The position numbers were made by a program, and so were the translations under genes. Under the pieces are notes generated by a model. The model worked only from the letters and a program-made list of their open reading frames with translations, was not told the DNA's origin and made no database searches. From Candidatus Latescibacterota bacterium (GTDB lineage Bacteria > Latescibacterota > UBA2968 > UBA8231), in NCBI GenBank assembly GCA_965204725.1, contig OZ242005.1, positions 640,001-704,000 of the forward strand: a DNA stretch of 64,000 bases. Direction: 5' to 3'. Positions 1-64,000 of this stretch are shown here, in pieces; the stretch's first letter is position 1, and each line of letters opens with the position of its first letter.

Positions 1-572
1 CGCTCAATCGGGTCATCGCCATCCAATGCCGAAAAGAGCGGCTGTTGTATCGGGGGAGAGATGACGGGACTCAACAGCGTAATGGCGAAGCTACCCTGTT
101 CGGTCTGCCCTAAGCGAACCCGGCTCAGGTAGTCCCTAGCCTTTCTGTTAGCCCCCGCACGATAGAGGGGCTGTGGCTCTTGGAGCGAGCAGGCGGCAGC
201 GAGGATCATGTCGCGTGCGCCACTCATTAGATCAACCCCATCGCTTACTGCCACGCTGCCGCTGTCGTCGCCATCAACCGCCCGGACCCGGACCACGTCG
301 CGATCCGCCATCACCAAGTCGCGGTAGAGGGTAAGCTCGTCCACATCGGCGACCTTGGCGAAAATTTCAATGACCATCGAGACGACTCGGGCGTAATCGC
401 CCAAGTGTGCAGTTCGCGGCAGAATGATCTCGGGTAGCCCCTCGCCCGTAAACACATCGGAATGCTCGCCGTAGGTATCGACCTTGGCCCAACCGGCCGT
501 GCGAGCGTACGCAGACAACGCCGCAGGAGAAATCGCAAGCAAGGCTTCCTTGTCTTGGATACTGACTTTCAT
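1..572 (-). CDS. Hypothetical protein (3'-truncated by window edge), partner of the DUF4365 gene
   Basis: Own translation: ATG at 572 overlaps the DUF4365 stop (ATGA). Open frame MKVSIQDKEALLAISPAALSAYARTAGW...RLGQTEQGSFAITL... runs off the window. Confidence 0.75.
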   Translation of the reverse strand, partial: MKVSIQDKEALLAISPAALSAYARTAGWAKVDTYGEHSDVFTGEGLPEIILPRTAHLGDYARVVSMVIEIFAKVADVDELTLYRDLVMADRDVVRVRAVDGDDSGSVAVSDGVDLMSGARDMILAAACSLQEPQPLYRAGANRKARDYLSRVRLGQTEQGSFAITLLSPVISPPIQQPLFSALDGDDPIE

Positions 573-1069
573 CGGCTCCCTCCTGTTCTCGATTGTTCCA
601 TTAGCGTCCGCAAACTTTCGACGTTGAACAGATTCTCTTCAGGGATGCGGACGGTAACAGACGACTGGTTAGCGGTTTCTTCGTATCCTTGCAGATTGAG
701 CCAATAGGCCCGATGTCTCAGTATGAGTTCATCTTGGGTGATCGTCATCCATCGTTGTTCGTCTTTCGGCAAGTCAAGCACCACGAGTAGCCGAAGTATC
801 TGGCTTTCAATACGCAGGTCATTGTAATTCTTAATGCCCAGCGGGAAGTGTAGGAACCCGTCACCCGGCCGTTTCAAGTTGACGGTAGCTTTCAACTGCA
901 AATCGAGCAGGGGCCGTATCCTACCACCAGCACGGATGCACAGATCAACGCTGTCTCGGTCCGTGCTGGGAACTTCAGTGACATAACCGGCACGCGCCGC
1001 CACTGCCCGTGCATAGATAAGGGACAGGGCTTCTTTCTGATCGGAGACTGTCAGCAATGCGTCGGTCAT
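569..1069 (-). CDS. DUF4365-family protein (putative PD-(D/E)xK nuclease fold)
   Basis: 166 aa; motifs DRDSVD, LDLQLKAT, NYNDLR, AYWLNL typical of DUF4365. Confidence 0.8.
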   Translation of the reverse strand: MTDALLTVSDQKEALSLIYARAVAARAGYVTEVPSTDRDSVDLCIRAGGRIRPLLDLQLKATVNLKRPGDGFLHFPLGIKNYNDLRIESQILRLLVVLDLPKDEQRWMTITQDELILRHRAYWLNLQGYEETANQSSVTVRIPEENLFNVESLRTLMEQSRTGGSR

Positions 1070-1090
1070 GCAATGGCCTCCGCCATTTTT

Positions 1091-2281
1091 TTAGCACTTT
1101 TCATGTAGAGCCTCGCAGTTAGATTCGCGGCGGTCTGGAACTTCGAGATTAGCCCCACGAGCGTTCTGTCTTCTTTCGAGAAAATAAAATAGCTGGTGAG
1201 CCGTCAGTATTCCAATCAATGCAGATTTATAACCGAACTTAGACGGATTCGCAACACCATGTGCAACACTATGTCTGGAGACTTCGATATTCTCTGAGCT
1301 ATGATCGAAATTCGCAAAATAGACATCACGGAGATAGGCAGCGAAACGACGGGGTAAGAGTAGGCATTTATCGTTTTCTATTTGGGCAGCCACTGCTAAC
1401 TCCGTCAGGTTTTCGGATCTAGGAGGCAGTTGAGTGTCAAAAATACTATTATGAGTGCGTAAGATTCCTTCTATCCGGGGAAACAACAACGCGGTGCAAC
1501 TCACAGGATCATCGTTTTGGAACCGTTCGACAGCACGTTCAAGAAGATCAAGGTGGGGCAGGAACGAAGGGTGTTCACGCCAACTTTCTAGCATTTGTGG
1601 AACACGGCTCTTAGTTTCGGAAACAATGTCATCGAGGTTTTCATCTGGGTCCCAACCAGATCGGATATGACTTATTAAGGCACCGATCTTTTCATTGCTA
1701 AGACCCACAAATGGGAACCATTTTTTGGAAAACAAGGCATCCCATTCAGCATCAGAAATGCTAAGCCTTTCTTGAAATAGTACCTGTCCATACATATGGG
1801 CCAAAACTGCGGCTATGTCATACTGGCGCGGCTGTGGGTGTGGAAGTGTGGGACCAAAATCAAAAAAAAGTCCCTTTCTCCAGCCAACGGAAAATACAAA
1901 TAAGACGCCAGCATCGTCAGGTATTTGTACACCAAGTTCGACACTCTTCATATCAGCGATGTCATCTTTAGAGATGGATTCCCCTTCTTCAATTGGCCTT
2001 GCTGAACGAACATTCATACGTAAATCTAGTTCATTCACGTAAACGCATGCTTTACCGTCACGACGGCAAATAGCTAGCATGTGATCTATTTGCGATGGGG
2101 AGATATGAGACGGCAACCGTTGTAGAATATGACCGGTTGCTCCTTCGATCCGTTGAATGAAGTGTCCCCCGTCCTCAGTCGATGTGAATTCACGGTACAC
2201 AAGATCGACATGTTCACCGGCACGGGCAGATGTACGAGCATAACCAGCCGGTGGCTTTCCAAGGTCAATTTCAAATGGCAT
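1091..2281 (-). CDS. Hypothetical protein with a C-terminal HEPN-like domain
   Basis: 396 aa, AT-richer than the host. C-terminal LLFPRIEGILR...SRHSVAHG contains an Rx4H motif. Confidence 0.6.
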   Translation of the reverse strand: MPFEIDLGKPPAGYARTSARAGEHVDLVYREFTSTEDGGHFIQRIEGATGHILQRLPSHISPSQIDHMLAICRRDGKACVYVNELDLRMNVRSARPIEEGESISKDDIADMKSVELGVQIPDDAGVLFVFSVGWRKGLFFDFGPTLPHPQPRQYDIAAVLAHMYGQVLFQERLSISDAEWDALFSKKWFPFVGLSNEKIGALISHIRSGWDPDENLDDIVSETKSRVPQMLESWREHPSFLPHLDLLERAVERFQNDDPVSCTALLFPRIEGILRTHNSIFDTQLPPRSENLTELAVAAQIENDKCLLLPRRFAAYLRDVYFANFDHSSENIEVSRHSVAHGVANPSKFGYKSALIGILTAHQLFYFLERRQNARGANLEVPDRRESNCEALHEKC

Positions 2282-2542
2282 TTCTAGCTCCTCGAACTAG
2301 GGTTGTGTGCATCGTTTAATTTTAGATACAGTCTCGAATCGGTCGAATTTAATCAAGTTAATCTTGTCTCGGAAAGATCGGCCAATTATTGTCAAATCGC
2401 CCCCAACCCGATTGCCAGGTTTAAGCAACTTTATATGCGGCTGATAATAACGGGCTCCGAAGCAGTTCCTCCACGACGTAGTAGGATGTCGTTTACCTAC
2501 TACCTGTTGAGTCTCTAACCGATAGACACTTAGTCATTACTA

Positions 2543-3976
2543 TTACCCTACCTTCATTTCTCCCGACACCAGCTTCGGCAGCAGCGCGTCGCGCAGGGCG
2601 GCGAGGGTGCGGGATTCGCTAACAGCCTCGCTGGCCCGTGCAAACAGCGGTTGAACAACTTTACCGAACCTTGCGGCGATGGGTTCGGGCGGCGAAGGCA
2701 ACAGAAACTGAGACAATGCTTTCGCGGGTACGCGCTGACGGCCGCTCGTCCCTGTCATGTTCTGAATTGCAAACTCGCGGAACCTTGCACTACGGGCGAG
2801 GCAATAGGCAAACTCGTTTGGGAGCGGCGACATTGGCCGCAGGACAATATACTCAGTCGAACCCCAGCCTATCTGGTCAGGGGGCAAGAAATCCACATAG
2901 GCTGTTTTGCCGTTTTCCAAGCAAGGAGTAATGCGAGCGACAAGGGTGTCGCCGTTGGTGAATCGCATCCCTGAGCCGAAGGGCCGGTCGATCACCTTAT
3001 CGGGGACATGTCCTCTCGTCGGCATGTTCGCCATGTCAAGATATGGGGCGACCTCTCTCCTTCGCAGCGATCTCGGTGGATTGACCTCGATCACTTCGGG
3101 TAGCGGAACGACCTCCCACCCCGCCGGTATCTCCCCCAATTCCGAATCGACAAAATGATCGGGAAACAACGCCGCAATACTCGGCTCCATCTTATCGAGA
3201 TACGCCCGAGCACGTTCCCTCGTCCACCCCTTCCCTTGCTCCCCCTCCCCACCTCCATCACTCCCCCCTCGGGGGGGAGTCGCCGCCCCCGGCGGCGGTG
3301 GGGGGCCTTCCAACGCCGCGTACACCCTTTCCAACACGCCAAAGCAGTCCTCAAAAACCTCGTTGTTCCAAAACCGCAGAACGCGATAGCCCTCGTTCCG
3401 CAAGAAGCGGTCGCGCCGCTCGTCGTAGTCTTTTCGTTGGACATGGTAGCCGCCATCAACTTCAACGAGCAGCTTCCGGGACAGACATGCGAAATCCACG
3501 ATGTACGGGCCGATGGGCTGCTGGCGGCGAAACTTATAGCCGCCTAATCGCTTGCCGCGCAGGTAGTGCCACAGCAAGCCCTCGGCGTCGGTTTGGGCTT
3601 GGCGGAGGGCGCGGGCCTTTTGCAGGGTCTGGCGGGTATATTGGCGGCGGAGGCCCCCCACCGGCGCGCTGGCGCGCCGACTCCCCCCAAGGGGGGGAGT
3701 GATGAAGGGAGGGGTGCGCTGGGGCTGCTTGAGTGCGGCTTTGGCGTGGACCGGGTCGAAATCGACGAACCACGACTTGAACAGTGCCCGCCCCATCTCC
3801 TCCAAAGTCTCATTCTCGCGCCGGTTGAGTTCAATTTTGTCGTCGAGGGTGCCGAGGATGTGGGCGATGGCGCGTTGTTCGGGGAGAGGCGGGAGGTTTA
3901 GTTTCAACTCCTCAAGTCGCCATGCCTCCTTCTGCGAATAGGTCGCGTCATTAACTACGATGTAGTCGCCAAGCAT
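2543..3976 (-). CDS. hsdS: Type I R-M specificity subunit, TRD1 deleted, DUF559 endonuclease inserted in frame (probably defective)
   Basis: Conserved HsdS blocks [61 protein letters not shown]. Only about 25 aa precede the first conserved helix. One complete TRD ([11 protein letters not shown]...GSTEY...GTSGRQRV). Confidence 0.85.
3257..3703 (-). mobile_element. DUF559 (Vsr-like endonuclease) cassette bounded by inverted palindromic repeats, in frame within hsdS
   Basis: Protein [10 protein letters not shown]...[15 protein letters not shown]...EVDGGYH...YRVLRFWN. Flanks are atcACTCCCCCCtcgGGGGGGAGTcg (3257-3282) and cgACTCCCCCCaagGGGGGGAGTgat (3678-3703). Confidence 0.7.
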
Positions 3977-4227
3977 TACAATCCCTCAACAGACTTACCT
4001 GTAAGTTCCATGTACAGCGCATCGGCGCAAAGGTCGAGGTCATCGTCCCAAGCTATGGCTCGGTGGGAAGTTATATGCACCTTCTCGAAATATCCCGGCT
4101 CGTCCCAAACCTTGAACACGCCCTTCCCGGCGAGGTCCGACAAGTCTATCTCACCGGCGACGCCATCCGAATATCGAAGCCAAATGCGGTAGCCGGCTCG
4201 TGGGTGAACTTCGGTCGGTCTTTTCAT
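3976..4227 (-). CDS. DUF2442-family protein (TA-associated), possibly C-terminally clipped
   Basis: 83 aa; [10 protein letters not shown]...GVF...[15 protein letters not shown] pattern. Confidence 0.75.
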
Positions 4228-4577
4228 GGTGTTGCCTCCTTATCCCAAGCTATTCGTTCCTTGTCCTCCCCCTGCACAACCACATACTCCCGCTCAATCT
4301 CCCGATGAAAGCTCTCCGGCAACCCAGCCCAATCATGCGTCTGCACAAGGATCGGGACGTTAGACTCCTCCAACGCCTCAGTCAAATCCAGCAGTTGACC
4401 GCCCGGTATCCGCTGCAAGTCCGGCCCTCTGAGCACTAAGTCCAAGTCACTGCCCTCGTGGCTTCTACCGTTGACGCGGCTGCCGTAAGCCCACACCTCC
4501 ACACCGGGCACGTGCTCTTGCAGCAGGGCCTCAATCCGATCCCGGTAGCGGCGCGGCAAATCCAGACGGTCAGTCAT
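4224..4577 (-). CDS. Minimal nucleotidyltransferase (MNT) antitoxin
   Basis: 117 aa; WAYGSRVNG...SDLDL polbeta-type motif; overlaps the HEPN gene. Confidence 0.85.
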   Translation of the reverse strand: MTDRLDLPRRYRDRIEALLQEHVPGVEVWAYGSRVNGRSHEGSDLDLVLRGPDLQRIPGGQLLDLTEALEESNVPILVQTHDWAGLPESFHREIEREYVVVQGEDKERIAWDKEATP

Positions 4578-4992
4578 CCTCCCCCTCCGTTATGACCTGA
4601 ACTAACTCCTTGGCGTCGGCGATGAATTGAGGCACCAGCGCAAGCGTCGCCTCCGCAAAGCCCTCGCCGTATTGGTGCGCCGTGTCATTGCGGTGGTCGC
4701 GGTACTCCAGCCAACGCTCGCAACTCTCAACTGAGATTAGCCCGTGTTTTGCGGCGTGGCGAAACAAGCTTTTGAAGGTTAGCTGGTCCGCCTGCCGATT
4801 GCTGGCGAAATAGGGCCTGAGCCGTTTTTTCAACAAGCTGCCGCTTTGCTCCAAGATCAACTCAAACTCCTTGACACAAGCGGTGCGGAAGATGTCGTAC
4901 CAGACGGTGTCCTCGTCGTACTGTTGCAACTGCTCCAACGCCGTTTCTAGGACGCGGATGCAGCGCGTGAGGAAGTCAGTGTTGATGTTCAT
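4570..4992 (-). CDS. HEPN toxin / nucleotidyltransferase substrate-binding protein (HI0074-like)
   Basis: 140 aa; ACVKEFE...RNDTAHQY (Rx4H); paired with MNT. Confidence 0.85.
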   Translation of the reverse strand: MNINTDFLTRCIRVLETALEQLQQYDEDTVWYDIFRTACVKEFELILEQSGSLLKKRLRPYFASNRQADQLTFKSLFRHAAKHGLISVESCERWLEYRDHRNDTAHQYGEGFAEATLALVPQFIADAKELVQVITEGEDD

Positions 4993-4995
4993 GTT

Positions 4996-5049
4996 TTACT
5001 GCCGATCTCCGTACATCTCCGTGATAAGGCGTCGGAGTTGGGCCGCCAT
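4996..5049 (-). pseudogene. Collapsed PemK/MazF-type toxin remnant (17 aa)
   Basis: TGATG overlap with the antitoxin stop. Reads MAAQLRRLITEMYGDRQ*; LRRLITEMYG resembles the C-terminus of PemK-like toxins paired with this antitoxin type (recall). Confidence 0.55.
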
Positions 5050-5291
5050 CAGTCGAGTCCATCGGCGACCGCGGCGTCGAGATCGCTCCAGTCTTCGCGG
5101 TCAGCCGCCATGGCGCGGTAGGTCTCTTGCCAAGAGAGCTTGTTCTTTTCGTTACTGTGCAGAAAAACGCCTTCTTCGGTTTCTTCGAGGACGAGCGAGT
5201 CGTCCCAGCCGTATTTCTGCAACAGGACCTTGGGAAGACGAATGCCCTTAGCGTTGCCGATGGCGATCACTTTGACGGCTCTGGTTGCCAT
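5049..5291 (-). CDS. AbrB/MazE/SpoVT-family antitoxin
   Basis: 80 aa; VIAIGNAKGIRLPK AbrB motif and acidic tail. Confidence 0.85.
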   Translation of the reverse strand: MATRAVKVIAIGNAKGIRLPKVLLQKYGWDDSLVLEETEEGVFLHSNEKNKLSWQETYRAMAADREDWSDLDAAVADGLD

Positions 5292-5349
5292 TTCTTTACC
5301 CGCGTTCAGTTCTTATTCGACGAAGGGTACAATACGCTATATACGACGC

Positions 5350-6114
5350 TCATGCCGCAAGTTCCTCCCGCACACCCTCCCGCTGGCTCCACATCACCGG
5401 CCGCACGTCGTAGCTCCGTAGAGCATCCAGCGCCGCCTGATGCACCGTTTGCTCCGAATCATTCAGCAGTGCATATACACGAGATTCGGGAGTACGTACC
5501 TCCTTCGTGTCAATCCATGAGAGAACCACAGCCTGAGCAGCAGAGCGATCTGGTCGGTTGATTGTCTTGATGACGCGCTCCGGTTGCTGCCGGGACTTTG
5601 GAATTACGAAATCGAACAAGTGGTCGTACCCGGTCTTTCCGGTGAACTTCACCTTGGGGGTATATCGAATATCATGCACATCCAGCCAAGCAACGACATC
5701 CTCGTAGAACAGGCTTGCCACCATAGGCACCGCCAGATAGAACATATCATTAACGGCGAGCATTGCTTGGACGAGATTGTGTTTACGCAGCGAGAAATTG
5801 CCAGCCGACGCATGGACCTGCAACGCATTGCCGTCCTTCTTCACCCCGAAGCCGTTGAGTGTTGTCTTGAGCAGTTCTTGGCGCTTACGGCTATCGAGCT
5901 TACAGCCGCTTTGCTTCAGGTCGTCTATGATGTATCCATCGTCCGTTAATAAAAATCCCTCATTGACCTTCTTGACGTAGATCTGCACATAGTCGTTGTG
6001 TCGGTCGAGATAGGGCGTTGTGATTTCGACCCATTGGTCGATTTGGTTCAAGACGGTCTTGTCCTTGAGCCAAACATGATAGGCATCCAGCAGCCTATGA
6101 ATATCCTGAATCAT
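5350..6114 (-). CDS. DUF1828/DUF1829-domain protein
   Basis: [34 protein letters not shown] motifs. Likely start is ATG 6114 (MIQDIHRLL), not 6210. Confidence 0.8.
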
Positions 6115-6210
6115 GTGAAAAGCCCCCGATCTATGTAGGGCGGTTGCGCGGTGTTTCTCCATTGCGATTAAAGCGTCCGCGTCCGCTTGTGTAAGAAGGA
6201 TGTCCACCAT
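6111..6210 (-). pseudogene. Collapsed DUF6978-like gene remnant (usual upstream partner of DUF1828)
   Basis: N-terminus [21 protein letters not shown] joined out of frame to [11 protein letters not shown], whose TGA overlaps the DUF1828 ATG. Confidence 0.55.
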
Positions 6211-6332
6211 CTGATTTTCGGCCCTTTATTGGCGTTCTGCTGGAAGCCCTGAAGCGTTCAATAGCTCAGAGCTTCTCCCAAAAAGAATATACGTAACGTC
6301 AAGCCGGTCAGCCGATGCGCTCCTCGTGCGCC

Positions 6333-8072
6333 TCATGGCTCTATGGCGCGATACTCCACCAGCGCGGACCGGCCCACAATATCGACAATACGCACCCGCC
6401 GTTCCTTTCCACCCGCGTCCGTCAGCCGCAACTCTTCTCCCAAAATGAAGTGAACCGGCTGCGGCTCGCCTTGGTTAATGGCGATGTTGGAGGCGTATAG
6501 GTACGTCCTGTCGTGGGTATCCAAGATGGGATTCAACCGCCCCGTCAAATTCGGAATATGGCCGGTCGCCTCTGGAAAAATGACCGCACCGCCCTCGGGT
6601 AGCGTCTCAAGTTCTACCGCGAGGGCACCTCGGCTCGGCACCCACTCCCGTTCCATATACGCGGCGCACCCAACAGCGGCAACAAACACCGTCATGGGAA
6701 GATGCGTAGCGTGTAGATCAATGGCCGCCTCGCCGTCTTCGTCGGTGGTCTCACGCTTCCACGTCTTGTTTGGAAAGAGGGCCAATACATCGGCGTTAGG
6801 TAGGGGCTGGCCAGCGCACCACACGGTGATAACAGCGCGGGCCGGCGTCGATTCTAGCGAAGCCGAGGGGATGGTCACGCACAGTTCGGAATCCGCGATG
6901 AGCCGAAACTCGGGGAAGGAGCCGCTGAGTTCCCGGGTGGCCCGCCGCATGATGGGAACCCCGTCCCCGCGTCGTTCCATGATGTACAACCGCCCACCAG
7001 CACCCTTGAGACTGGAAGCAGGAACTCGGCCCAGCAATGAAGTCAAAAGCTCGTTCCGCGTCGCCTGTCGGTGCGGCATATCTTCTACCGTCAGGTTGTT
7101 CGGCAGCGAACCCGGCGATTGGATCTCGACCCGATCCTCGAACATCGAAAGACGGATCCGGCTCGCTTGAATCGAATAATCGCGGTGCGCCACGGCGTTG
7201 ACCACCGCCTCGAACAGGGCTTCTTCGCTGTATTGCGGCAGTTCCGCACGCGCCGGCACCTTGTGCGCGGCAACGCGCATATTCCGCACGATAAAGGCCA
7301 CCGCTTCGGCGATTTGCCGTTGCAGCGGGCCGCCAATGGTTTGTGCATCAACCTGCCCCGTAGCGCGATCTCGACCTCGATAGCAGGTAGCGGTGATGCA
7401 GGCGTTTTTTAGCCACTCCTCCGGGGCCGCACTGCACAACAACACCCCGGCCACAGTAGCTCGCCGGACGCCGTTCTCGCCTATGGCCAGCAATCCCATC
7501 TTCTCCAGTGCCGCTGGGGGATCGGCGGCCCCCTCCGCGCTCAGCAGCGGCTTCCACAACCCTTCGTCCAGTGTTCGGAAACCCGTTTCCGGGACCGGCT
7601 GCTCGTCGAACCACTGAAAGCGAGCTTGTCCCCGCCGCTGTGCTAGGCGCAGCCGCTCGTCGCTCGTCATCCGGCGCTTTGAACTGCCGACTCGGTGGTA
7701 GCTGCCTCCGGGGCTGTCGTGCTGGGCATGACCTTGCGGCACTTCGACCAGCAGCAGTGGACATTCGTCTAGGATGCGCCGAAGGATGGTAGGCCGAACC
7801 GGCGGCTTGATCACATCGGTGCAGATGTCTATCAACAGCCGCTCTAGTGCGTCCATCTGTTCACGCGACATACCTTGAATTGCGCCTGCGTCGGTAACAC
7901 CGCAGAGCAGTACGCCGCCATCGGCGTTGGCGAACGCAGCGATCTCATCGGCCAAATCATCGCGGCTCGGACCTTTTGGCCGACTTCCGGCAAACTCGAT
8001 TTGCTTAAACTCCCATTGGCTATCCTCGCCTAAGCGAATTTGGCGTACGATCTCTTGGTCGGTGTAGTTCAT
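6333..8072 (-). CDS. AlbA_2 (Schlafen-like) + HATPase_c_4 protein with an extra beta-rich C-terminal region
   Basis: GEDSQWEFK, AAFANADGG, EAVVNAVAHRDY, SPGSL, ERRGDG motifs; about 170-aa C-terminal extension. Confidence 0.8.
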   Translation of the reverse strand: MNYTDQEIVRQIRLGEDSQWEFKQIEFAGSRPKGPSRDDLADEIAAFANADGGVLLCGVTDAGAIQGMSREQMDALERLLIDICTDVIKPPVRPTILRRILDECPLLLVEVPQGHAQHDSPGGSYHRVGSSKRRMTSDERLRLAQRRGQARFQWFDEQPVPETGFRTLDEGLWKPLLSAEGAADPPAALEKMGLLAIGENGVRRATVAGVLLCSAAPEEWLKNACITATCYRGRDRATGQVDAQTIGGPLQRQIAEAVAFIVRNMRVAAHKVPARAELPQYSEEALFEAVVNAVAHRDYSIQASRIRLSMFEDRVEIQSPGSLPNNLTVEDMPHRQATRNELLTSLLGRVPASSLKGAGGRLYIMERRGDGVPIMRRATRELSGSFPEFRLIADSELCVTIPSASLESTPARAVITVWCAGQPLPNADVLALFPNKTWKRETTDEDGEAAIDLHATHLPMTVFVAAVGCAAYMEREWVPSRGALAVELETLPEGGAVIFPEATGHIPNLTGRLNPILDTHDRTYLYASNIAINQGEPQPVHFILGEELRLTDAGGKERRVRIVDIVGRSALVEYRAIEP

Positions 8073-8173
8073 GGGGCGTCTCCAAACCCGAGGGCCTTCA
8101 GATTCGCCTCAATAGCCGCGTCCAGCCGCACGGCCTCGGCCTGCGCCCCGGCGGTGTTGGAAATTGTCGTCAT
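8069..8173 (-). pseudogene. Type I methyltransferase (HsdM) C-terminal remnant
   Basis: 34-aa ORF MTTISNTAGAQAEAVRLDAAIEANLKALGFGDAP* with GAGAGG RBS. QAEAxRLDAAIEANLKxLGF matches the HsdM tail. ATGA overlap with the next gene. Confidence 0.6.
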
Positions 8174-8198
8174 GGTATGGTATCCTCTCGTTAAAAAA

Positions 8199-10169
8199 TT
8201 AATACACCGGCAGGCGGTTGCCCACCGCCCCAGAGAAGCCATCAACGATGAGCCAGACGCCGGCCGTGACGATCTGGCCGAGAGCTAGGCCGATAAAGAA
8301 GGGCACGGTCTTGTGGTAGCTCGCCGCGCCCCCGAAGCGAAGCACCAAGGTCTTGACCAGCCAAGCGAGAAAAATCGAGCACCAGATGTGGTCCATGACC
8401 CAGCCCATGCTCGCGGCAAAGCCCAAAGGATGCAGCGGCCACCAAGCCCAGCGGTTGCGCGCCCCAATCAACGCACTCATCAGCAGGGCACCGCCGCCGG
8501 TCCACAGCCAGCCGATGGCGTCCGGGCCGGTGGGATGGAGCAGTTGTTGCGCGGAGAATTTGGACGGCTCGGCCGCAAAGGTGGAAAAGTACTGCGAGTG
8601 GAGGTTGACGGCTCCGTGCGCGTAGGCCAAGCGCAGCGTGTACCAAGTTGACAGCAAAAGGCTGATGAGCATGGCCGCGGCCAAGCCCCAAAGCAACCGC
8701 CGGCGGTCGCCCGCCAATTCGCTGCCCAAGCGCAGACTGTTGGCCAAGGGGGCCGTCATAAAAACGAGCAGGTCGCCCATCCAGACGAAGGTATAGCCCA
8801 GTGCCACCACGCCCGATGACCCCAAGGCCGGTACGCCGACGGCACTGACGGTAAACCCGGCCGGGACCATGCCCGGAGTAATGGTGGGGGTCCCGGCCTC
8901 GGCGACGATGCGCGTCAGCGCGACCAAAAGGCCCAGCGCCACCGCCACCACCAGCGCGGCACTCCACACCGGCAGCCCGCTGTGCCATAACCATCCCACC
9001 ATGCCCGCCGCCCCTACGACCAAGCCGACGACGCAGAAGCGATAGGACGCCATTTCCCCGTCGTCTTGCTCGGGGTGCAAAAGGCGGCGTCCGACCTCGG
9101 CCAGATGGGCGCGGGCCGTCCACAAGCCATAGGCCACGAGCACGGCGCAGGCTCCCATCATCTGATGCCCCATCCCCGCATCGGACCACATCCCCAATTC
9201 GGCGGTGTGGTGCAGGTGCAGGTTGCGGAGCAGGCCCTCTTGCAGGGCGTGGAGCAGATAGAAAATCCAAACGCTAAAGGACAGTTGAACGCCGATGAGG
9301 TACGCGAAGCCGAGCATTAGGAAGTTCACGTCGAGGCGCAGGACGACGCTCTGCCGCAACAACGACAACCGCGTCTCCAGCTCGGGCGCGGGCATGGCCG
9401 GGAAGTAGTGATGCAGGGCCTCTAAACTGCCGAGGACAAAGGGGATGGCCAAGCCCAGCCAGACGAGACGCTGGCGAAAAAAGGGCGCGAGGCGGCTTTC
9501 TCCCGCGCCTTGGATCATGGCCAGCGGCACTTGCGCCAAAGGATAGGCCAGCCGCTCGTGATCGACCCACGGACGCCGCAGGATATTCATCAGGCATATC
9601 GCGGTTAGGTAAAATGCGGCGTAAAACGCCAGCCAGTGCCCCAAAGGGACCAGCCAAGCGTCCCAAGGGATCGGCGCGGTGCGCCCGGCCCCCTCGTAGA
9701 AGGTCTGGATGGCCTCTTTGTCCGTGACGACCATCCAGTCGGCCACGTGGGGATGGATGAGCTCGGCCCACTGGTTTTCTGGGGTGGCGTAGTAGAAGGT
9801 GCCCGTGATCATCGGCAGGAGCATCCCCACCACTCCGCGCGTGGGAATGGCCGTGGCCACCGCCATCATCGCAAAGATCGTCACCAACTCGCCGCGGCCA
9901 AACGCCCATTCCCGCCGCACAGCTCCCAGCACCACCTGCGCGCTCGCCAGCAGCACGAATAACAAGAAAAACGCGGCCGGCGTTGCCGACGAAAGCCCCA
10001 GCCGCGACCCTTGCACCACCATGCTCCCGTAGGGCACACCAACGGCGATGAGGGCCGCCAAGAGGCCGCCGGTGAGCAGGGCGCGGTCGGTGGCCCCCCG
10101 ACCCGCGGTCCGGTCGCGACGCCCTACGCGCTGGCGATAGACTGCCGGTACTTGTCGGAGCAAGACCAA
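8199..10169 (-). CDS. DUF6785/DUF6784-family polytopic membrane protein (putative transporter)
   Basis: About 650 aa hydrophobic; W...ERLAYPL, RIVAEAG, WWPLHPLGF, PFFIGL motifs; start uncertain. Confidence 0.75.
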   Translation of the reverse strand: MVLLRQVPAVYRQRVGRRDRTAGRGATDRALLTGGLLAALIAVGVPYGSMVVQGSRLGLSSATPAAFFLLFVLLASAQVVLGAVRREWAFGRGELVTIFAMMAVATAIPTRGVVGMLLPMITGTFYYATPENQWAELIHPHVADWMVVTDKEAIQTFYEGAGRTAPIPWDAWLVPLGHWLAFYAAFYLTAICLMNILRRPWVDHERLAYPLAQVPLAMIQGAGESRLAPFFRQRLVWLGLAIPFVLGSLEALHHYFPAMPAPELETRLSLLRQSVVLRLDVNFLMLGFAYLIGVQLSFSVWIFYLLHALQEGLLRNLHLHHTAELGMWSDAGMGHQMMGACAVLVAYGLWTARAHLAEVGRRLLHPEQDDGEMASYRFCVVGLVVGAAGMVGWLWHSGLPVWSAALVVAVALGLLVALTRIVAEAGTPTITPGMVPAGFTVSAVGVPALGSSGVVALGYTFVWMGDLLVFMTAPLANSLRLGSELAGDRRRLLWGLAAAMLISLLLSTWYTLRLAYAHGAVNLHSQYFSTFAAEPSKFSAQQLLHPTGPDAIGWLWTGGGALLMSALIGARNRWAWWPLHPLGFAASMGWVMDHIWCSIFLAWLVKTLVLRFGGAASYHKTVPFFIGLALGQIVTAGVWLIVDGFSGAVGNRLPVY

Positions 10170-10423
10170 GCCTCCCCGAGGACGCCGCTTGGCAGGTCGA
10201 GCGGATGATACAAGGCGGCCTGCACGGCGGGGGACGCCACAACGACGAGTTGGGAGAGGGAGCTTGCGCCTGTTGAGAGCATCGCTGATCTTCTATTTGC
10301 GAGGGGGCAAGCGGGCGATAGGGGTAGGGACATAGCGACTGCTATACTATGGCAAATTTCGCCGGGAGGCAAATTTCGTGGTAGCATTTGAGATGGGGAG
10401 ATGATAAGGCGGGTGTTCATAAC

Positions 10424-13012
10424 ATGAGTGAAGAACTTTTGCAAACTTCGGGTATCTTTATCGGGCGATATACGTATCACCGCCTTGGGGCCTCTACGTT
10501 ATCGCAGCTAAAAAGAGCGGGAATCGTCTCTGGTTCGATTCCGAACCGCATCAAAAACAAAAGGCCCGATGGGTTGATTACGCTCGGTAGAGGCACCGTA
10601 AAAGCGTGTATTGAATATAAGACTCCTGCTGAGCTATCTACCGAGTCCCAGATCAAAAAAGCAATTTTACAAGAGATAGAAGTAGCAAGGCATTTTTGTA
10701 ACCTGCTGATCGTCACAGATGGGAGCAAAACCTGCTGGGTCAACCCACATACGGGAAATCGAGTAACATCTGCTGCACTGCCAGTATTCAACGCTAAGGC
10801 ACTTATCGACCAAGCCGTTTCAGCCGAACAATTACAGCACCTAGAACAAACAATCGACCAAGCCGATCATTCGCTGTCTCCTACCAACGACGAGTTGAGC
10901 AGCCCGAAGCTGATTGATCCCTCACAACTCGCCCATACGATTTGGCAAAAAATCTGGATCAACACGGGCAAAGAACCGGAAAAATGCCTGTACAACGTGG
11001 TCGAGCTATTTGTTTTTAAGTTTCTTTCCGACCTCTCCGTACTTGAACCGCACAACAATTTTGCCCACGTGTACGAGCTAAGCAAGTCGTCTAGCCCAAG
11101 CGCGGCACTGACGAACTATGCCCAAATAAGTCGACCCGCTATTCGCGATCTATTCCCAGAGGGGACGGACGGGACTACGATCATAAACGGTACGATTTTC
11201 GTCAATGAGCGAGGCAAACCCAATTTATCTCAAGCGAGGCTGTTTTGCGAAGTTTTAGGCGACCTGCAAGGCTTTGATCAGGAATACGGGTCCTTCAAAT
11301 ACATTCAGCGGCAATTCAAAATGAGGCTCTACGAATCGTTTCTCCGCCAAGGGGCAGGCTTGCGTCATTTGGGCCAATACTTCACGCCGCGAAACGTCGT
11401 GCAAGCTATCGTAAAAATGTCAACAGCTAATTCGCTAGCGCCCGGTGCCTCTTTGTGCGACCCTTTTTGTGGCGTAGGGGGCTTCTTGTTGGAGGCCATC
11501 CTTGAAAGCCCTCGGTTGATGGCGCAATTCAGACCGCACAATGGAGTCATAAACCCGCAAGTATCGGTTGTCGGATACGATAAGGGAAGCGACGAGCAAG
11601 AAGACGAGCGGACCATTGTTCTAGCAAAAGCCAATGCCATTATTTATTTTTCCGATCTTATCGCGGCCTATAACTCCCCTGATTTTATCGGCGAGTTTGC
11701 CAAAAAAGTCGTCAACCCGATGTTTAAGCTGCTACGGGACAACCTCGGCACATTTGCCGTCCCTGACGATGCCAAGCACGATCTCATTCTCACCAATCCG
11801 CCGTATGTTACGAGCGGCTCCAGTAGCTTAAAAAATGCCCTAGAGGATGCCGGTATCGCCGACGAATATGCCGTTGCTGGTCGCGGCACAGAGGCCCTTG
11901 CCTTACAGTGGATCATTAAGAGTTTGAAGCCGGGCGGAGCGGCGTTTGTCATTGTACCGGATGGATTGCTGAATCAAGAAAACATCTTAAATTACACAAA
12001 ACAAAAGTGTCTGATTCGCGCCGTGGTGTCTCTGCCGATTCGCACCTTCTATTCAACTCCCAAGAAAACATATATTTTAGTGCTTGAAAACAAGGGCGAC
12101 GAACGCGCTGAACAGACTACTCCTGTTTTTACGTATTTAGTATCGGAAATCGGAGAGTCGCGTGATGCAAATCGTTGGGAACTCGACAAAAACGATCTGA
12201 TCGAAATGGTAGATTCATTTAATCAATTCAAAGGTTCCCCTGATGCGTTCACTTCTTCATGCCGGCGCTGCAAAATCATCCCGTGGAACGATTTTGCAAC
12301 CCATCGGCATTGGATGGTAGATCGCTATTGGCGAGCGGATGAATTGGAGCAACTAGGGGCAACTCATACACGGGAAGAATTAGACATAGAACAGTTTAAT
12401 CGCCTACTCGCGCAGTCGGGAGAAACCCCGATAGATTACTTGGATGTAAACGCACAATTCAAGGAGGTACTGCTCGGCGATCGGGATTTGTTCACCTTGC
12501 AGATCGGCAAACGAGTGCTCAAGAAAAATTGTGTAGAACAAGGCATTCCTTGTATCAGTGCAAACGTGCGCGATGTTTTTGGCTACATTGAGAGTTCAGA
12601 CCTGTTGACTGAATTTGACATCCCATCGCTTACTTGGGGCTTAGATGGAAACTTTGCTTGGCACCTGATCCCCGCTTGTTTTCCATTCCATCCGACGGAC
12701 CATTGCGGGGTATTGCGAATAGTCGATAACAACATTGATCCAGAGTATTTATACTATGCACTGCACACGACGCGCGATCGGCATGGGTTTGACCGAACAT
12801 ACCGTGCCAACCTAGACAACATAACACGTGTATCAGTGGATATTCCAATATGCGAGGACGGTACATTCGACCTTGCAGCGCAAAAGAAAATAGCAGCAAA
12901 ACATCGCGAAATCGAAGAAAAGCGAGCACATGCCATACAGCTCTTGCAGCAGATCGCGGATGCTCGTATTGCAGATGTAGTCAGGCAAGATGAACGCGAG
13001 CCAGCCGACTAG
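10424..13012 (+). CDS. Single-chain type IIG-like restriction-modification enzyme (nuclease + N6-adenine MTase + TRD)
   Basis: N-terminal RPDG...IEYK (PD-ExK); GQYFTPR, DPFCGVGGF, NPPY; C-terminal HsdS-like TRD; AT-richer. ATG 10424 (MSEELLQ) preferred. Confidence 0.8.
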   Translation: MSEELLQTSGIFIGRYTYHRLGASTLSQLKRAGIVSGSIPNRIKNKRPDGLITLGRGTVKACIEYKTPAELSTESQIKKAILQEIEVARHFCNLLIVTDGSKTCWVNPHTGNRVTSAALPVFNAKALIDQAVSAEQLQHLEQTIDQADHSLSPTNDELSSPKLIDPSQLAHTIWQKIWINTGKEPEKCLYNVVELFVFKFLSDLSVLEPHNNFAHVYELSKSSSPSAALTNYAQISRPAIRDLFPEGTDGTTIINGTIFVNERGKPNLSQARLFCEVLGDLQGFDQEYGSFKYIQRQFKMRLYESFLRQGAGLRHLGQYFTPRNVVQAIVKMSTANSLAPGASLCDPFCGVGGFLLEAILESPRLMAQFRPHNGVINPQVSVVGYDKGSDEQEDERTIVLAKANAIIYFSDLIAAYNSPDFIGEFAKKVVNPMFKLLRDNLGTFAVPDDAKHDLILTNPPYVTSGSSSLKNALEDAGIADEYAVAGRGTEALALQWIIKSLKPGGAAFVIVPDGLLNQENILNYTKQKCLIRAVVSLPIRTFYSTPKKTYILVLENKGDERAEQTTPVFTYLVSEIGESRDANRWELDKNDLIEMVDSFNQFKGSPDAFTSSCRRCKIIPWNDFATHRHWMVDRYWRADELEQLGATHTREELDIEQFNRLLAQSGETPIDYLDVNAQFKEVLLGDRDLFTLQIGKRVLKKNCVEQGIPCISANVRDVFGYIESSDLLTEFDIPSLTWGLDGNFAWHLIPACFPFHPTDHCGVLRIVDNNIDPEYLYYALHTTRDRHGFDRTYRANLDNITRVSVDIPICEDGTFDLAAQKKIAAKHREIEEKRAHAIQLLQQIADARIADVVRQDEREPAD

Positions 13013-13021
13013 AATCGAGAA

Positions 13022-15898
13022 TCAATTCTTCTGCCGCTCATCCCTTGGATCGTAAAAGGGCAGCGCGGCCACCTCCGCCTCGCTCGTCGAACCATCGTCT
13101 AGGCGCACTTCCACTGGAGTACCGGGCGCGACCATGTCCGCTTCGACAAAGGCCAAGCCGAGCGGATACCCCAGCGTCGAGACCGGGGCAATGCTGGTCA
13201 TGCGACCGGCGATCCAACCCTTCCGCACGATCAAGTTGCACTCCTCGGGCAGCTTGCCGGCAAAATTAGTCGGCCACCGCACGCCGACCAGCGCGCGCCG
13301 CACGGGACGCGCCGCGTAGATTTGCAGGCTGCGCTGGCCGACGAAGAAGCGCTTGTTTTTGCCAATGGTCCACGCCAAGCCCGCCTCTTGCGGATGCGTC
13401 AGCGCGTCTGTGTCGTGGCCGACGATCAAGTGCCCCTTTTCCAAGCGCAACAGGCGCTGCGCCTCCACCCCAAAGGGACGCGCACCGGCCGCCGCCAGTG
13501 CCTGCCACACGTGTTCCCCTTCCCAAGCCGGCACGTGGATCTCGTATCCCAGTTCGCCGACAAAACCCACCCGCATCACCAGCGCCCGAACCCCGGCCAC
13601 CGCGCCCTCGCGCACCCTTAGATAGGAGAAAGGCCCGGACCTCAGATCGAGGTCTGTCAACGCCGCCAGCGCGGCACGGCTTGTTGGACCCGCCAGATTG
13701 AACGCCGCGAGCTGACCCGTGGCATTGCTCAAGGTCGCGTCCAAGCCCCAAATTGCGGCCCAGCGCAGCATCTCGCGGTAAAAGGCCGCCGCGCCGCTGC
13801 TGGTCGTAGTGACGTAGAAGCGGTCCTCGGCCAGCCGCGCAATCACCCCGTCCTCAACCACGACCCCACTCTCGTCGAGTGCCACGCCGTAGCGGCAGCG
13901 GCCAATCGGCAGCTTTTTGAAGCGGCCAGTATAAAGGCGCTCGATCAGCTCTCCAGCGTCCGGGCCGCTGATCTGCAACTTGCCCAGCGTACTCACGTCG
14001 ATCATCCCCAAACCAGCCCGCACGTGCCGCGCCTCCTGCACGATGCACTCGTCGCGGCCCGCCGTGCCGCAGCGATAGTATTCGGGTCGATACCAGTCGC
14101 CGGCGTGGGCAAAGACCGCGCCGTGTGCGCGATGCCAATTGTGGATCGGCGTCCGGCGCGTCGGGTGGAAGCGCCGACCCGCCAAATGTCCCAGCGGCAC
14201 CGGCTGGTAGAAGGGACGGGCGGTCGTCGAACCGGTCGCGGCGATGGAGTCGCCGTTGAGTTTGGCCAAGACCCGCAGCGCGTTCATGTTGGACAGCTTG
14301 CCTTGGCTCGGCCCCATCCCCACGGTGCTGTAGCGCTTGAGCAGTTCGACGCTGTCGAAGCCTTCTTGATGGGCATCAACGAAATCTGCTAGGTGCAAAT
14401 CCTCGTCGAAATCCACGAAGTTCTTTTTGCTCGGATGGGCGAAAATGGGATAGCGGTGGCTGGAGGCTTCTGACGCTGGCGGCGGCGGCGCGGGCAGCGC
14501 GGCCGGGCCGTGACCCGCGTGGTGTGCGGCCCTAAGCCCGGCGGCCCGCCCGTCTTCCCGCTGCGCCGCTAGGTCATGCACCCCGCGAACGCGCCCGGCG
14601 ACAAAGACCCCGTCGGGACATGACTGGGGCACGAGCTGGTCCAGCGCCTCGTCGTACGCGAATTGCACCCCCGCTTGGCTGGGCAGCGCGGCGTTGGGCA
14701 TCCAGCCGACCGACGCGGTTAGGCCGTCACAGGCAATCTCCGTCCCGCGCTGGGCGTCTAGGGTGCCGTCGGCCGCTAGCGGGGCCACTACGACGCCGCG
14801 CAAGCCATTCTTAGGCCGATTGGGCACCGCCGTATAGACCGCGTGGCCGCGGTAGATCGGCACCCCGGCGGCGGCGACTTTTTCCGCTAAGCCCACCGGC
14901 GTCGCGTCGGGACGCAAATCGGCAATAGCCGCCACCTCCACGCCCGCGCCGAGCATGTCCAGCACCATCCTATACGCATCGCTGTTGGCCGCGAGCACCA
15001 CCATGTGGTCGCAGGGTTTGACCGCGTACAACTTGACCAACCGCTGGGCGGCCGACCCGAGCAGCACACCCGGCAGGTCGTTGTGCCCAAAGACGGCCGG
15101 TTGCTCGATCTCGCCGTTGGCATAGACGACGGCCGCAGCCCGCACCTTGGTCATCCGCACGGCGTCGAACAAAGCAACCCATCCGTCGGCATAGTGCCCG
15201 CCAGCCATCGTCCCACAGCGGACCTCGACCGTGGGCAGGTCCGCGAGCACCGCGACCAACTCGTCGCAGTTCCCGCCGTGCTGCCACGCCCAACTCCCCC
15301 CCAACCGCGCCTGTTCCTCGACCAGCAAAACGCGGGCCCCCGCCTCGCCTGCGGCCCGTGCCGCCTCCAGCCCGGCCGCGCCCCCACCCACGACCAGCAC
15401 ATCGCACCAAGCGCATTCCTTGGGGCTGGCAGTCGGCGGCAGCGCGCCGTTGAACTGGCCCAAGCCCGCGATCTGGCGGATGATCCGCTCGTGAAAGGGA
15501 AAAAGCCACCGGGGACGGTGAAATGCCTTGTAGTAAAAACCCACTGGCATAAAGCGGCCCAACCGCTCCAGCCACTGGAGCAGGTCGCGTTTCAGCCCGC
15601 CTAGGGTGTTGACGGCCCGCAGGTTCATGCCCGAGACCAACGGCTCGCTATCGCCGCGCAGATGCGTGCGCTCGCCGTCTGTAAACAGCGCGTTGGCATC
15701 GTGCCCGGCCAAGCTGTACGCCCCGCGCGGCCGGTGGTACTTGAAGCTGCGTCCCATCATCTGTACGCCATGGGCCAGCAGCGCACTGGCCACACAATCG
15801 CCGACAAAGCCGCTAAACGCCTTGTCTTCAAAGCGAAATTCAATGGGCTGCGTCCGGTCGATCCACTCCCCGGGCTGGGCGGGCAGGCGGCGCTTCAC
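13022..15898 (-). CDS. mgdC: N-methylglutamate dehydrogenase large subunit (sarcosine oxidase alpha-like)
   Basis: RSFKYHRPRG, GGGAAGL, KRYSTVGMGPSQGK, GcvT-like C-terminal domain. GTG start at 15898 overlaps the mgdB stop. Confidence 0.85.
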   Translation of the reverse strand: MKRRLPAQPGEWIDRTQPIEFRFEDKAFSGFVGDCVASALLAHGVQMMGRSFKYHRPRGAYSLAGHDANALFTDGERTHLRGDSEPLVSGMNLRAVNTLGGLKRDLLQWLERLGRFMPVGFYYKAFHRPRWLFPFHERIIRQIAGLGQFNGALPPTASPKECAWCDVLVVGGGAAGLEAARAAGEAGARVLLVEEQARLGGSWAWQHGGNCDELVAVLADLPTVEVRCGTMAGGHYADGWVALFDAVRMTKVRAAAVVYANGEIEQPAVFGHNDLPGVLLGSAAQRLVKLYAVKPCDHMVVLAANSDAYRMVLDMLGAGVEVAAIADLRPDATPVGLAEKVAAAGVPIYRGHAVYTAVPNRPKNGLRGVVVAPLAADGTLDAQRGTEIACDGLTASVGWMPNAALPSQAGVQFAYDEALDQLVPQSCPDGVFVAGRVRGVHDLAAQREDGRAAGLRAAHHAGHGPAALPAPPPPASEASSHRYPIFAHPSKKNFVDFDEDLHLADFVDAHQEGFDSVELLKRYSTVGMGPSQGKLSNMNALRVLAKLNGDSIAATGSTTARPFYQPVPLGHLAGRRFHPTRRTPIHNWHRAHGAVFAHAGDWYRPEYYRCGTAGRDECIVQEARHVRAGLGMIDVSTLGKLQISGPDAGELIERLYTGRFKKLPIGRCRYGVALDESGVVVEDGVIARLAEDRFYVTTTSSGAAAFYREMLRWAAIWGLDATLSNATGQLAAFNLAGPTSRAALAALTDLDLRSGPFSYLRVREGAVAGVRALVMRVGFVGELGYEIHVPAWEGEHVWQALAAAGARPFGVEAQRLLRLEKGHLIVGHDTDALTHPQEAGLAWTIGKNKRFFVGQRSLQIYAARPVRRALVGVRWPTNFAGKLPEECNLIVRKGWIAGRMTSIAPVSTLGYPLGLAFVEADMVAPGTPVEVRLDDGSTSEAEVAALPFYDPRDERQKN

Positions 15899-16158
15899 GC
15901 GGGATCCTCCTCGCCCCACAAATAGGTGCGGACGATCTGGTCGCGGGCCGTGTCGCGCTCGGCGATAAACCAAGTGCTGCTGGCGCGGTGGAACCACCAC
16001 TCGCGCTGGATGCCCGGCTCGCCACTGCGATTGAATACGTAGTCGGCCCACGTAGCGTCGCTAACTTGCTTGGGATCGGGCATGGGGCGCACCGCGCCGC
16101 CGAAGACAAATTCCTCCAGCGGCCTCGGGCCGTTGATCGGGCAGGTGAGGATTTTCAC
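15895..16158 (-). CDS. mgdB: N-methylglutamate dehydrogenase small subunit (sarcosine oxidase delta-like)
   Basis: MKILTCPINGPR...EF...REWWFH...ERDT. Confidence 0.85.
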   Translation of the reverse strand: MKILTCPINGPRPLEEFVFGGAVRPMPDPKQVSDATWADYVFNRSGEPGIQREWWFHRASSTWFIAERDTARDQIVRTYLWGEEDPA

Positions 16159-16176
16159 GACTGCCCCCTTGCGCGG

Positions 16177-17421
16177 CTAGTGACCAACGGACGCCGCTCC
16201 CTTCTCCCCGACCAGCGTAAACGCGCCAAAGCGCGACAGGTTAAAGGCGCGGATGAGCGGGTGAGCCTCGTCGTGGGCCAGCGTGTGGGCCAAGGTGTAG
16301 CCGCAGACCGGCGTGGCCTTAAAACCCCAAGTGCCCCAACCCGCGTCGATGTAAAAGCCGGCAATCGGCGTCGTGCCCATGATCGGGGAAAAGTCTGGGG
16401 TCATGTCGCACAGGCCGGCCCACTGACGCAGCACCTTGACATCGGCCAAGCCGGGAAAGAGGTCGAGCAGATGCCCGGCCAACCCCTCGGCAAAGTCGAG
16501 GGTCGAGCGCATGGACGTTAGCTCGTAGGGGTCCAAAGAGGCCCCGGCCACCAATTCGCCGCGCGAGGATTGGCTGACGTACGTGTGCAGGCTGGCCGAT
16601 ACGACAATCGCGTCGAGCCACGGCTTGAACGGTTCGGTGACAAACGCTTGGAGCGGATGCACCACCAGCGGCGAGCGCAAGCCGACCATCCGCTGTATTT
16701 GCGGCGTCCAGCCGGCCACGGCGCTGAGCACCTTGCGGGTCTGGATAAAACCGCGGTCCGTGTAAACGCCAGCGATCCGGCCATCCTCTACCTCAATGTC
16801 GGTGACGCGGGTCTGCTGGTGGATTTCAACGCCTTGGCGGTCGGCACCGCGTGCATAGGCCCACGCTACGGCGTCGTGGCGAGCAATGGCCCCGGGCGGG
16901 TGGTAGAGCGCACCGACGATGGGCGGCTGGTGCCCGCCGCAGCTTAGGTCGATTGCGGGAATGGTTTTCTTGACGAACTCCGGGCCGACGACCTCGGAGT
17001 TAATGCCGAGGTGCTTGTTGACCTCGGCGCGCCAGCGCTGGGTGCGCAGCGCGGCCTGCGTGTGCGCCAAGGTGAAGTGGCCGCGCTCGGAGTAGAACAG
17101 GTTGTAGTCGAGTTGCCGCGACAAATCGCGGTAGAGCTCCACGCTGAATTGGTAAAAGCGCGCCCCTTCTTCCGTCAGGTAATTCGAGCGGATGATGGCC
17201 GTGTTGCGGCCGGTGCCGCCGTGGCCGATGTAGCGCTGCTCCAAGACAGCCACATCGCAAATGCCGTGCTCTTGGGCCAGATAGTGCGCCGCAGCCAGCC
17301 CGTGCCCGCCGCCGCCGATGATGACCACCTCGTACCGGTCGCGTAGCCGCTCGGGCGAGCGGTACATGCGCGGCTTAGGCTTCGTTTGCGAGAAGCCGTA
17401 TTTGAGCAACCGATAGGGCAT
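16177..17421 (-). CDS. mgdA: N-methylglutamate dehydrogenase FAD subunit (sarcosine oxidase beta-like)
   Basis: IIGGGGHGLA, GRNTAIIRSNY, ARHDAVAW, GWGTWGFKATP, EKGAASVGH. Confidence 0.88.
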   Translation of the reverse strand: MPYRLLKYGFSQTKPKPRMYRSPERLRDRYEVVIIGGGGHGLAAAHYLAQEHGICDVAVLEQRYIGHGGTGRNTAIIRSNYLTEEGARFYQFSVELYRDLSRQLDYNLFYSERGHFTLAHTQAALRTQRWRAEVNKHLGINSEVVGPEFVKKTIPAIDLSCGGHQPPIVGALYHPPGAIARHDAVAWAYARGADRQGVEIHQQTRVTDIEVEDGRIAGVYTDRGFIQTRKVLSAVAGWTPQIQRMVGLRSPLVVHPLQAFVTEPFKPWLDAIVVSASLHTYVSQSSRGELVAGASLDPYELTSMRSTLDFAEGLAGHLLDLFPGLADVKVLRQWAGLCDMTPDFSPIMGTTPIAGFYIDAGWGTWGFKATPVCGYTLAHTLAHDEAHPLIRAFNLSRFGAFTLVGEKGAASVGH

Positions 17422-17448
17422 GGACCGTCTTCCCAAAAAGCAAGCGGT

Positions 17449-17631
17449 TTAAGGCAGTGAGCGTCCCAAGTCTTCATAGAGTTCAACAACCGCAGCAAAA
17501 GCATCTTGGGCGTTTTCCAAAGCGTGGGGTATCGAATCTCCTTCTGAGATCAACTCAGGCAACAAAGGGGACGTCACCGTGTACCCCCCTTCGGGTTGCG
17601 ACGTTAAAACAAGGGGCACTTTGTAATTCAT
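17449..17631 (-). CDS. hicB: Orphan, short HicB-family antitoxin
   Basis: 60 aa; QPEGGYTVTSPLLPELISEGD...A; GGAGG RBS; no hicA nearby. Confidence 0.7.
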   Translation of the reverse strand: MNYKVPLVLTSQPEGGYTVTSPLLPELISEGDSIPHALENAQDAFAAVVELYEDLGRSLP

Positions 17632-17703
17632 CGGAATCCCTCCGTGTATTCGCCGGACCAAAATGTCAGAACATCGCTCAGCAAAGTAAGTAGGGACATG
17701 GCC

Positions 17704-19059
17704 TCAGCAAGACGTCAAATACCTATCGATCTCCCAGCGGCTGACTTGGCTGTCGTACTCGGCCCACTCGTCGGCCTTGATCTGGAGGAACTCGTCGGCG
17801 ATAGGGCCGAGCGCGCGTTGCACCACTTCGTCTTCGCGCAGCGCGTCGAGCGCCTCGGCCAGCGACTGCGGCAAAAGCTGAATTCCGGCGGCTTGGATCT
17901 CGTCGAGGGAACGCTCGTACATGTTGCCCAGATTGGGCGCACCCGGGTCCAAGCCGCGCTCAATGCCGTCGAGCCCAGCCGCCAAATAGGCCGCCAGAGC
18001 CAAATAGGGATTGGCCGCGGCCGAGATCGTGCGGTCTTCAAAATGCCCCTCGCCCGCCGTGCGGATCATCTGCGTGCGGTTGTTGTCGCCATAGGTGATA
18101 AACGCCGGCGTCCAAGTAAAACCCGAACGGCTCGAATAGATTCCAGCACCGAGTTGCAGGCGCTTGTAACAGTTGACCGTCGGACTGGAGACCGCACACA
18201 GGGCGCGGGCGTGGTGCAAAATGCCGCCGAGGAAGTGGTAGGCCAGCGCGGAGCAGCCCAAGCCCCGCTCGTCGCCTTCGTCCAAAAAGAGATTCTCGCC
18301 CGACTGGGCGTCGGCCAGATGGTAGTGCGCGTGTAAGCCGCTGCCGGTGCGGTCGGCAAACGGCTTGGGCATGTGCGTGGCAATCGCACCGTATTTTTTG
18401 GCGATCTGGGAAGTCGCCATCTTGAAGAAGACGACGCGGTCCGAAGTCGTCAGTGCGTCGGCGTAGGCAAAGTTGACCTCAAACTGACCGTTGCCGTCCT
18501 CGTGGTCGCACTGATAGACCCCCCAGCCGAGATCATTGAGCGACGAGGTCAGCTCCTGCAAGTACGCCATGGCCGGCGACATGGAACGGAAATCGTAGCA
18601 GGGCTTGGCCAGCGAGTCCACGCCGTCTGGGTCCCAAGGCCGGATCGAGCCGCGCCGCCGCACCACGAGAAAGTGCTCTGGCTCCATGCCTACATTGAAG
18701 ACATAGCCTTGTTGCTCGGCGGCGGCGAGCACGCGCTTGAGGTTGGTGCGCGCACAATAGGGATGGGATTCCCCTTCGACGAAGAGGTCGCTGGCAAAGC
18801 GCACCGTGTTCGGCTGCCAAGACAGGCGCGCGTACGAATTGAGGTCGATCCGCGCCATCATATCGTGCGAGTGCGGCCCCTGTCCCAAGCCCCAAATAGA
18901 CGCGCCGGCAAAACCCGCGCCTTCGTCCATCGCGTCGTCGAATGCGGTCACCGGCACCATCTTCACCTTGGGTGCGCCGGTCATATCGACGAACTGTACG
19001 AGTAGAAATTCAATGCCCTCTTGGGCGAGGCGTTCTTTGATCGCAGTGCGCTCAGTCAC
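17704..19059 (-). CDS. gmaS: Gamma-glutamylmethylamide synthetase (GlnT-type glutamine synthetase homologue)
   Basis: GAGFAG, DHEDGNGQFE, MPKPF..RTGSGLH, GDNNRTQMIR; context in mgs/mgd cluster; GTG start with AGGAG RBS. Confidence 0.85.
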   Translation of the reverse strand: MTERTAIKERLAQEGIEFLLVQFVDMTGAPKVKMVPVTAFDDAMDEGAGFAGASIWGLGQGPHSHDMMARIDLNSYARLSWQPNTVRFASDLFVEGESHPYCARTNLKRVLAAAEQQGYVFNVGMEPEHFLVVRRRGSIRPWDPDGVDSLAKPCYDFRSMSPAMAYLQELTSSLNDLGWGVYQCDHEDGNGQFEVNFAYADALTTSDRVVFFKMATSQIAKKYGAIATHMPKPFADRTGSGLHAHYHLADAQSGENLFLDEGDERGLGCSALAYHFLGGILHHARALCAVSSPTVNCYKRLQLGAGIYSSRSGFTWTPAFITYGDNNRTQMIRTAGEGHFEDRTISAAANPYLALAAYLAAGLDGIERGLDPGAPNLGNMYERSLDEIQAAGIQLLPQSLAEALDALREDEVVQRALGPIADEFLQIKADEWAEYDSQVSRWEIDRYLTSC

Positions 19060-20401
19060 AGCAGGCTCCTTTTGTTGGCGTGTTTCCGGGGATCCAATCC
19101 GTCCCGGCCAAAGGGATCTTGGCCATGGCCGCGGCCTCAATGGTCAGCGCCGCCAAGTCCTCTCGGTCTAGATTGTGAACGTGCGATTTGCCGCAGGCGC
19201 GGGCCATGGTCTGGCATTCCATGGTCATTACCCGCAGATAGTTGGCAAGCTGGCAGCCACCGGCCACCGGGTCGAGACGCTGGGCCAAGGCGTCGGTCTG
19301 GGTCGAGATGCCGGCCGGGTCTTGGCCGTCCTGCAAGTCGTCGTAAAAGCCAGCCGCCGAACCAATTTGGCGGTATTCAGCGTCCAAATGCGGGCTGTTG
19401 TCGCCCAGCGCAATCAACGCGGCCGTGCCAATCGAGCAGGCGTCCGCCCCCAGTGCCAGAGCTTTGGCCACATCCGCGCCGCTGCGGATGCCCCCAGACA
19501 CAATGAGCTGCACCTTGCGGTGCATATCCAACTCATCGAGTGCTTCCACCGCTTGCCGCACGGCGGGCAGGGTCGGGACCCCCACGTGCTCAATGAACAC
19601 CTCTTGGGTCGCGCCCGTGCCGCCCTGCATCCCGTCGAGGACCACCACGTCGGCACCGGCCTTGATCGCCAAAAGCGTGTCGTAGTAAGTCCGCGCCGCG
19701 CCGATCTTGATGTAGATCGGCACCTTCCAGTCGGTAATCTCGCGCAGCTCAACTATTTTGATCGCCAAGTCGTCCGGGCCGGTCCAGTCCGGGTGCCGGC
19801 AGGCCGAGCGCTGGTCGATGTCCTTGGGCAACATCCGCATCTGGGCGACGCGGTCGCTGATTTTCTGGCCCAAAAGCATGCCGCCGCCGCCGGGCTTGGC
19901 CCCTTGGCCTAGCACTATCTCAATGGCATCGGCCTTCCGCAGATCGTCGGGGTTCATGCCATAGCGCGAGGGCAGAAGCTGATAGACCAAAATCTGCGAC
20001 TGCTCGCGCTCCTCCGGCGTCATCCCGCCGTCGCCGGTCGTGGTGCTCGTGCCCACCTCGCTGGCGCCGCGGCCGAGGGCCTCTTTGGCCTGAGCCGACA
20101 GCGAACCAAAGCTCATCCCCGCGATGGTGACGGGAATGTCGAGGTGGATCGGATTTTTGGCGTAGCGCGTCCCCAGCACCACATCGGTGTCGCAACGCTC
20201 TCGGTAGCCTTCTAACGGATAGCGCGACATGCTCGCGCCCAAAAAGACCAAGTCGTCAAAATGGGGCACTCGGCGCTTGGCCCCCCAGCCGCGGATATGG
20301 TAGATCCCGGTCCGCGCCGCACGCTGGATCTCGTAGATGACGTCGCGGCCAAAGGTAGCCGATTCGCGCAGGCCCTGTTGGCTGTGGTGTGGTTGCGTCA
20401 T
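19052..20401 (-). CDS. mgsC: N-methylglutamate synthase FMN-binding subunit
   Basis: SMSRYPLEGYRE, GQGAKPGGGG, RSACRHPDWTGPDDL, DGMQGGT. Confidence 0.9.
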   Translation of the reverse strand: MTQPHHSQQGLRESATFGRDVIYEIQRAARTGIYHIRGWGAKRRVPHFDDLVFLGASMSRYPLEGYRERCDTDVVLGTRYAKNPIHLDIPVTIAGMSFGSLSAQAKEALGRGASEVGTSTTTGDGGMTPEEREQSQILVYQLLPSRYGMNPDDLRKADAIEIVLGQGAKPGGGGMLLGQKISDRVAQMRMLPKDIDQRSACRHPDWTGPDDLAIKIVELREITDWKVPIYIKIGAARTYYDTLLAIKAGADVVVLDGMQGGTGATQEVFIEHVGVPTLPAVRQAVEALDELDMHRKVQLIVSGGIRSGADVAKALALGADACSIGTAALIALGDNSPHLDAEYRQIGSAAGFYDDLQDGQDPAGISTQTDALAQRLDPVAGGCQLANYLRVMTMECQTMARACGKSHVHNLDREDLAALTIEAAAMAKIPLAGTDWIPGNTPTKGACCD

Positions 20402-20443
20402 GATTAAGGATGAGTGGTTGGCATCCGTCCTACGCTACTAATT

Positions 20444-21142
20444 TTAGTATTGGGATGCGTTATCTATCTTGAAGTTGTATAGCTGGCGCGCCGACCCGTA
20501 GCGGCGGAACTCCTCGGGTTGCACATCAGACAAGTCCGCTCGCCCCAGCAACTCGGCCAACGCGCTTAGATGCTCGCCGCGCATGGGCTTTTCAATGCAG
20601 TCGGCCCCTAAGCCCGCGACCCGGCCGCGCACGAAAATCCGCGTTTCGTACAGGGAGTCGCCCAACGCCTCGTCGGCATCGCCGCAGACGACCAAGTTGC
20701 CGGCTTGCGCCATAAAGCAACTGCTGTGCCCGACCGAACCGCCGACCACGATGTCGATCCCCTTCATGGAGATTCCGCACCGGCTCGCCGCGTCGCCCTC
20801 AATGACCAGTAGGCCGCCGTGCCCGGTGGCCCCAGCGGACTGGCTGGCGTGGCCCTTCACTCGCACGAATCCCGACATCATGTTCTCGGCCACCCCAACC
20901 CCGACCATCCCGTGAACGGTGACGTGGGCGCGTTGGTTCATGCCGGCGCAATAGTATCCAACATGGCCTTCGATATCGATCGCCACGGGCGCATCGACTC
21001 CAGCGGCCACCGCGTGTGCCCCGCGAGGATTCAGAACCCGCCACGGCGTCTTTGCCGTCTTTTCGGTCAGGTCGTGCAGACGCTGATTGAGCTGGCGCAA
21101 CGTCCCGGTCGCCAAGTCGAACACTTCCATGCTCGTGCCCAT
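20444..21142 (-). CDS. mgsB: N-methylglutamate synthase GXGXG-repeat subunit (GlxC-like)
   Basis: GYYCAGMN, GVAENMMSG, RCGISMKG, GDSLYE, YGSARQLYNF. Confidence 0.9.
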   Translation of the reverse strand: MGTSMEVFDLATGTLRQLNQRLHDLTEKTAKTPWRVLNPRGAHAVAAGVDAPVAIDIEGHVGYYCAGMNQRAHVTVHGMVGVGVAENMMSGFVRVKGHASQSAGATGHGGLLVIEGDAASRCGISMKGIDIVVGGSVGHSSCFMAQAGNLVVCGDADEALGDSLYETRIFVRGRVAGLGADCIEKPMRGEHLSALAELLGRADLSDVQPEEFRRYGSARQLYNFKIDNASQY

Positions 21143-21145
21143 TAG

Positions 21146-21955
21146 CTAGTTCCTCGCTAGCTCAGCTACAAGCGTTGAGGGCAATGTACTGTTCGAGTGA
21201 ATTCTCTTTGCTAGGAGCCGCGACTCAACCATGGCAATATATTCTTCGTTGATGTCTGATAAAATTGCGACCCGGTTGTGTTTTAGGGCAAATGCACCTG
21301 TAGTACCAGATCCACACATAGGATCATAAATTAAATCTTCTTCCTCAGTCGTCATAAAGAAAAGAGGCTCATATACCTTTAATGGTTTTTGCGACGGATG
21401 GCCTGTTTGTTCATCGCGGCCTACAAAGCCCACCAATAAGGATGATTCTATTACGCTAGTTGGGCCGGGCATATACCTTAGCTTTCCCTTGCTTAATTTT
21501 TCTTTTTGTACGTCGTTCAAAAAGTGTTCGGGATACAGCCTTACATCCCCTTGAGAAAGGTGCAGGCAAGTATTTTGACTTGAACGCCATCCTCGAATAA
21601 CAGATGGGTTATTCTTGTAATACCAAGTGAGCCATGCGACGAGTTTATACTCCGTTGGTATGCGATTAAAGTACTGAGCTACGATCTCAGGGAAACCCCA
21701 CAAAAATACGTGGTCGGATATACCAATAAGGGCTTCGAGTATGGACACAACAAAATCATTATAATCATCTCTTATTTCTCCAAAACCTTTATTGTACCAT
21801 GGGTCGAGCATTATTATACGTGGCTTGATACCAGCTAATTTAATCCATTCGATGGATTCAAATACATCCATAGGTGGTAGTATGACAACACTGCCCTTTT
21901 TGGGTTCGCCATTGTGCGTGATCTTATCGAGCTCTGTGAAAGTCATCTGATTCAC
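21146..21955 (-). CDS. Beta-class amino (N4/N6) DNA methyltransferase, cognate of the KpnI-like endonuclease
   Basis: Motif IV DPWY precedes HPSQKP and motif I DPMCGSGTT; AT-rich. Confidence 0.85.
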   Translation of the reverse strand: MNQMTFTELDKITHNGEPKKGSVVILPPMDVFESIEWIKLAGIKPRIIMLDPWYNKGFGEIRDDYNDFVVSILEALIGISDHVFLWGFPEIVAQYFNRIPTEYKLVAWLTWYYKNNPSVIRGWRSSQNTCLHLSQGDVRLYPEHFLNDVQKEKLSKGKLRYMPGPTSVIESSLLVGFVGRDEQTGHPSQKPLKVYEPLFFMTTEEEDLIYDPMCGSGTTGAFALKHNRVAILSDINEEYIAMVESRLLAKRIHSNSTLPSTLVAELARN

Positions 21956-21957
21956 AG

Positions 21958-22665
21958 CTATTCCCTTTCCAATCTTCTGTCCTTGATTTGGTATCCAAAA
22001 TAATCGGCTAAAAAAGAGAAAACAACTTTCTTTTCTTTTTCACTTGCAGCTTGAACAATAGCATAGACATTGATTTTACCAGTTTTATCATCCCAAAAAT
22101 TCTTTTTCATAACTTGATGTCGTCCACATAACACTCTCCATTGGTTTGGATCACTTGGATCGGCCTCCGTATTTATTGAGTGAGGGGCCTTGTGGTCTGG
22201 TGTGAGTTTTGCAGCACCTCCTCCGACTGGGTCTATGTCTCCGTCTTTAAGTTCGCACCGAATACCGTCCTCCTCCCATTCACAAGAGTAGTTCGCTCTC
22301 TCCAATATCTCTAACCATACTTTATCACGTGGACGAATTCTCTTGTTTATTTTTGGCCTTTTTTCAGAGGTAGGCATAAGATATTCTTGAATTTTTAAGT
22401 CACCCCGATTCCGCCATGATAAAATTGTGTATCCAGCATCAGTTCGTAACTCCGATAATCTCTGATGCCAATTTTCAGGTTCTTTTTGGGTTACCGGGTC
22501 TCTGGCTACTTCGATTATTTGTTCGCTCAATAAAATTTTTCCAAGGTTATCGAGGAAGAGAGCTTCGATTCTCTTTTTAATACTCTTCTGATTATACGAT
22601 CTTTTTACTTCACCATACATTTTTTCTGCTTCGGAATTAAAGTGGTTTTCTTTCTTCTTTTGCAT
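21958..22665 (-). CDS. KpnI-like HNH type II restriction endonuclease
   Basis: RIEALFLDNLGK, PENWHQRLSELRTDAGYTILSWR, RANYSCEW, LTPDH, LCGRHQVMKKN match R.KpnI as I recall it. Confidence 0.82.
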   Translation of the reverse strand: MQKKKENHFNSEAEKMYGEVKRSYNQKSIKKRIEALFLDNLGKILLSEQIIEVARDPVTQKEPENWHQRLSELRTDAGYTILSWRNRGDLKIQEYLMPTSEKRPKINKRIRPRDKVWLEILERANYSCEWEEDGIRCELKDGDIDPVGGGAAKLTPDHKAPHSINTEADPSDPNQWRVLCGRHQVMKKNFWDDKTGKINVYAIVQAASEKEKKVVFSFLADYFGYQIKDRRLERE

Positions 22666-22709
22666 GTTATAATGTCCGAATTAGAGTTGAAGCGCAACCT
22701 GTAAGTAGA

Positions 22710-23612
22710 TCAGCCAGCCCCACCCCAAGTGTACACCTGCGCTGGCTTAGGCTCCCAGACCTCGGCGGCGTCAATCCCCGGTAAGCTCGACAGCGCTTGA
22801 AACTCGCTGGCCATCGCCACGTACGCGTCTGTCTCGGCTAGCACCGCTGGCTTGCAGGCAATCGGGTCGCGCAAGACCGCGAAGCCATCGGCCGTGCCAA
22901 TGGCAAAGGTATAGAAGCCGTCTAGCTCGTCGAGCGCGGTTCGTAGGGCCGCTTGCAAGGTATCCCCCTGCTGCATCCGCCACATCAAGTAGCCGGCGGC
23001 CACCTCGGAGTCGTTTTTCGTGCGGATTTCGATCCCGTTGCGCTGTAGGCGCGTGCGCAACCGGCTGTGGTTGCTCAGAGAGCCGTTGTGTACTAAGCAG
23101 AGGTCCATGCCCGTAGAAAAGGGATGAGAGCCGTCGGTGGTCACCGCGCTCTCAGTGGCCATGCGCGTATGACCGATGATGTGCGTACCGCGCATCCGGC
23201 GCACGCCGAAGCGATGGACGATCTCAGCGGGTGCGCCGATCTCTTTGAGGAGCTCAATGCGGCGGCCGATGCTCATTACCGTCAGGTCAGGGTCTGAGCC
23301 AGCGAGCATCTGCCCCAGCGAATCGGCGCGGGCGCGCACGGCGATGACTGCGTAGTTGGCGTTGACGTGCAGGGGGGCCTCGCAGCCAAAGCGCCGGCCG
23401 AGTTGGTCGGCTAGCCCCGGCCAGTCGTAATCGGCGGCCGTGTGCCGCAAGGTGACTTTGATAGAGCCTTCCGGCGGCTCCTCGCCATACAGCGCCAACC
23501 CTGCGCTATCCGGGCCGCGGTCGCTCATACATATCAGCATCTCGGCGAACAGCGCCCCGAGTTGGTCGGCCAAGCGGCGTTTTTTTATGTACAGCCCAAC
23601 AATGCCACACAT
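22710..23612 (-). CDS. mgsA: N-methylglutamate synthase amidotransferase subunit (GlxB-like)
   Basis: MCGIVG Ntn start, RGPDSAG, GHTRMATES, HNGSLSN, RDPIACKP. Confidence 0.9.
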   Translation of the reverse strand: MCGIVGLYIKKRRLADQLGALFAEMLICMSDRGPDSAGLALYGEEPPEGSIKVTLRHTAADYDWPGLADQLGRRFGCEAPLHVNANYAVIAVRARADSLGQMLAGSDPDLTVMSIGRRIELLKEIGAPAEIVHRFGVRRMRGTHIIGHTRMATESAVTTDGSHPFSTGMDLCLVHNGSLSNHSRLRTRLQRNGIEIRTKNDSEVAAGYLMWRMQQGDTLQAALRTALDELDGFYTFAIGTADGFAVLRDPIACKPAVLAETDAYVAMASEFQALSSLPGIDAAEVWEPKPAQVYTWGGAG

Positions 23613-23663
23613 TACGCGCCGGTCATTCTAAGAGGCCCAAATACAGTTTCAATGGTTCCGCGC

Positions 23664-24851
23664 TCAAATGACGGCAACGGCGTTCCGGGCCACCTCGTCC
23701 CAGTCCGGTTCCGCTGCGGGGCGGTCGCTCCAAGCTATCGACATCGCGCCGTCCTCTACGACGAGCGTACCGCGACAGTCCAGTTCCTCCTCGGCCGGAC
23801 GCGGTTGCACGCCCATAGCTTCAAAGACGGGGTCGTTGCCAACGGACAGGATGACCTGTGGATCGCCACCGTGAACCTCGACGCCGAAACTTTCGGCCAG
23901 TTGGGCCTGTTTGACTTGGCCGGTGATGCCGATGCCCCGCTGCCGGACAATATCGGCGGCCTGCAACGCCAAATACGGTGCCGTATTGTAGGGCTGCCCG
24001 CCGATGGCCCCGATCCATTCGAGGGTCAAAACCGGAAGGTCGAGGGCGTCGCACAGCTTCCTCAGCCCCATGATATCGTAGTCTTGCAGCGGCTCTTCGA
24101 TCCACCTGTAACGGCACTTCTCCAAGATGCGGCCGATTTTCACGGCCTCCTCAAACGTGTATGACTCGACCGGATCGTGAAAGAGCAGGATATCGTCGCC
24201 CAGCGTCTCCCGCATTTTCACGGCCATCTCCCCATTGCCTCTCACGCCCCGATACGAATGATCCTTGCAGCCGATAAATCCTTCTTCTTCCACTCGTTTG
24301 ACCGCATGGGCCACCACGTCGTCGATGGTTCGGCCGCCGACATTGCAGTAGGCGGGGACGCTTTCGCGGCCGGCCCCGAGCAGCTTGTAGATCGGGAGGC
24401 GAGCACAGCGGCTTGCCAAGTCCCACAACATCCGGTCGATGGTATCGAGCAGCCCCCTTCCCGTGTACATGAACCGCTGGGCCATCCAAAACCGCTGCCA
24501 GATGTATTCCCGGTCGAAGGCATCCACGCCGATGAGCATGTGGGCATACCGGGCCAAAAACGCCTTGGCCTGCCATTCCAATTCCCGGGGATCGAAACCC
24601 GTAGCATAGTCGGCGTACGCATCTAGTTCGCCGTCGGTCACGAGGCGGATCATCAGGCGGTACGTGGGCTCGGGTTCTGCGCCGACGAACGAAAATCCCT
24701 CGGGCGCGGCGGCCCCGAATCCTTGGTCGTGGGTAAGCAGCCCGGAGATGCCCGGCGGCACCGGGGCGATGCTTCCTCTGGCCGCGCAGCCTTCCTGCCG
24801 CGTTGCGGGTTCACCTTTCAATAGATAACACTTGACAGCGCGAATTTGCAT
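23664..24851 (-). CDS. Mandelate racemase/enolase-superfamily protein
   Basis: IDRMLWDL...LPIYKLLG, D-P-V-E, WIEEPL, metal-ligand pattern. Confidence 0.8.
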   Translation of the reverse strand: MQIRAVKCYLLKGEPATRQEGCAARGSIAPVPPGISGLLTHDQGFGAAAPEGFSFVGAEPEPTYRLMIRLVTDGELDAYADYATGFDPRELEWQAKAFLARYAHMLIGVDAFDREYIWQRFWMAQRFMYTGRGLLDTIDRMLWDLASRCARLPIYKLLGAGRESVPAYCNVGGRTIDDVVAHAVKRVEEEGFIGCKDHSYRGVRGNGEMAVKMRETLGDDILLFHDPVESYTFEEAVKIGRILEKCRYRWIEEPLQDYDIMGLRKLCDALDLPVLTLEWIGAIGGQPYNTAPYLALQAADIVRQRGIGITGQVKQAQLAESFGVEVHGGDPQVILSVGNDPVFEAMGVQPRPAEEELDCRGTLVVEDGAMSIAWSDRPAAEPDWDEVARNAVAVI

Positions 24852-24873
24852 GGCATCCTGAGCCGGTTGGGGG

Positions 24874-25953
24874 TCAGCCTCCGATCTGAATCCGTTCCGC
24901 AGTGTGCTCCTCGACCGCGGCGAGATCTACTTCCATGCCCAGTCCCGGCGCGTCGGCAATCTCGATGTACCCATCGCATATCTGTAGTGGATTCTCGATA
25001 AACGGCGCAGAGGACATGCCAGCGCTCACCTCTAAGAAGGGCGTGTTCCGGCTAGTGCCCGCGATATGCAGATGGGCGAAACCGTCGCAGAGCCCCAAAC
25101 CGTCTAGATGGCAGTAGGCCCCAAAGGCTTCGGCGCAGCGAGCGGACTTGAGCACATTCGTTAGGCCGCCGGCCCGGGTTACCTCGGTGCGCACGTGGTC
25201 GGCGGCTTGGGCCGCCATGACTTGGGCCGCTTCTATGGGACGGGACACGCCCGTGCTCGTCGGGGTATCGAGCGCCGCGGCTACCTGCCGACCGCCGGAC
25301 CTATCGCCGTCGGGACGCGGCTGGTCAAAACAGAAAAAGTCTGCGGCGTCGAGCGCCCGGCCAATCCGTATCGCTTGGTCAATGACCCACCGCGCCCGAC
25401 CGTCGAACAACAGGCAGAAATCCGGCCCTACGGCCCGGCGCACGTCGCGTATTAGGTTGACGAACGCGGCTTCGTCCAACTGAGCGTCGAATTTGTACGC
25501 CTTGAAACCTGCACGCTGCGCTTCCCGCGCTTCCTCCACGATCTCTTCCGCCGAGCTTTGCTCCGCGCCCCTCCGGCAAACCGGAATGCGATTGCGAAAG
25601 CCATTGACATACCGATGAACCGGCTGGCCAGCGGCCTTCGCCGCGAGGTCCCACAAGGCGATGTCGATACCGGCGCGCAGGGCGACCGGCACCCTTTCAT
25701 CTACTTCGTTGAACGCCAGCCATATCCGTTCGCGGTCCACGGGATTCGCCCCGAGGAGGATGGAGGCCGCTTCGGCCACATCGGCCTCAGAGAGCGGGGC
25801 CGCAACCCCGGTGCAGCGACCTTCCAACCCCGCATCGGTCAGAACGCGCAACAGACCGGCCGGCTGGTGTACGACGATTCGGGATATAATCATGGGCTTT
25901 TTAGGGATGTATCCGCTGTGAATGATCGGCGTGGAGTATAGATTGTCAGACAT
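24874..25953 (-). CDS. Mandelate racemase/enolase-superfamily protein (divergent)
   Basis: GIDIALWDLAAKAAGQPV, GFKAYK, PGLGMEVD. Confidence 0.78.
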   Translation of the reverse strand: MSDNLYSTPIIHSGYIPKKPMIISRIVVHQPAGLLRVLTDAGLEGRCTGVAAPLSEADVAEAASILLGANPVDRERIWLAFNEVDERVPVALRAGIDIALWDLAAKAAGQPVHRYVNGFRNRIPVCRRGAEQSSAEEIVEEAREAQRAGFKAYKFDAQLDEAAFVNLIRDVRRAVGPDFCLLFDGRARWVIDQAIRIGRALDAADFFCFDQPRPDGDRSGGRQVAAALDTPTSTGVSRPIEAAQVMAAQAADHVRTEVTRAGGLTNVLKSARCAEAFGAYCHLDGLGLCDGFAHLHIAGTSRNTPFLEVSAGMSSAPFIENPLQICDGYIEIADAPGLGMEVDLAAVEEHTAERIQIGG

Positions 25954-25990
25954 GCGATGTCAACGCTCTATTCGACCGCACCACCCCAAA

Positions 25991-28081
25991 TCACCGGCCC
26001 GGTGAAAACTCTGCTTCCCAGACAGTGCGATTCTCTTTGGCAATCCACTGGCCGACATAGACGCGGTCGATGGCGTAGTCGGGGAGTTGGACGGTCGCGA
26101 TACACTGGTCGGCGACCTGCATACGCGCGGCAAGATCGAGCCAGTCGAAATGGAAGCCGAGGTTGTCAGAGCCCCACCGCCTGCGGGCGATGGGTAAGAC
26201 GCCCAGGTCAGAAGGGACGACGTGCAAAACGAACTTCGCCTGCACATCCGCAGGGGCGCACGGCTGTTTGAAGTAGGTCAGCTTGCGTCCGTTGCGGTAC
26301 ACGTCCCAATCGGCACGAACCACCCGCTCACCCGCCTGTGCGAGCAGGTGCGCCACATAGCGTTCTTGGGCGCGCTGTTTTTGGGCGCGATGCCGGTCGG
26401 CATCAAACGGTTCGGTCGCCGCCACCCTTACGCGGAATACCACGCCATCGGACGCCTCGGCTACCACCTCCACGCCGGGCAGCAAGCGAATGTCGAGGTC
26501 GTTGTAGTCATAATACACAGTTCGATAGGTGTTTTTGAGCCAGACGAGATATACTTGGTCTCGGCCCGATTTGCGCCACCCGCTCGCCTTCCGCGTCCAC
26601 CACCCGCTTATGTCAAAAGGAAGCTGCCGATGTGTTCGGATGGCGGCGGTCCGGTCTGCAAACCAGAGGAGGAAATGGTTGTTGCTGTACGTTATGCTAT
26701 CGCTAAGGTGGTCCCGGAGGTACTTCAGGGGCGCGGAATATCGCCAATAGGCGACACTGAAAGCGTCGTCGTCCGGGTACCCGGTATCCAATGCTTGGGC
26801 GGTAAGACGGAGATTTCTCTGTGCCGAGAAGCCGGTATGGGCGACGGCCCCCAGCAAGACGAGGGACGCTAGACCCCACTTGGCTGCGGCCACCCAGCCC
26901 GCAACCTCGATGGACAGGAACCGGTCCAACAAGAACACCGCCGCCAACAGCAGCGGCACATACACCGGCAGCAGAACGCGGGCGAGCAGCCCCCCGGGGA
27001 CCACGAGCGGCACGATGACGACGATGAATATGAGGTAAATCGCGGCGAACACCCCGAATGGGAGCACCGGCCCCAACCCGAAAGACAGTGGACGCCGGCC
27101 GATCCTTTCCCCCTCCGTCCTTCTCGCCCAACGACCCGCCACAACGACAACCGCGGCCAGCACCACAACAACCAGCCCGGCCGTCGCCCACAGGAGAGCA
27201 CCGAACCAGTCCGATGTGCTCAGCCCGGTCGCCCTCCACAGGAGATAATCAAACCAGTCCACCGCGTTCGGGGGAATCACCCACTCATAGAGTATATCCG
27301 CCACTCGGTTCAGCATATCGGATAGGGACTGCCCGGACCCGTGTCTCCCCCCGGTCAGGCTCCCTTCGATAACCCAGTTGCGCAAAAGCACCCCCGCGAG
27401 GGGAAGGGATGAGAGACCCCCAAATACGACGGCGTCTTTCAACCGGGTAGAAAGCGGCGGAGCGCGACGCACCAGCAGCATGAGGACCGCCGCACCGATC
27501 AGGACCACGCCCGGATAGCGGATCAGCGCGGCCAGCGCGGTGCAAACCGCCGCCCACAAAAGGGGCGTCCGACCACCGCGATGCAGGAAGGATGCCAACC
27601 AGATCAAGGAGAGGAGCACGAACAGGACGAAGAGGGAGTCGGTCATAAGGCTCGACGCGAGCTCGCTCAAGGGCAGGGAAGCTGCGATGGCTATGGTGGC
27701 GGCCAGCCCCAGCCACTGCGACCTAAGATTCGAGCGCAGCCAGCAGCCGGCGACGAAGATGGTCAGGCCGAAGGCGGTGGCGTTGATCCACCGACCCGCT
27801 TCCAGCGGATCGATGCCAACCCAACAGAAGGCCGCCAGCAACAGGGGGAACAAGGGCGGCCAGAATACTATCGGGTCGCCCGTGAAATCTCGCCAGCCCT
27901 CGCCCGCGAGGAAGTTCATGGCCATAGAAAGGTAAAAGACGGAGTCCAGGACGACCGCGATGCCGTAGGTGGCGGTGCGGACGAGGATGTGCGCGGTGCC
28001 CAGCCCGGCGAGGAAGGCGATAAGCAGCATGAAGCGGTCGCGCCGCAACCGGGCGATCCATGCGATGGCGGAGCACTTCAT
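25991..28081 (-). CDS. GT-C (ArnT/PMT-like) membrane glycosyltransferase, array copy 1
   Basis: TM-rich; xDS loop, WPPLFP, TDSLF, RYPG, RxLLP; soluble Cys-pair C-terminal domain. Confidence 0.7.
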   Translation of the reverse strand: MKCSAIAWIARLRRDRFMLLIAFLAGLGTAHILVRTATYGIAVVLDSVFYLSMAMNFLAGEGWRDFTGDPIVFWPPLFPLLLAAFCWVGIDPLEAGRWINATAFGLTIFVAGCWLRSNLRSQWLGLAATIAIAASLPLSELASSLMTDSLFVLFVLLSLIWLASFLHRGGRTPLLWAAVCTALAALIRYPGVVLIGAAVLMLLVRRAPPLSTRLKDAVVFGGLSSLPLAGVLLRNWVIEGSLTGGRHGSGQSLSDMLNRVADILYEWVIPPNAVDWFDYLLWRATGLSTSDWFGALLWATAGLVVVVLAAVVVVAGRWARRTEGERIGRRPLSFGLGPVLPFGVFAAIYLIFIVVIVPLVVPGGLLARVLLPVYVPLLLAAVFLLDRFLSIEVAGWVAAAKWGLASLVLLGAVAHTGFSAQRNLRLTAQALDTGYPDDDAFSVAYWRYSAPLKYLRDHLSDSITYSNNHFLLWFADRTAAIRTHRQLPFDISGWWTRKASGWRKSGRDQVYLVWLKNTYRTVYYDYNDLDIRLLPGVEVVAEASDGVVFRVRVAATEPFDADRHRAQKQRAQERYVAHLLAQAGERVVRADWDVYRNGRKLTYFKQPCAPADVQAKFVLHVVPSDLGVLPIARRRWGSDNLGFHFDWLDLAARMQVADQCIATVQLPDYAIDRVYVGQWIAKENRTVWEAEFSPGR

Positions 28082-28096
28082 TGTAGAGCATCTCTC

Positions 28097-28164
28097 CTAA
28101 GTACACGACAGTAATCTCAATTGATCTAATATAATATGAACACATGTTACTGTCGTGTACTTAG
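28097..28164. mobile_element. 68-bp MITE with 18-bp perfect TIRs and 9-bp target duplication
   Basis: CTAAGTACACGACAGTAA (28097-28114) and TTACTGTCGTGTACTTAG (28147-28164); GCATCTCTC on both sides; empty site at 38625-38633. Confidence 0.9.
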
Positions 28165-28203
28165 GCATCTCTCCATGCTTGCCAGTCATGTAGGACTGCT
28201 ATA

Positions 28204-30270
28204 TCACCGGCCCGGTGAAAACTCTGCTTCCCAGACGGTACGGTTCTCTTTGGAAATCCACTGGCCGACATAGACGCGGTCGATGGCGTAGTCGGGGAGT
28301 TGGACGGTCGCGACACACTGGTCGGCGACCTGCACACGCGCGGCAAGATCGAGCCAGTCGAAATGGAAGCCGAGGTTGTCAGAGCCCCACCGCCTGCGGG
28401 CGATGGGTAAGACGCCTAGGTCAGAAGGGACGACGTGCAAAACGAACTTCGCCTGCACATCCGCAGGGGCGCACGGCTGTTTGAAGTAGGTCAGCTTGCG
28501 TCCATTGCGGTACACGTCCCAATCGGCGCGCACCACCCGCTCGCCCGCCTGTGCGAGCAGGTGCGCCACATAGCGTTCTTGGGCGCGGTGTTTTTGGGCG
28601 CGATGCCGGTCGGCATCAAACGGTTCGGTCGCCGCCACCCTTAGACGGAATACCACGCCATCGGACAACTCAACCACCTCCTCCACGCCGGGCAGCAAGC
28701 GAATGTCGAGGTCGTTGTAGTCGTAATACACAGTTCGATAGGTGTTTTTGAGCCAGACGAGATATACTTCGTCTCTGCCCGATTTGCGCCACCTGCTCAC
28801 CTTCCGCGTCCAATCGGTCCAATCGCTTATCTTAGAAGGAAGAGACTGATGTGGTCTGATGGCGGCGGTCCGGTCTGCAAACCAGAGGAGGAACAGGTTG
28901 TTGCTGTACGTTATGCTATCGCTAAGGTGGTCCCGGATGTACTTCAGGGTCGCGGCATGTTGCCGATAGGCGACGTTGAAAGTCCCGTCGTCCGGGTCCC
29001 CGAATTCCAATGCTTGGGCGGTAAGACGGAGGTTTTTTTCTGCCGAGAAGCCGATGTGGGCGAGGGCCCCCAGCAAGACGAGGGACGCTAGACCCCATTT
29101 GGCTGCGGTCATCCGACCCGTAGTCTCGATGGACAGGAACCGGTCCAACAAGAACACCACCGCCAACAGTAGCGGCCCGTACACCGGCAGCAGAAAGCGG
29201 GCGAGTATCCCCCAATGGACCACGAAAGGGACCGTGAGCGGCACGATGACGACGATGACGACGAGGTAAATCGCGGCGAACACCCCGAATGGGAGCACCG
29301 GCTCCAATCCGAAGGATGGCGACTTGCCGCGACCCGACAGAACGACGACCACCACCATCGCCACAACAACCAGCCCGGTCGTCGCCCACAGGAGAGAACC
29401 GAACCAGTCCGGTGTGCTCAGCCCGGTCGCCCTCCACAGGAGATAATCAAACCATTCCACCGCGTCTTGGGGGATCACCCACTCCTGGAGTACATCCACC
29501 ACTCGGCTCAGCGAATCGAACAGGGACTGCCCCGACCCGCTTCTCGGCCCGGTCAGGGTCCCAGAGACGACCCAGTTACGAGTCAGAAACCCGGCGAGGG
29601 GAATGGATGGGATGGCCCCAAATACGACAGCGTCTTTCAACCGGGCGACCAGCGGTGGAGCGCGACGCACCAGCAGCATGAGGACGCCGACGCCGATTAG
29701 CACCACGCCCGGATAGCGGGTCAGCACGGCCAGCGCGGTGAATACCGCCGCCCACCACAGGGACGTCCGCTCGCCGCGCTGGAGGAAGGCCGCCAACTGC
29801 ATCAAGGCGAGGAGCGTAAACAGGACGAAGAGCGGCTCGGTCATGACGGCTGACGCGAGCTTGCTCAAGGCAGGGAAGGCCCCCGCGATGATTGCGGTGG
29901 CGGCCAGCACCAGCCAGCGCGACCGGAGATGCAAGCGCAGCCAGCACCCCGCAACGAGGATGGTCAGCCCGAAGGCGGTGGCGTTGACCCACCGCCCCAC
30001 CTCCAGCGGCTCGATGCCGACCCAACCGCCGACCGCCAGCAGCAGGGGAAAGAAAGGCGGCCATTCTACCATCAAGCCGCCCGTGAACTCCCGCCAACCC
30101 TCGTCCGCGAGGAAGTTTAGGGCCGTAGAAAGGAAAGCCGTGGACGCCATGCTGACGGTCGCGCCGTAGGTGGCGGTGCGGACGAGGATGTGCGCGGTGC
30201 CTAGCCCGGCGAGGACGACGATGAGCAGCGTGAAGCGGTTGCGCCCGAACCGGGCGACGGAGCATTTCAT
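28204..30270 (-). CDS. GT-C membrane glycosyltransferase, array copy 2
   Basis: Paralogue; start MKCS at 30270; loop Asp replaced (VSMAS). Confidence 0.7.
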   Translation of the reverse strand: MKCSVARFGRNRFTLLIVVLAGLGTAHILVRTATYGATVSMASTAFLSTALNFLADEGWREFTGGLMVEWPPFFPLLLAVGGWVGIEPLEVGRWVNATAFGLTILVAGCWLRLHLRSRWLVLAATAIIAGAFPALSKLASAVMTEPLFVLFTLLALMQLAAFLQRGERTSLWWAAVFTALAVLTRYPGVVLIGVGVLMLLVRRAPPLVARLKDAVVFGAIPSIPLAGFLTRNWVVSGTLTGPRSGSGQSLFDSLSRVVDVLQEWVIPQDAVEWFDYLLWRATGLSTPDWFGSLLWATTGLVVVAMVVVVVLSGRGKSPSFGLEPVLPFGVFAAIYLVVIVVIVPLTVPFVVHWGILARFLLPVYGPLLLAVVFLLDRFLSIETTGRMTAAKWGLASLVLLGALAHIGFSAEKNLRLTAQALEFGDPDDGTFNVAYRQHAATLKYIRDHLSDSITYSNNLFLLWFADRTAAIRPHQSLPSKISDWTDWTRKVSRWRKSGRDEVYLVWLKNTYRTVYYDYNDLDIRLLPGVEEVVELSDGVVFRLRVAATEPFDADRHRAQKHRAQERYVAHLLAQAGERVVRADWDVYRNGRKLTYFKQPCAPADVQAKFVLHVVPSDLGVLPIARRRWGSDNLGFHFDWLDLAARVQVADQCVATVQLPDYAIDRVYVGQWISKENRTVWEAEFSPGR

Positions 30271-30301
30271 AGTAGAAAGGGTGAATTTATCCATATAAGG
30301 C

Positions 30302-30353
30302 GTCATTCCGGCGAACGGACATCACCCGTGCCTCGACACGGGGCGGGAATCCA
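30302..30353. repeat. REP/dRS3-like palindromic element
   Basis: gtcattccggcgaa...gcgggaatcca with inner hairpin cccgtg-cctcga-cacggg. Confidence 0.5.
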
Positions 30354-30370
30354 GTCTTGAAGGATGTAGA

Positions 30371-32380
30371 TTAGAGCCGATGCGAAAACTTTGCTTCCCA
30401 AAGCGTACGATTCCCCTCGGCAATCCACTGGCCGACCCGGATGCGGCTGATGGCGTAGTCGGGGAGTCGGACGATCGCGATACACTGGTCGGCGACCCGC
30501 CCGCCGCGCCGGTCAAAATAGAAGCCGAGGTTGTCAAAGCCGTACCGCTTGCGGTGAGCTGGCAGGTCGGCCGGATCGGCCGGGACGACGTGCAAAACGA
30601 ACTTCGCCTGCACGTCAGCGGGGGCGCACGGCTCTTTGAAGTAGGTCAGTTTGCGTCCCGTGCGGTACACGTCCCAGCCGGAGCGAACCACCCGCTCGCC
30701 CGCCTGTTCGAGGAGTTGGTCCACGTAGCGTTGTTTCCGGGCGCGATGCCTTTCCGTATCGAACGGTTCGGCCGCTGTTAGGCGGAGTACGAAGCCATCG
30801 GCTAGTTCGGCCACGACTTCCACGCCGGGCAGGACGCGGAGGTCCAAGTCGTCGTAGTTTTGCTCACTCATGTTCTCGATCCAAACGATATACACGTCGG
30901 TGTCATCTTCGGTCCACTGCATCATCTGCCGCGCCAAACGAGGAAGACCGAGCGGGAATTTTTTCCGGTATTTTCCCGGGGCCGCGTCCCGATCCCAAAA
31001 CCAAGCAAGATGGACGGCGTTGCTGTAAATCCTGCCCTCAATGCGGTTCTCCCAGATGTAATTCAGGGTCTCGGAATGTTGCCAATGGGCGGCGTTGTAC
31101 GTCCTGCCTTCGTATCCGGCGACATGAGCTTGGGCGGTACGACGGAGGTTTTCTCGCGCCGAGAGGCCGACGTGGGCGATAGCCCCCAGCAAGACGAGGG
31201 ACGCCACAACGCAGCGGACGGCAACTCGCCATCCCGCCGCCTCAATGGACAGGAACCGGTCCAGCAACAACACCGCTGTCAACAGCAGCGGCACGTACAG
31301 CGGCAGCAGGAATCGGCTGTCGATTCCCCGATAAATCGCGAAGGGCACGACAGCGACCATGAATGCGAGGTACGCGACAGCGAACAGCCCGAAAGGTAAA
31401 GCCGGCCCCACCCCTAAGGACAGCGACGCAGGCCGATCCTTTCCCTTACTCCCGCCCATGCCTAAGCCGAGACCGGACAGAACGACCACCGCTACTACCA
31501 TAACCAACCCGGTCGTCGCCCACAACAGATAACCCAACCCGTCCGGCGCGTCCAGGGGAATCACCCATCCCCGGAATACATCCACCACTTGGCTCAGCGA
31601 ATCAGACAGGGACTGCCCCGACCCGCCTCTCCCCCCGGTCAGGGACCACTCGCCTCTCCCCCCGGTCAGGGTCCCGGAGATAGCCCAGTTGAGCGTCAAC
31701 ACCCCCGCGAGGGGAATGGACGAGACCACACCAAATGCGATGGCGTGCTTCAATCGAGCGGCCAGCGGCGGAGCGCGACGCACCAGCAGCACGAGGACGC
31801 CGACGCCGATTAGCACCACGCCCGGATAGCGGGTCAGCGCGGCCAGAGCTGTGAAAACCGCCGCCCACAAAAGGAGCGTCCTCCCGCCGCGATGGAGAAA
31901 GGCCGCCAACTGCATCAAGGCGAGGAGCGTGAACAGGACGAAGAGCGGCTCGGTCAGGAGGTGGGACGCCCAATGGCTCAAGGGCAGGGAAGCCGCGATG
32001 GCTCCGGTGGCGGCCAGTGCCAACAGCCGCGACCGGAGATTCGAGCGCAGCCAGCAGCCGGCGGCGAGGATGGTCAGCCCGAAGGCGATGGCGTTGATCC
32101 ACCGCCCCGTCGCCAGCGGCTCGATGCCAACCCAACCGCCGGCCGCCAGCAATAGGGGGAACAAGGGCGGCCAAGTCGCCATCGGTTGGCCCGCGAAATC
32201 CCGCCAGCCCTCGCCCGCGAGGCAGTTCAGGGCCGTAGAAAGAAAAATCGTCGAGTCCATGCCGACCGCAGTGCCGTAGGTAGCGGTGCGGACGAGGATG
32301 TGCGCGGTGCCCAGCCCGGCGATGCCGGCGATGAGCAGCGTGAAGCGGTCGCGCCAGAGTCGGGCGGCAGAGCATTTCAT
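30371..32380 (-). CDS. GT-C membrane glycosyltransferase, array copy 3
   Basis: Paralogue; ATG 32380 overlaps the copy 4 stop (ATGA); internal LTGGRG duplication. Confidence 0.7.
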   Translation of the reverse strand: MKCSAARLWRDRFTLLIAGIAGLGTAHILVRTATYGTAVGMDSTIFLSTALNCLAGEGWRDFAGQPMATWPPLFPLLLAAGGWVGIEPLATGRWINAIAFGLTILAAGCWLRSNLRSRLLALAATGAIAASLPLSHWASHLLTEPLFVLFTLLALMQLAAFLHRGGRTLLLWAAVFTALAALTRYPGVVLIGVGVLVLLVRRAPPLAARLKHAIAFGVVSSIPLAGVLTLNWAISGTLTGGRGEWSLTGGRGGSGQSLSDSLSQVVDVFRGWVIPLDAPDGLGYLLWATTGLVMVVAVVVLSGLGLGMGGSKGKDRPASLSLGVGPALPFGLFAVAYLAFMVAVVPFAIYRGIDSRFLLPLYVPLLLTAVLLLDRFLSIEAAGWRVAVRCVVASLVLLGAIAHVGLSARENLRRTAQAHVAGYEGRTYNAAHWQHSETLNYIWENRIEGRIYSNAVHLAWFWDRDAAPGKYRKKFPLGLPRLARQMMQWTEDDTDVYIVWIENMSEQNYDDLDLRVLPGVEVVAELADGFVLRLTAAEPFDTERHRARKQRYVDQLLEQAGERVVRSGWDVYRTGRKLTYFKEPCAPADVQAKFVLHVVPADPADLPAHRKRYGFDNLGFYFDRRGGRVADQCIAIVRLPDYAISRIRVGQWIAEGNRTLWEAKFSHRL

Positions 32381-34353
32381 CGTAGAAGCGAAAACTCTGC
32401 TTCCCAGAGGGTGCGGTTCCCCGCGGCAATCCACTGGCCGACCCGGATGCGACCAATGGCGTAGTCGGGGAGTTGGACGATCACCACACACTGGTCTGCG
32501 ACCCGCCCGCCGCACCCGTCGAAATAGAAGCCGAGGTTGTCAAAGCCGTACCGCTTGCGGTGGGCTGGCAAGTCCGTCGGATCGGCCGGGACGACGTGTA
32601 AAACGAACTTCGCTTGCACGTCGGCGGGGGCGCACGGCTCTTTGAAGTAGGTCAGCTTGCGTCCCGTGCGATACACATCCCAGACGGAGCGGACCACCCG
32701 CTCGCCCGCCTGTTCGACGAGTTGGTCCACGTAGCGTTGTTTCCGGGCGCGATGCCTTTCCGCATCAAAGGGTTTGACCTCCGTTAGGCGGAGTACGAAG
32801 CCGTCGGCCAGTTCGGCCACGACTTCCACGCCGGGCAGGACGCGGAGGTCCATGGCGTCGTAGTTTTGCTCACTCACATTCTCGATCCAAACGATATACG
32901 CGCCAGTGCCATCTTCGGTCCACTGCATCATCTGCCGCGCCAAACGAGGAAGCCCGAGCGGGATTTTTTCCCAGTACTTTCCTAGGGCAGCGTCCCGATC
33001 CCAAAACCAAGCAAGGAATGCGTTGTTGCTGTAAACCTTGCCGTCAATGGGGTTCTCCTGGATGTAATTTATGATCGCGGAATGTTGCCAACGGGCGGTG
33101 TTGTAATTCCAGCCCGGGTATCCGGCTATCCATGTTCGGGCGGTAAGAATGAGGTTCCTTTGTGCCGAGAAACCAACGTGGGCGAGAGTGGCGAGCAAGA
33201 CGAGGGACGCCACAACGCAGCGGACAGCCACCCGCCAGCCCGCCGCGATGGACAAGAATCGGTCCAGCAGCAACACCACCGTCAACAGCAGCGGCACGTA
33301 TATCGGCAGCAGGTAGCGGCTGTCGATTATCTGATAAACCGTGAAGGGCACAACGGCGACCAGGAATGCGAGGTAGCTTACAGCGAACACTCCAAAAGGT
33401 AGAGCCAGCTCCAACCCGAAAAACGGCGACGCGACCCGATCCTTTTCCTTATTCCCGCTCATGCCTAAGCCGAGACCAGCCAGAACGACCACCAGCCCGG
33501 CCGCTATCCACAGGATATAACCCAACCAGTCCGGTGCGTGTGGTGAGACCACCCACCCCCGGAATACATCCACCACTTGGCTCAGCGAATCGGACGGGGA
33601 CTGCCCCGCTCCGGTTTTCCTCCCGGTCAGGTTCCCGGCGACCGCCCAGTTGCGCGTCAGCACCCCCGCGAGGAGAATGGATGGGACGGCCCCAAATACG
33701 ACGACGTGCTTCAACCGGACAGCCAGCGGCAGGGTGCGACGCACCAGCAGCACGAGGACGCCTGCGCCGATCAGCGCCACGCCCGGATAGCGGGTCAGCG
33801 TGGCCAGCGAGGTGAAAACCGCCGCCCACAAAAAGGATGTCCGCCCGCCGCGATGCAGGAAGTCCGCCAACCGGATCAAGGCGAGGAGCGTAAACAGGAC
33901 GAAGAGGGAATCGGTCAGGAGGTGGGACGCGGAACGAGCTAGGGGAACGGAGGCTGCGAGCGCCACGCTGGCGGCCAGTGCCAACAGCCGTGACCGGAGA
34001 TGCGAGCGCAGCCAGCCCCCCGCGACAAAGATGGTCAGCCCGAAGGCCGCGGCGTTAATCCACCGACCTGCCTGTAGCGGCTCGATGCCAACCCAACCGC
34101 CGGCCGCCAGCAGCAGGGGGAACAAGGGCGGCCACTGCACCATCGGGCGGTCCGCGAAATCCCGCCAGCCTTCTCCGGCGAGGAAGTTCATGGCCGTAGA
34201 AAGGAAACGCGCGGAGTCCGAGTTGACCGCGGTGCCGTAGGTGGCGGTGCGGACGAGGATGTGCGCGGTGCCCAGCCCGGCGAGGAGGGCGATGAGCAGC
34301 ATGAAGCGGTCGCGCCGGAACCGGGCGATCCATGTGATGGCGGAGCACCTCAT
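32377..34353 (-). CDS. GT-C membrane glycosyltransferase, array copy 4
   Basis: Paralogue; start MRCS at 34353. Confidence 0.7.
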   Translation of the reverse strand: MRCSAITWIARFRRDRFMLLIALLAGLGTAHILVRTATYGTAVNSDSARFLSTAMNFLAGEGWRDFADRPMVQWPPLFPLLLAAGGWVGIEPLQAGRWINAAAFGLTIFVAGGWLRSHLRSRLLALAASVALAASVPLARSASHLLTDSLFVLFTLLALIRLADFLHRGGRTSFLWAAVFTSLATLTRYPGVALIGAGVLVLLVRRTLPLAVRLKHVVVFGAVPSILLAGVLTRNWAVAGNLTGRKTGAGQSPSDSLSQVVDVFRGWVVSPHAPDWLGYILWIAAGLVVVLAGLGLGMSGNKEKDRVASPFFGLELALPFGVFAVSYLAFLVAVVPFTVYQIIDSRYLLPIYVPLLLTVVLLLDRFLSIAAGWRVAVRCVVASLVLLATLAHVGFSAQRNLILTARTWIAGYPGWNYNTARWQHSAIINYIQENPIDGKVYSNNAFLAWFWDRDAALGKYWEKIPLGLPRLARQMMQWTEDGTGAYIVWIENVSEQNYDAMDLRVLPGVEVVAELADGFVLRLTEVKPFDAERHRARKQRYVDQLVEQAGERVVRSVWDVYRTGRKLTYFKEPCAPADVQAKFVLHVVPADPTDLPAHRKRYGFDNLGFYFDGCGGRVADQCVVIVQLPDYAIGRIRVGQWIAAGNRTLWEAEFSLLR

Positions 34354-34396
34354 CGTAGAAAGGGCCAATGTACCCATCTCTTTAGTAAAAACAATA

Positions 34397-36409
34397 TCAC
34401 CGGCCTCCCGAAAACTCTGCTTCCCAAACCGTGCGGTTCCCCGCGGCAATCCACTGGCCGACCCGGACGCGGCCAATGGCGTAGGCGGGGAGATCAACGG
34501 TCGTTGTACACTGATCGCCGACCCGCACACCGCGCCGGTCGAAATAGAAGCCGAGGTTGTCAAAGCCGAACCGCTTGCGGGAGAAAGAAAGGTCGGCTGG
34601 ATCGACCGGAGTGACGTGCAAAATGAACTTTGCCTGCACGTCGGCAGGGGCGCACGGCTTTTTGAAGTAGGTCAGCTTGCGTCTATTGCGATACACGTCC
34701 CAGCCGGCGCGAACCACCCGCTCGCCCGCCTGTGCGAGGAGTTGGTCCACGTAGCGTTCCTGATAGCGTTCTTTCTGGGCGCGAATCCTCGCCTCGTCGA
34801 ACGGTTCGACCGCGGCCTCGGCCGTTACGCTAAATACCACGCCATCGGGCGACTCGGCCACCGGCTCCACGCCGGGCAGGAAGCGGATGTCAAGGTCGTT
34901 ATAATCATAAAACCCAGACCGATAGTCGTCTTTGATCCAGACGATATACACTTCGTCTTCGCCCCGTCTGACCCACCCTCTCGCATACCGCGTCCAATCG
35001 CGTATCTCATTCGGAAGAGCCCGATGTTTTCTAATAGCAACGGTCCGATCGGCAAACCAGACGAGGAACTGATTGTTGCTATAAGTCCAGCCATCGCTGA
35101 GGTTGGTCTTGACGTAATTCAGGGTCGCGGAATGTTGCCAATCGGCGGTGTTATAAGCCCCGGCGTCCGGGTACCCGGATTCCAATACTTGGGCGGTAAG
35201 CCTGAGATTCCTCTGCGCCGAGAAGCCGACGTGGGCGAGGGCACCTATCAGGATGAGAGAAGTCAGAACCCACCGGGCGGCAGCCTCAATGGACAGGAAA
35301 CGGTCCAGCAGGAACACCGCCGCCAACAGCAACGGCACGTATATCGGCAGCAGGTAGCGGCTGTCGATTATCTGACCAACCGTAAAGGGCACGATGGCGA
35401 CTATGAATACGAGGTAAGCCACGACGAACACCCCGAATGGGAGAGCCGGCCCCAACCCGAAGGACAGCACCGCCGGCCGATCCGTTTCCTTATCCCCGCC
35501 CCCTTCGTCCTGCCCGCCCATGCCGAAGCCGCGATCTGCCAGAACGACCAGCCCGACCACCATCCACAGGAGATAACCCAACCAGTCCAGCGCGTCCGGG
35601 GGAATCACCCACGCCCAGAATACATCCGCCACTTGGCTCAGCGAATCGGACAGGGACTGCCCCGACGCGCCTCTCCACCCGGCCAAGCGCTTGGAGATAG
35701 CCCAGTTGCGCAGCATCAGCACCGCGAGGGGGATGGAGGGGACCGCACCAAATACGACGACGTGCTTCAACCGGACCGCGAGCGGCAAGGCGCGACGCAC
35801 CAGCAGCACGAGGACGCCGACGCCGATCAGGACCACGCCCGGATAGCGGGTCAGCACGGCCAGCGCGGTGCAAACCGCACTGAGCAGCAGGGGCGTCCTC
35901 TCGCCGCGCTGGAGGAAGGTCGCCAACTGCATCAAGGCGAGGAGCGTCAACAGGACGAAAAGGGAGTCGGTCAAGAAATTTGACGCGAGATCACTCAAGG
36001 GAAGGGAGGCCAAGATGACCACGCTGGCGGTCAGTGCCAGCCACTGCGACCGGAGATGTGAGCGCAGCCAGCACCCGGCGGCGAGGATGGTCAGCCCAAA
36101 GGCCGTAGCGTTGATCCACCGACCCGCGACCAGCGGCTCGATGCCAACCCAACCGCAGGCCGCCAGCAGCAGGGGGAATAAGGGCGGCCAAGTCGCCAGC
36201 GGCCTACCCGTGAAATCCCGCCAGCCCTCTCCCGCGAGTAAGTTCATGGCCGTAGAAAGGAAAATCGTCGAGTCCGTGCCGACCGCGGCGCCGTAGGTGG
36301 CGGTGCGGACGAGGATGTGCGTGGCACCCAGCCCGGCGAGGAGGGCGATAAGCAGCGTGAAGCGGTCGCGCCGGAACCGGGCGATCCATGCGAATACAGA
36401 GCACTTCAT
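34397..36409 (-). CDS. GT-C membrane glycosyltransferase, array copy 5
   Basis: Paralogue, 670 aa. Confidence 0.7.
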   Translation of the reverse strand: MKCSVFAWIARFRRDRFTLLIALLAGLGATHILVRTATYGAAVGTDSTIFLSTAMNLLAGEGWRDFTGRPLATWPPLFPLLLAACGWVGIEPLVAGRWINATAFGLTILAAGCWLRSHLRSQWLALTASVVILASLPLSDLASNFLTDSLFVLLTLLALMQLATFLQRGERTPLLLSAVCTALAVLTRYPGVVLIGVGVLVLLVRRALPLAVRLKHVVVFGAVPSIPLAVLMLRNWAISKRLAGWRGASGQSLSDSLSQVADVFWAWVIPPDALDWLGYLLWMVVGLVVLADRGFGMGGQDEGGGDKETDRPAVLSFGLGPALPFGVFVVAYLVFIVAIVPFTVGQIIDSRYLLPIYVPLLLAAVFLLDRFLSIEAAARWVLTSLILIGALAHVGFSAQRNLRLTAQVLESGYPDAGAYNTADWQHSATLNYVKTNLSDGWTYSNNQFLVWFADRTVAIRKHRALPNEIRDWTRYARGWVRRGEDEVYIVWIKDDYRSGFYDYNDLDIRFLPGVEPVAESPDGVVFSVTAEAAVEPFDEARIRAQKERYQERYVDQLLAQAGERVVRAGWDVYRNRRKLTYFKKPCAPADVQAKFILHVTPVDPADLSFSRKRFGFDNLGFYFDRRGVRVGDQCTTTVDLPAYAIGRVRVGQWIAAGNRTVWEAEFSGGR

Positions 36410-36434
36410 AGTAGAAATTTAGTAAAAACAATAT

Positions 36435-36611
36435 GGCCGTCCTACATCCTTCATAAGGGATGTTCTGCATGGCGTTTTGGGTATGAGATACTTCGCTGCG
36501 CTCAGTATGACAAGGTGTCTGGGGCACGAAGCCCTCGTCTGTGTGTCATGCTGAGCGTAGCGCAGCGCAGTCGAAGCATCTCTACATGCTTGCCAGTCAT
36601 GTAGGACGGCT
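36435..36611. mobile_element. About 177-bp MITE-like insertion (13-bp TIRs, ATAT/TA duplication) with a nested REP-like inverted pair
   Basis: GGCCGTCCTACAT...ATGTAGGACGGCT flanked by ATAT; empty site tttagtaaaaacaATATcacc at 34381-34401; nested gagatacttcgctgcgctcagtatgaca / tgtcatgctgagcg...gaagcatctc (36485-36582). Confidence 0.75.
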
Positions 36612-36614
36612 ATA

Positions 36615-38618
36615 TCACCGGCCTCCCGAAAACTCTGCTTCCCAAACCGTGCGGTTCCCCGCGGCAATCCACTGGCCGACCCGGATGCGGCCAATGGCGT
36701 AGGCGGGGAGATCAACGGTCGTTATACACTGGTCGCCGACCCGCATACCGCGCCGGTCGAAATAGAAGCCGAGGTTGTCATAGCCGAACCGCTTGCGGGA
36801 GAGAGAAAGGTCGGCTGGATCGACCGGAGTGACGTGCAAAATGAACTTCGCCTGTACGTCGGCAGGGGCGCACGGCTTTTTGAAGTAGGTCAGCTTGCGT
36901 CCGCTGCGGTACACGTCCCAACCGGCGCGAACCACCCGCTCGCCCGCCTGTTCGAGGAGTTGGTCCACGTAGCGTTCTTGGTAGCGTTCTTTCTGGGCGC
37001 GAATCCTCGCCTCATCGAACGGTTCGACCGCGGCCTCGGCCGTTACGCGAAATACCACGCCATCGGGCGCATCGGCCACCGGCTCCACGCCGGGCAGGAA
37101 GCGAATGTCAAGGTCGTTATAATCATAAAAGCCAGACCGATAGTTATCTTTGATCCAGACGATATACACTTCGTCTTCGCCCCGTTTGACCCACCGGCCC
37201 GCATACCGCGTCCAATCGCGTATCCTATCAGGAAGAGCCCGATGTTTTTTGATGGCGCCGGTCCGATCGGCAAACCAGACGAGGAACTGATTGTTGCTAT
37301 AAGTCCAGCTATCGCTGAGGTTGGTCCTGACGTAATTCAGGGTCGCGGAATGTTGCCAATCGGCAGTGTTGTACGCCCCGTCCAACCCGGCTCCCCATGC
37401 TCTAGTGGTAATACGGAGGTTTTCTCCTGCCGAGAAGCCGACGTGGGCGACAGCCCCCAGCAAGACGACAGACGACAGACCATAGCGAACAGCAGCCATC
37501 CAGCCCGCCGCCTCAATGCACAAGAACCGGTCCAACAGCAACACCGCCGCCAACAGCAACGGCACGTATATCGGCAGCAGGTAGCGGCTGTCGATTATCT
37601 GAGGAACCGTGGAGGGCACGACCGCAACTATGAATACGAGATAGGCTACGGCGAACACCCCGAATGGGAGAGCCAGCCCCAACTCAAACAACGGCGACGC
37701 CGGCCGAGCCGTTCCCTTATTTCCGCCCATGCCGAAGCCTCGATCAGCCAGAACGACCAGCCCGGCTGCCATCCACAGGAGATAACCCAACCCGTCCAGC
37801 GTGTGCGGGGGAACCACCCACGCCCGGAATACATCCGCCACTTGGCTCAGCGAATCGGACAGGGACTGCCCTGACCCGCCTCTCCACCCGGCCAAGCGCT
37901 TGGAGATAGCCCAGTTGCGCAGCAGCAGCGCCGCGAGGGGGATGGATGGGACCGCACCAAATACGATGGCGTGCTTCAACCGGACCGCGAGCGGCGGGGC
38001 GCGACGCAGCAGCAGCATGAGGACGCCGACGCCGATCAGGACCACGCCCGGATAGCGGGTCAGCACGGCCAAGGCGGTGCAAACCGCACTCAGCAGCAGG
38101 GGCGTCCGCCCGCCGCGGCGGAGGAAGGCCGCCAACCAGATCAAGGCGAGGAGCGTACATAGGACGAAAAGGGGGTCGGTCAAGAAGTTTGACGCGAGAT
38201 CGCTCAAGGGAAGGGAGGTCAAGATGGCCAAGATGGCGGCCAGCACCAGCCACCGCGACCGGAGATGCGAGCGCAGCCAGCACCCGGCGGCGAGGATGGT
38301 CAGGCCGAAGGCGGTGGCGTTGATCCACCGACCCGCGACCAGCGGCTCGATGCCAACCCAACCTAAGGTCACCAGCAATAGGGGGAATAAGGGCGGCCAA
38401 GTCGCCATCGGGCGGCCCGTGAAATCTCGCCAGCCCTCTCCCGCGAGGACGTTTAGGGCCGTAGAAAGGAAAATCGTGGAATCCGTGACGACCCCCGCGC
38501 CGTAGGTAGCGGTGCGGACGAGGATGTGCGCGGTGCCCAGCCCGGCGAGGAAGGCGATAAGCAGCATGAAGCGGTCGCGCCGCAACCGGGCGATCCATGC
38601 GATGGCGGCGCACTTCAT
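36615..38618 (-). CDS. GT-C membrane glycosyltransferase, array copy 6
   Basis: Paralogue; start MKCA at 38618. Confidence 0.7.
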   Translation of the reverse strand: MKCAAIAWIARLRRDRFMLLIAFLAGLGTAHILVRTATYGAGVVTDSTIFLSTALNVLAGEGWRDFTGRPMATWPPLFPLLLVTLGWVGIEPLVAGRWINATAFGLTILAAGCWLRSHLRSRWLVLAAILAILTSLPLSDLASNFLTDPLFVLCTLLALIWLAAFLRRGGRTPLLLSAVCTALAVLTRYPGVVLIGVGVLMLLLRRAPPLAVRLKHAIVFGAVPSIPLAALLLRNWAISKRLAGWRGGSGQSLSDSLSQVADVFRAWVVPPHTLDGLGYLLWMAAGLVVLADRGFGMGGNKGTARPASPLFELGLALPFGVFAVAYLVFIVAVVPSTVPQIIDSRYLLPIYVPLLLAAVLLLDRFLCIEAAGWMAAVRYGLSSVVLLGAVAHVGFSAGENLRITTRAWGAGLDGAYNTADWQHSATLNYVRTNLSDSWTYSNNQFLVWFADRTGAIKKHRALPDRIRDWTRYAGRWVKRGEDEVYIVWIKDNYRSGFYDYNDLDIRFLPGVEPVADAPDGVVFRVTAEAAVEPFDEARIRAQKERYQERYVDQLLEQAGERVVRAGWDVYRSGRKLTYFKKPCAPADVQAKFILHVTPVDPADLSLSRKRFGYDNLGFYFDRRGMRVGDQCITTVDLPAYAIGRIRVGQWIAAGNRTVWEAEFSGGR

Positions 38619-38663
38619 TGTAGAGCATCTCTCCATGCTTGCCAGTCATGTAGGACTGCTATA

Positions 38664-40733
38664 TCACCGGCCCGGTGAAAACTCTGCTTCCCAGACGGTG
38701 CGGTTCTCTTTGGCAATCCACTGGCCGACATAGACGCGGTCGATGGCGTAGTCGGGGAGTTGGACGGTCGCGACACACTGGTCGGCGACCTGCACACGCG
38801 CGGCAAGATCGAGCCAGTCGAAATGGAAGCCGAGGTTGTCAGAGCCCCACCGCCGGCGGGCGATGGGTAAGACGCCCAGGTCAGAAGGGACGACGTGCAA
38901 AACGAACTTCGCCTGCACATCCGTAGCGGCGCACGGCTGTTTGAAGTAGGTCAGCTTGCGTCCATTGCGGTACACGTCCCAATCGGCGCGCACCACCCGC
39001 TCACCCGCCTGTGCGAGCAGGTGCGCCACATAGCGTTCTTGGGCGCGCTGTTTTTGGGCGCGATGCCGGTCGGCATCAAACGGCTCAGTCGCCGCCACCC
39101 TTACGCGGAATACCACGCCATCGGACGCCTCGGCTACCACCTCCACGCCGGGCAGCAAGCGAATGTCGAGGTCGTTGTAGTCATAATACACAGTTCGATA
39201 GGTGTTTTTGAGCCAGACGATATATACTTGGTCTCGGCCCGATTTGCGCCACCCGCTCGCCTTCCGCGTCCACCACCCGCTTATGTCAAAAGGAAGCTGC
39301 CGATGTGTTCGGATGGCGGCGGTCCGGTCTGCAAACCAGAGGAGGAAATGGTTGTTGCTGTACGTTATGCTATCGCTAAGGTGGTCCCGGAGGTACTTCA
39401 GGGTCGCGGAATGTCGCCAATAGGCGACACTGAAAGCGTCGTCGTCCGGGTATCCGGGTTCCAATGCTTGGGCGGTAAGCCGGAGATTTCTCTGCACCGA
39501 GAAGCCGATGTGGGCGACGGCCCCCAGCAAGACGAGGGACGCTAGACCCCACTTGGCTGCGGCCACCCAGCCCGCAACCTCGATGGACAGGAACCGGTCC
39601 AACAAGAACACCGCCGCCAACAGCAGCGGCACATGCACCGGCAGCAGGTAGCGGGCGGACATCTCCATGGGGTAAACGAGCAGCACGATGGCGACGATGA
39701 ATACGAGGTAGATCGCGGCGAACACCGCGAATGGGAGAACCGGCCCCAACCCGAAGGATGGCGACTTGCCGCCCCTGCCTACGCCACGACCCGACAGAAC
39801 GACAACCACCACCATCGCCACAACAACCAACCCGGTCGTCGCCCACAGGAGAGAACCGAACCCGTCCGATGTGCTCAGCCCGGTCACCCTCCACAGGAGA
39901 TAATCAAACCAGTCCACTGCGTCTTGGGGCATCACCCACTCCCGGAATACATCCACCACTCGGCTCAGCGAATCGAACAGGGGGATGGATGGGATGGCCC
40001 CAAATACGACCTGATACCGCGATTGCCAGCCCACTTCAATGCGCTCGACAGCGAGGGAGATGGATGGGATGGCCCCAAATACGACAGCGTCTTTCAACCG
40101 GGCGACCAGCGGTGGAGCGCGACGCACCAGCAGCATGAGGACGCCGGCACCGATCAGCACCACGCCCGGATAGCGGGTCAGCACGGCCAGCGCGGTGCAA
40201 ACCGCCGCCCACCACAGGGATGTCCGCTCACCGCGCTGGAGGAAGGCCGCCAATTGCATCAAGGCGAGGAGCGTAAACAGGACGAAGAGCGGCTCGTTCA
40301 TGACGGCTGACGCGAGTTCGCTCAAGGGAAGAGAAGTTAGAATGACCACGCTGGCGGCCAGTGTCAGCCAGCGCGCCCGGAGATGCAAGCGCAGCCAGCA
40401 CCCCACAACGAGGATGGTCAGCCCGAAGGCGGTGGCGTTGACCCACCGCCCCACCTCCAGCGGCTCGATGCCGACCCAACCGCCGACCGCCAGCAGCAGG
40501 GGAAAGAAGGGCGGCCATTCTGCCGTCAAACCGCCCGTGAATTCCCGCCAGCCCTCGCCCGCGAGGAAGTTTAGGGCCGTAGAAAGGAAAACGACGGAGT
40601 CCGGGTGGACCGAGGGGCCGTAAGTGGCGGTGCGGACGAGGATGTGCGCGGTGCCCAGCCCGGCGAGGAAGACGATGAGCAGCGTGAAGGGGGCGGGTCG
40701 GAACGGCCTTTTTTTATCCGTGGAGATCGACAT
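38664..40733 (-). CDS. GT-C membrane glycosyltransferase, array copy 7 (first transcribed)
   Basis: Paralogue with a distinct N-terminus; internal VVFGAIPSI duplication replaces the RNW loop. Confidence 0.7.
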   Translation of the reverse strand: MSISTDKKRPFRPAPFTLLIVFLAGLGTAHILVRTATYGPSVHPDSVVFLSTALNFLAGEGWREFTGGLTAEWPPFFPLLLAVGGWVGIEPLEVGRWVNATAFGLTILVVGCWLRLHLRARWLTLAASVVILTSLPLSELASAVMNEPLFVLFTLLALMQLAAFLQRGERTSLWWAAVCTALAVLTRYPGVVLIGAGVLMLLVRRAPPLVARLKDAVVFGAIPSISLAVERIEVGWQSRYQVVFGAIPSIPLFDSLSRVVDVFREWVMPQDAVDWFDYLLWRVTGLSTSDGFGSLLWATTGLVVVAMVVVVVLSGRGVGRGGKSPSFGLGPVLPFAVFAAIYLVFIVAIVLLVYPMEMSARYLLPVHVPLLLAAVFLLDRFLSIEVAGWVAAAKWGLASLVLLGAVAHIGFSVQRNLRLTAQALEPGYPDDDAFSVAYWRHSATLKYLRDHLSDSITYSNNHFLLWFADRTAAIRTHRQLPFDISGWWTRKASGWRKSGRDQVYIVWLKNTYRTVYYDYNDLDIRLLPGVEVVAEASDGVVFRVRVAATEPFDADRHRAQKQRAQERYVAHLLAQAGERVVRADWDVYRNGRKLTYFKQPCAATDVQAKFVLHVVPSDLGVLPIARRRWGSDNLGFHFDWLDLAARVQVADQCVATVQLPDYAIDRVYVGQWIAKENRTVWEAEFSPGR

Positions 40734-40817
40734 ACCCCCCCAATAGCCGCTTAGCGTTGCGCTTTTTTAGGTACAGCCCAACCTCACTACACGACACCCG
40801 TGCGGCCAGCCTTCCAA

Positions 40818-40864
40818 GGATCGAGGGCATCTTGCCCTCGTCGAGGGCGGGACGCCCTCGATCC
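40818..40864. repeat. REP-like double palindrome between the TonB receptor and the array
   Basis: ggatcgagggcatcttgccctcg-tcgagggcgggacgccctcgatcc. Confidence 0.55.
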
Positions 40865-40889
40865 CGGATTCAGCGGCAACAGCCGAGCG

Positions 40890-43800
40890 TCACCCGCCAA
40901 AACCATAGGAGACCGCGAGCTTCAACCGCCGGCCTTTGGGATCGTGCGTAAAGCCATCGTACCCTTGCTCGACGTTTGCCAGAGGCGGCTTACTATTGAG
41001 CAGGTTCACCCCGGAGAGCACGATTTTGACGCCTTCGGACATGTTCCACAAAAAGCTCATATCCCACGTGACGAACGAGTCAACGATACCGAACAATTCC
41101 TTGATTTTTTCCGTATCGGAGGCGTTCGATCCCCGGTCCTCGTACGACGAAATGTAGTTCAGGTAGCTCACGAGGCTATAAGTTCCCCAGTAATAACCCG
41201 CCGATGCTCGGCTCTTCAACTTGGGAAGCGAGGTCGCAATGGGATTGCCAAAGTTTAGGTAGCCGGCCACGTCTGCCGCCTCCTGCAGCACCAAGTCGCC
41301 GTACCTCAGGGCCTTCGTCCGGTACTCCAACATGTACGTACCGTCCAAGTTGAGCGACAATTCGCCGTCGCCGATGGCCGAGCGCTGGCCCAGATGCAAA
41401 TCAAGCCCCGAGGTCTTGACCCCCGGCCAATTGACGATATCAACTTGCACTCGCTCGAGTTGCGAGGCCGAGCATGTACCAGTGCCTCTCCCGTCCGAGC
41501 AGACGATGAATTGCTGCAGGGCCGCCTTATTGTCGTCGTATAAGGAAGTAATGGCCCCGTGCGGCATGGAGCCGATTACATCGCTGAAATCGTAGCTCCA
41601 ATAGTCAAACGTCGCATCAAAGCCTCCCTCGGTGACCAAGACGAGGCCCGCGTTATAGGTAAAAGCCTGTTCGGGTTTGAGATCCTTGCTCCCGATTCGG
41701 TCCACTGCTTGGTAGGCACCCGTCTCGTTGATCCATTCGAGCGTCGTCAGCGGGCTTTCATTCACATCGTCCAGCGAGGGCGTGCGAAACGTCGTCTGCA
41801 CTGAGCCGCGCACGAACAAGGATTGGTTCGCAGATTCCGAGATCTGATAACGCCACCCGAACTTGGGATCAAAACTGCTCGCCACGTCGTGGAACTCGTA
41901 GTTGGCGGCGAGTTGGGTCTCAAAGCGCGCGCCCAAGCTCAGGGGAATCTCGGCAAAGAAGCGGTGGACCGTTTGCGATTCCTCATAAGGCCGATGCACG
42001 TTGGTGAACGCATAGGGACCGAACCGGTCCTCTGCGGAGCACTCCGTATCGCCCACGACCGGGCAAGGGTTGACGGTCACGTCGCCGGCGTCGTTGGGGT
42101 CGCCGGCGGCATTGAGTAGGCGGAATTGGTAGCCGACCGCGTAACTGGCGACGTCCTCAATCCAACTTCCCGTCAGCGTCGCGTCGGCGACCAGCACATC
42201 CGCCGTGCTCACTAGATCGACCTCCTCATGGAACCACCGCCGCAATTCGGGGGTGTTGGCAAGGTCGGGGCGGAAGTCGGGGTTCGCATTGTTCTCAAAC
42301 TCCGAGCCGGGCTGCTGCGAGAACTCAATGGCATTGCTGAAGGGGTTGTAGTACTGGCAGTTCCCCTCGCCGGCCACTTGGCCATTGATCGCGCCGAGCT
42401 GCATCCCCGAGAGGGACGCGGGATCGTGATCAGGCTCCACGCCAACGCCGCAATCCGGCCCGCCAAATCCGCGGAAGCCGAGGAACAGCCGCTCGACGTA
42501 CACCCCCGGCAGGTTGTAGTTGCCCTCGGTGCGGGAGTAGGACAGCCCCAAGTCGAAGTGGGTATCTCGACCGCCGAGTGACGCAAAGTCGCCATTCGCA
42601 GAAGCGGCCACGCGCCAAGTGCGAGAGGAGCGGCCCAGCGTACGCGCGGGACCCGAGTTGCCAAAGGGGCGACCGTTGAAATACCAGTTCTCCTCGCCTT
42701 GGCATGCGTCGTAGTAGGGGTCGCCGGCCTCAGCACCGTAGTCTTGGCAAAATGCCTGCCGGCCCGGGTGGCCGGGCGCGACCTCCATGATGCTCGTGTC
42801 GGTCAGGGGGAAGGGGGGATACGAAGGGGTCGTGTACCAATCGGGAATATCGGACTCGGACCACAGCCCCTCGATGTGGTAATCTGTGCCATTGTCCAGC
42901 GAACCGTTGAGCTCGGCAAAAGCACGGGTGTAGCTCGTGCGCTCAATCAGATTGTCCCACGGCTGATAGCGAAAGCGGCAGGTCCAAGATTCCCGGAAGC
43001 CGCCAAACTGCTCGCAACGGGGGGCGTGGATGGTGGCGGTCCATGGGGCCGGAGCACCAATGGCGAAGGTGCCGGGGTTGCCCAAGCTCGACCATCCCAA
43101 GCGCTGCCCGGAGCCGTGCCACGGTTGTATCAGGTAAGCCCGGTCTGTGTTCCTCAGCTCCTGACGCCGCCGCCATTCCGCGGAAACAACCGCATGGGCA
43201 CTGCCGAGTTTCCCCCCCCATATCGCGCCGGTGTTTGTATCGCCCGCACCGGAAAAATGCTCGTGGGCCGCCGAGACCTCAAAGCCCTCAAAGTCGCCGC
43301 GCGTCAAAAAATTGGCAACGCCGGCCACGGCATCCGATCCATAGATGGCCGAGGCCCCCTCCTTGAGCACCTCAACCCGGTCCATGGCGATGGAGGGCAT
43401 GGCATTGACATCGACGAAGCGGCCCCCAATCAAGCGCGCCGGGACATAGGTCTGGCGGCGGCTGTTGATCAATACTAGGGTCCGCGAGGCCCCTAAGCCG
43501 CGTAGGTTCACGTTGGCGATGTTCTCGGTAAGGGTGGCGGCTTGGCCGGCGTTGTACCAGCTATTCCGCTCGCCGATTACCCCGTGGCTCGCGCCCAAGT
43601 TTTTGAAGAAATCGACGAGTTGCGGGGAACCTTGCTCTTCCATCTTTTCGCGGCCGGTCACGGAGACCGCGTAGGGCAAGCTGATGGGGGATTCCTTAAA
43701 GGCGGTGCCGGTCACCACCATTTCCGCCAATTCGACCACACTGGCCATCAGTTCGAGTCGGACGGTCGTGGTCTCTCCAGCTACTACCAAGACGGTAGTG

Positions 43801-44060
43801 GTCACGGTCTCGTAGCCAATCAATTCGGCGGCGAGCGAGTGCTCACCAGCCGGGACATCGGCGATGGTGAAGCGGCCGTCCTCGCCCCATAGCGCACTCA
43901 TGTTCAATTCCGCGATATAGACTTGGGCGATGTCGAGCACCATCCCGTCCTCAGCGTCGCGGACAGTCCCTACAATGGTTCCCATTGACTCCGCCTGAGC
44001 GCGGGCGGCAAACAAGGCCAAAAACAGGGCGATAAAAAAGCACGTACTCCAAAATCGCAT
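40890..44060 (-). CDS. TonB-dependent receptor with N-terminal carboxypeptidase-regulatory-like domain
   Basis: Signal peptide MRFWST...AQA; plug NLRGLGASRTLVLIN, RVEVLKEGASAIYGSDAVAGV; barrel end DPKGR...VSYGF. Confidence 0.9.
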   Translation of the reverse strand: MRFWSTCFFIALFLALFAARAQAESMGTIVGTVRDAEDGMVLDIAQVYIAELNMSALWGEDGRFTIADVPAGEHSLAAELIGYETVTTTVLVVAGETTTVRLELMASVVELAEMVVTGTAFKESPISLPYAVSVTGREKMEEQGSPQLVDFFKNLGASHGVIGERNSWYNAGQAATLTENIANVNLRGLGASRTLVLINSRRQTYVPARLIGGRFVDVNAMPSIAMDRVEVLKEGASAIYGSDAVAGVANFLTRGDFEGFEVSAAHEHFSGAGDTNTGAIWGGKLGSAHAVVSAEWRRRQELRNTDRAYLIQPWHGSGQRLGWSSLGNPGTFAIGAPAPWTATIHAPRCEQFGGFRESWTCRFRYQPWDNLIERTSYTRAFAELNGSLDNGTDYHIEGLWSESDIPDWYTTPSYPPFPLTDTSIMEVAPGHPGRQAFCQDYGAEAGDPYYDACQGEENWYFNGRPFGNSGPARTLGRSSRTWRVAASANGDFASLGGRDTHFDLGLSYSRTEGNYNLPGVYVERLFLGFRGFGGPDCGVGVEPDHDPASLSGMQLGAINGQVAGEGNCQYYNPFSNAIEFSQQPGSEFENNANPDFRPDLANTPELRRWFHEEVDLVSTADVLVADATLTGSWIEDVASYAVGYQFRLLNAAGDPNDAGDVTVNPCPVVGDTECSAEDRFGPYAFTNVHRPYEESQTVHRFFAEIPLSLGARFETQLAANYEFHDVASSFDPKFGWRYQISESANQSLFVRGSVQTTFRTPSLDDVNESPLTTLEWINETGAYQAVDRIGSKDLKPEQAFTYNAGLVLVTEGGFDATFDYWSYDFSDVIGSMPHGAITSLYDDNKAALQQFIVCSDGRGTGTCSASQLERVQVDIVNWPGVKTSGLDLHLGQRSAIGDGELSLNLDGTYMLEYRTKALRYGDLVLQEAADVAGYLNFGNPIATSLPKLKSRASAGYYWGTYSLVSYLNYISSYEDRGSNASDTEKIKELFGIVDSFVTWDMSFLWNMSEGVKIVLSGVNLLNSKPPLANVEQGYDGFTHDPKGRRLKLAVSYGFGG

Positions 44061-44145
44061 AGGAGCCTCTCTTTTTAAGTTGAGATGATATAAGATGTTA
44101 TAAATAACCAATTAACACTCAGTTCGGGCAGATAGCAAGCAAATA

Positions 44146-44943
44146 CTACCGCCGATATAGGGCCTCAAACCGATCCTTGGCCTCCCACCCCAAGAGTCGC
44201 TTGGCCTTGTCGGGCCGATATTTGTCGTGCGGCAGCCGCGCACAGATAAAGAAATTCTCATAAGGCGACGGCATTTCGGACGCCCGCAACCCAGACAAAA
44301 ACGCCTCCCCGGTATCCTCCCACGAGGTCGTATAGGGATGCACGCCGCGCCCTTGTTCCTCGGGGAGCACTTCCCGCGGGCGAAAGTGCGTATAGACAAA
44401 GGAGAGCACCTCTAGGCCCTCGCGCTCGGCAAACACGCGCGTAATGTGCCCCCCAAGATACTTGCTCAGCGCGTACAGATCGTCGCCCGGATGCAGCGGA
44501 ATGTCGGCTTCCACCTGAAAGTCGTGCCAATAGTCGGCATCGTGGTCCAGCGAGGTGTGAAAAGGCCCGGTGTGGATCAGCCTTTTTATGCCGCCGGCGA
44601 CGCAGGCTTTGGCCACGTTGTACGCGCCGACCATGTTCACTTGGAAGGCCAGCACCGGATGCGGCCGGACGACGGACACATTGATCGCCGCGTCCATGCC
44701 CTCGCAGGCGGCTAACACTTGCGCGTAGTCGGTAATATCGACCACCCGATTTTCGTGCGGCGGCCCCAACACCTCCGGGATCGGTGCCCGAGGACTCTGC
44801 GGCGGCGCGGCGGCCACTTCCGCCAGCGGCCGGAGGTCCGTAACGCGCAAAGCGTAATGGCCCTTGAGCGCGGCGATCGCCGACGCGCCGACCGGGCCAC
44901 CCGCCCCAAACAACACCACCTTGCCTTCGTTTACCGTTGCCAT
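44146..44943 (-). CDS. NAD-dependent epimerase/dehydratase family protein
   Basis: GAGGPVG; YALSK. Confidence 0.8.
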   Translation of the reverse strand: MATVNEGKVVLFGAGGPVGASAIAALKGHYALRVTDLRPLAEVAAAPPQSPRAPIPEVLGPPHENRVVDITDYAQVLAACEGMDAAINVSVVRPHPVLAFQVNMVGAYNVAKACVAGGIKRLIHTGPFHTSLDHDADYWHDFQVEADIPLHPGDDLYALSKYLGGHITRVFAEREGLEVLSFVYTHFRPREVLPEEQGRGVHPYTTSWEDTGEAFLSGLRASEMPSPYENFFICARLPHDKYRPDKAKRLLGWEAKDRFEALYRR

Positions 44944-44954
44944 AATACCCCCCT

Positions 44955-45551
44955 TTAGGCGAAGCGTCCGCTCGACGCCACGTGCGCCAGCGACCAGTGG
45001 TGCCCTTCGCGCTCGGCGGTTAGGGCTTGGCGCACGGCCGCCACCGCGTCGTCGGCCGTGGTCTCCGCTCCGAGCTTGCCGAGGCGCAGACAGCGCACCT
45101 CAACCTGACCCGTGCGGGCGATTTCGCGGCCGACCAACTCGGCCATAAGCGGTGCCAGCGATTCGGCCTCGGCCTGCGGCAAGGCGTTCCACTGCGGGTC
45201 AACTAGGTACTCCTCCGGGTAGGATCGCACCAAGTCGAGGCTACTGAGCAATACTACCTTCTCAATGCCGACGGCACAGGCCGCTGTCAACGCCACGTAG
45301 GTCCCCCGCGCCGCGATGTCGAGCATAGCCCCTTCGTCGTCGCCAGTCGGATCGCCACCCGCCGCGAGGACGATGGCTTCCACGCCGGCTAGTGCCGCAT
45401 CTAATGCCTCTCGCTGGAGCAAATCGACCTGCCGGTAGCCAGCGAGGTCGCTACTCTCTGCTGCGCCGAGCACCACCTCAAGCTCCGCGCCCAACTCCGC
45501 CGCCAGCCGTGCCCCCCAAGGGCGATCCGCGCCGATTACTGCCACGCGCAT
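44955..45551 (-). CDS. Degenerate NAD(P)-binding epimerase-like protein
   Basis: VAVIGAD Rossmann start; GTY...VVLLSS; lacks YxxxK. Confidence 0.6.
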   Translation of the reverse strand: MRVAVIGADRPWGARLAAELGAELEVVLGAAESSDLAGYRQVDLLQREALDAALAGVEAIVLAAGGDPTGDDEGAMLDIAARGTYVALTAACAVGIEKVVLLSSLDLVRSYPEEYLVDPQWNALPQAEAESLAPLMAELVGREIARTGQVEVRCLRLGKLGAETTADDAVAAVRQALTAEREGHHWSLAHVASSGRFA

Positions 45552-45564
45552 AGTGTCTCCTCTA

Positions 45565-47046
45565 CTAGGAAAGTTGTGCAGAAGGCTCGAATAGGATTTC
45601 CTTCGTCCTTGGATCTACAAACACGACCCCTCCCGACGCTCGCAGATCTGCTGCTGAATAGCCCGTCAGAATCTCTGTTATGTACTTCCATGTTGAGCCG
45701 CGAAATAACTCAAAGTGCCCTTTCGTGCCATGTGCTATAAATACGCTCGCAGGTAACTCCTCCGAGTCCCGTATTTTTGGTGATATTCGGCTCCAAGAAT
45801 CAAGGGCACATGTATAGCCATCTAGTTGTTCGGTTACACAAATCGTGATTTTGGAAATTTGGCTGAGGTTTTGTACAAAAAGACCAATCCTCTCGTTTTC
45901 ATAAGTGCTTATCGACGGTTTTGAGCGATCGCCAAACATCCACCGCCGATAGTAAAATAGCTCCTCTTTTGTTTTGCGAGAGGCAATCGCATCCGCAAAC
46001 CCTAATAAAATCAAGTAGTCCAAGTCGTGTTTTACATTGATCAAACGTTTCCTATGCCCCTTAGACAGTTTTCTAAACGTATCCTTGCCTTGACGTAGGC
46101 AGTCGCAGGCCACGGTAAGAAGCGATTTAGAAAAATGCCATAGAACCCATTTTTCATTTACGTCTCGGGGATTTGGTGAAACAGTCCTGTCATTCTTCAC
46201 GACGGAACTAATTACCTTTATCACTGATCGAATATTACTTGGATCGTTGATTAAATCGTAACAAGTTTGCACAACTTCTTTATCATGGGGTGCTTTATCT
46301 TTTATTTTTGCTTTGATTTCCTCAAATTCCGATTCTTCACTAAGTTCTGAGAAGTTCTGAAATAGTTCAGGTATATCGGGGCCTTCGCATTCTTGAATGG
46401 CCTTCTCAATTATTTCGTCTCGATTATTAGGATCATACTGTGGATTTTCTGCCAACATTTTCTGAAAGCGTTTAGTTCTTTCAGCATTAAAAGGATTACC
46501 GTATGGGTGGTTCTCTTCGAGTTCAACCCTATACATCTCAGAGACATGTTCCCATACCTCGATAGCGTCCCGATACTCCATCAGCTTGCTCTTTGATGCG
46601 TCCCATTGGTTGGCGTTAGATGTGCTGAAAAGTTCAAAAAGTAGCGTATCGGTTACAACGATGCGACCGCCTCGTTTACTTATCATGCGAAGCGGCGCAC
46701 CATCCTTTTTCATGCCGCGAATGTAGCTGGCGTCGATGATAATGCGCGGTCGTTCAACCTCAACCTCCGTTATGCCTACTGTGGTTTCGGTTTGAGGAAC
46801 CGGATCGTCGCATTCTGTGAGAGCTTTGTAATGGAAGGACATTGCCTCCTCAGTTGACCTATGCGGTTGGAGATCGAAGTCACCGTATTCCATCAGGCTC
46901 TCGATGTGCGCGGTGATGGCTTCGCGGATGTTTCTCTGAATTTCCTCCCAAGTTTTCCCGGTACTTATGCAGCCCGGCAGATCGGGCGAATATGCCGAGT
47001 AGTTGTTGGGCGTACGTTCATAGATCACCGCGTATTTTAGCTTCAT
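45565..47046 (-). CDS. hicB: HicB antitoxin fused to a PIN-like/unknown region of about 400 aa
   Basis: First about 95 aa YAVIYE...PDLPGCISTGKT...REAI; then IIIDAS...LLFEL...HDLDY; AT-rich. Confidence 0.7.
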   Translation of the reverse strand: MKLKYAVIYERTPNNYSAYSPDLPGCISTGKTWEEIQRNIREAITAHIESLMEYGDFDLQPHRSTEEAMSFHYKALTECDDPVPQTETTVGITEVEVERPRIIIDASYIRGMKKDGAPLRMISKRGGRIVVTDTLLFELFSTSNANQWDASKSKLMEYRDAIEVWEHVSEMYRVELEENHPYGNPFNAERTKRFQKMLAENPQYDPNNRDEIIEKAIQECEGPDIPELFQNFSELSEESEFEEIKAKIKDKAPHDKEVVQTCYDLINDPSNIRSVIKVISSVVKNDRTVSPNPRDVNEKWVLWHFSKSLLTVACDCLRQGKDTFRKLSKGHRKRLINVKHDLDYLILLGFADAIASRKTKEELFYYRRWMFGDRSKPSISTYENERIGLFVQNLSQISKITICVTEQLDGYTCALDSWSRISPKIRDSEELPASVFIAHGTKGHFELFRGSTWKYITEILTGYSAADLRASGGVVFVDPRTKEILFEPSAQLS

Positions 47047-47243
47047 CGGTTTCTCTCCCTTAGTCCGGCTTGTCTCAGTATATTCAGATAGGTCCCCGGT
47101 GCCATATCATCTCTCGGATGCCCCGGAATAGTCACTGTCCCAGGCTTCTCGGGGTGACGATATTGACGATGACTGCCTCGCGTCCTTACTAGCTTCCAAC
47201 CGTCTCTCTGTACCAATTGGATGACGTCCCTAACCTTTGGCAT
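47043..47243 (-). CDS. hicA: HicA mRNA interferase toxin
   Basis: 66 aa; GW...RGSHRQYRHP...VTIPGH...GTY..ILRQAG. Confidence 0.9.
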   Translation of the reverse strand: MPKVRDVIQLVQRDGWKLVRTRGSHRQYRHPEKPGTVTIPGHPRDDMAPGTYLNILRQAGLRERNR

Positions 47244-47247
47244 ATCT

Positions 47248-48054
47248 CTACCAAGAAAGTTTCTCCGACAAGTTGTGAAAAAAGTACTTGTCGTCGAGGT
47301 AGATCAGCCGCGCCGTGTGGGCGGCTTGGCCGACGTACACCTCCTGCTCGGGCGCTAAACTGCATATCTCGCGGCCATCGGCAATGAGTGCCACCCGGCT
47401 GTCTAAGGTCTCGGGGCTAACGCGCAACCGCACCCGCTTCTCAGCCGACAAGATCAAGGTCCGCGACGTGAAGTTGTATTCGTTGATGCCGTCGAGCAAC
47501 ATGCAGCGCACTTCCGGCATGACCAGCGGCGCACCCATCGACAGCAACAGCCCGGTGCTGCCCGTCGGCGTGCCAACGACCACGCCGTCGCCGCGGATGG
47601 TGCGGATTTTGGCGTCGTCCACAAAGACGTCCGTAGAGAGCATTTTGTGGTGCGCCCGCAAGGTCACCTCGTTGAAGACCAGCCGCTCGCCGCCGGGGTG
47701 GCGGCAAGAGAGCACCAAGCGCTCGCTAACGAAGTACTGGCCATCGACTAAGAGCTGGACGATGCGCGCCAAGTCCTTGCGGTCTCCAGCGGTCAGAAAG
47801 CCGACCGTGCCGAAGTTGATCGCCAACACGGGCCGCTGCGGAAAGCGCGCAAAAGCGCGGAGCACAGTGCCGTCGCCGCCGAGCGCAATGACCAAGTCCA
47901 GATCGGCTGGGGGCTCGTCGCCCTCGATAAAACGCACTGCAATCCCATGCGCGGCAAATAGGTCGCGCACCTCGGCGACTGGATAGTCCAAATCCCGGTC
48001 GCGCGGCAGGACCCCGACCTTTTTGAGGACGAGTGGCACCGGCACCAATCCCAA
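47248..48054 (-). CDS. nadK: NAD(+) kinase
   Basis: GGDGT, GTVGFL, NE, GDG...TPTGST; exact start uncertain. Confidence 0.88.
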   Translation of the reverse strand: MGLVPVPLVLKKVGVLPRDRDLDYPVAEVRDLFAAHGIAVRFIEGDEPPADLDLVIALGGDGTVLRAFARFPQRPVLAINFGTVGFLTAGDRKDLARIVQLLVDGQYFVSERLVLSCRHPGGERLVFNEVTLRAHHKMLSTDVFVDDAKIRTIRGDGVVVGTPTGSTGLLLSMGAPLVMPEVRCMLLDGINEYNFTSRTLILSAEKRVRLRVSPETLDSRVALIADGREICSLAPEQEVYVGQAAHTARLIYLDDKYFFHNLSEKLSW

Positions 48055-48064
48055 TCCCGGCGGC

Positions 48065-48976
48065 CTACTTGGCCCGCGCTTGTTTGCCGGCCTGCGCCTC
48101 GTAAGCCTTGATCAGCGCCTGAGTGCCTTCTTCGGCGCAGCCCGTGCGCTCGACGATGTTGAAAAACTGGTGGGCTATGCTCACGGCCGGCAGGGCCAGC
48201 TTGACATCGTTAGCCGCCTGCAAGACCAACCGCAGGTCCTTTTGCTGCAAATAGACCATAAAGCCCGGGTCGAAATCGCCAGCGGCAATGCGCGGGCCTA
48301 GATTGCTCAACTGCCAAGAGCCCGCCGCCCCGCCGCTGATGGCGTCAATGACCTTTTGCACATCCAAGTCGGAGGTCGCGGCCAGCATTAGGGCCTCGGC
48401 CATGGCCATGTTGTTGACCGAAACCGCGATCTGGTTGCAGAGCTTCGTCGTCTGGCCGGCGCCATGAGGGCCGATCAGGTTGATGTTGGTGCCCATGGCT
48501 TCGAAGACCGGCCGGCAGTGGTTAAAAACGGCCTCGTCGCCGCCGACCATGATCGATAGCGTACCATTGATCGCGCCCACATCGCCGCCGCTGACGGGCG
48601 CGTCGAGCATGGCCACGCCTCGTTCCTGCAAGGCCGCGGCCACCGCGCGGGTGCTTTTGGGCGAAACCGTGCTCATGTCGATGACGACCGCGCCCTCTTT
48701 GGCCCCGTGAATCGCGCCCTCCTCGCCCACGAGCACCGCCTCCATATCGGGCGTGTCCGTGACGATGCTGATAACGATGTCCGCACCGCTCGCCGCGGCC
48801 TTGGGCGATCCAACGCGTACGCCGCCAGCCGCGACGACCTCGTCGACGCGCGGCCGGTCGCTGCGGTTATAGACCCTGAGTTGATACCCGGCCTCGAGCA
48901 AGTTTTTTGCCATGGGCGCGCCCATGATCCCCAAGCCGATAAAGCCGATTTGCGTTTGCCCCGGTGCTGCTGCCAT
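48065..48976 (-). CDS. 3-hydroxyisobutyrate/2-hydroxy-3-oxopropionate reductase family dehydrogenase
   Basis: GFIGLGIMG, DAPVSGG, KLCNQ, QKDL. Confidence 0.88.
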   Translation of the reverse strand: MAAAPGQTQIGFIGLGIMGAPMAKNLLEAGYQLRVYNRSDRPRVDEVVAAGGVRVGSPKAAASGADIVISIVTDTPDMEAVLVGEEGAIHGAKEGAVVIDMSTVSPKSTRAVAAALQERGVAMLDAPVSGGDVGAINGTLSIMVGGDEAVFNHCRPVFEAMGTNINLIGPHGAGQTTKLCNQIAVSVNNMAMAEALMLAATSDLDVQKVIDAISGGAAGSWQLSNLGPRIAAGDFDPGFMVYLQQKDLRLVLQAANDVKLALPAVSIAHQFFNIVERTGCAEEGTQALIKAYEAQAGKQARAK

Positions 48977-48996
48977 GGTCCTCTCCCATCTAAAAT

Positions 48997-50823
48997 CTAA
49001 AAGGTGAAAAAGAGATGTCTGTTGTCCTCGATCTCGGCCGTCTCGTACAGGTGTGTGAACCAGTTCTGCACGGCCTCCTGCGTGCGCTGGGCTTGGAGCT
49101 GAGCGCCTACTTGCGCCCGCTGCTCGGCGAATTGCTCCTCGTCTATCGGCGTCTTCTCCAGCAGCCTCAGCAGGTACGCACCGCGCTGGCTGCCCTCGGC
49201 GACTTCGATCACCGCGCTGAGTTGGCCCTCTGCCAAGCGGAAGGCTGCGCCGACCACCGCGTTGCCGCGACCTAGACCCTCCACCGATTCGGTGCGCGCA
49301 AAGGGCTCGGGGGCGTGCCGCTCCAGCCCGGCGTTTTGGGCCGCTGCGGCCAAGGTAGTCCCGGCTTCTACTTCCCGCCGCACGGCCTCTAGCCGAGCCG
49401 CGGCGCGCTCGGCCTTTTTGCGCGCCCGCACCAACGGCTCAAGCTGGGGCTTGAGCTCGTCTAAGGGGGCCGTGCCCGCAGGGCGTTTGGCGACTAGATG
49501 CGCGACCCACAGCCCCAAGTCGTCCTCAATGACTTGGCTGACAGCGCCCAGATCCTGTTCAAAAAAGTGGTTGACGATCCAAGTCGTGTTCGCGCTAAGG
49601 CCCGGCACGGCTTGGCTCTTCCGCAGGAAATTCGTGGCTGTCGCCTCCATGCCAGAGGCCGCGAGCGCGGCCGCAAATCCCTCGGCCTCGGCCTGCTCTT
49701 GCAACGCCTCGGCCCGGGTCCGCAGGCTGTCCTCGGTTGAGCGCGAGGGCTGGTATCTGAGCAGGATGTGGCGGGCATGCACCTGCTCCTCGCCGTTTTC
49801 CGCCGAGCGTTCTTCCACCTTGATCAGGTGCCAGCCATAGCGCGTCTGCACCGGCTCGGAGAGTTCGCCCGGGGCCAAGGCAAAGGCCGCTTCCTCAAAG
49901 GGCGCGACCATCCGACCGCGACCGAAAAAACCGAGGTCGCCGCCTTGGGCGGCCGAGCCTTCGTCGTCGGAGACCACCGCGGCCAACTCGGCGAAATCCT
50001 CACCGGCTTCGATTTCTTGGCGCAGGCGACCGATCTCCTCTTTGAGCTCCAGCGAATCCGCAGTGCTGGCCACCTTGGGAAAGTGCGCGTACTCCAGCTT
50101 TACTTGCTCGGGGTGCTCGTAGTCGGCTGCGTTCTCTTGGTAGTAAGCCGCCAACTCTTCGTCTGTGACCTCAATCTCGTCATCGGCATCTAAAACGTCG
50201 CTGGGGGCAAATGCGTATTCGACGCTCACCTTTTCGTTGGCCTCGGCAAAGTACTGGCGCACCTCGTTGGGACTCACCGGTGCGGTGCCCCGCAGCATCC
50301 GCTGGAGCCTGTAATCGAGCAATTGCCGCTCGACCGAGCTCTCGATCCACAGGACTAAGGATTGGTTGTTGGGGTCGCTGAGATTGGCCGGATTGCCGAT
50401 GAACTGGGCGTATTTGTCCATGTCGAACGCGCCGTCGGTCTTAAAACGCTCGAATTCGCGCACGGCCGGCGGGGGCTTATTCCTCGTGTAAAAGGCAATC
50501 TCCCCGTCGGTCACCTCAAACCCCAAGCGCTCGTACTCTTGGTTCAGAATGATCTCGCGCACGTAGTAGTCCCATACCTGTCGCACGAGCAGGGCCTGAT
50601 CGGCGCGCTGCTCCTGCGGCATCTGCTGGGCGACCCGCCGCAACGCGTCTTGGAACTCTTGCAGCGAAATGGTCTCGCCATTGACCACGCCGACCGCATC
50701 GCCGGCCGCGTTGGTGGGCGCACCCGAGTAGTCGGCCCCCCACTCGACGACGATCAAGCCGATGAAGGCAAATATGACAAACCACAGGACGAGCACCGTC
50801 TTTTGGCGCAACAAAGTCATCAT
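48997..50823 (-). CDS. PpiD/SurA-like parvulin peptidyl-prolyl isomerase
   Basis: N-terminal TM anchor, SurA_N region, GGDLGFF...MVAPFE...GWHLI. Confidence 0.85.
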
Positions 50824-50840
50824 AAGCTGTAGTTCTCCTG

Positions 50841-51869
50841 CTACCTTGCGTTTTTTTCGTTGGCTTTAGCAGCCAGCCGGTTTTTCAGCTCCGCCGGATA
50901 GCGAAGCAGACAGGCCGTGCAGTGCCCCCCGCCCAGATCGACGAGGTGCGGCACGACGCGGGTGCAGATTGCTTCGCGCTCTGGGCAGCGCGGGTGAAAG
51001 GCGCATCCCGCGGGCACGGCCGCCGGATTGGGCGCGTCGCCCTCCAAGAGGGTGCGCGGCCGCTTGGTCTGTGGGTCGGGCGCGGGCACGGCCGCGAGCA
51101 GAGCCCGCGTATAGGGATGGGATGGCTGGCGGTAGAGTTGATCGCGCTCGGCCACCTCAACGACGCGCCCCAAGTACATCACGGCCACCCGATCGGAGAT
51201 GTGGCGCACCACGCTCAAGTCGTGGGCAATAAACATATAGGTCAAGCCCAAATCGCGCTGGAGGTCTTGCAGCAAATTGATGATCTGGGCCTGCACTGAA
51301 ACGTCGAGCGCAGACACGGGCTCGTCGGCGACGATGAACTGCGGCCGCACCGCCAAGGCGCGGGCAATGCCAATGCGCTGGCGCTGACCGCCGGAAAACT
51401 CGTGCGGGTAGCGCCGCGCACAATCCGCCGACAACCCGACCATCGCCAACAATTCCCCCACTCGCTCGGCCAACTCAGCGCGCTCGGCGAGCCTGTGGAC
51501 CTTCAGGGCCTCGCCGATGATGCCGCCCACCGTCATCCGCGGGTTGAGCGACGCATAGGGGTCTTGAAAGATGATCTGCATGTCCCGCCGCTGCCGCCGC
51601 ATGGCCTCCTTGCCCAATCCCAACAGATCGACGCCGGCAAAGAGCACCTGCCCGGCCGTGGCCTCAATGAGCCGCAGCATGAGCCTGCCCAGCGTGGTCT
51701 TGCCGCAGCCGCTCTCCCCGACTACGCCCAAGGTCTCGCCGCGTCCAATCGCCAGATTGACCCCATCGACGGCCTTGACATGGGCCTGCACCCGGCCCCA
51801 AAACCCGCGGCGCACGGGAAAGTATTTTTTAAGCCCCTTGACCTCGACCAAGGGCGCGGCTTGACTCAT
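50841..51869 (-). CDS. Oligo/dipeptide ABC transporter ATPase (OppF-like)
   Basis: [25 protein letters not shown]-terminal Cys motif. Confidence 0.9.
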
Positions 51870-52852
51870 CGGTCCTCCTCCCCTGCCTTCCAACAGCTCG
51901 CCCAATGCCCGGCCTCAACTTCCTCTAGGCGCGGCGTTTCAGCCCGACAGCGGGCGTCGGCCAGCGGGCAGCGCGGGGCAAAGCGACAGCCCGATGGAAA
52001 AGCTCGGGCGTCGGGCACCACGCCCGGGATGATGTCCAATCGCTCCTGCGCGTCATCCAGCCGCGGAATCGAGCGCAGCAAACCGTGCGTATAAGGGTGC
52101 CGCGGGCGGGCGAAAAGCGCTTGCGTTGCCGCGTGTTCGACGATTTGACCCGCGTACATGACCGCCACTTGGTCGGCGGTCTCAGCGATCACCCCGAAGT
52201 CGTGCGTGATCATCACAATCGCCATCTGTAGGGATTTTTGCAGCGACTCCAACAGCGCGAGGATCTGCGCTTGGATCGTCACGTCGAGGGCCGTGGTCGG
52301 CTCGTCGGCAATCAGCACGTCTGGGTTGCACGACAGCGCCATGGCGATCATCACCCGCTGGCGCATCCCGCCCGATAGCTGATGAGGGTATTCGCCGCTC
52401 CGCTGGTCGGGCGCTGGAATGCCCACCAGCTTGAGCATCTCAACCGCCCGGGCGTGCGCTTCCTGCTTGGAAACCTGCTGGTGCAAGACGATGGCCTCGG
52501 CGATCTGGAAGCCGCAGGTCAGCACCGGGTTGAGGCTCGTCATAGGCTCTTGAAAAATCATCGCCAGATCGTCGCCGCGCACTCGGCGCATCTCCTCCTC
52601 GTCCAGCGCGAGCAAGTCGCGCCCCTTGAGCAAAATTTGCCCGGCCTCAATGCGACCCGGCGGGTCGGGCACCAAGCGCATGATCGAGAACGCGCTGACG
52701 CTCTTGCCGCAGCCGCTTTCCCCGACCAATCCCAGCGTCTGGCCCCGCCCCACTGCAAACGACACCCCGTCGACGGCGCGGGCGACGCCCTCTTCGGTGT
52801 GGAAGTAGGTCCGCAAATCGCGGACTTCCAACACGGGATCCGGCGCGATCAT
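51866..52852 (-). CDS. Oligo/dipeptide ABC transporter ATPase (OppD-like)
   Basis: [24 protein letters not shown]. Confidence 0.9.
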
Positions 52853-53616
52853 GCGCTTTCTCCAGCCCGGCGCACTTCGTCGGCGGCCAGCGTCCCCCAG
52901 CGCATGGTCGCGCCGAGCTGACGGCGAAAGCCCTCAACTAGGCAATCGACCAACTCGGCCCGGTCGATGGGCCGCCCCATGCAGGCCTGCAAATCCGTGC
53001 TGTGCGCTCGCACCTGTCGGCTCCATTTTTGCCGCGTCCCCTCGTCAATCCGCATCAGTTGCGGCAGGCGCTCGTGCGCCCGGCCGAGCAAAATGGACCC
53101 GTGTTGGAGCAAGCGGCATCCGTAGCGCCGCTGGGCGCTGCCGACCAGCTTGCGCTGCTGGCACTTGAGTTCCCAGCGCGCTGTGCTGCCAAAACAAGGG
53201 GCCGACCGCGAAGGCCCAAGGCAACGACCAGCCCTCTCCAGCTCGACGGAGGCCCCGAACAGCCGCAGCCCTTCGGCCAAGCACGCGCCGATTTTGCGGT
53301 GCGTGGCCTCTACCCGCCCACCCGCGCCGAGGGCCTCGGCCACGCAGGCGACGCTGTACGTCAACTCCTCCCAGTGCAGTACCGCCCGGCCGCCGGTGGG
53401 CCGGCGCACCACGTCAATGCCCAGGGCGCGGCAGGCTGCTATATTGGCTTCGCGTTCGGGCTGCTGATTCCAGCCGCAGGAGACCGCCGGCGGGTCCCAG
53501 CCGTAGAAGCGCAGCACCGGGCCTTGGGCCGCGGCCGCAGCGAGGGCCTGATCGACGCCCATGTTGTACGCGCCGCAGTTCAAACCCGTATCGACGATGC
53601 GCCAAGTAGGGGCCAT
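52849..53616 (-). CDS. Lipoate-protein ligase/octanoyltransferase family (LipM/LplA-like)
   Basis: [33 protein letters not shown]. Confidence 0.85.
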
Positions 53617-54374
53617 TAGAGCGCGTCCAAACTCTCGAGGGCGTCCTTGGCCGCCCTCTGTTGGGCCTCCTTCTTGCTCCGCCCTTGGCCCCAGCCCATG
53701 CGCCGACCCGTAATGCTCACTTCGACGATAAAGAGCTTGTCGTGGTCAGGCCCCTCCTCGGCGTGAACCCAGTAGCGGGGGGGGCCATTGCCCATGCTCT
53801 GCGAGTATTCGAGTAACTTGCTCTTAAAGTTGAAGGTCGCGTCCTGTTGGACTATTTGGTGAAAATCCGCGAGCACCGCGCGCTGGACAAAGGCACGGGC
53901 CGCCTCTAGCCCCCCGTCGAGATAGATCGCCCCAATCAGCGACTCCAAAGTGTCGCAGAGAATCGACGGCCGCTGGCCGCCGTTGGCCTCGCGCTCATAA
54001 GGACTCAGCAACACAAAGGTCCCCACTCCGAGGCGATCCGCTTGCTGAGCCAGCACCGTGCGGCTGACCAACTGCGACCTCATCTGGGTCAACTCGCCCT
54101 CGGCCTTGTCCTCAAAGCGGCGGAAGAGGAATTCAGAGACCAACAGCTCCAGCACGGCGTCGCCGAGAAATTCGAGCCGCTCGTTCGACTCGAGGCGGTC
54201 GCTGCCCTCCTTGGCGTACACGTACGATCGATGCTTGAGGGCCTTGACCAACAGATGCTCATTCTTAAAACGGTAGCCCAACCGACTTTCGAGGGCGCGC
54301 CGCGAACCCGAGGCCAACTCTCGTCGGTCGCCCGCCGGCTTGTAGCGATTCCACAGGGTCGAAATCCAGCTCAT
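53616..54374 (-). CDS. rnc: Ribonuclease III
   Basis: NERLEFLGDAVL signature plus dsRBD. Confidence 0.95.
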   Translation of the reverse strand: MSWISTLWNRYKPAGDRRELASGSRRALESRLGYRFKNEHLLVKALKHRSYVYAKEGSDRLESNERLEFLGDAVLELLVSEFLFRRFEDKAEGELTQMRSQLVSRTVLAQQADRLGVGTFVLLSPYEREANGGQRPSILCDTLESLIGAIYLDGGLEAARAFVQRAVLADFHQIVQQDATFNFKSKLLEYSQSMGNGPPRYWVHAEEGPDHDKLFIVEVSITGRRMGWGQGRSKKEAQQRAAKDALESLDAL

Positions 54375-54446
54375 AAGCCTAATGCCCGATTGAAAACCTC
54401 GTTTGGCGTGCGCGGGGAGCGTTAGCGTTGGGGATGTGCGTCAGCG

Positions 54447-55706
54447 TCAGCCCGTGAAGCGACCAAACACCAGTGCCACGTTGTGGCCGCCAAAGCCAAA
54501 GGAGTTGTTGAGGGCGTAGTTTACCTGCACGCGGCGAGCCTCGTTGGGCACGTAGTCGAGGTCGCATTCGGGGTCGGGGTTTTCGTAGTTGATCGTCGGC
54601 GGCAGCACCCCGCTTTTGAGCGCCATAATGCAGGCGACGCTCTCGATAGCCCCGGCCGCGCCCAACAGATGCCCGGTCATGGACTTGGTCGAACTTACGG
54701 CCATGCGGTCGGTATGGCCGGCAAAGACCGCCTTGAGCGCCGCAGTCTCCTGCTGGTCGCCCATGGGGGTCGAGGTGCCATGGGCATTGACGTACCCGAT
54801 GTCGCTCGGGGCCAAGCCCCCGTCTTGCAGCGCGATGCGGATGGCCCGCGCCCCGCCCTCGGCCCCTGGGGCCATGGCCGTCTGGTGATAGGCGTCGGCG
54901 GTAAAACCCAGCCCGAGAAACTCTCCGTAGATCTCGGCCCCGCGCCCTCGGGCGTGCTCCAACTCCTCCAAGATGACGCCCCCGGCCCCTTCGCCGAGCA
55001 CGAATCCGTCGCGCTCAGCGTCAAAGGGCCGACTGGCCCGCTCGGGCTCGTGGTTGCGCGTCGATAGGGCCTTGGCCGAGGAAAAGCCCGCCATGGAAAT
55101 GGGCGTGACGGCCGCTTCTGAGCCGCCGGTCACCATCACGTCGGCTTCCCCGTACTGAATTTTGCGCGCCGACTCGCCCAAGGCATGGGCCGCCGATGAA
55201 CAGGCCGACACCGTGGCGTAGTTCGGCCCTTTGGCCCCCAACTCCATGGCGATCACGCCCGGGGCCATGTCGGAGATCATCATGGGCACGTAGAACGGGC
55301 TGACGCGCTTGGGGCCTTTCTCCAACAGGATGGTGTGCTGGTCTTCGTGGGTCTGAATCCCGCCGATACCCGAGCCCCAGATCACGCCCACGCGCTCGGG
55401 GTCAACCGCTTCCATGTCGAGCCGGGCGCGGCTAGCCGCCTCTTTGGCCACGCAGACTGCGTAGTGCGTGAAGGCGTCGTTGCGGCGCACATCCTTGCGG
55501 TCCATGACCGCCTCCGGGGCGAAATTCTTGACCTCGGCCGCGATCGTGGTCCGGTGTTGGGAAGCGTCGAACTTGGTGATCGGCCCGACCCCCCCCCGGC
55601 CGGCTAGGAGCGCGTTCCAGAACGTCGGCAGGTCGTTGCCATTGGGTGCTAAGACCCCCAAGCCGGTGACGACGGCTCTGCGCCTCTGTACTGGAGCTTC
55701 GCTCAC
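54447..55706 (-). CDS. fabF: 3-oxoacyl-ACP synthase II
   Basis: [26 protein letters not shown]. Confidence 0.95.
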
Positions 55707-55942
55707 GCCTTGCTGTTCTCTTCTAGGTACTTAATCGCATCGGCTACGACGGCCATCTTTTCGGCGTCCTCGTCCGGGATGTCGATCCCGAACTCCTCTT
55801 CAAAGGCCATGACCAGCTCGACGGTATCGAGCGAATCGGCCCCCAAATCGTCGATAAAAGATGCCTGGGGATTTACTTGATCTTGGCTCACGCCGAGCTG
55901 TTCGACGACCAGATCTCTCACGCGCTCTTCAATAGAAGCCAT
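55703..55942 (-). CDS. acpP: Acyl carrier protein
   Basis: [20 protein letters not shown]. Confidence 0.97.
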
Positions 55943-56053
55943 GGTGGGTTCCTCTTGGGATAGGAGTAAACAATTGTCTCCGCTGCGGCCAATGGCCGGC
56001 GGCCTAGCAATTAGGGTATAAATATAGGCGATGGGCCAATTTTTTGCTAGCCA

Positions 56054-56803
56054 TCACATGACCATGCCGCCATCTACGGCCAAGACTTGGCCGGTGATAT
56101 AGGCGGCCTGATCCGAGGCTAGAAACGCCACGGCATGGGCCACGTCTTCCGGCGTCCCCGCTCGCCCCAGCGGCACCGCGGCCATCATCTGTTCCTGCTG
56201 CTGGGGTGTCAACCCGTCCGTCATGCCCGTTTCCGGCACGAGCCCCGGGGCCACGGCATTGGCGGTGATCCCACGCGAGGCCAACTCCCGCGCCAAGCTC
56301 TTGGTCAGGCCGATCAACCCGGCCTTGGACGCGGCGTAGTTGGCTTGACCGGCATTGCCCAGCAATCCCACGACCGAGGTGATGTTGACGATTCGCCCGC
56401 CGCGAGCCTTGAGCATGGGACGCACCGCCGCCCGGACGCAGTTGAAGGCCCCCTTGAGGTTGATCGCCAACACCTCGTCCCAGTCCTCCTCCTTCATCCG
56501 CATCAGCAAATTGTCGCGGGTGACGCCGGCGTTGTTGACCAACACGTCTAGCCGGCCCAACTCCGCGATCGTCGCCGCCACGAGCGCGGCCGCCTGCTCG
56601 GCGTCGGCGACATCGGCTTGGCGCACGAGGCAGCGGCGGCCCAGCGTCTCAATGGCCGCGGCCACTTCGCCGGCCGCCGCCACCCGGCGAGCGCAGACGG
56701 CCAAATCCGCGCCCTCTGCGGCCAAGCGCAGGGCAATGGCCCGGCCGATGCCCCGTGACCCACCGGTCACTAACGCGACTTTTCCCTCTAAGAGTCCCAT
56801 CAC
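56054..56803 (-). CDS. fabG: 3-oxoacyl-ACP reductase
   Basis: TGGSRGIG, NNAGVTRD, YAASK; fab context. Confidence 0.93.
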   Translation of the reverse strand: MMGLLEGKVALVTGGSRGIGRAIALRLAAEGADLAVCARRVAAAGEVAAAIETLGRRCLVRQADVADAEQAAALVAATIAELGRLDVLVNNAGVTRDNLLMRMKEEDWDEVLAINLKGAFNCVRAAVRPMLKARGGRIVNITSVVGLLGNAGQANYAASKAGLIGLTKSLARELASRGITANAVAPGLVPETGMTDGLTPQQQEQMMAAVPLGRAGTPEDVAHAVAFLASDQAAYITGQVLAVDGGMVM

Positions 56804-57729
56804 TCCGCTCCTTTGGCGGCGGCGATTTCTCCAGCGGTCCCCGCCAAGGCGACCGCCAGCTTGGGCGCGGTGCGACGCCCCAACCCCCTTAGCACGGCCC
56901 CCGGCCCCACTTCAAAAGCGCGGCTAATGCCCATGGCCGCCAGCCGCTGCACGGTCGCGCTCCAGCGAACCGGGCTCGTCATCTGCTCAATTAGGTGCGA
57001 CCGCAACGTTTCGGGGTCTTGCACGGGCGCGGCCGAGACATTGGTCAACACCGGCACATGCGGCCGCGCAAAGGGCACGGCCCGCAACAGCGGCTCGATC
57101 TGCTCGGCCGCCGATTCCATAAGCGGCGAGTGAAAAGCCCCACTGACGGCCAATTCGACGACGCGCCGAGTGCCGGCTTGGGTGGCCAACTCCCGCACCC
57201 GCGCCACCGCGGCCCGCTCACCCGACACTACGACTTGGCCCGGCGCGTTGAAATTGGCGGGAACGACAATCCCCACCTCGGCTGCTTGTTGGCACAACGC
57301 TGCGACGTGGTCGTCGTCCAACCCGATCACCGCCCCCATCGTCCCCGGCCGCGCCCGGCCGGCTTCCTGCATCAACCGGCCGCGCGTACCCACGAGCGTC
57401 AGAGCCTCCGCAAAGGGGAGCACACCGGCCGCCACCAGCGCCGAGTATTCCCCGAGACTGTGTCCGGCTACGGCCACAGGCTGTGGCCCGGCCGCGGCGA
57501 GCAACTCGCCAACGGCCACGCTGTGGACGAAGACGGCCGGCTGCGTAATGTGGGTTTGCGCCAGTTGCTCGGCCGGCCCCTCAAAGCAAAGCGCGCTGAG
57601 CGCAAAGCCCAGCACCTCGTCGGCCTCGGCAAAGCGCGCCCGCACTGACCCGTACCGCTCGCAGAGGTCGCGGGCCATGCCCACCGCCTGCGAACCCTGC
57701 CCCGGAAACAAAAAGGCGCGGCCCCCCAT
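56800..57729 (-). CDS. fabD: Malonyl-CoA:ACP transacylase
   Basis: FPGQGSQ, GHSLGEY, AFHS. Confidence 0.95.
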   Translation of the reverse strand: MGGRAFLFPGQGSQAVGMARDLCERYGSVRARFAEADEVLGFALSALCFEGPAEQLAQTHITQPAVFVHSVAVGELLAAAGPQPVAVAGHSLGEYSALVAAGVLPFAEALTLVGTRGRLMQEAGRARPGTMGAVIGLDDDHVAALCQQAAEVGIVVPANFNAPGQVVVSGERAAVARVRELATQAGTRRVVELAVSGAFHSPLMESAAEQIEPLLRAVPFARPHVPVLTNVSAAPVQDPETLRSHLIEQMTSPVRWSATVQRLAAMGISRAFEVGPGAVLRGLGRRTAPKLAVALAGTAGEIAAAKGAE

Positions 57730-57730
57730 C

Positions 57731-58735
57731 TCAGGCCCCCCAGCGAAACAGGACGCTGCCCCAAGTGAGGCCGCCGCCGACGCCGGTCATTAGCACCAAA
57801 TCGCCGCGCTCCAGCCGACCTTGGTCCACGGCTTCGGCCAAGGCAATCGGGATCGTCGCGGCCGTGGTGTTGGCGTAGCGGTCGATGTTGATCATCACCT
57901 TTTCCGGGGGGAGCTTCATGCGCTCGGCCGCGGCGTCAATGATGCGCTTGTTGGCTTGATGGGGCACGAAGAGCTTGAGGTCGTCGCCCGTAAGACCATT
58001 GCGCTTTAGCAGGCTGGCGGACACTTCGGCCATTTTTTCCACGGCGAACCGGAAGACCGCCCGCCCCTCTTGGCGGATGTAGTGCATGCGCTGATCGACC
58101 GTGTCGTGCGAAGGAGGATGCAGGCTGCCGCCGCCTTTGATGTGCAGACATTCGACCGCGGCCCCGTCGGCGTATAGCTCAAAGTCAATCATGCCCGCTT
58201 GGTCTTCGCTGCGCTCGAGCAACACCCCACCCGCCCCATCGCCAAAGAGCACGCACGTCGTGCGGTCCTCAAAGTCGAGGATGCTGCTCATCTTGTCGGC
58301 GCCGATGACCATCACCCGGCGATGCGTACCGCTTTCGATGAATTGCGCTCCGGTCGCCACGGCAAAGACAAAGCCGGAGCACGCGGCCGACAGGTCGTAG
58401 GCCCAGACCCGGTTGGCCCCAATGGCGTGCTGCACCAAGCAGGCCGTCGCCGGAAAGATCATGTCTGGAGTAATGGTCGCGACGATGATCAGGTCGAGGC
58501 TGGCCGCGGCGATTCCACGCCGGGCCAAGAGCGTGCGAGCGACCGCGTTGGCCATGGTGGAGGTCGGCTCGTCGGCCCGTAGGAAGCGCCGCTCGGCAAT
58601 GCCGGTGCGCGTGCGGATCCACTCATCCGAGGTGCTTACCAGCCGCTCCATGTCGGCGTTGGCGACCACCCGGTCGGGCAGGAAGTGCGCCGTTGCCGTA
58701 ATGGCCGCGCGAAATTTTTTTTCCTCTTCAGCCAC
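57731..58735 (-). CDS. fabH: 3-oxoacyl-ACP synthase III
   Basis: AACSGF, FGDGAG, HQANKRI, NT. Confidence 0.95.
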   Translation of the reverse strand: MAEEEKKFRAAITATAHFLPDRVVANADMERLVSTSDEWIRTRTGIAERRFLRADEPTSTMANAVARTLLARRGIAAASLDLIIVATITPDMIFPATACLVQHAIGANRVWAYDLSAACSGFVFAVATGAQFIESGTHRRVMVIGADKMSSILDFEDRTTCVLFGDGAGGVLLERSEDQAGMIDFELYADGAAVECLHIKGGGSLHPPSHDTVDQRMHYIRQEGRAVFRFAVEKMAEVSASLLKRNGLTGDDLKLFVPHQANKRIIDAAAERMKLPPEKVMINIDRYANTTAATIPIALAEAVDQGRLERGDLVLMTGVGGGLTWGSVLFRWGA

Positions 58736-58757
58736 GCAGTCTCAGGCCCCGAGCAGC

Positions 58758-58940
58758 TTACACTTCAGGCTCGATGTATTCGCGGCCTCGATAGAATCCG
58801 CAGCTCGGGCAGACGCGATGGGGCAAGGCGGGCTGTCCGCAGTGGGAGCAAGTAGTCCTCGCCGCGGCCTTGATCTTCCAGTGAGTGCGCCGCTTGTCGC
58901 GGCGGGTGCGCGAAATTCTCCTCTTCGGTACTGCAGCCAC
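58758..58940 (-). CDS. rpmF: 50S ribosomal protein L32
   Basis: AVPKRRIS...CxxC...PHRVCxxCGFY. Confidence 0.95.
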   Translation of the reverse strand: MAAVPKRRISRTRRDKRRTHWKIKAAARTTCSHCGQPALPHRVCPSCGFYRGREYIEPEV

Positions 58941-58952
58941 GGGGAACTCCTC

Positions 58953-59492
58953 TCAAGAACCTTCTTTGGGTTGCGAAAAATCGATCTGCGCGAGGACCGC
59001 CCAACGCGGGTCGGCCCCGCTCGCCGCTGCGGCGGTGGGTTCGTCGGCTCCGTCCACTCCGCAGGATGGGCACCGCCCATCGTCGTCTGGGGTGGGTATG
59101 CGCATGGGCAAGTCCAAGATCACGGCTTCGCGGAGGTACGCACACAAATCGATCTCGCGCGTCCCGGGATCGACGATCTCGATGTACCCGTCTGCTTCGG
59201 CCGACGCCAACTCTTCGGGGGTCGCTCGGCGGCGCTGCAAGAGCAAGCGAAACCGCGCCGCGATCTCTTCTTGCACTTGGTTCAGGCAGCGATAGCACTC
59301 GCCGGCAATGCGGCAAGTGACGACGCCATCGAGCCGGAAGTTGTCGAGGGTGCGCCGCACCTCAACGCGGGCTTCAATCGGCGCGGGAAAGGCGAAAAAC
59401 TCGTCTTTTAGCTCCAGTTGCTCCGCGCGCAATTCAAAGGCGAGTGCATTGGGGCCTTCTACGAGGTCGTCGAGTACGAGCAAGGCACTCAT
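58953..59492 (-). CDS. DUF177/YceD-family protein
   Basis: CYRCL, IDL...REA, CPSCG, DPRWA; upstream of rpmF; start MSALL at 59492. Confidence 0.88.
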   Translation of the reverse strand: MSALLVLDDLVEGPNALAFELRAEQLELKDEFFAFPAPIEARVEVRRTLDNFRLDGVVTCRIAGECYRCLNQVQEEIAARFRLLLQRRRATPEELASAEADGYIEIVDPGTREIDLCAYLREAVILDLPMRIPTPDDDGRCPSCGVDGADEPTAAAASGADPRWAVLAQIDFSQPKEGS

Positions 59493-59499
59493 GGCGCGT

Positions 59500-59901
59500 T
59501 CAGTCGGCAAAGAAAAACGCGATCTCAGACTCGGCGTTGACCGTTGAGTCCGAGGCGTGGACGGCGTTGCATTGCACGTCCGTGCCAAAGTCGCCGCGAA
59601 TCGTGCCCGCCGGGGCTTCTAGGCTGTTGGTCGGGCCGATGAAATCGCGCAGGTACGCCACGGCGTTGGCGCGTTCTAGCACCATGGGCACCACCGGCCC
59701 CGAGGTCATAAATTCCACTAGTTCGCCGTAGAAAGGCCGCTCCCGATGCACGGCGTAGAAGGCCCGCGCCTGCTCTGCGGATAGCTCAACCATGCGCAGC
59801 GCGCGCACGAAAAACCCCGCGCCCTCAACGCGGGCCATAATCGAGCCGATGGCGTTTTTGGCGACCGCATCGGGCTTGATGATCATCAACGTGCGTTCCA
59901 T
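59500..59901 (-). CDS. ndk: Nucleoside diphosphate kinase
   Basis: [25 protein letters not shown]. Confidence 0.96.
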
Positions 59902-59943
59902 AGTTTTTCAGCGAGTGTATCCCATAGTCAAACAAAATTTTTT

Positions 59944-59972
59944 AAGATAGGAGCCAATTTGTCTTGTGTCAA
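59944..59972 (-). promoter_or_regulatory. Sigma70-type promoter of the ndk-rpmF-fab operon
   Basis: Minus strand TTGACA (59972-59967), 17 bp, TATCTT (59949-59944). Confidence 0.65.
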
Positions 59973-60035
59973 TGGACGCCGCGCACGACAAAATGCCCTA
60001 AGTATCGATTCCATAAAGGGTTCGGCTCGCATTTC

Positions 60036-60064
60036 TTGACAGGGTAACAGGCCCCCCCTAGATT
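60036..60064 (+). promoter_or_regulatory. Sigma70-type promoter of the HD gene
   Basis: TTGACA (60036-60041), 17 bp, TAGATT (60059-60064). Confidence 0.65.
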
Positions 60065-60075
60065 GGCCCAACCTG

Positions 60076-61419
60076 ATGGATCATCCACTTTTAGCCGAAG
60101 AAGGCAAGGTCATTCGCGACCCGGTTTGGGGCTATATCCACTTCCCCGATCCCGTCCTCGCGCTCGTCGATACCCGGGCCTTTCAGCGCCTGCGCAACAT
60201 CACCCAGCTCGGCTACGTGCATCTGGTGTATCCGGGGGCGCACCACTCGCGCTTTGAGCACTCGCTCGGCGTCTATCACTTGGCCAAGCAGTTTTTGGCT
60301 CGGCTCCTCGACTCAGACCCGCCCCTCGTGCTCAGCGACGAGGATGTGCGCGTCTTTATCGCCGCCACCTTGCTCCACGACATCGGGCACTACCCCTTCT
60401 CGCACACCCTCGAAGAGCTAAGGCCCTTTTTCATTCGGCACGAAGAAGGGGCGAGGCAGATCATTGAGGACCAAGATGGCGAGCTCTACCAGACGCTCGC
60501 CGATAAGTTCGAGATTGACCCGGCGCGGGTAGCCAACGTCATCGACTACGAGAGCAGCGGCCACGCGATTTCCCCCGAGGATCGGCTGCTGGCCAACATC
60601 CTCAGCAACACCCTCGACCCCGACAAAATCGACTATCTCTTGCGCGATTCCATGTTCTGCGGCGTCCCCTTCGGCGAGAGCGTCAACCGCGACCGCCTGA
60701 TCGCCTCCATCCAGTTCGACCCGCAGGGCCAGCGGCTAGCCATCACCAGCAAAGGCGTCTCGGCCGTCGAGGCCCTAGTTTTTACCAACTATCAGATGTA
60801 CCGCAACGTGTACTGGCATCACGGGGTGCGTGCGGCGTCGGCCATGTTCAAGCGCGCCGTGCAAGAGATCCTCCTCCACCCGCACAACCAGCTCGACTTC
60901 TCCGACTTTCACCACCTCACCGAGAGCGGGCTGCTCGCTCGCCTCCAGCGCGAGCAGGAGCGCTTAGGGTTAGCCACCTCCGCCCAGCTCCTCGAGGGTA
61001 CGATCCACCGCCGCCTCTACAAGGTCGGGGCCGTCATTCACTCGAGCGAGCGCACTCAGCCTCTGATGCGCCACCTCGATTTCCTCTTCCGCCATCCCTA
61101 CAAGCGCCGCGCCAAGGAAATTGAGCTTTGCCAAGTTTTCGGCCAGCGGCTCGGCCGGCCGCTCCAAGGCCACGAAATTCTCATCGACATCCCCAGCTTC
61201 AACAAGACGCCCGAATTCGATCTCCGGGTCTTCTACGGTCGCCCGCTTCCCGCCGACGAGGCCGCCCCCCGAACCTTTGCCGATCCAGAGGTTTCCCGCC
61301 TGCGCGACTCGCTGCTGCACAACTTTGAGGACCAAGCCAAAATTTTCCGCATCTTCTGCATTGACGATCCCGACCTGCGGGCACTAGTCGGCAAAGAGGC
61401 CAAGCAGCACCTCAGTTGA
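60076..61419 (+). CDS. HD-domain phosphohydrolase (SAMHD1/dNTPase-like)
   Basis: FQRLR..QLG, HSRFEHSLG, LHDIGHYPFSH, DKIDYL.RD, VYWH. Confidence 0.88.
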   Translation: MDHPLLAEEGKVIRDPVWGYIHFPDPVLALVDTRAFQRLRNITQLGYVHLVYPGAHHSRFEHSLGVYHLAKQFLARLLDSDPPLVLSDEDVRVFIAATLLHDIGHYPFSHTLEELRPFFIRHEEGARQIIEDQDGELYQTLADKFEIDPARVANVIDYESSGHAISPEDRLLANILSNTLDPDKIDYLLRDSMFCGVPFGESVNRDRLIASIQFDPQGQRLAITSKGVSAVEALVFTNYQMYRNVYWHHGVRAASAMFKRAVQEILLHPHNQLDFSDFHHLTESGLLARLQREQERLGLATSAQLLEGTIHRRLYKVGAVIHSSERTQPLMRHLDFLFRHPYKRRAKEIELCQVFGQRLGRPLQGHEILIDIPSFNKTPEFDLRVFYGRPLPADEAAPRTFADPEVSRLRDSLLHNFEDQAKIFRIFCIDDPDLRALVGKEAKQHLS

Positions 61420-61452
61420 CGCGCTGAATGCCCTATTGCGAGGAGGTATCCG

Positions 61453-63483
61453 ATGATACGCTCGATTGCCGCCGCATTCACAGCAGCATGGTCGATCTTT
61501 GGAGTGCAAAGCGGCTACGGACAGCCGCCGAGTGAGGAGGGGAAGATATACTGGACGAACTCGGCGTCGGGCATCTATCGGTCCGGCCTAGACGGCTCCA
61601 ACGTCGAACGGATCGTCATCCCGGATTTGAGGCGTCCAGACAACATCGCTCTCGATGTAGCAGGGGGGAAGATGTACTGGACGGGTAGAGGAGGTCGTAT
61701 CTATTGTTCCAATCTCGACGGGTCCAACGTCGAAACCCTTATAGACTGGAGATGGGGAGGGAGGTCAGCAGACCTTGCCTTAGATATAGCTGAAGGTAAG
61801 ATCTACTGGATTCAGGGTTGCCTTGTGCGGGCGAACCTAGATGGCTCCAACATCGAGGAACTCTCATTCAATGGTGATTCTATTATACCGGGTATTGCTC
61901 TGGACTTAGTCAGAGGCAAAGTGTATTGGACCGATCTAGGCGCGATTGAGCGGGCGGACTTGGATGGAAAAAACCGCGAAATCGTCGTAGGAAGCTATCT
62001 CAATAATGTGGATCTTTACGATCTCGCCCTTGATGTGGATGGCGGCAAGATATACTGGACCGATAGCAAAGGTTCAATTCTACGGGCGGACTTGGATGGC
62101 GAAAACGGCGAAGAAATTCTCACGGGGCTAGCATATCCTCGTGCAAGAATCGCCCTCGATGTGGAGGGGGGCAAGATATACTGGACAGACTGGACCGCCT
62201 CGGAGAAGGGGACTTTTCATAGGGCTAATTTGGACGGAACCAATATCGAATACCTGATGGGATGGGAAAGGGCAACCGGCTTCGCTCTCGACCCAGAGGG
62301 GAGAAAAATGTACTGGACTGATGTCAAGGGAGCGACGCACCGGGCAAACATAGACGGTTCTAACATCGAACACCTCTTTGCTCCAGCATTGAGGGAGCCA
62401 TACGGCATTGCTTTGGACCCGGTCAGAGGAAAGATGTACTGGACCGACTTCGGGTTGGGTTCCATCCATCAAGCGAACTTAGATGGTTCTAACCGCAGGT
62501 CATGGATCACAGGATTAGCTCGTCCTAGGGGCATCCTGCTAGCCGGCGACAAGCTCTACTGGGCGGATTCGGGAACGGGAAAAATTCAGGCGGCGAACGT
62601 AGATGGCTCGCAGATCGAAGAAATCGTCACAGGGCTGGATAGGCTGAATGCCATCGCCTTGGACCAGGATAGGGCCAAAATCTACTGGGTAGAAGCCGCC
62701 GCCATTCAACGGTCCAACTTAGATGGCTCGCAGCTCGAAGAAATCGCAACCGTGCATTCTTCCTTGGGCATCGCCTTGGACCAAGATAGGGGCAAAATAT
62801 ACTATACGAATCTCGATACCGTCTCCCGCGCCAACTTGGACGGCTCACACATCGAAAATATCGCCATTGCTCATTATCAGCAGGCGACAGGGGGGGGGTG
62901 GAACGAAGCTATCGCCTTAGATCCCATTGGGAGAAAGATATACTGGACAGCACTGCATATCGGGCACAGCAACAGTGATCCGTTTGATAGGGATGTTCAT
63001 TCGGAAATTTTCCGATCCAACTTGGACGGCTCCAATGTCGAGCAAATCCAATCCATGCGTACAGGGTGGCTCTCGGGGCCTACCGGCATCGCCCTAACCC
63101 AGCGCGCTGTCTCAAACATCTGGCTCTCGGCCCCCACCGGCATCGCCCTATACATCCCCCACCCGACCTCGGTCTCAACGCCTAGCACCACGCCAGCGAT
63201 ACCAACCACCAGCGGCCTAGACCCCAATTTCCCCAACCCCTTCAACGCCCACACTCAGATCGCCTACCGCCTCGCCGCGCCCGGCCCGGTGCGCCTAGCA
63301 ATCTACAATGTCTTAGGCCAACCCGTGCGTGTGCTGGTAAACCAGTTCCAACCCGCCGGCTTCTACCAAATCCCTTGGGACGCCCGCGACCAACAGGGCA
63401 CTGAGGTGGCGGCTGGCGTCTATCTCACGCGCCTGCGCCACCCCGATGGAACACAGACCCGGCGGTTGCTCTATCTCAAGTAG
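61453..63483 (+). CDS. Secreted YWTD/LDL-receptor class B repeat (DUF5050-like) protein with FlgD/T9SS-like C-terminal domain
   Basis: Signal peptide; about 12 IALD...K(I/M)YWTD...RANLDGS repeats; PNFPNPFN...IYNVLGQ.VR...WDARD...GVY tail. Confidence 0.85.
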   Translation: MIRSIAAAFTAAWSIFGVQSGYGQPPSEEGKIYWTNSASGIYRSGLDGSNVERIVIPDLRRPDNIALDVAGGKMYWTGRGGRIYCSNLDGSNVETLIDWRWGGRSADLALDIAEGKIYWIQGCLVRANLDGSNIEELSFNGDSIIPGIALDLVRGKVYWTDLGAIERADLDGKNREIVVGSYLNNVDLYDLALDVDGGKIYWTDSKGSILRADLDGENGEEILTGLAYPRARIALDVEGGKIYWTDWTASEKGTFHRANLDGTNIEYLMGWERATGFALDPEGRKMYWTDVKGATHRANIDGSNIEHLFAPALREPYGIALDPVRGKMYWTDFGLGSIHQANLDGSNRRSWITGLARPRGILLAGDKLYWADSGTGKIQAANVDGSQIEEIVTGLDRLNAIALDQDRAKIYWVEAAAIQRSNLDGSQLEEIATVHSSLGIALDQDRGKIYYTNLDTVSRANLDGSHIENIAIAHYQQATGGGWNEAIALDPIGRKIYWTALHIGHSNSDPFDRDVHSEIFRSNLDGSNVEQIQSMRTGWLSGPTGIALTQRAVSNIWLSAPTGIALYIPHPTSVSTPSTTPAIPTTSGLDPNFPNPFNAHTQIAYRLAAPGPVRLAIYNVLGQPVRVLVNQFQPAGFYQIPWDARDQQGTEVAAGVYLTRLRHPDGTQTRRLLYLK

Positions 63484-63559
63484 CCAGCCGAAAGCGACGC
63501 CTATTTCTTGCCGATCTAATATCTGATGTTAAATTTGCAAGAAATAGGTCTCGCATAAT

Positions 63560-64000
63560 ATGCCCTATCTCAAGCGCCATTTGACGCAAACCATCCTCCG
63601 AGCCGCGGCAACCTTTCCCGCCGTGCTGATCACCGGCGCGCGGCAGACGGGTAAAACCACCCTGCTGCGCCGAGAATTCGGTGCTTCCCATCGCTACCTC
63701 TCGCTCGAACGCCCCGACATCCGGGCGCGTGCCCAAGCCGATCCAGTCGCCTTCCTCGCCGAGGCCGCCCCGCCAGCGATCCTCGACGAGATCCAGTACG
63801 CGCCGGACCTGCTCCACTACATCAAGGAGGATATCGACGCCAACCGCTTTCCCGGCCGCTGGCTCCTAACCGGCTCGCAGCACTTCGCGCTCATGGACGG
63901 CCTCAGCCAAACCCTCTCGGGGCGCGTCGCTGTCCTGACCTTGGACCCGCTCTCCACAGCCGAAGTCGAACAACAACCCGCGCCGTCCAATATGGATGTC
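63560..64000 (+). CDS. AAA_14/DUF4143-type ATPase (truncated by window edge)
   Basis: Own translation: MPYLKR...ITGARQTGKTT...ILDEIQY...LTGSQ...LSGR. Confidence 0.85.
   Translation, partial: MPYLKRHLTQTILRAAATFPAVLITGARQTGKTTLLRREFGASHRYLSLERPDIRARAQADPVAFLAEAAPPAILDEIQYAPDLLHYIKEDIDANRFPGRWLLTGSQHFALMDGLSQTLSGRVAVLTLDPLSTAEVEQQPAPSNMDV

Follow-up and report, generated by a model that had tools for sequence, protein, structure and literature searches.

The window that we analysed, a 64,000-nucleotide stretch of a Candidatus Latescibacterota contig, contains at positions 25991-40733 of the minus strand seven intact, co-oriented genes, exactly the number and span given in an earlier, sequence-only reading of this DNA. 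These encode seven paralogues of 658-696 aa counted from a conserved MKCS-type start (670-728 aa for the open reading frames before start trimming), and the unit repeats across the array at a spacing of 1961-2219 nt, far beyond chance. The copies, designated c1 to c7 by ascending coordinate, and the features discussed below are as follows.

23664-25953, minus strand: two enolase-superfamily genes (Pfam MR_MLE), context and synteny anchor
25991-28081, minus strand: c1, predicted GT-C paralogue of 696 aa that closes the array, called from its open reading frame
28082-28203, minus strand: c2-to-c1 spacer, the 45-nt core also seen at 38619-38663, here split by a palindromic insert with a 10-nt direct repeat on both sides
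28204-30270, minus strand: c2, 688 aa from the MKCS start; open reading frame extends to 30306
30371-32380, minus strand: c3, 669 aa; open reading frame extends to 32515
32377-34353, minus strand: c4, 658 aa; open reading frame extends to 34563
34397-36409, minus strand: c5, 670 aa; the copy modelled and the reference for residue numbering
34400-35176, minus strand: c5 residues 412-670, C-terminal domain, probably periplasmic
35357-35380, minus strand: c5 residues 344-351 (VGQIIDSR, from translation), short variable loop preceding the near-invariant Arg351
36260-36289, minus strand: c5 residues 41-50 (AAVGTDSTIF, from translation), the variable part of loop 1 on either side of Asp46, the putative catalytic residue
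36615-38618, minus strand: c6, 667 aa, 85% identical to c5; open reading frame extends to 38636
38619-38663, minus strand: 45-nt spacer, part of the duplicated unit, its core seen again after c6 and c2
38664-40733, minus strand: c7, 689 aa, which opens the array and has a distinct N-terminus (MSISTDKK...)
40890-44111, minus strand: TonB-dependent receptor (Pfam Plug/CarboxypepD_reg), context and synteny anchor outside the system

The strings that had been quoted after TATYG and before RxLLP were reproduced letter for letter. HILVRTATYG, WPP, RYPG, and RxLLP are present in all seven copies, while GEGWR is present in six and reads DEGWR in c2. The shared scaffold is less uniform than the "almost invariant" one first described, with 332 of 727 alignment columns invariant and pairwise identities of 59-85% in protein and 73-90% in DNA. 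Two copies are unusual: c2 has Ala at the otherwise conserved first-loop Asp position, and c7 carries an in-frame rearrangement, in which a 30-nt duplication takes the place of a segment with the conserved N-W...GSGQS stretch. The ATG of c3 overlaps the stop of c4 (ATGA), and a G7 tract lies immediately upstream of the c7 start.

The copies are mosaic, and gene conversion among them is statistically supported. The first 40 codons of c1 share 98% DNA identity with c6, while over its 3' half c1 matches c7 at 97-100% identity. In turn, c7 is c2-like at its 5' end and c1-like at its 3' end; c1 and c7 agree at 104 polymorphic sites in succession, a run that is significant in a global permutation test (p<=0.0005). 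We regard it as scarcely credible, with nothing found in its favour, that strain variants of a single gene were strung in tandem by the assembly, given that the copies differ by 10-27% in DNA, that exact matches between copies extend to 182 nt at most, and that the spacers vary in length and content. Separate counterparts of individual copies also co-occur on contigs from other assemblies, and arrays of 2-6 copies are present on an independent 5.6-Mb contig.

The AF2 model of c5 (pLDDT 72.7; the only good one of five, the others reaching 46-53) supports the GT-C fold that had been proposed. A Foldseek comparison of this model with the PDB returned 33 matches at E<=0.001, and every match listed at ranks 1-43 is a GT-C enzyme, the set comprising ArnT, STT3/PglB/AglB, ALG3/9/12, AftA/B/D, Emb, Pmt, and DPY19, with ArnT (5f15; E 1.7e-7, TM 0.48/0.58) the best. 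Similarity at the sequence level is slight: a search against the PDB gave no match at E<=1 and chance-level ones only at E<=10, hhalign against E. coli ArnT gave a probability of 0.1, and Pfam yielded weak PMT_2 or PMT matches in six of the seven copies with scores about the gathering cut-off, which was exceeded in three (PMT_2 in c1, at 27.0 bits against 26.1; PMT in c5 and c7).

Each gene probably encodes about 11 transmembrane helices, followed by a C-terminal domain that would lie in the periplasm; the short loops placed in the cytoplasm are rich in K/R, which EL2 and EL5 lack altogether. Asp46, predicted to stand at the start of the first helix of loop 1, is the sole highly conserved acidic residue within this first extracytoplasmic loop (86 of 96 divergent relatives have D here), and the quoted variable residues flank it; its catalytic role is putative. 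Among the same 96 relatives, R188 is conserved in 85, R351 in 92, and G40, G60, G62, and P76 in 84-87 each.

The C-terminal domain of about 260 aa was modelled in c5 (pLDDT 89.6) as an alpha/beta part and an Ig-like beta-sandwich of disulfide type, with C586 and C634 near-invariant in the sandwich. It had no fold match in the PDB at E<=0.001, ArnT entries included, but only weak Ig/FN3-like matches, matched no Pfam family, and has no recognisable carbohydrate-binding fold. At another locus (L017), the same module is joined to a different membrane-protein family.

These features bear on what the enzymes might modify. ArnT-like modification of lipid A or LPS core, as the best structural match might imply, is very improbable, considering that the window has no arn-type partner genes, that the sequences show no similarity to E. 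coli ArnT, that the large two-part C-terminal domain is unmatched, and that one lipid A acceptor would hardly call for dozens of paralogues in each genome. A further reading, in which PMT-like protein O-glycosyltransferases use each C-terminal domain to recognise a different periplasmic or surface protein, draws on PMT_2 and PMT as the sole Pfam families matched, on Pmt4 and Pmt1-2 among the fold matches, and on a C-terminal module that is weakly Ig/FN3-like and also found fused elsewhere. It is unlikely, though less so than the ArnT-like reading, as the Pfam scores are borderline, the fold match is better for ArnT, OST, and Aft than for Pmt, and Pfam finds no MIR domain; moreover, bacteria with a characterised Pmt are not known to have more than one copy.

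The two quoted loops, which flank the family-wide conserved Asp46 and Arg351, tie for the highest variability of any 10-column window, at 3.2 distinct residues in each column on average, consistent with the proposed concentration of variation there, but one segment of the C-terminal domain equals their rank, and further C-terminal segments are close behind. Residues 44, 45, 48, 49, 345, and 347 are within the 40 fastest of 660 codons, such that the loops contribute 6 of their 20 codons (enrichment P=0.0007) and the C-terminal alpha/beta part 18 of 149 (P=0.001), while the transmembrane helices contribute 1 of 247; the C-terminal periplasmic domain holds the largest number of fast sites. In the two loops pN/pS is 0.87 and 0.95 (the latter in the loop before Arg351), below the dN/dS of 1 under which the sequence-only reading had taken the result to count against it; over the variable parts it is 0.87-0.96, with no region clearly above 1, and is near 1 in a disordered cytoplasmic loop. 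Such values are equally compatible with relaxed constraint or adaptive divergence. Protein evolution is faster in the array than in its flanks, with dN of 0.17-0.19 in the former and 0.03-0.07 in the latter, although dS is similar (0.31-0.35 and 0.22-0.30, respectively).

If the duplicates were largely redundant or in decay, and retained through chance or dosage, the loop variation would be no more than relaxed constraint. Whole-gene dN/dS of 0.45-0.68 among copies, pN/pS near 1 in the loops and the cytoplasmic loop, the missing Asp of c2, and the rearranged c7 are compatible with this, yet we consider it improbable: all seven 2-kb reading frames remain open at dS of 0.16-0.50, the transmembrane helices and motif residues are strongly constrained, and every copy, the odd c2 and c7 included, is conserved in other assemblies. 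Open reading frames and conserved counterparts instead support the view that the proteins are probably under selection to stay intact.

The search of related genomes that had been suggested did recover similar arrays, in at least four phyla. The family comprises 1052 clusters at E<=1e-30, and one related Latescibacterota MAG contains 31 full-length copies over 16 loci, with sister copies found within its arrays. In this MAG, the syntenic locus L001 has two copies rather than seven between the same TonB receptor (91% aa identity; L001:4633-7794) and enolase genes (87% and 94%), and the c7 N-terminus is common to its copy a. For six of the seven copies, other assemblies contain a counterpart at 91-97% identity; for c1 the best match is at 87% (P0071). 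The c4 counterpart (P0073) is 95% identical, as are that of c2 (P0086), which has identical loops and the Ala, and that of c7 (P0112), which shares its rearrangement; both the mosaic structure of c7 and the replacement of Asp by Ala in c2 are therefore old.

This stability is difficult to reconcile with a programmed, antigenic-variation-like repertoire that rapidly generates new active-site loops and alters surface glycans against phage or host recognition. The mosaic copies with their conversion tracts, the fast-evolving loops, a copy number of seven against two at one locus between species, and the G7 tract by the c7 start can be cited in its favour, as can the c1-like group, where loops differ between proteins of 77-87% identity and c1 departs from P0071 at 11 of 19 positions in the loops, compared with 11.9% outside them. 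With that sole exception, the supposedly hypervariable loops show only 4 differences over 124 positions between six copies and their closest counterparts. Every copy is full length with its own start, with no partial cassettes, expression site, or tandem repeat tracts in the array; promoter-like matches are no commoner than in shuffled sequence; and no invertase, recombinase, or reverse transcriptase was found among the 39 flanking open reading frames. Along with loop pN/pS below 1, this makes such a repertoire improbable. The inferred recombination stands in the form of mosaicism and not of programmed variation, and the first interpretation is partly supported overall, with "hypervariable recombining repertoire" an overstatement.

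It is highly probable that GT-C-fold paralogues form a birth-and-death array here, and we favour, with moderate confidence, the fuller reading of a family of periplasmic-face transferases with paralogue-specific acceptor (or donor) specificity acting on an envelope glycan. We read the array as a local expansion within a large family of inner-membrane GT-C (GT-C_A-type) glycosyltransferases that is so far uncharacterised, and not as a device for programmed variation; it would have evolved through tandem duplication of a unit of 2.0-2.2 kb (the gene with its 45-nt spacer), copy loss, and occasional gene conversion. The analogy with every GT-C enzyme characterised so far suggests that each protein may take a polyprenyl-phosphate-linked sugar at the periplasmic face and pass it to an envelope acceptor. 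Since the copies differ most at the Asp-flanking residues, in the loop before Arg351, and in the alpha/beta part, we suggest that the array works as a standing enzyme set with different acceptor (or donor) specificities; two of the seven copies may not be catalytic, as c2 lacks the Asp and c7 the conserved segment. A glycan (LPS O-chain, capsule, or exopolysaccharide) would be the likeliest acceptor, an assignment that we make tentatively, as no feature separates a glycan from a protein acceptor. A lipid-linked donor and an acceptor of this class are conjectural, as is any part played in surface glycans, phage defence, or host interaction; the evidence suggests a set that may decorate the cell envelope in differing ways. 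The family itself, large and previously unstudied, has multiplied in uncultured bacteria.

Among known systems, ArnT (lipid A 4-amino-4-deoxy-L-arabinose transferase, GT-C_A; 5f15/5ezm) likewise has a multi-helix membrane domain and a conserved acidic residue in the first periplasmic loop, but it differs from the array proteins in sequence, C-terminal domain, and tandem multiplication. PMT_2 (PF13231) and PMT (PF02366), of protein O-mannosyltransferase type, match residues ~71-228, the helices following loop 1, with loop 1 and the C-terminal half outside coverage. NF047440 (LA_3751/LA_3752 family putative glycosyltransferase) matches six copies weakly over residues ~70-390; membership was rejected at 14-48 bits against a cut-off of 200, and its locus tags presumably reflect adjacent paralogues in Leptospira.

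The embCAB genes lie in tandem order in mycobacteria. Emb and Aft arabinofuranosyltransferases are among the fold matches to the c5 model, although Emb proteins are larger (~1050-1100 aa), score lower (TMq 0.32-0.39), lack sequence similarity, and number three rather than seven, and no sign of arabinan or DPA synthesis genes was seen here. In PMC11127046, EmbC/EmbA/EmbB and Aft appear as several paralogous GT-C enzymes whose periplasmic domains bind carbohydrate and which act on one polymer with one lipid-linked donor. These and the three-component GT-C enzymes in the same paper provide partial precedents, contrary to the initial view that no characterised system resembles the array. In Gtr-type three-component systems (GT136 ORF12, Citrobacter youngae), a C-terminal periplasmic binding module follows TM11 of the GT-C, and the decorated glycan site varies among paralogues or alleles (PMC11127046). 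The array differs in that no polyprenyl-phosphate sugar synthase (GT2) or GtrA/MATE/SMR-type flippase is present among the 39 flanking open reading frames or the 54 neighbours of arrays at 14 related loci, that its proteins have no PHROG match to phage-borne members, that its C-terminal domain is not a recognised CBM, and that its copies are chromosomal, tandem, and numerous. By analogy, we nevertheless think that its mode of action may be like that of the serotype-specific Gtr-type GT-C enzymes.

The seven genes c1-c7, with c7 the first gene and c1 the last on the minus strand at 25991-40733, belong to a GT-C family that is large, unannotated and rapidly evolving, forms variable arrays and carries a new, putatively periplasmic domain. 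They were called as ORFs of 670-728 aa, or 658-696 aa once conserved starts are applied, and all seven are full length with start codons, as expected from the sequence-only reading, which had described seven intact, co-oriented paralogues and whose quoted loop strings were every one reproduced from the translations. Six of the copies begin with MKCS, MRCS or MKCA, and c7 has an N-terminus of its own type (MSISTDKK...). The repeat period is 1961-2219 nt from start to start, and pairwise identities of 59-85% in protein and 73-90% in DNA accompany a division into three subfamilies ({c1, c2, c7}, {c3, c4}, and {c5, c6}). The motifs HILVRTATYG, WPP, RYPG, and RxLLP are present in every copy and GEGWR in six (c2 has DEGWR), in keeping with the common scaffold proposed earlier, but "invariant" was an overstatement, as the seven copies agree at 332 of 727 alignment columns. 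The two segments in which variation had been said to concentrate, the first extracytoplasmic loop around Asp46 and a short loop before Arg351 (numbering of c5, 34397-36409), do tie for the most variable 10-column windows among the copies, but that rank is also held by a C-terminal segment. In c2, Ala stands where the loop-1 Asp is conserved, and c7 carries an in-frame rearrangement with a 30-nt duplication in place of the conserved N-W...GSGQS segment; because both changes are common to counterparts from other assemblies, they are old.

A 45-nt core in the spacers forms part of the repeated unit. The c4 stop and c3 start overlap as ATGA (32377-32380), which suggests translational coupling, and the remaining spacers measure 43-205 nt. 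In the c2-to-c1 spacer (28082-28203), a palindromic insert of ~77 nt, with the direct repeat GGAGAGATGC on both sides, divides the core and looks like a miniature inverted-repeat insertion; a second long hairpin occupies the c6-to-c5 spacer (36410-36614). A run of seven G lies immediately before the c7 start codon (40734-40741), and a G7 run also occurs ~30 nt upstream of the first copy at L001, the syntenic locus of a related Latescibacterota MAG, at a distance that differs from that in the window. An assembly artefact would be an unlikely explanation of the array, judging from the sequences: no two copies share an exact match longer than 182 nt, the spacers between copies differ, and separate counterparts of individual copies co-occur on contigs of other assemblies.

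The assignment to GT-C, first made from sequence alone, is borne out by structure prediction. An AlphaFold2 model of c5 built with 77 relatives (mean pLDDT 72.7; one good model of five) has a polytopic membrane domain like those of solved GT-C enzymes of the GT-C_A fold, with ~11 membrane helices. Foldseek against PDB returned 33 matches at E<=0.001, and ranks 1-43 among the matches listed are all GT-C enzymes, with ArnT at the top (E 1.7e-7, TM 0.48/0.58), followed by STT3/PglB/AglB, ALG12/9/3, AftA/B/D, Emb, Pmt, and DPY19. At the level of sequence, the copies could be placed firmly in none of the named families tested. Weak Pfam matches to PMT_2 (PF13231) or PMT (PF02366) were found in six copies, c3 matching neither family, and exceeded the gathering cut-off in three: c1 for PMT_2 (27.0 vs 26.1), and c5 and c7 for PMT (23.4 and 22.9; cut-off 22.7). 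The NCBIfam model NF047440 (LA_3751/LA_3752 family) was rejected, with a best score of 47.8 bits (c5) against a cut-off of 200 and no match in c7. None of the seven copies matched a PHROGs family, and the viral fold library gave one match at E<=0.001, to an unnamed entry. Searched against PDB sequences, the family profile returned nothing at E<=1 and only chance RNase H matches at E<=10. Membership of ArnT (GT83) proper is not supported, with an hhalign probability of 0.1 between the family profile and E. coli K-12 ArnT and no arnB/C/A/D/E/F-like gene among the 39 flanking ORFs of the window.

In the c5 model, a helix at 16-37 is followed by a loop and then by a helix at 45-58 with Asp46 at its start, eight residues past the first helix. 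Asp46 is thus an acidic residue of extracytoplasmic loop 1, just beyond TM1. Of 96 divergent relatives at 30-60% identity, 86 have Asp at this position, as do six of the seven window copies; Arg188 and Arg351 are conserved in 85 and 92 of the same relatives, and positions 44, 45, 48, 49, and 344-350 vary family-wide. We infer that Asp46 is probably equivalent to the catalytic Asp of solved GT-C enzymes and that its role would be catalytic. The charge of the loops agrees with a topology in which the C-terminal domain and the two variable segments all lie on the extracytoplasmic side, and we consider that topology probable.

The model of the C-terminal domain is a confident one (residues 412-670, 56 relatives, pLDDT 89.6). 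It is predicted to consist of an alpha/beta part and an Ig-like sandwich, in which two cysteines are near-invariant. Across 56 members, no Pfam family matched this domain significantly, Foldseek found no PDB match at E<=0.001 and only generic Ig/FN3-like hints, and the ESM Atlas held no match of >=0.9. The last ~110 aa recur as 2-10 tandem modules in other family members. At L017, a locus of a Caldilineaceae MAG (OY282381.1, 6778-22932), a tandem run of seven genes codes for a membrane protein of another family, with ~7 TM segments and no Pfam match, each ending in 2-3 copies of this ~110-aa module, and one GT-C family member sits among them.

The family is large, with many copies in genomes of uncultured bacteria. 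It comprises 7070 clusters at 50% identity with E<=0.001, and 1052 with E<=1e-30. The window's own 5.38-Mb contig holds at least seven further, longer paralogues, giving at least 14 copies in total. Among species-representative genomes, 212 stretches match a pattern and 78 encode a relative, which resolve to 55 distinct loci. Sixteen of these are in one Candidatus Latescibacterota MAG (CBDETK010000013.1), and the others are in Chloroflexota, Binatota, Acidobacteriota, Spirochaetota, Pseudomonadota, Gemmatimonadota, and another Latescibacterota genome. Similar arrays do exist in related genomes: the 16 loci carry 31 full-length copies in arrays of 2-6 plus single genes, and loci of Bryobacterales, Spirochaetia, and Dehalococcoidia have arrays of 2-4 copies. 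Neither the family nor arrays of this kind turned up in full-text searches of the openly accessible literature. A tree of the membrane domain intermixes phyla (15 label changes vs a minimum of 6), which is not proof of transfer because of paralogy. In this tree, for example, one Dehalococcoidia copy and one Latescibacteria copy are sisters (97% SH-aLRT), and the window groups with the related MAG in a single clade (99%). Its rows come from 49 of the 55 loci, with L006 omitted as a duplicate of L002; rows L017, L021, and L044 were cut at the C-terminal-module match, not at the membrane domain, and their placement is disregarded. The first tree was built without the two copies of L001, which were compared separately.

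That comparison shows how the array has changed. L001 has a TonB receptor (91% aa identity), two family copies, and two enolase-superfamily genes (87% and 94%), the first copy with a c7-type N-terminus and the second of MKxS type. Given this synteny, it is the same locus, with two copies in the related MAG and seven in the window. Flanking genes differ from those of L001 by dN 0.03-0.07 and dS 0.22-0.30 (dN/dS 0.09-0.27), and family copies differ from their positional counterparts by dN 0.17-0.19 and dS 0.31-0.35 (dN/dS 0.51-0.59), corresponding to protein evolution 3-7 times faster than in neighbouring genes. The copies are also mosaic, as had been proposed: c7 is c2-like at codon columns ~60-380 and c1-like at ~400-600, with DNA identity of 97-100%, and codons 1-40 of c1 are 98% identical to c6. 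In a permutation test on 826 polymorphic sites, a run of 104 supported a conversion tract between c1 and c7 (global p<=0.0005), with support also for tracts between c2 and c7 (p=0.013) and between c1 and c2 (p=0.027). Synonymous diversity over codons 16-37 (TM1/HILVRT; 36299-36364 in c5) is 0.147 vs 0.342 gene-wide among 38 copies, which suggests either that conversion has homogenised the 5' end or that the nucleotide sequence itself is constrained.

Every window copy has a close counterpart in other assemblies at 87-97% identity. In six of the seven pairs, the two loops differ at 0-2 positions (4/124 overall), with differences of 2.8-8.3% in the rest of the protein. The exception is c1, whose counterpart (P0071) differs at 11 of 19 loop positions vs 11.9% elsewhere; in c1-like proteins at 77-87% identity, the loops are different in all. 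Whole-gene dN/dS among window copies is 0.45-0.68, and pN/pS over 38 copies is 0.67 overall, with the following values by region.

pN/pS by segment of the GT-C genes (38 copies, c5 numbering)
Residues 38-50, first extracytoplasmic loop around Asp46: 0.87
Residues 344-350, short loop before Arg351: 0.95
Disordered cytoplasmic loop: 0.96
Conserved helices: 0.30-0.56

When the 660 codons are ranked by rate, the top 40 include six from the two loops (20 codons, P=0.0007), 18 from the alpha/beta part of the C-terminal domain (149 codons, P=0.001), seven from the disordered cytoplasmic loop, and one from the TM helices (247 codons). Because fast sites are enriched in the loops and the loops are kept in close counterparts, these loops are among the fastest parts of the protein on the time scale of species, not of strains. 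The expected enrichment of change in the loops is present, but positive selection is not proven, with pN/pS below 1 in both loops and above 1 in a single 4-codon segment only across the 38 copies.

Programmed variation, whether by silent-cassette recombination, invertible promoters, slipped-strand tracts, or diversity-generating retroelements, was considered and is improbable, as all copies are full length and no machinery for it was found. Pfam showed no recombinase or reverse transcriptase among the 39 flanking ORFs, and no invertible element was found. A tandem-repeat scan of the array gave eight short rows of ~2 copies only, and a promoter and terminator scan gave terminator-like matches inside coding repeats, neither carrying a phase-variation signal. 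The earlier notion of a hypervariable recombining repertoire is unsupported in that form by these results, by the near-identity of the loops in six counterpart pairs, and by their pN/pS.

The genes beside the arrays differ and are unrelated between loci. No GT2 synthase or small flippase was found among the 39 flanking ORFs of the window or among 54 array neighbours at 14 related loci, and a three-component periplasmic glycosylation system (synthase, flippase, and GT-C) was rejected for these loci on that ground; such partners could be encoded elsewhere in the genome. At L001, a GT4-type Glycos_transf_1 gene, not a GT2, lies two genes upstream of the array and adjoins the TonB-receptor gene. 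A DUF6785/DUF6784 membrane protein is encoded in the window (8199-10169), and a member of the same family is found in the related MAG (L008, 6353-8383), where a lone GT-C copy follows 1.5 kb downstream, a proximity that may be coincidence.

Further features of the window lie outside the array. A defence-type gene run of lower GC (0.51-0.64) extends over 569-13012 and includes DUF4365, a DUF559/Type I S-subunit fragment, a HepT-like/NTase-substrate-binding protein, DUF1828/1829, a Schlafen AlbA_2 protein with HATPase_c_4, and an 874-aa N6 DNA methylase. At 13022-23612, sarcosine-oxidase-like, DAO, glutamine-synthetase-like, glutamate-synthase-domain, GXGXG, and amidotransferase genes form a cluster that we take to resemble an N-methylglutamate-type methylamine pathway; the cluster is broken up by a gene for an N6/N4 DNA methylase (21146-21955) and by an ORF of unknown type (21958-22665). 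Two adjoining short ORFs at 44146-45551 (265 and 198 aa), both with NAD-dependent epimerase/dehydratase matches, may be a split gene; they are followed by a 493-aa protein with a HicB-like N-terminus (45565-47046). At their C-termini, proteins at 61453-63483 and at L001:14522-16879 carry FlgD_ig/CHU_C-type domains; as signals for type IX secretion, these hint that the organism has such a system.

GT-C enzymes shape the fine structure of bacterial envelopes, including serotypes, phage receptors, and antibiotic resistance via lipid A. Most likely, the array represents a family of GT-C transferases that act on the periplasmic face and evolve by birth and death, with paralogues that differ in their specificity for the acceptor (or donor). 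We infer acceptor class, donor, and ecological role, and the phage masking and host interaction suggested earlier would be hypothetical roles. If acceptor specificities differ, the copies would offer a natural library for how GT-C enzymes choose acceptors and point to a level of diversity in the envelopes of several poorly known phyla that has gone unappreciated; if not, a sizeable, unannotated family with a new domain would still merit a family model. A more far-reaching proposal, which we consider rather improbable, is that this undescribed multigene periplasmic family, with its structurally unmatched recognition domain, is exchanged between uncultured bacterial phyla and, at dozens of copies per genome in tandem arrays, makes up a combinatorial, evolvable envelope-glycosylation code selected by phage predation or by host or grazer recognition, with specificity set by residues of the Asp46 loop and by the C-terminal alpha/beta subdomain. 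Under such a code, the family would be a chromosomal, massively parallel counterpart of phage-borne serotype conversion. For the birth-and-death family itself, we propose a likeness to the serotype-specific GT-C enzymes of three-component systems and to the Emb/Aft set (PMC11127046).
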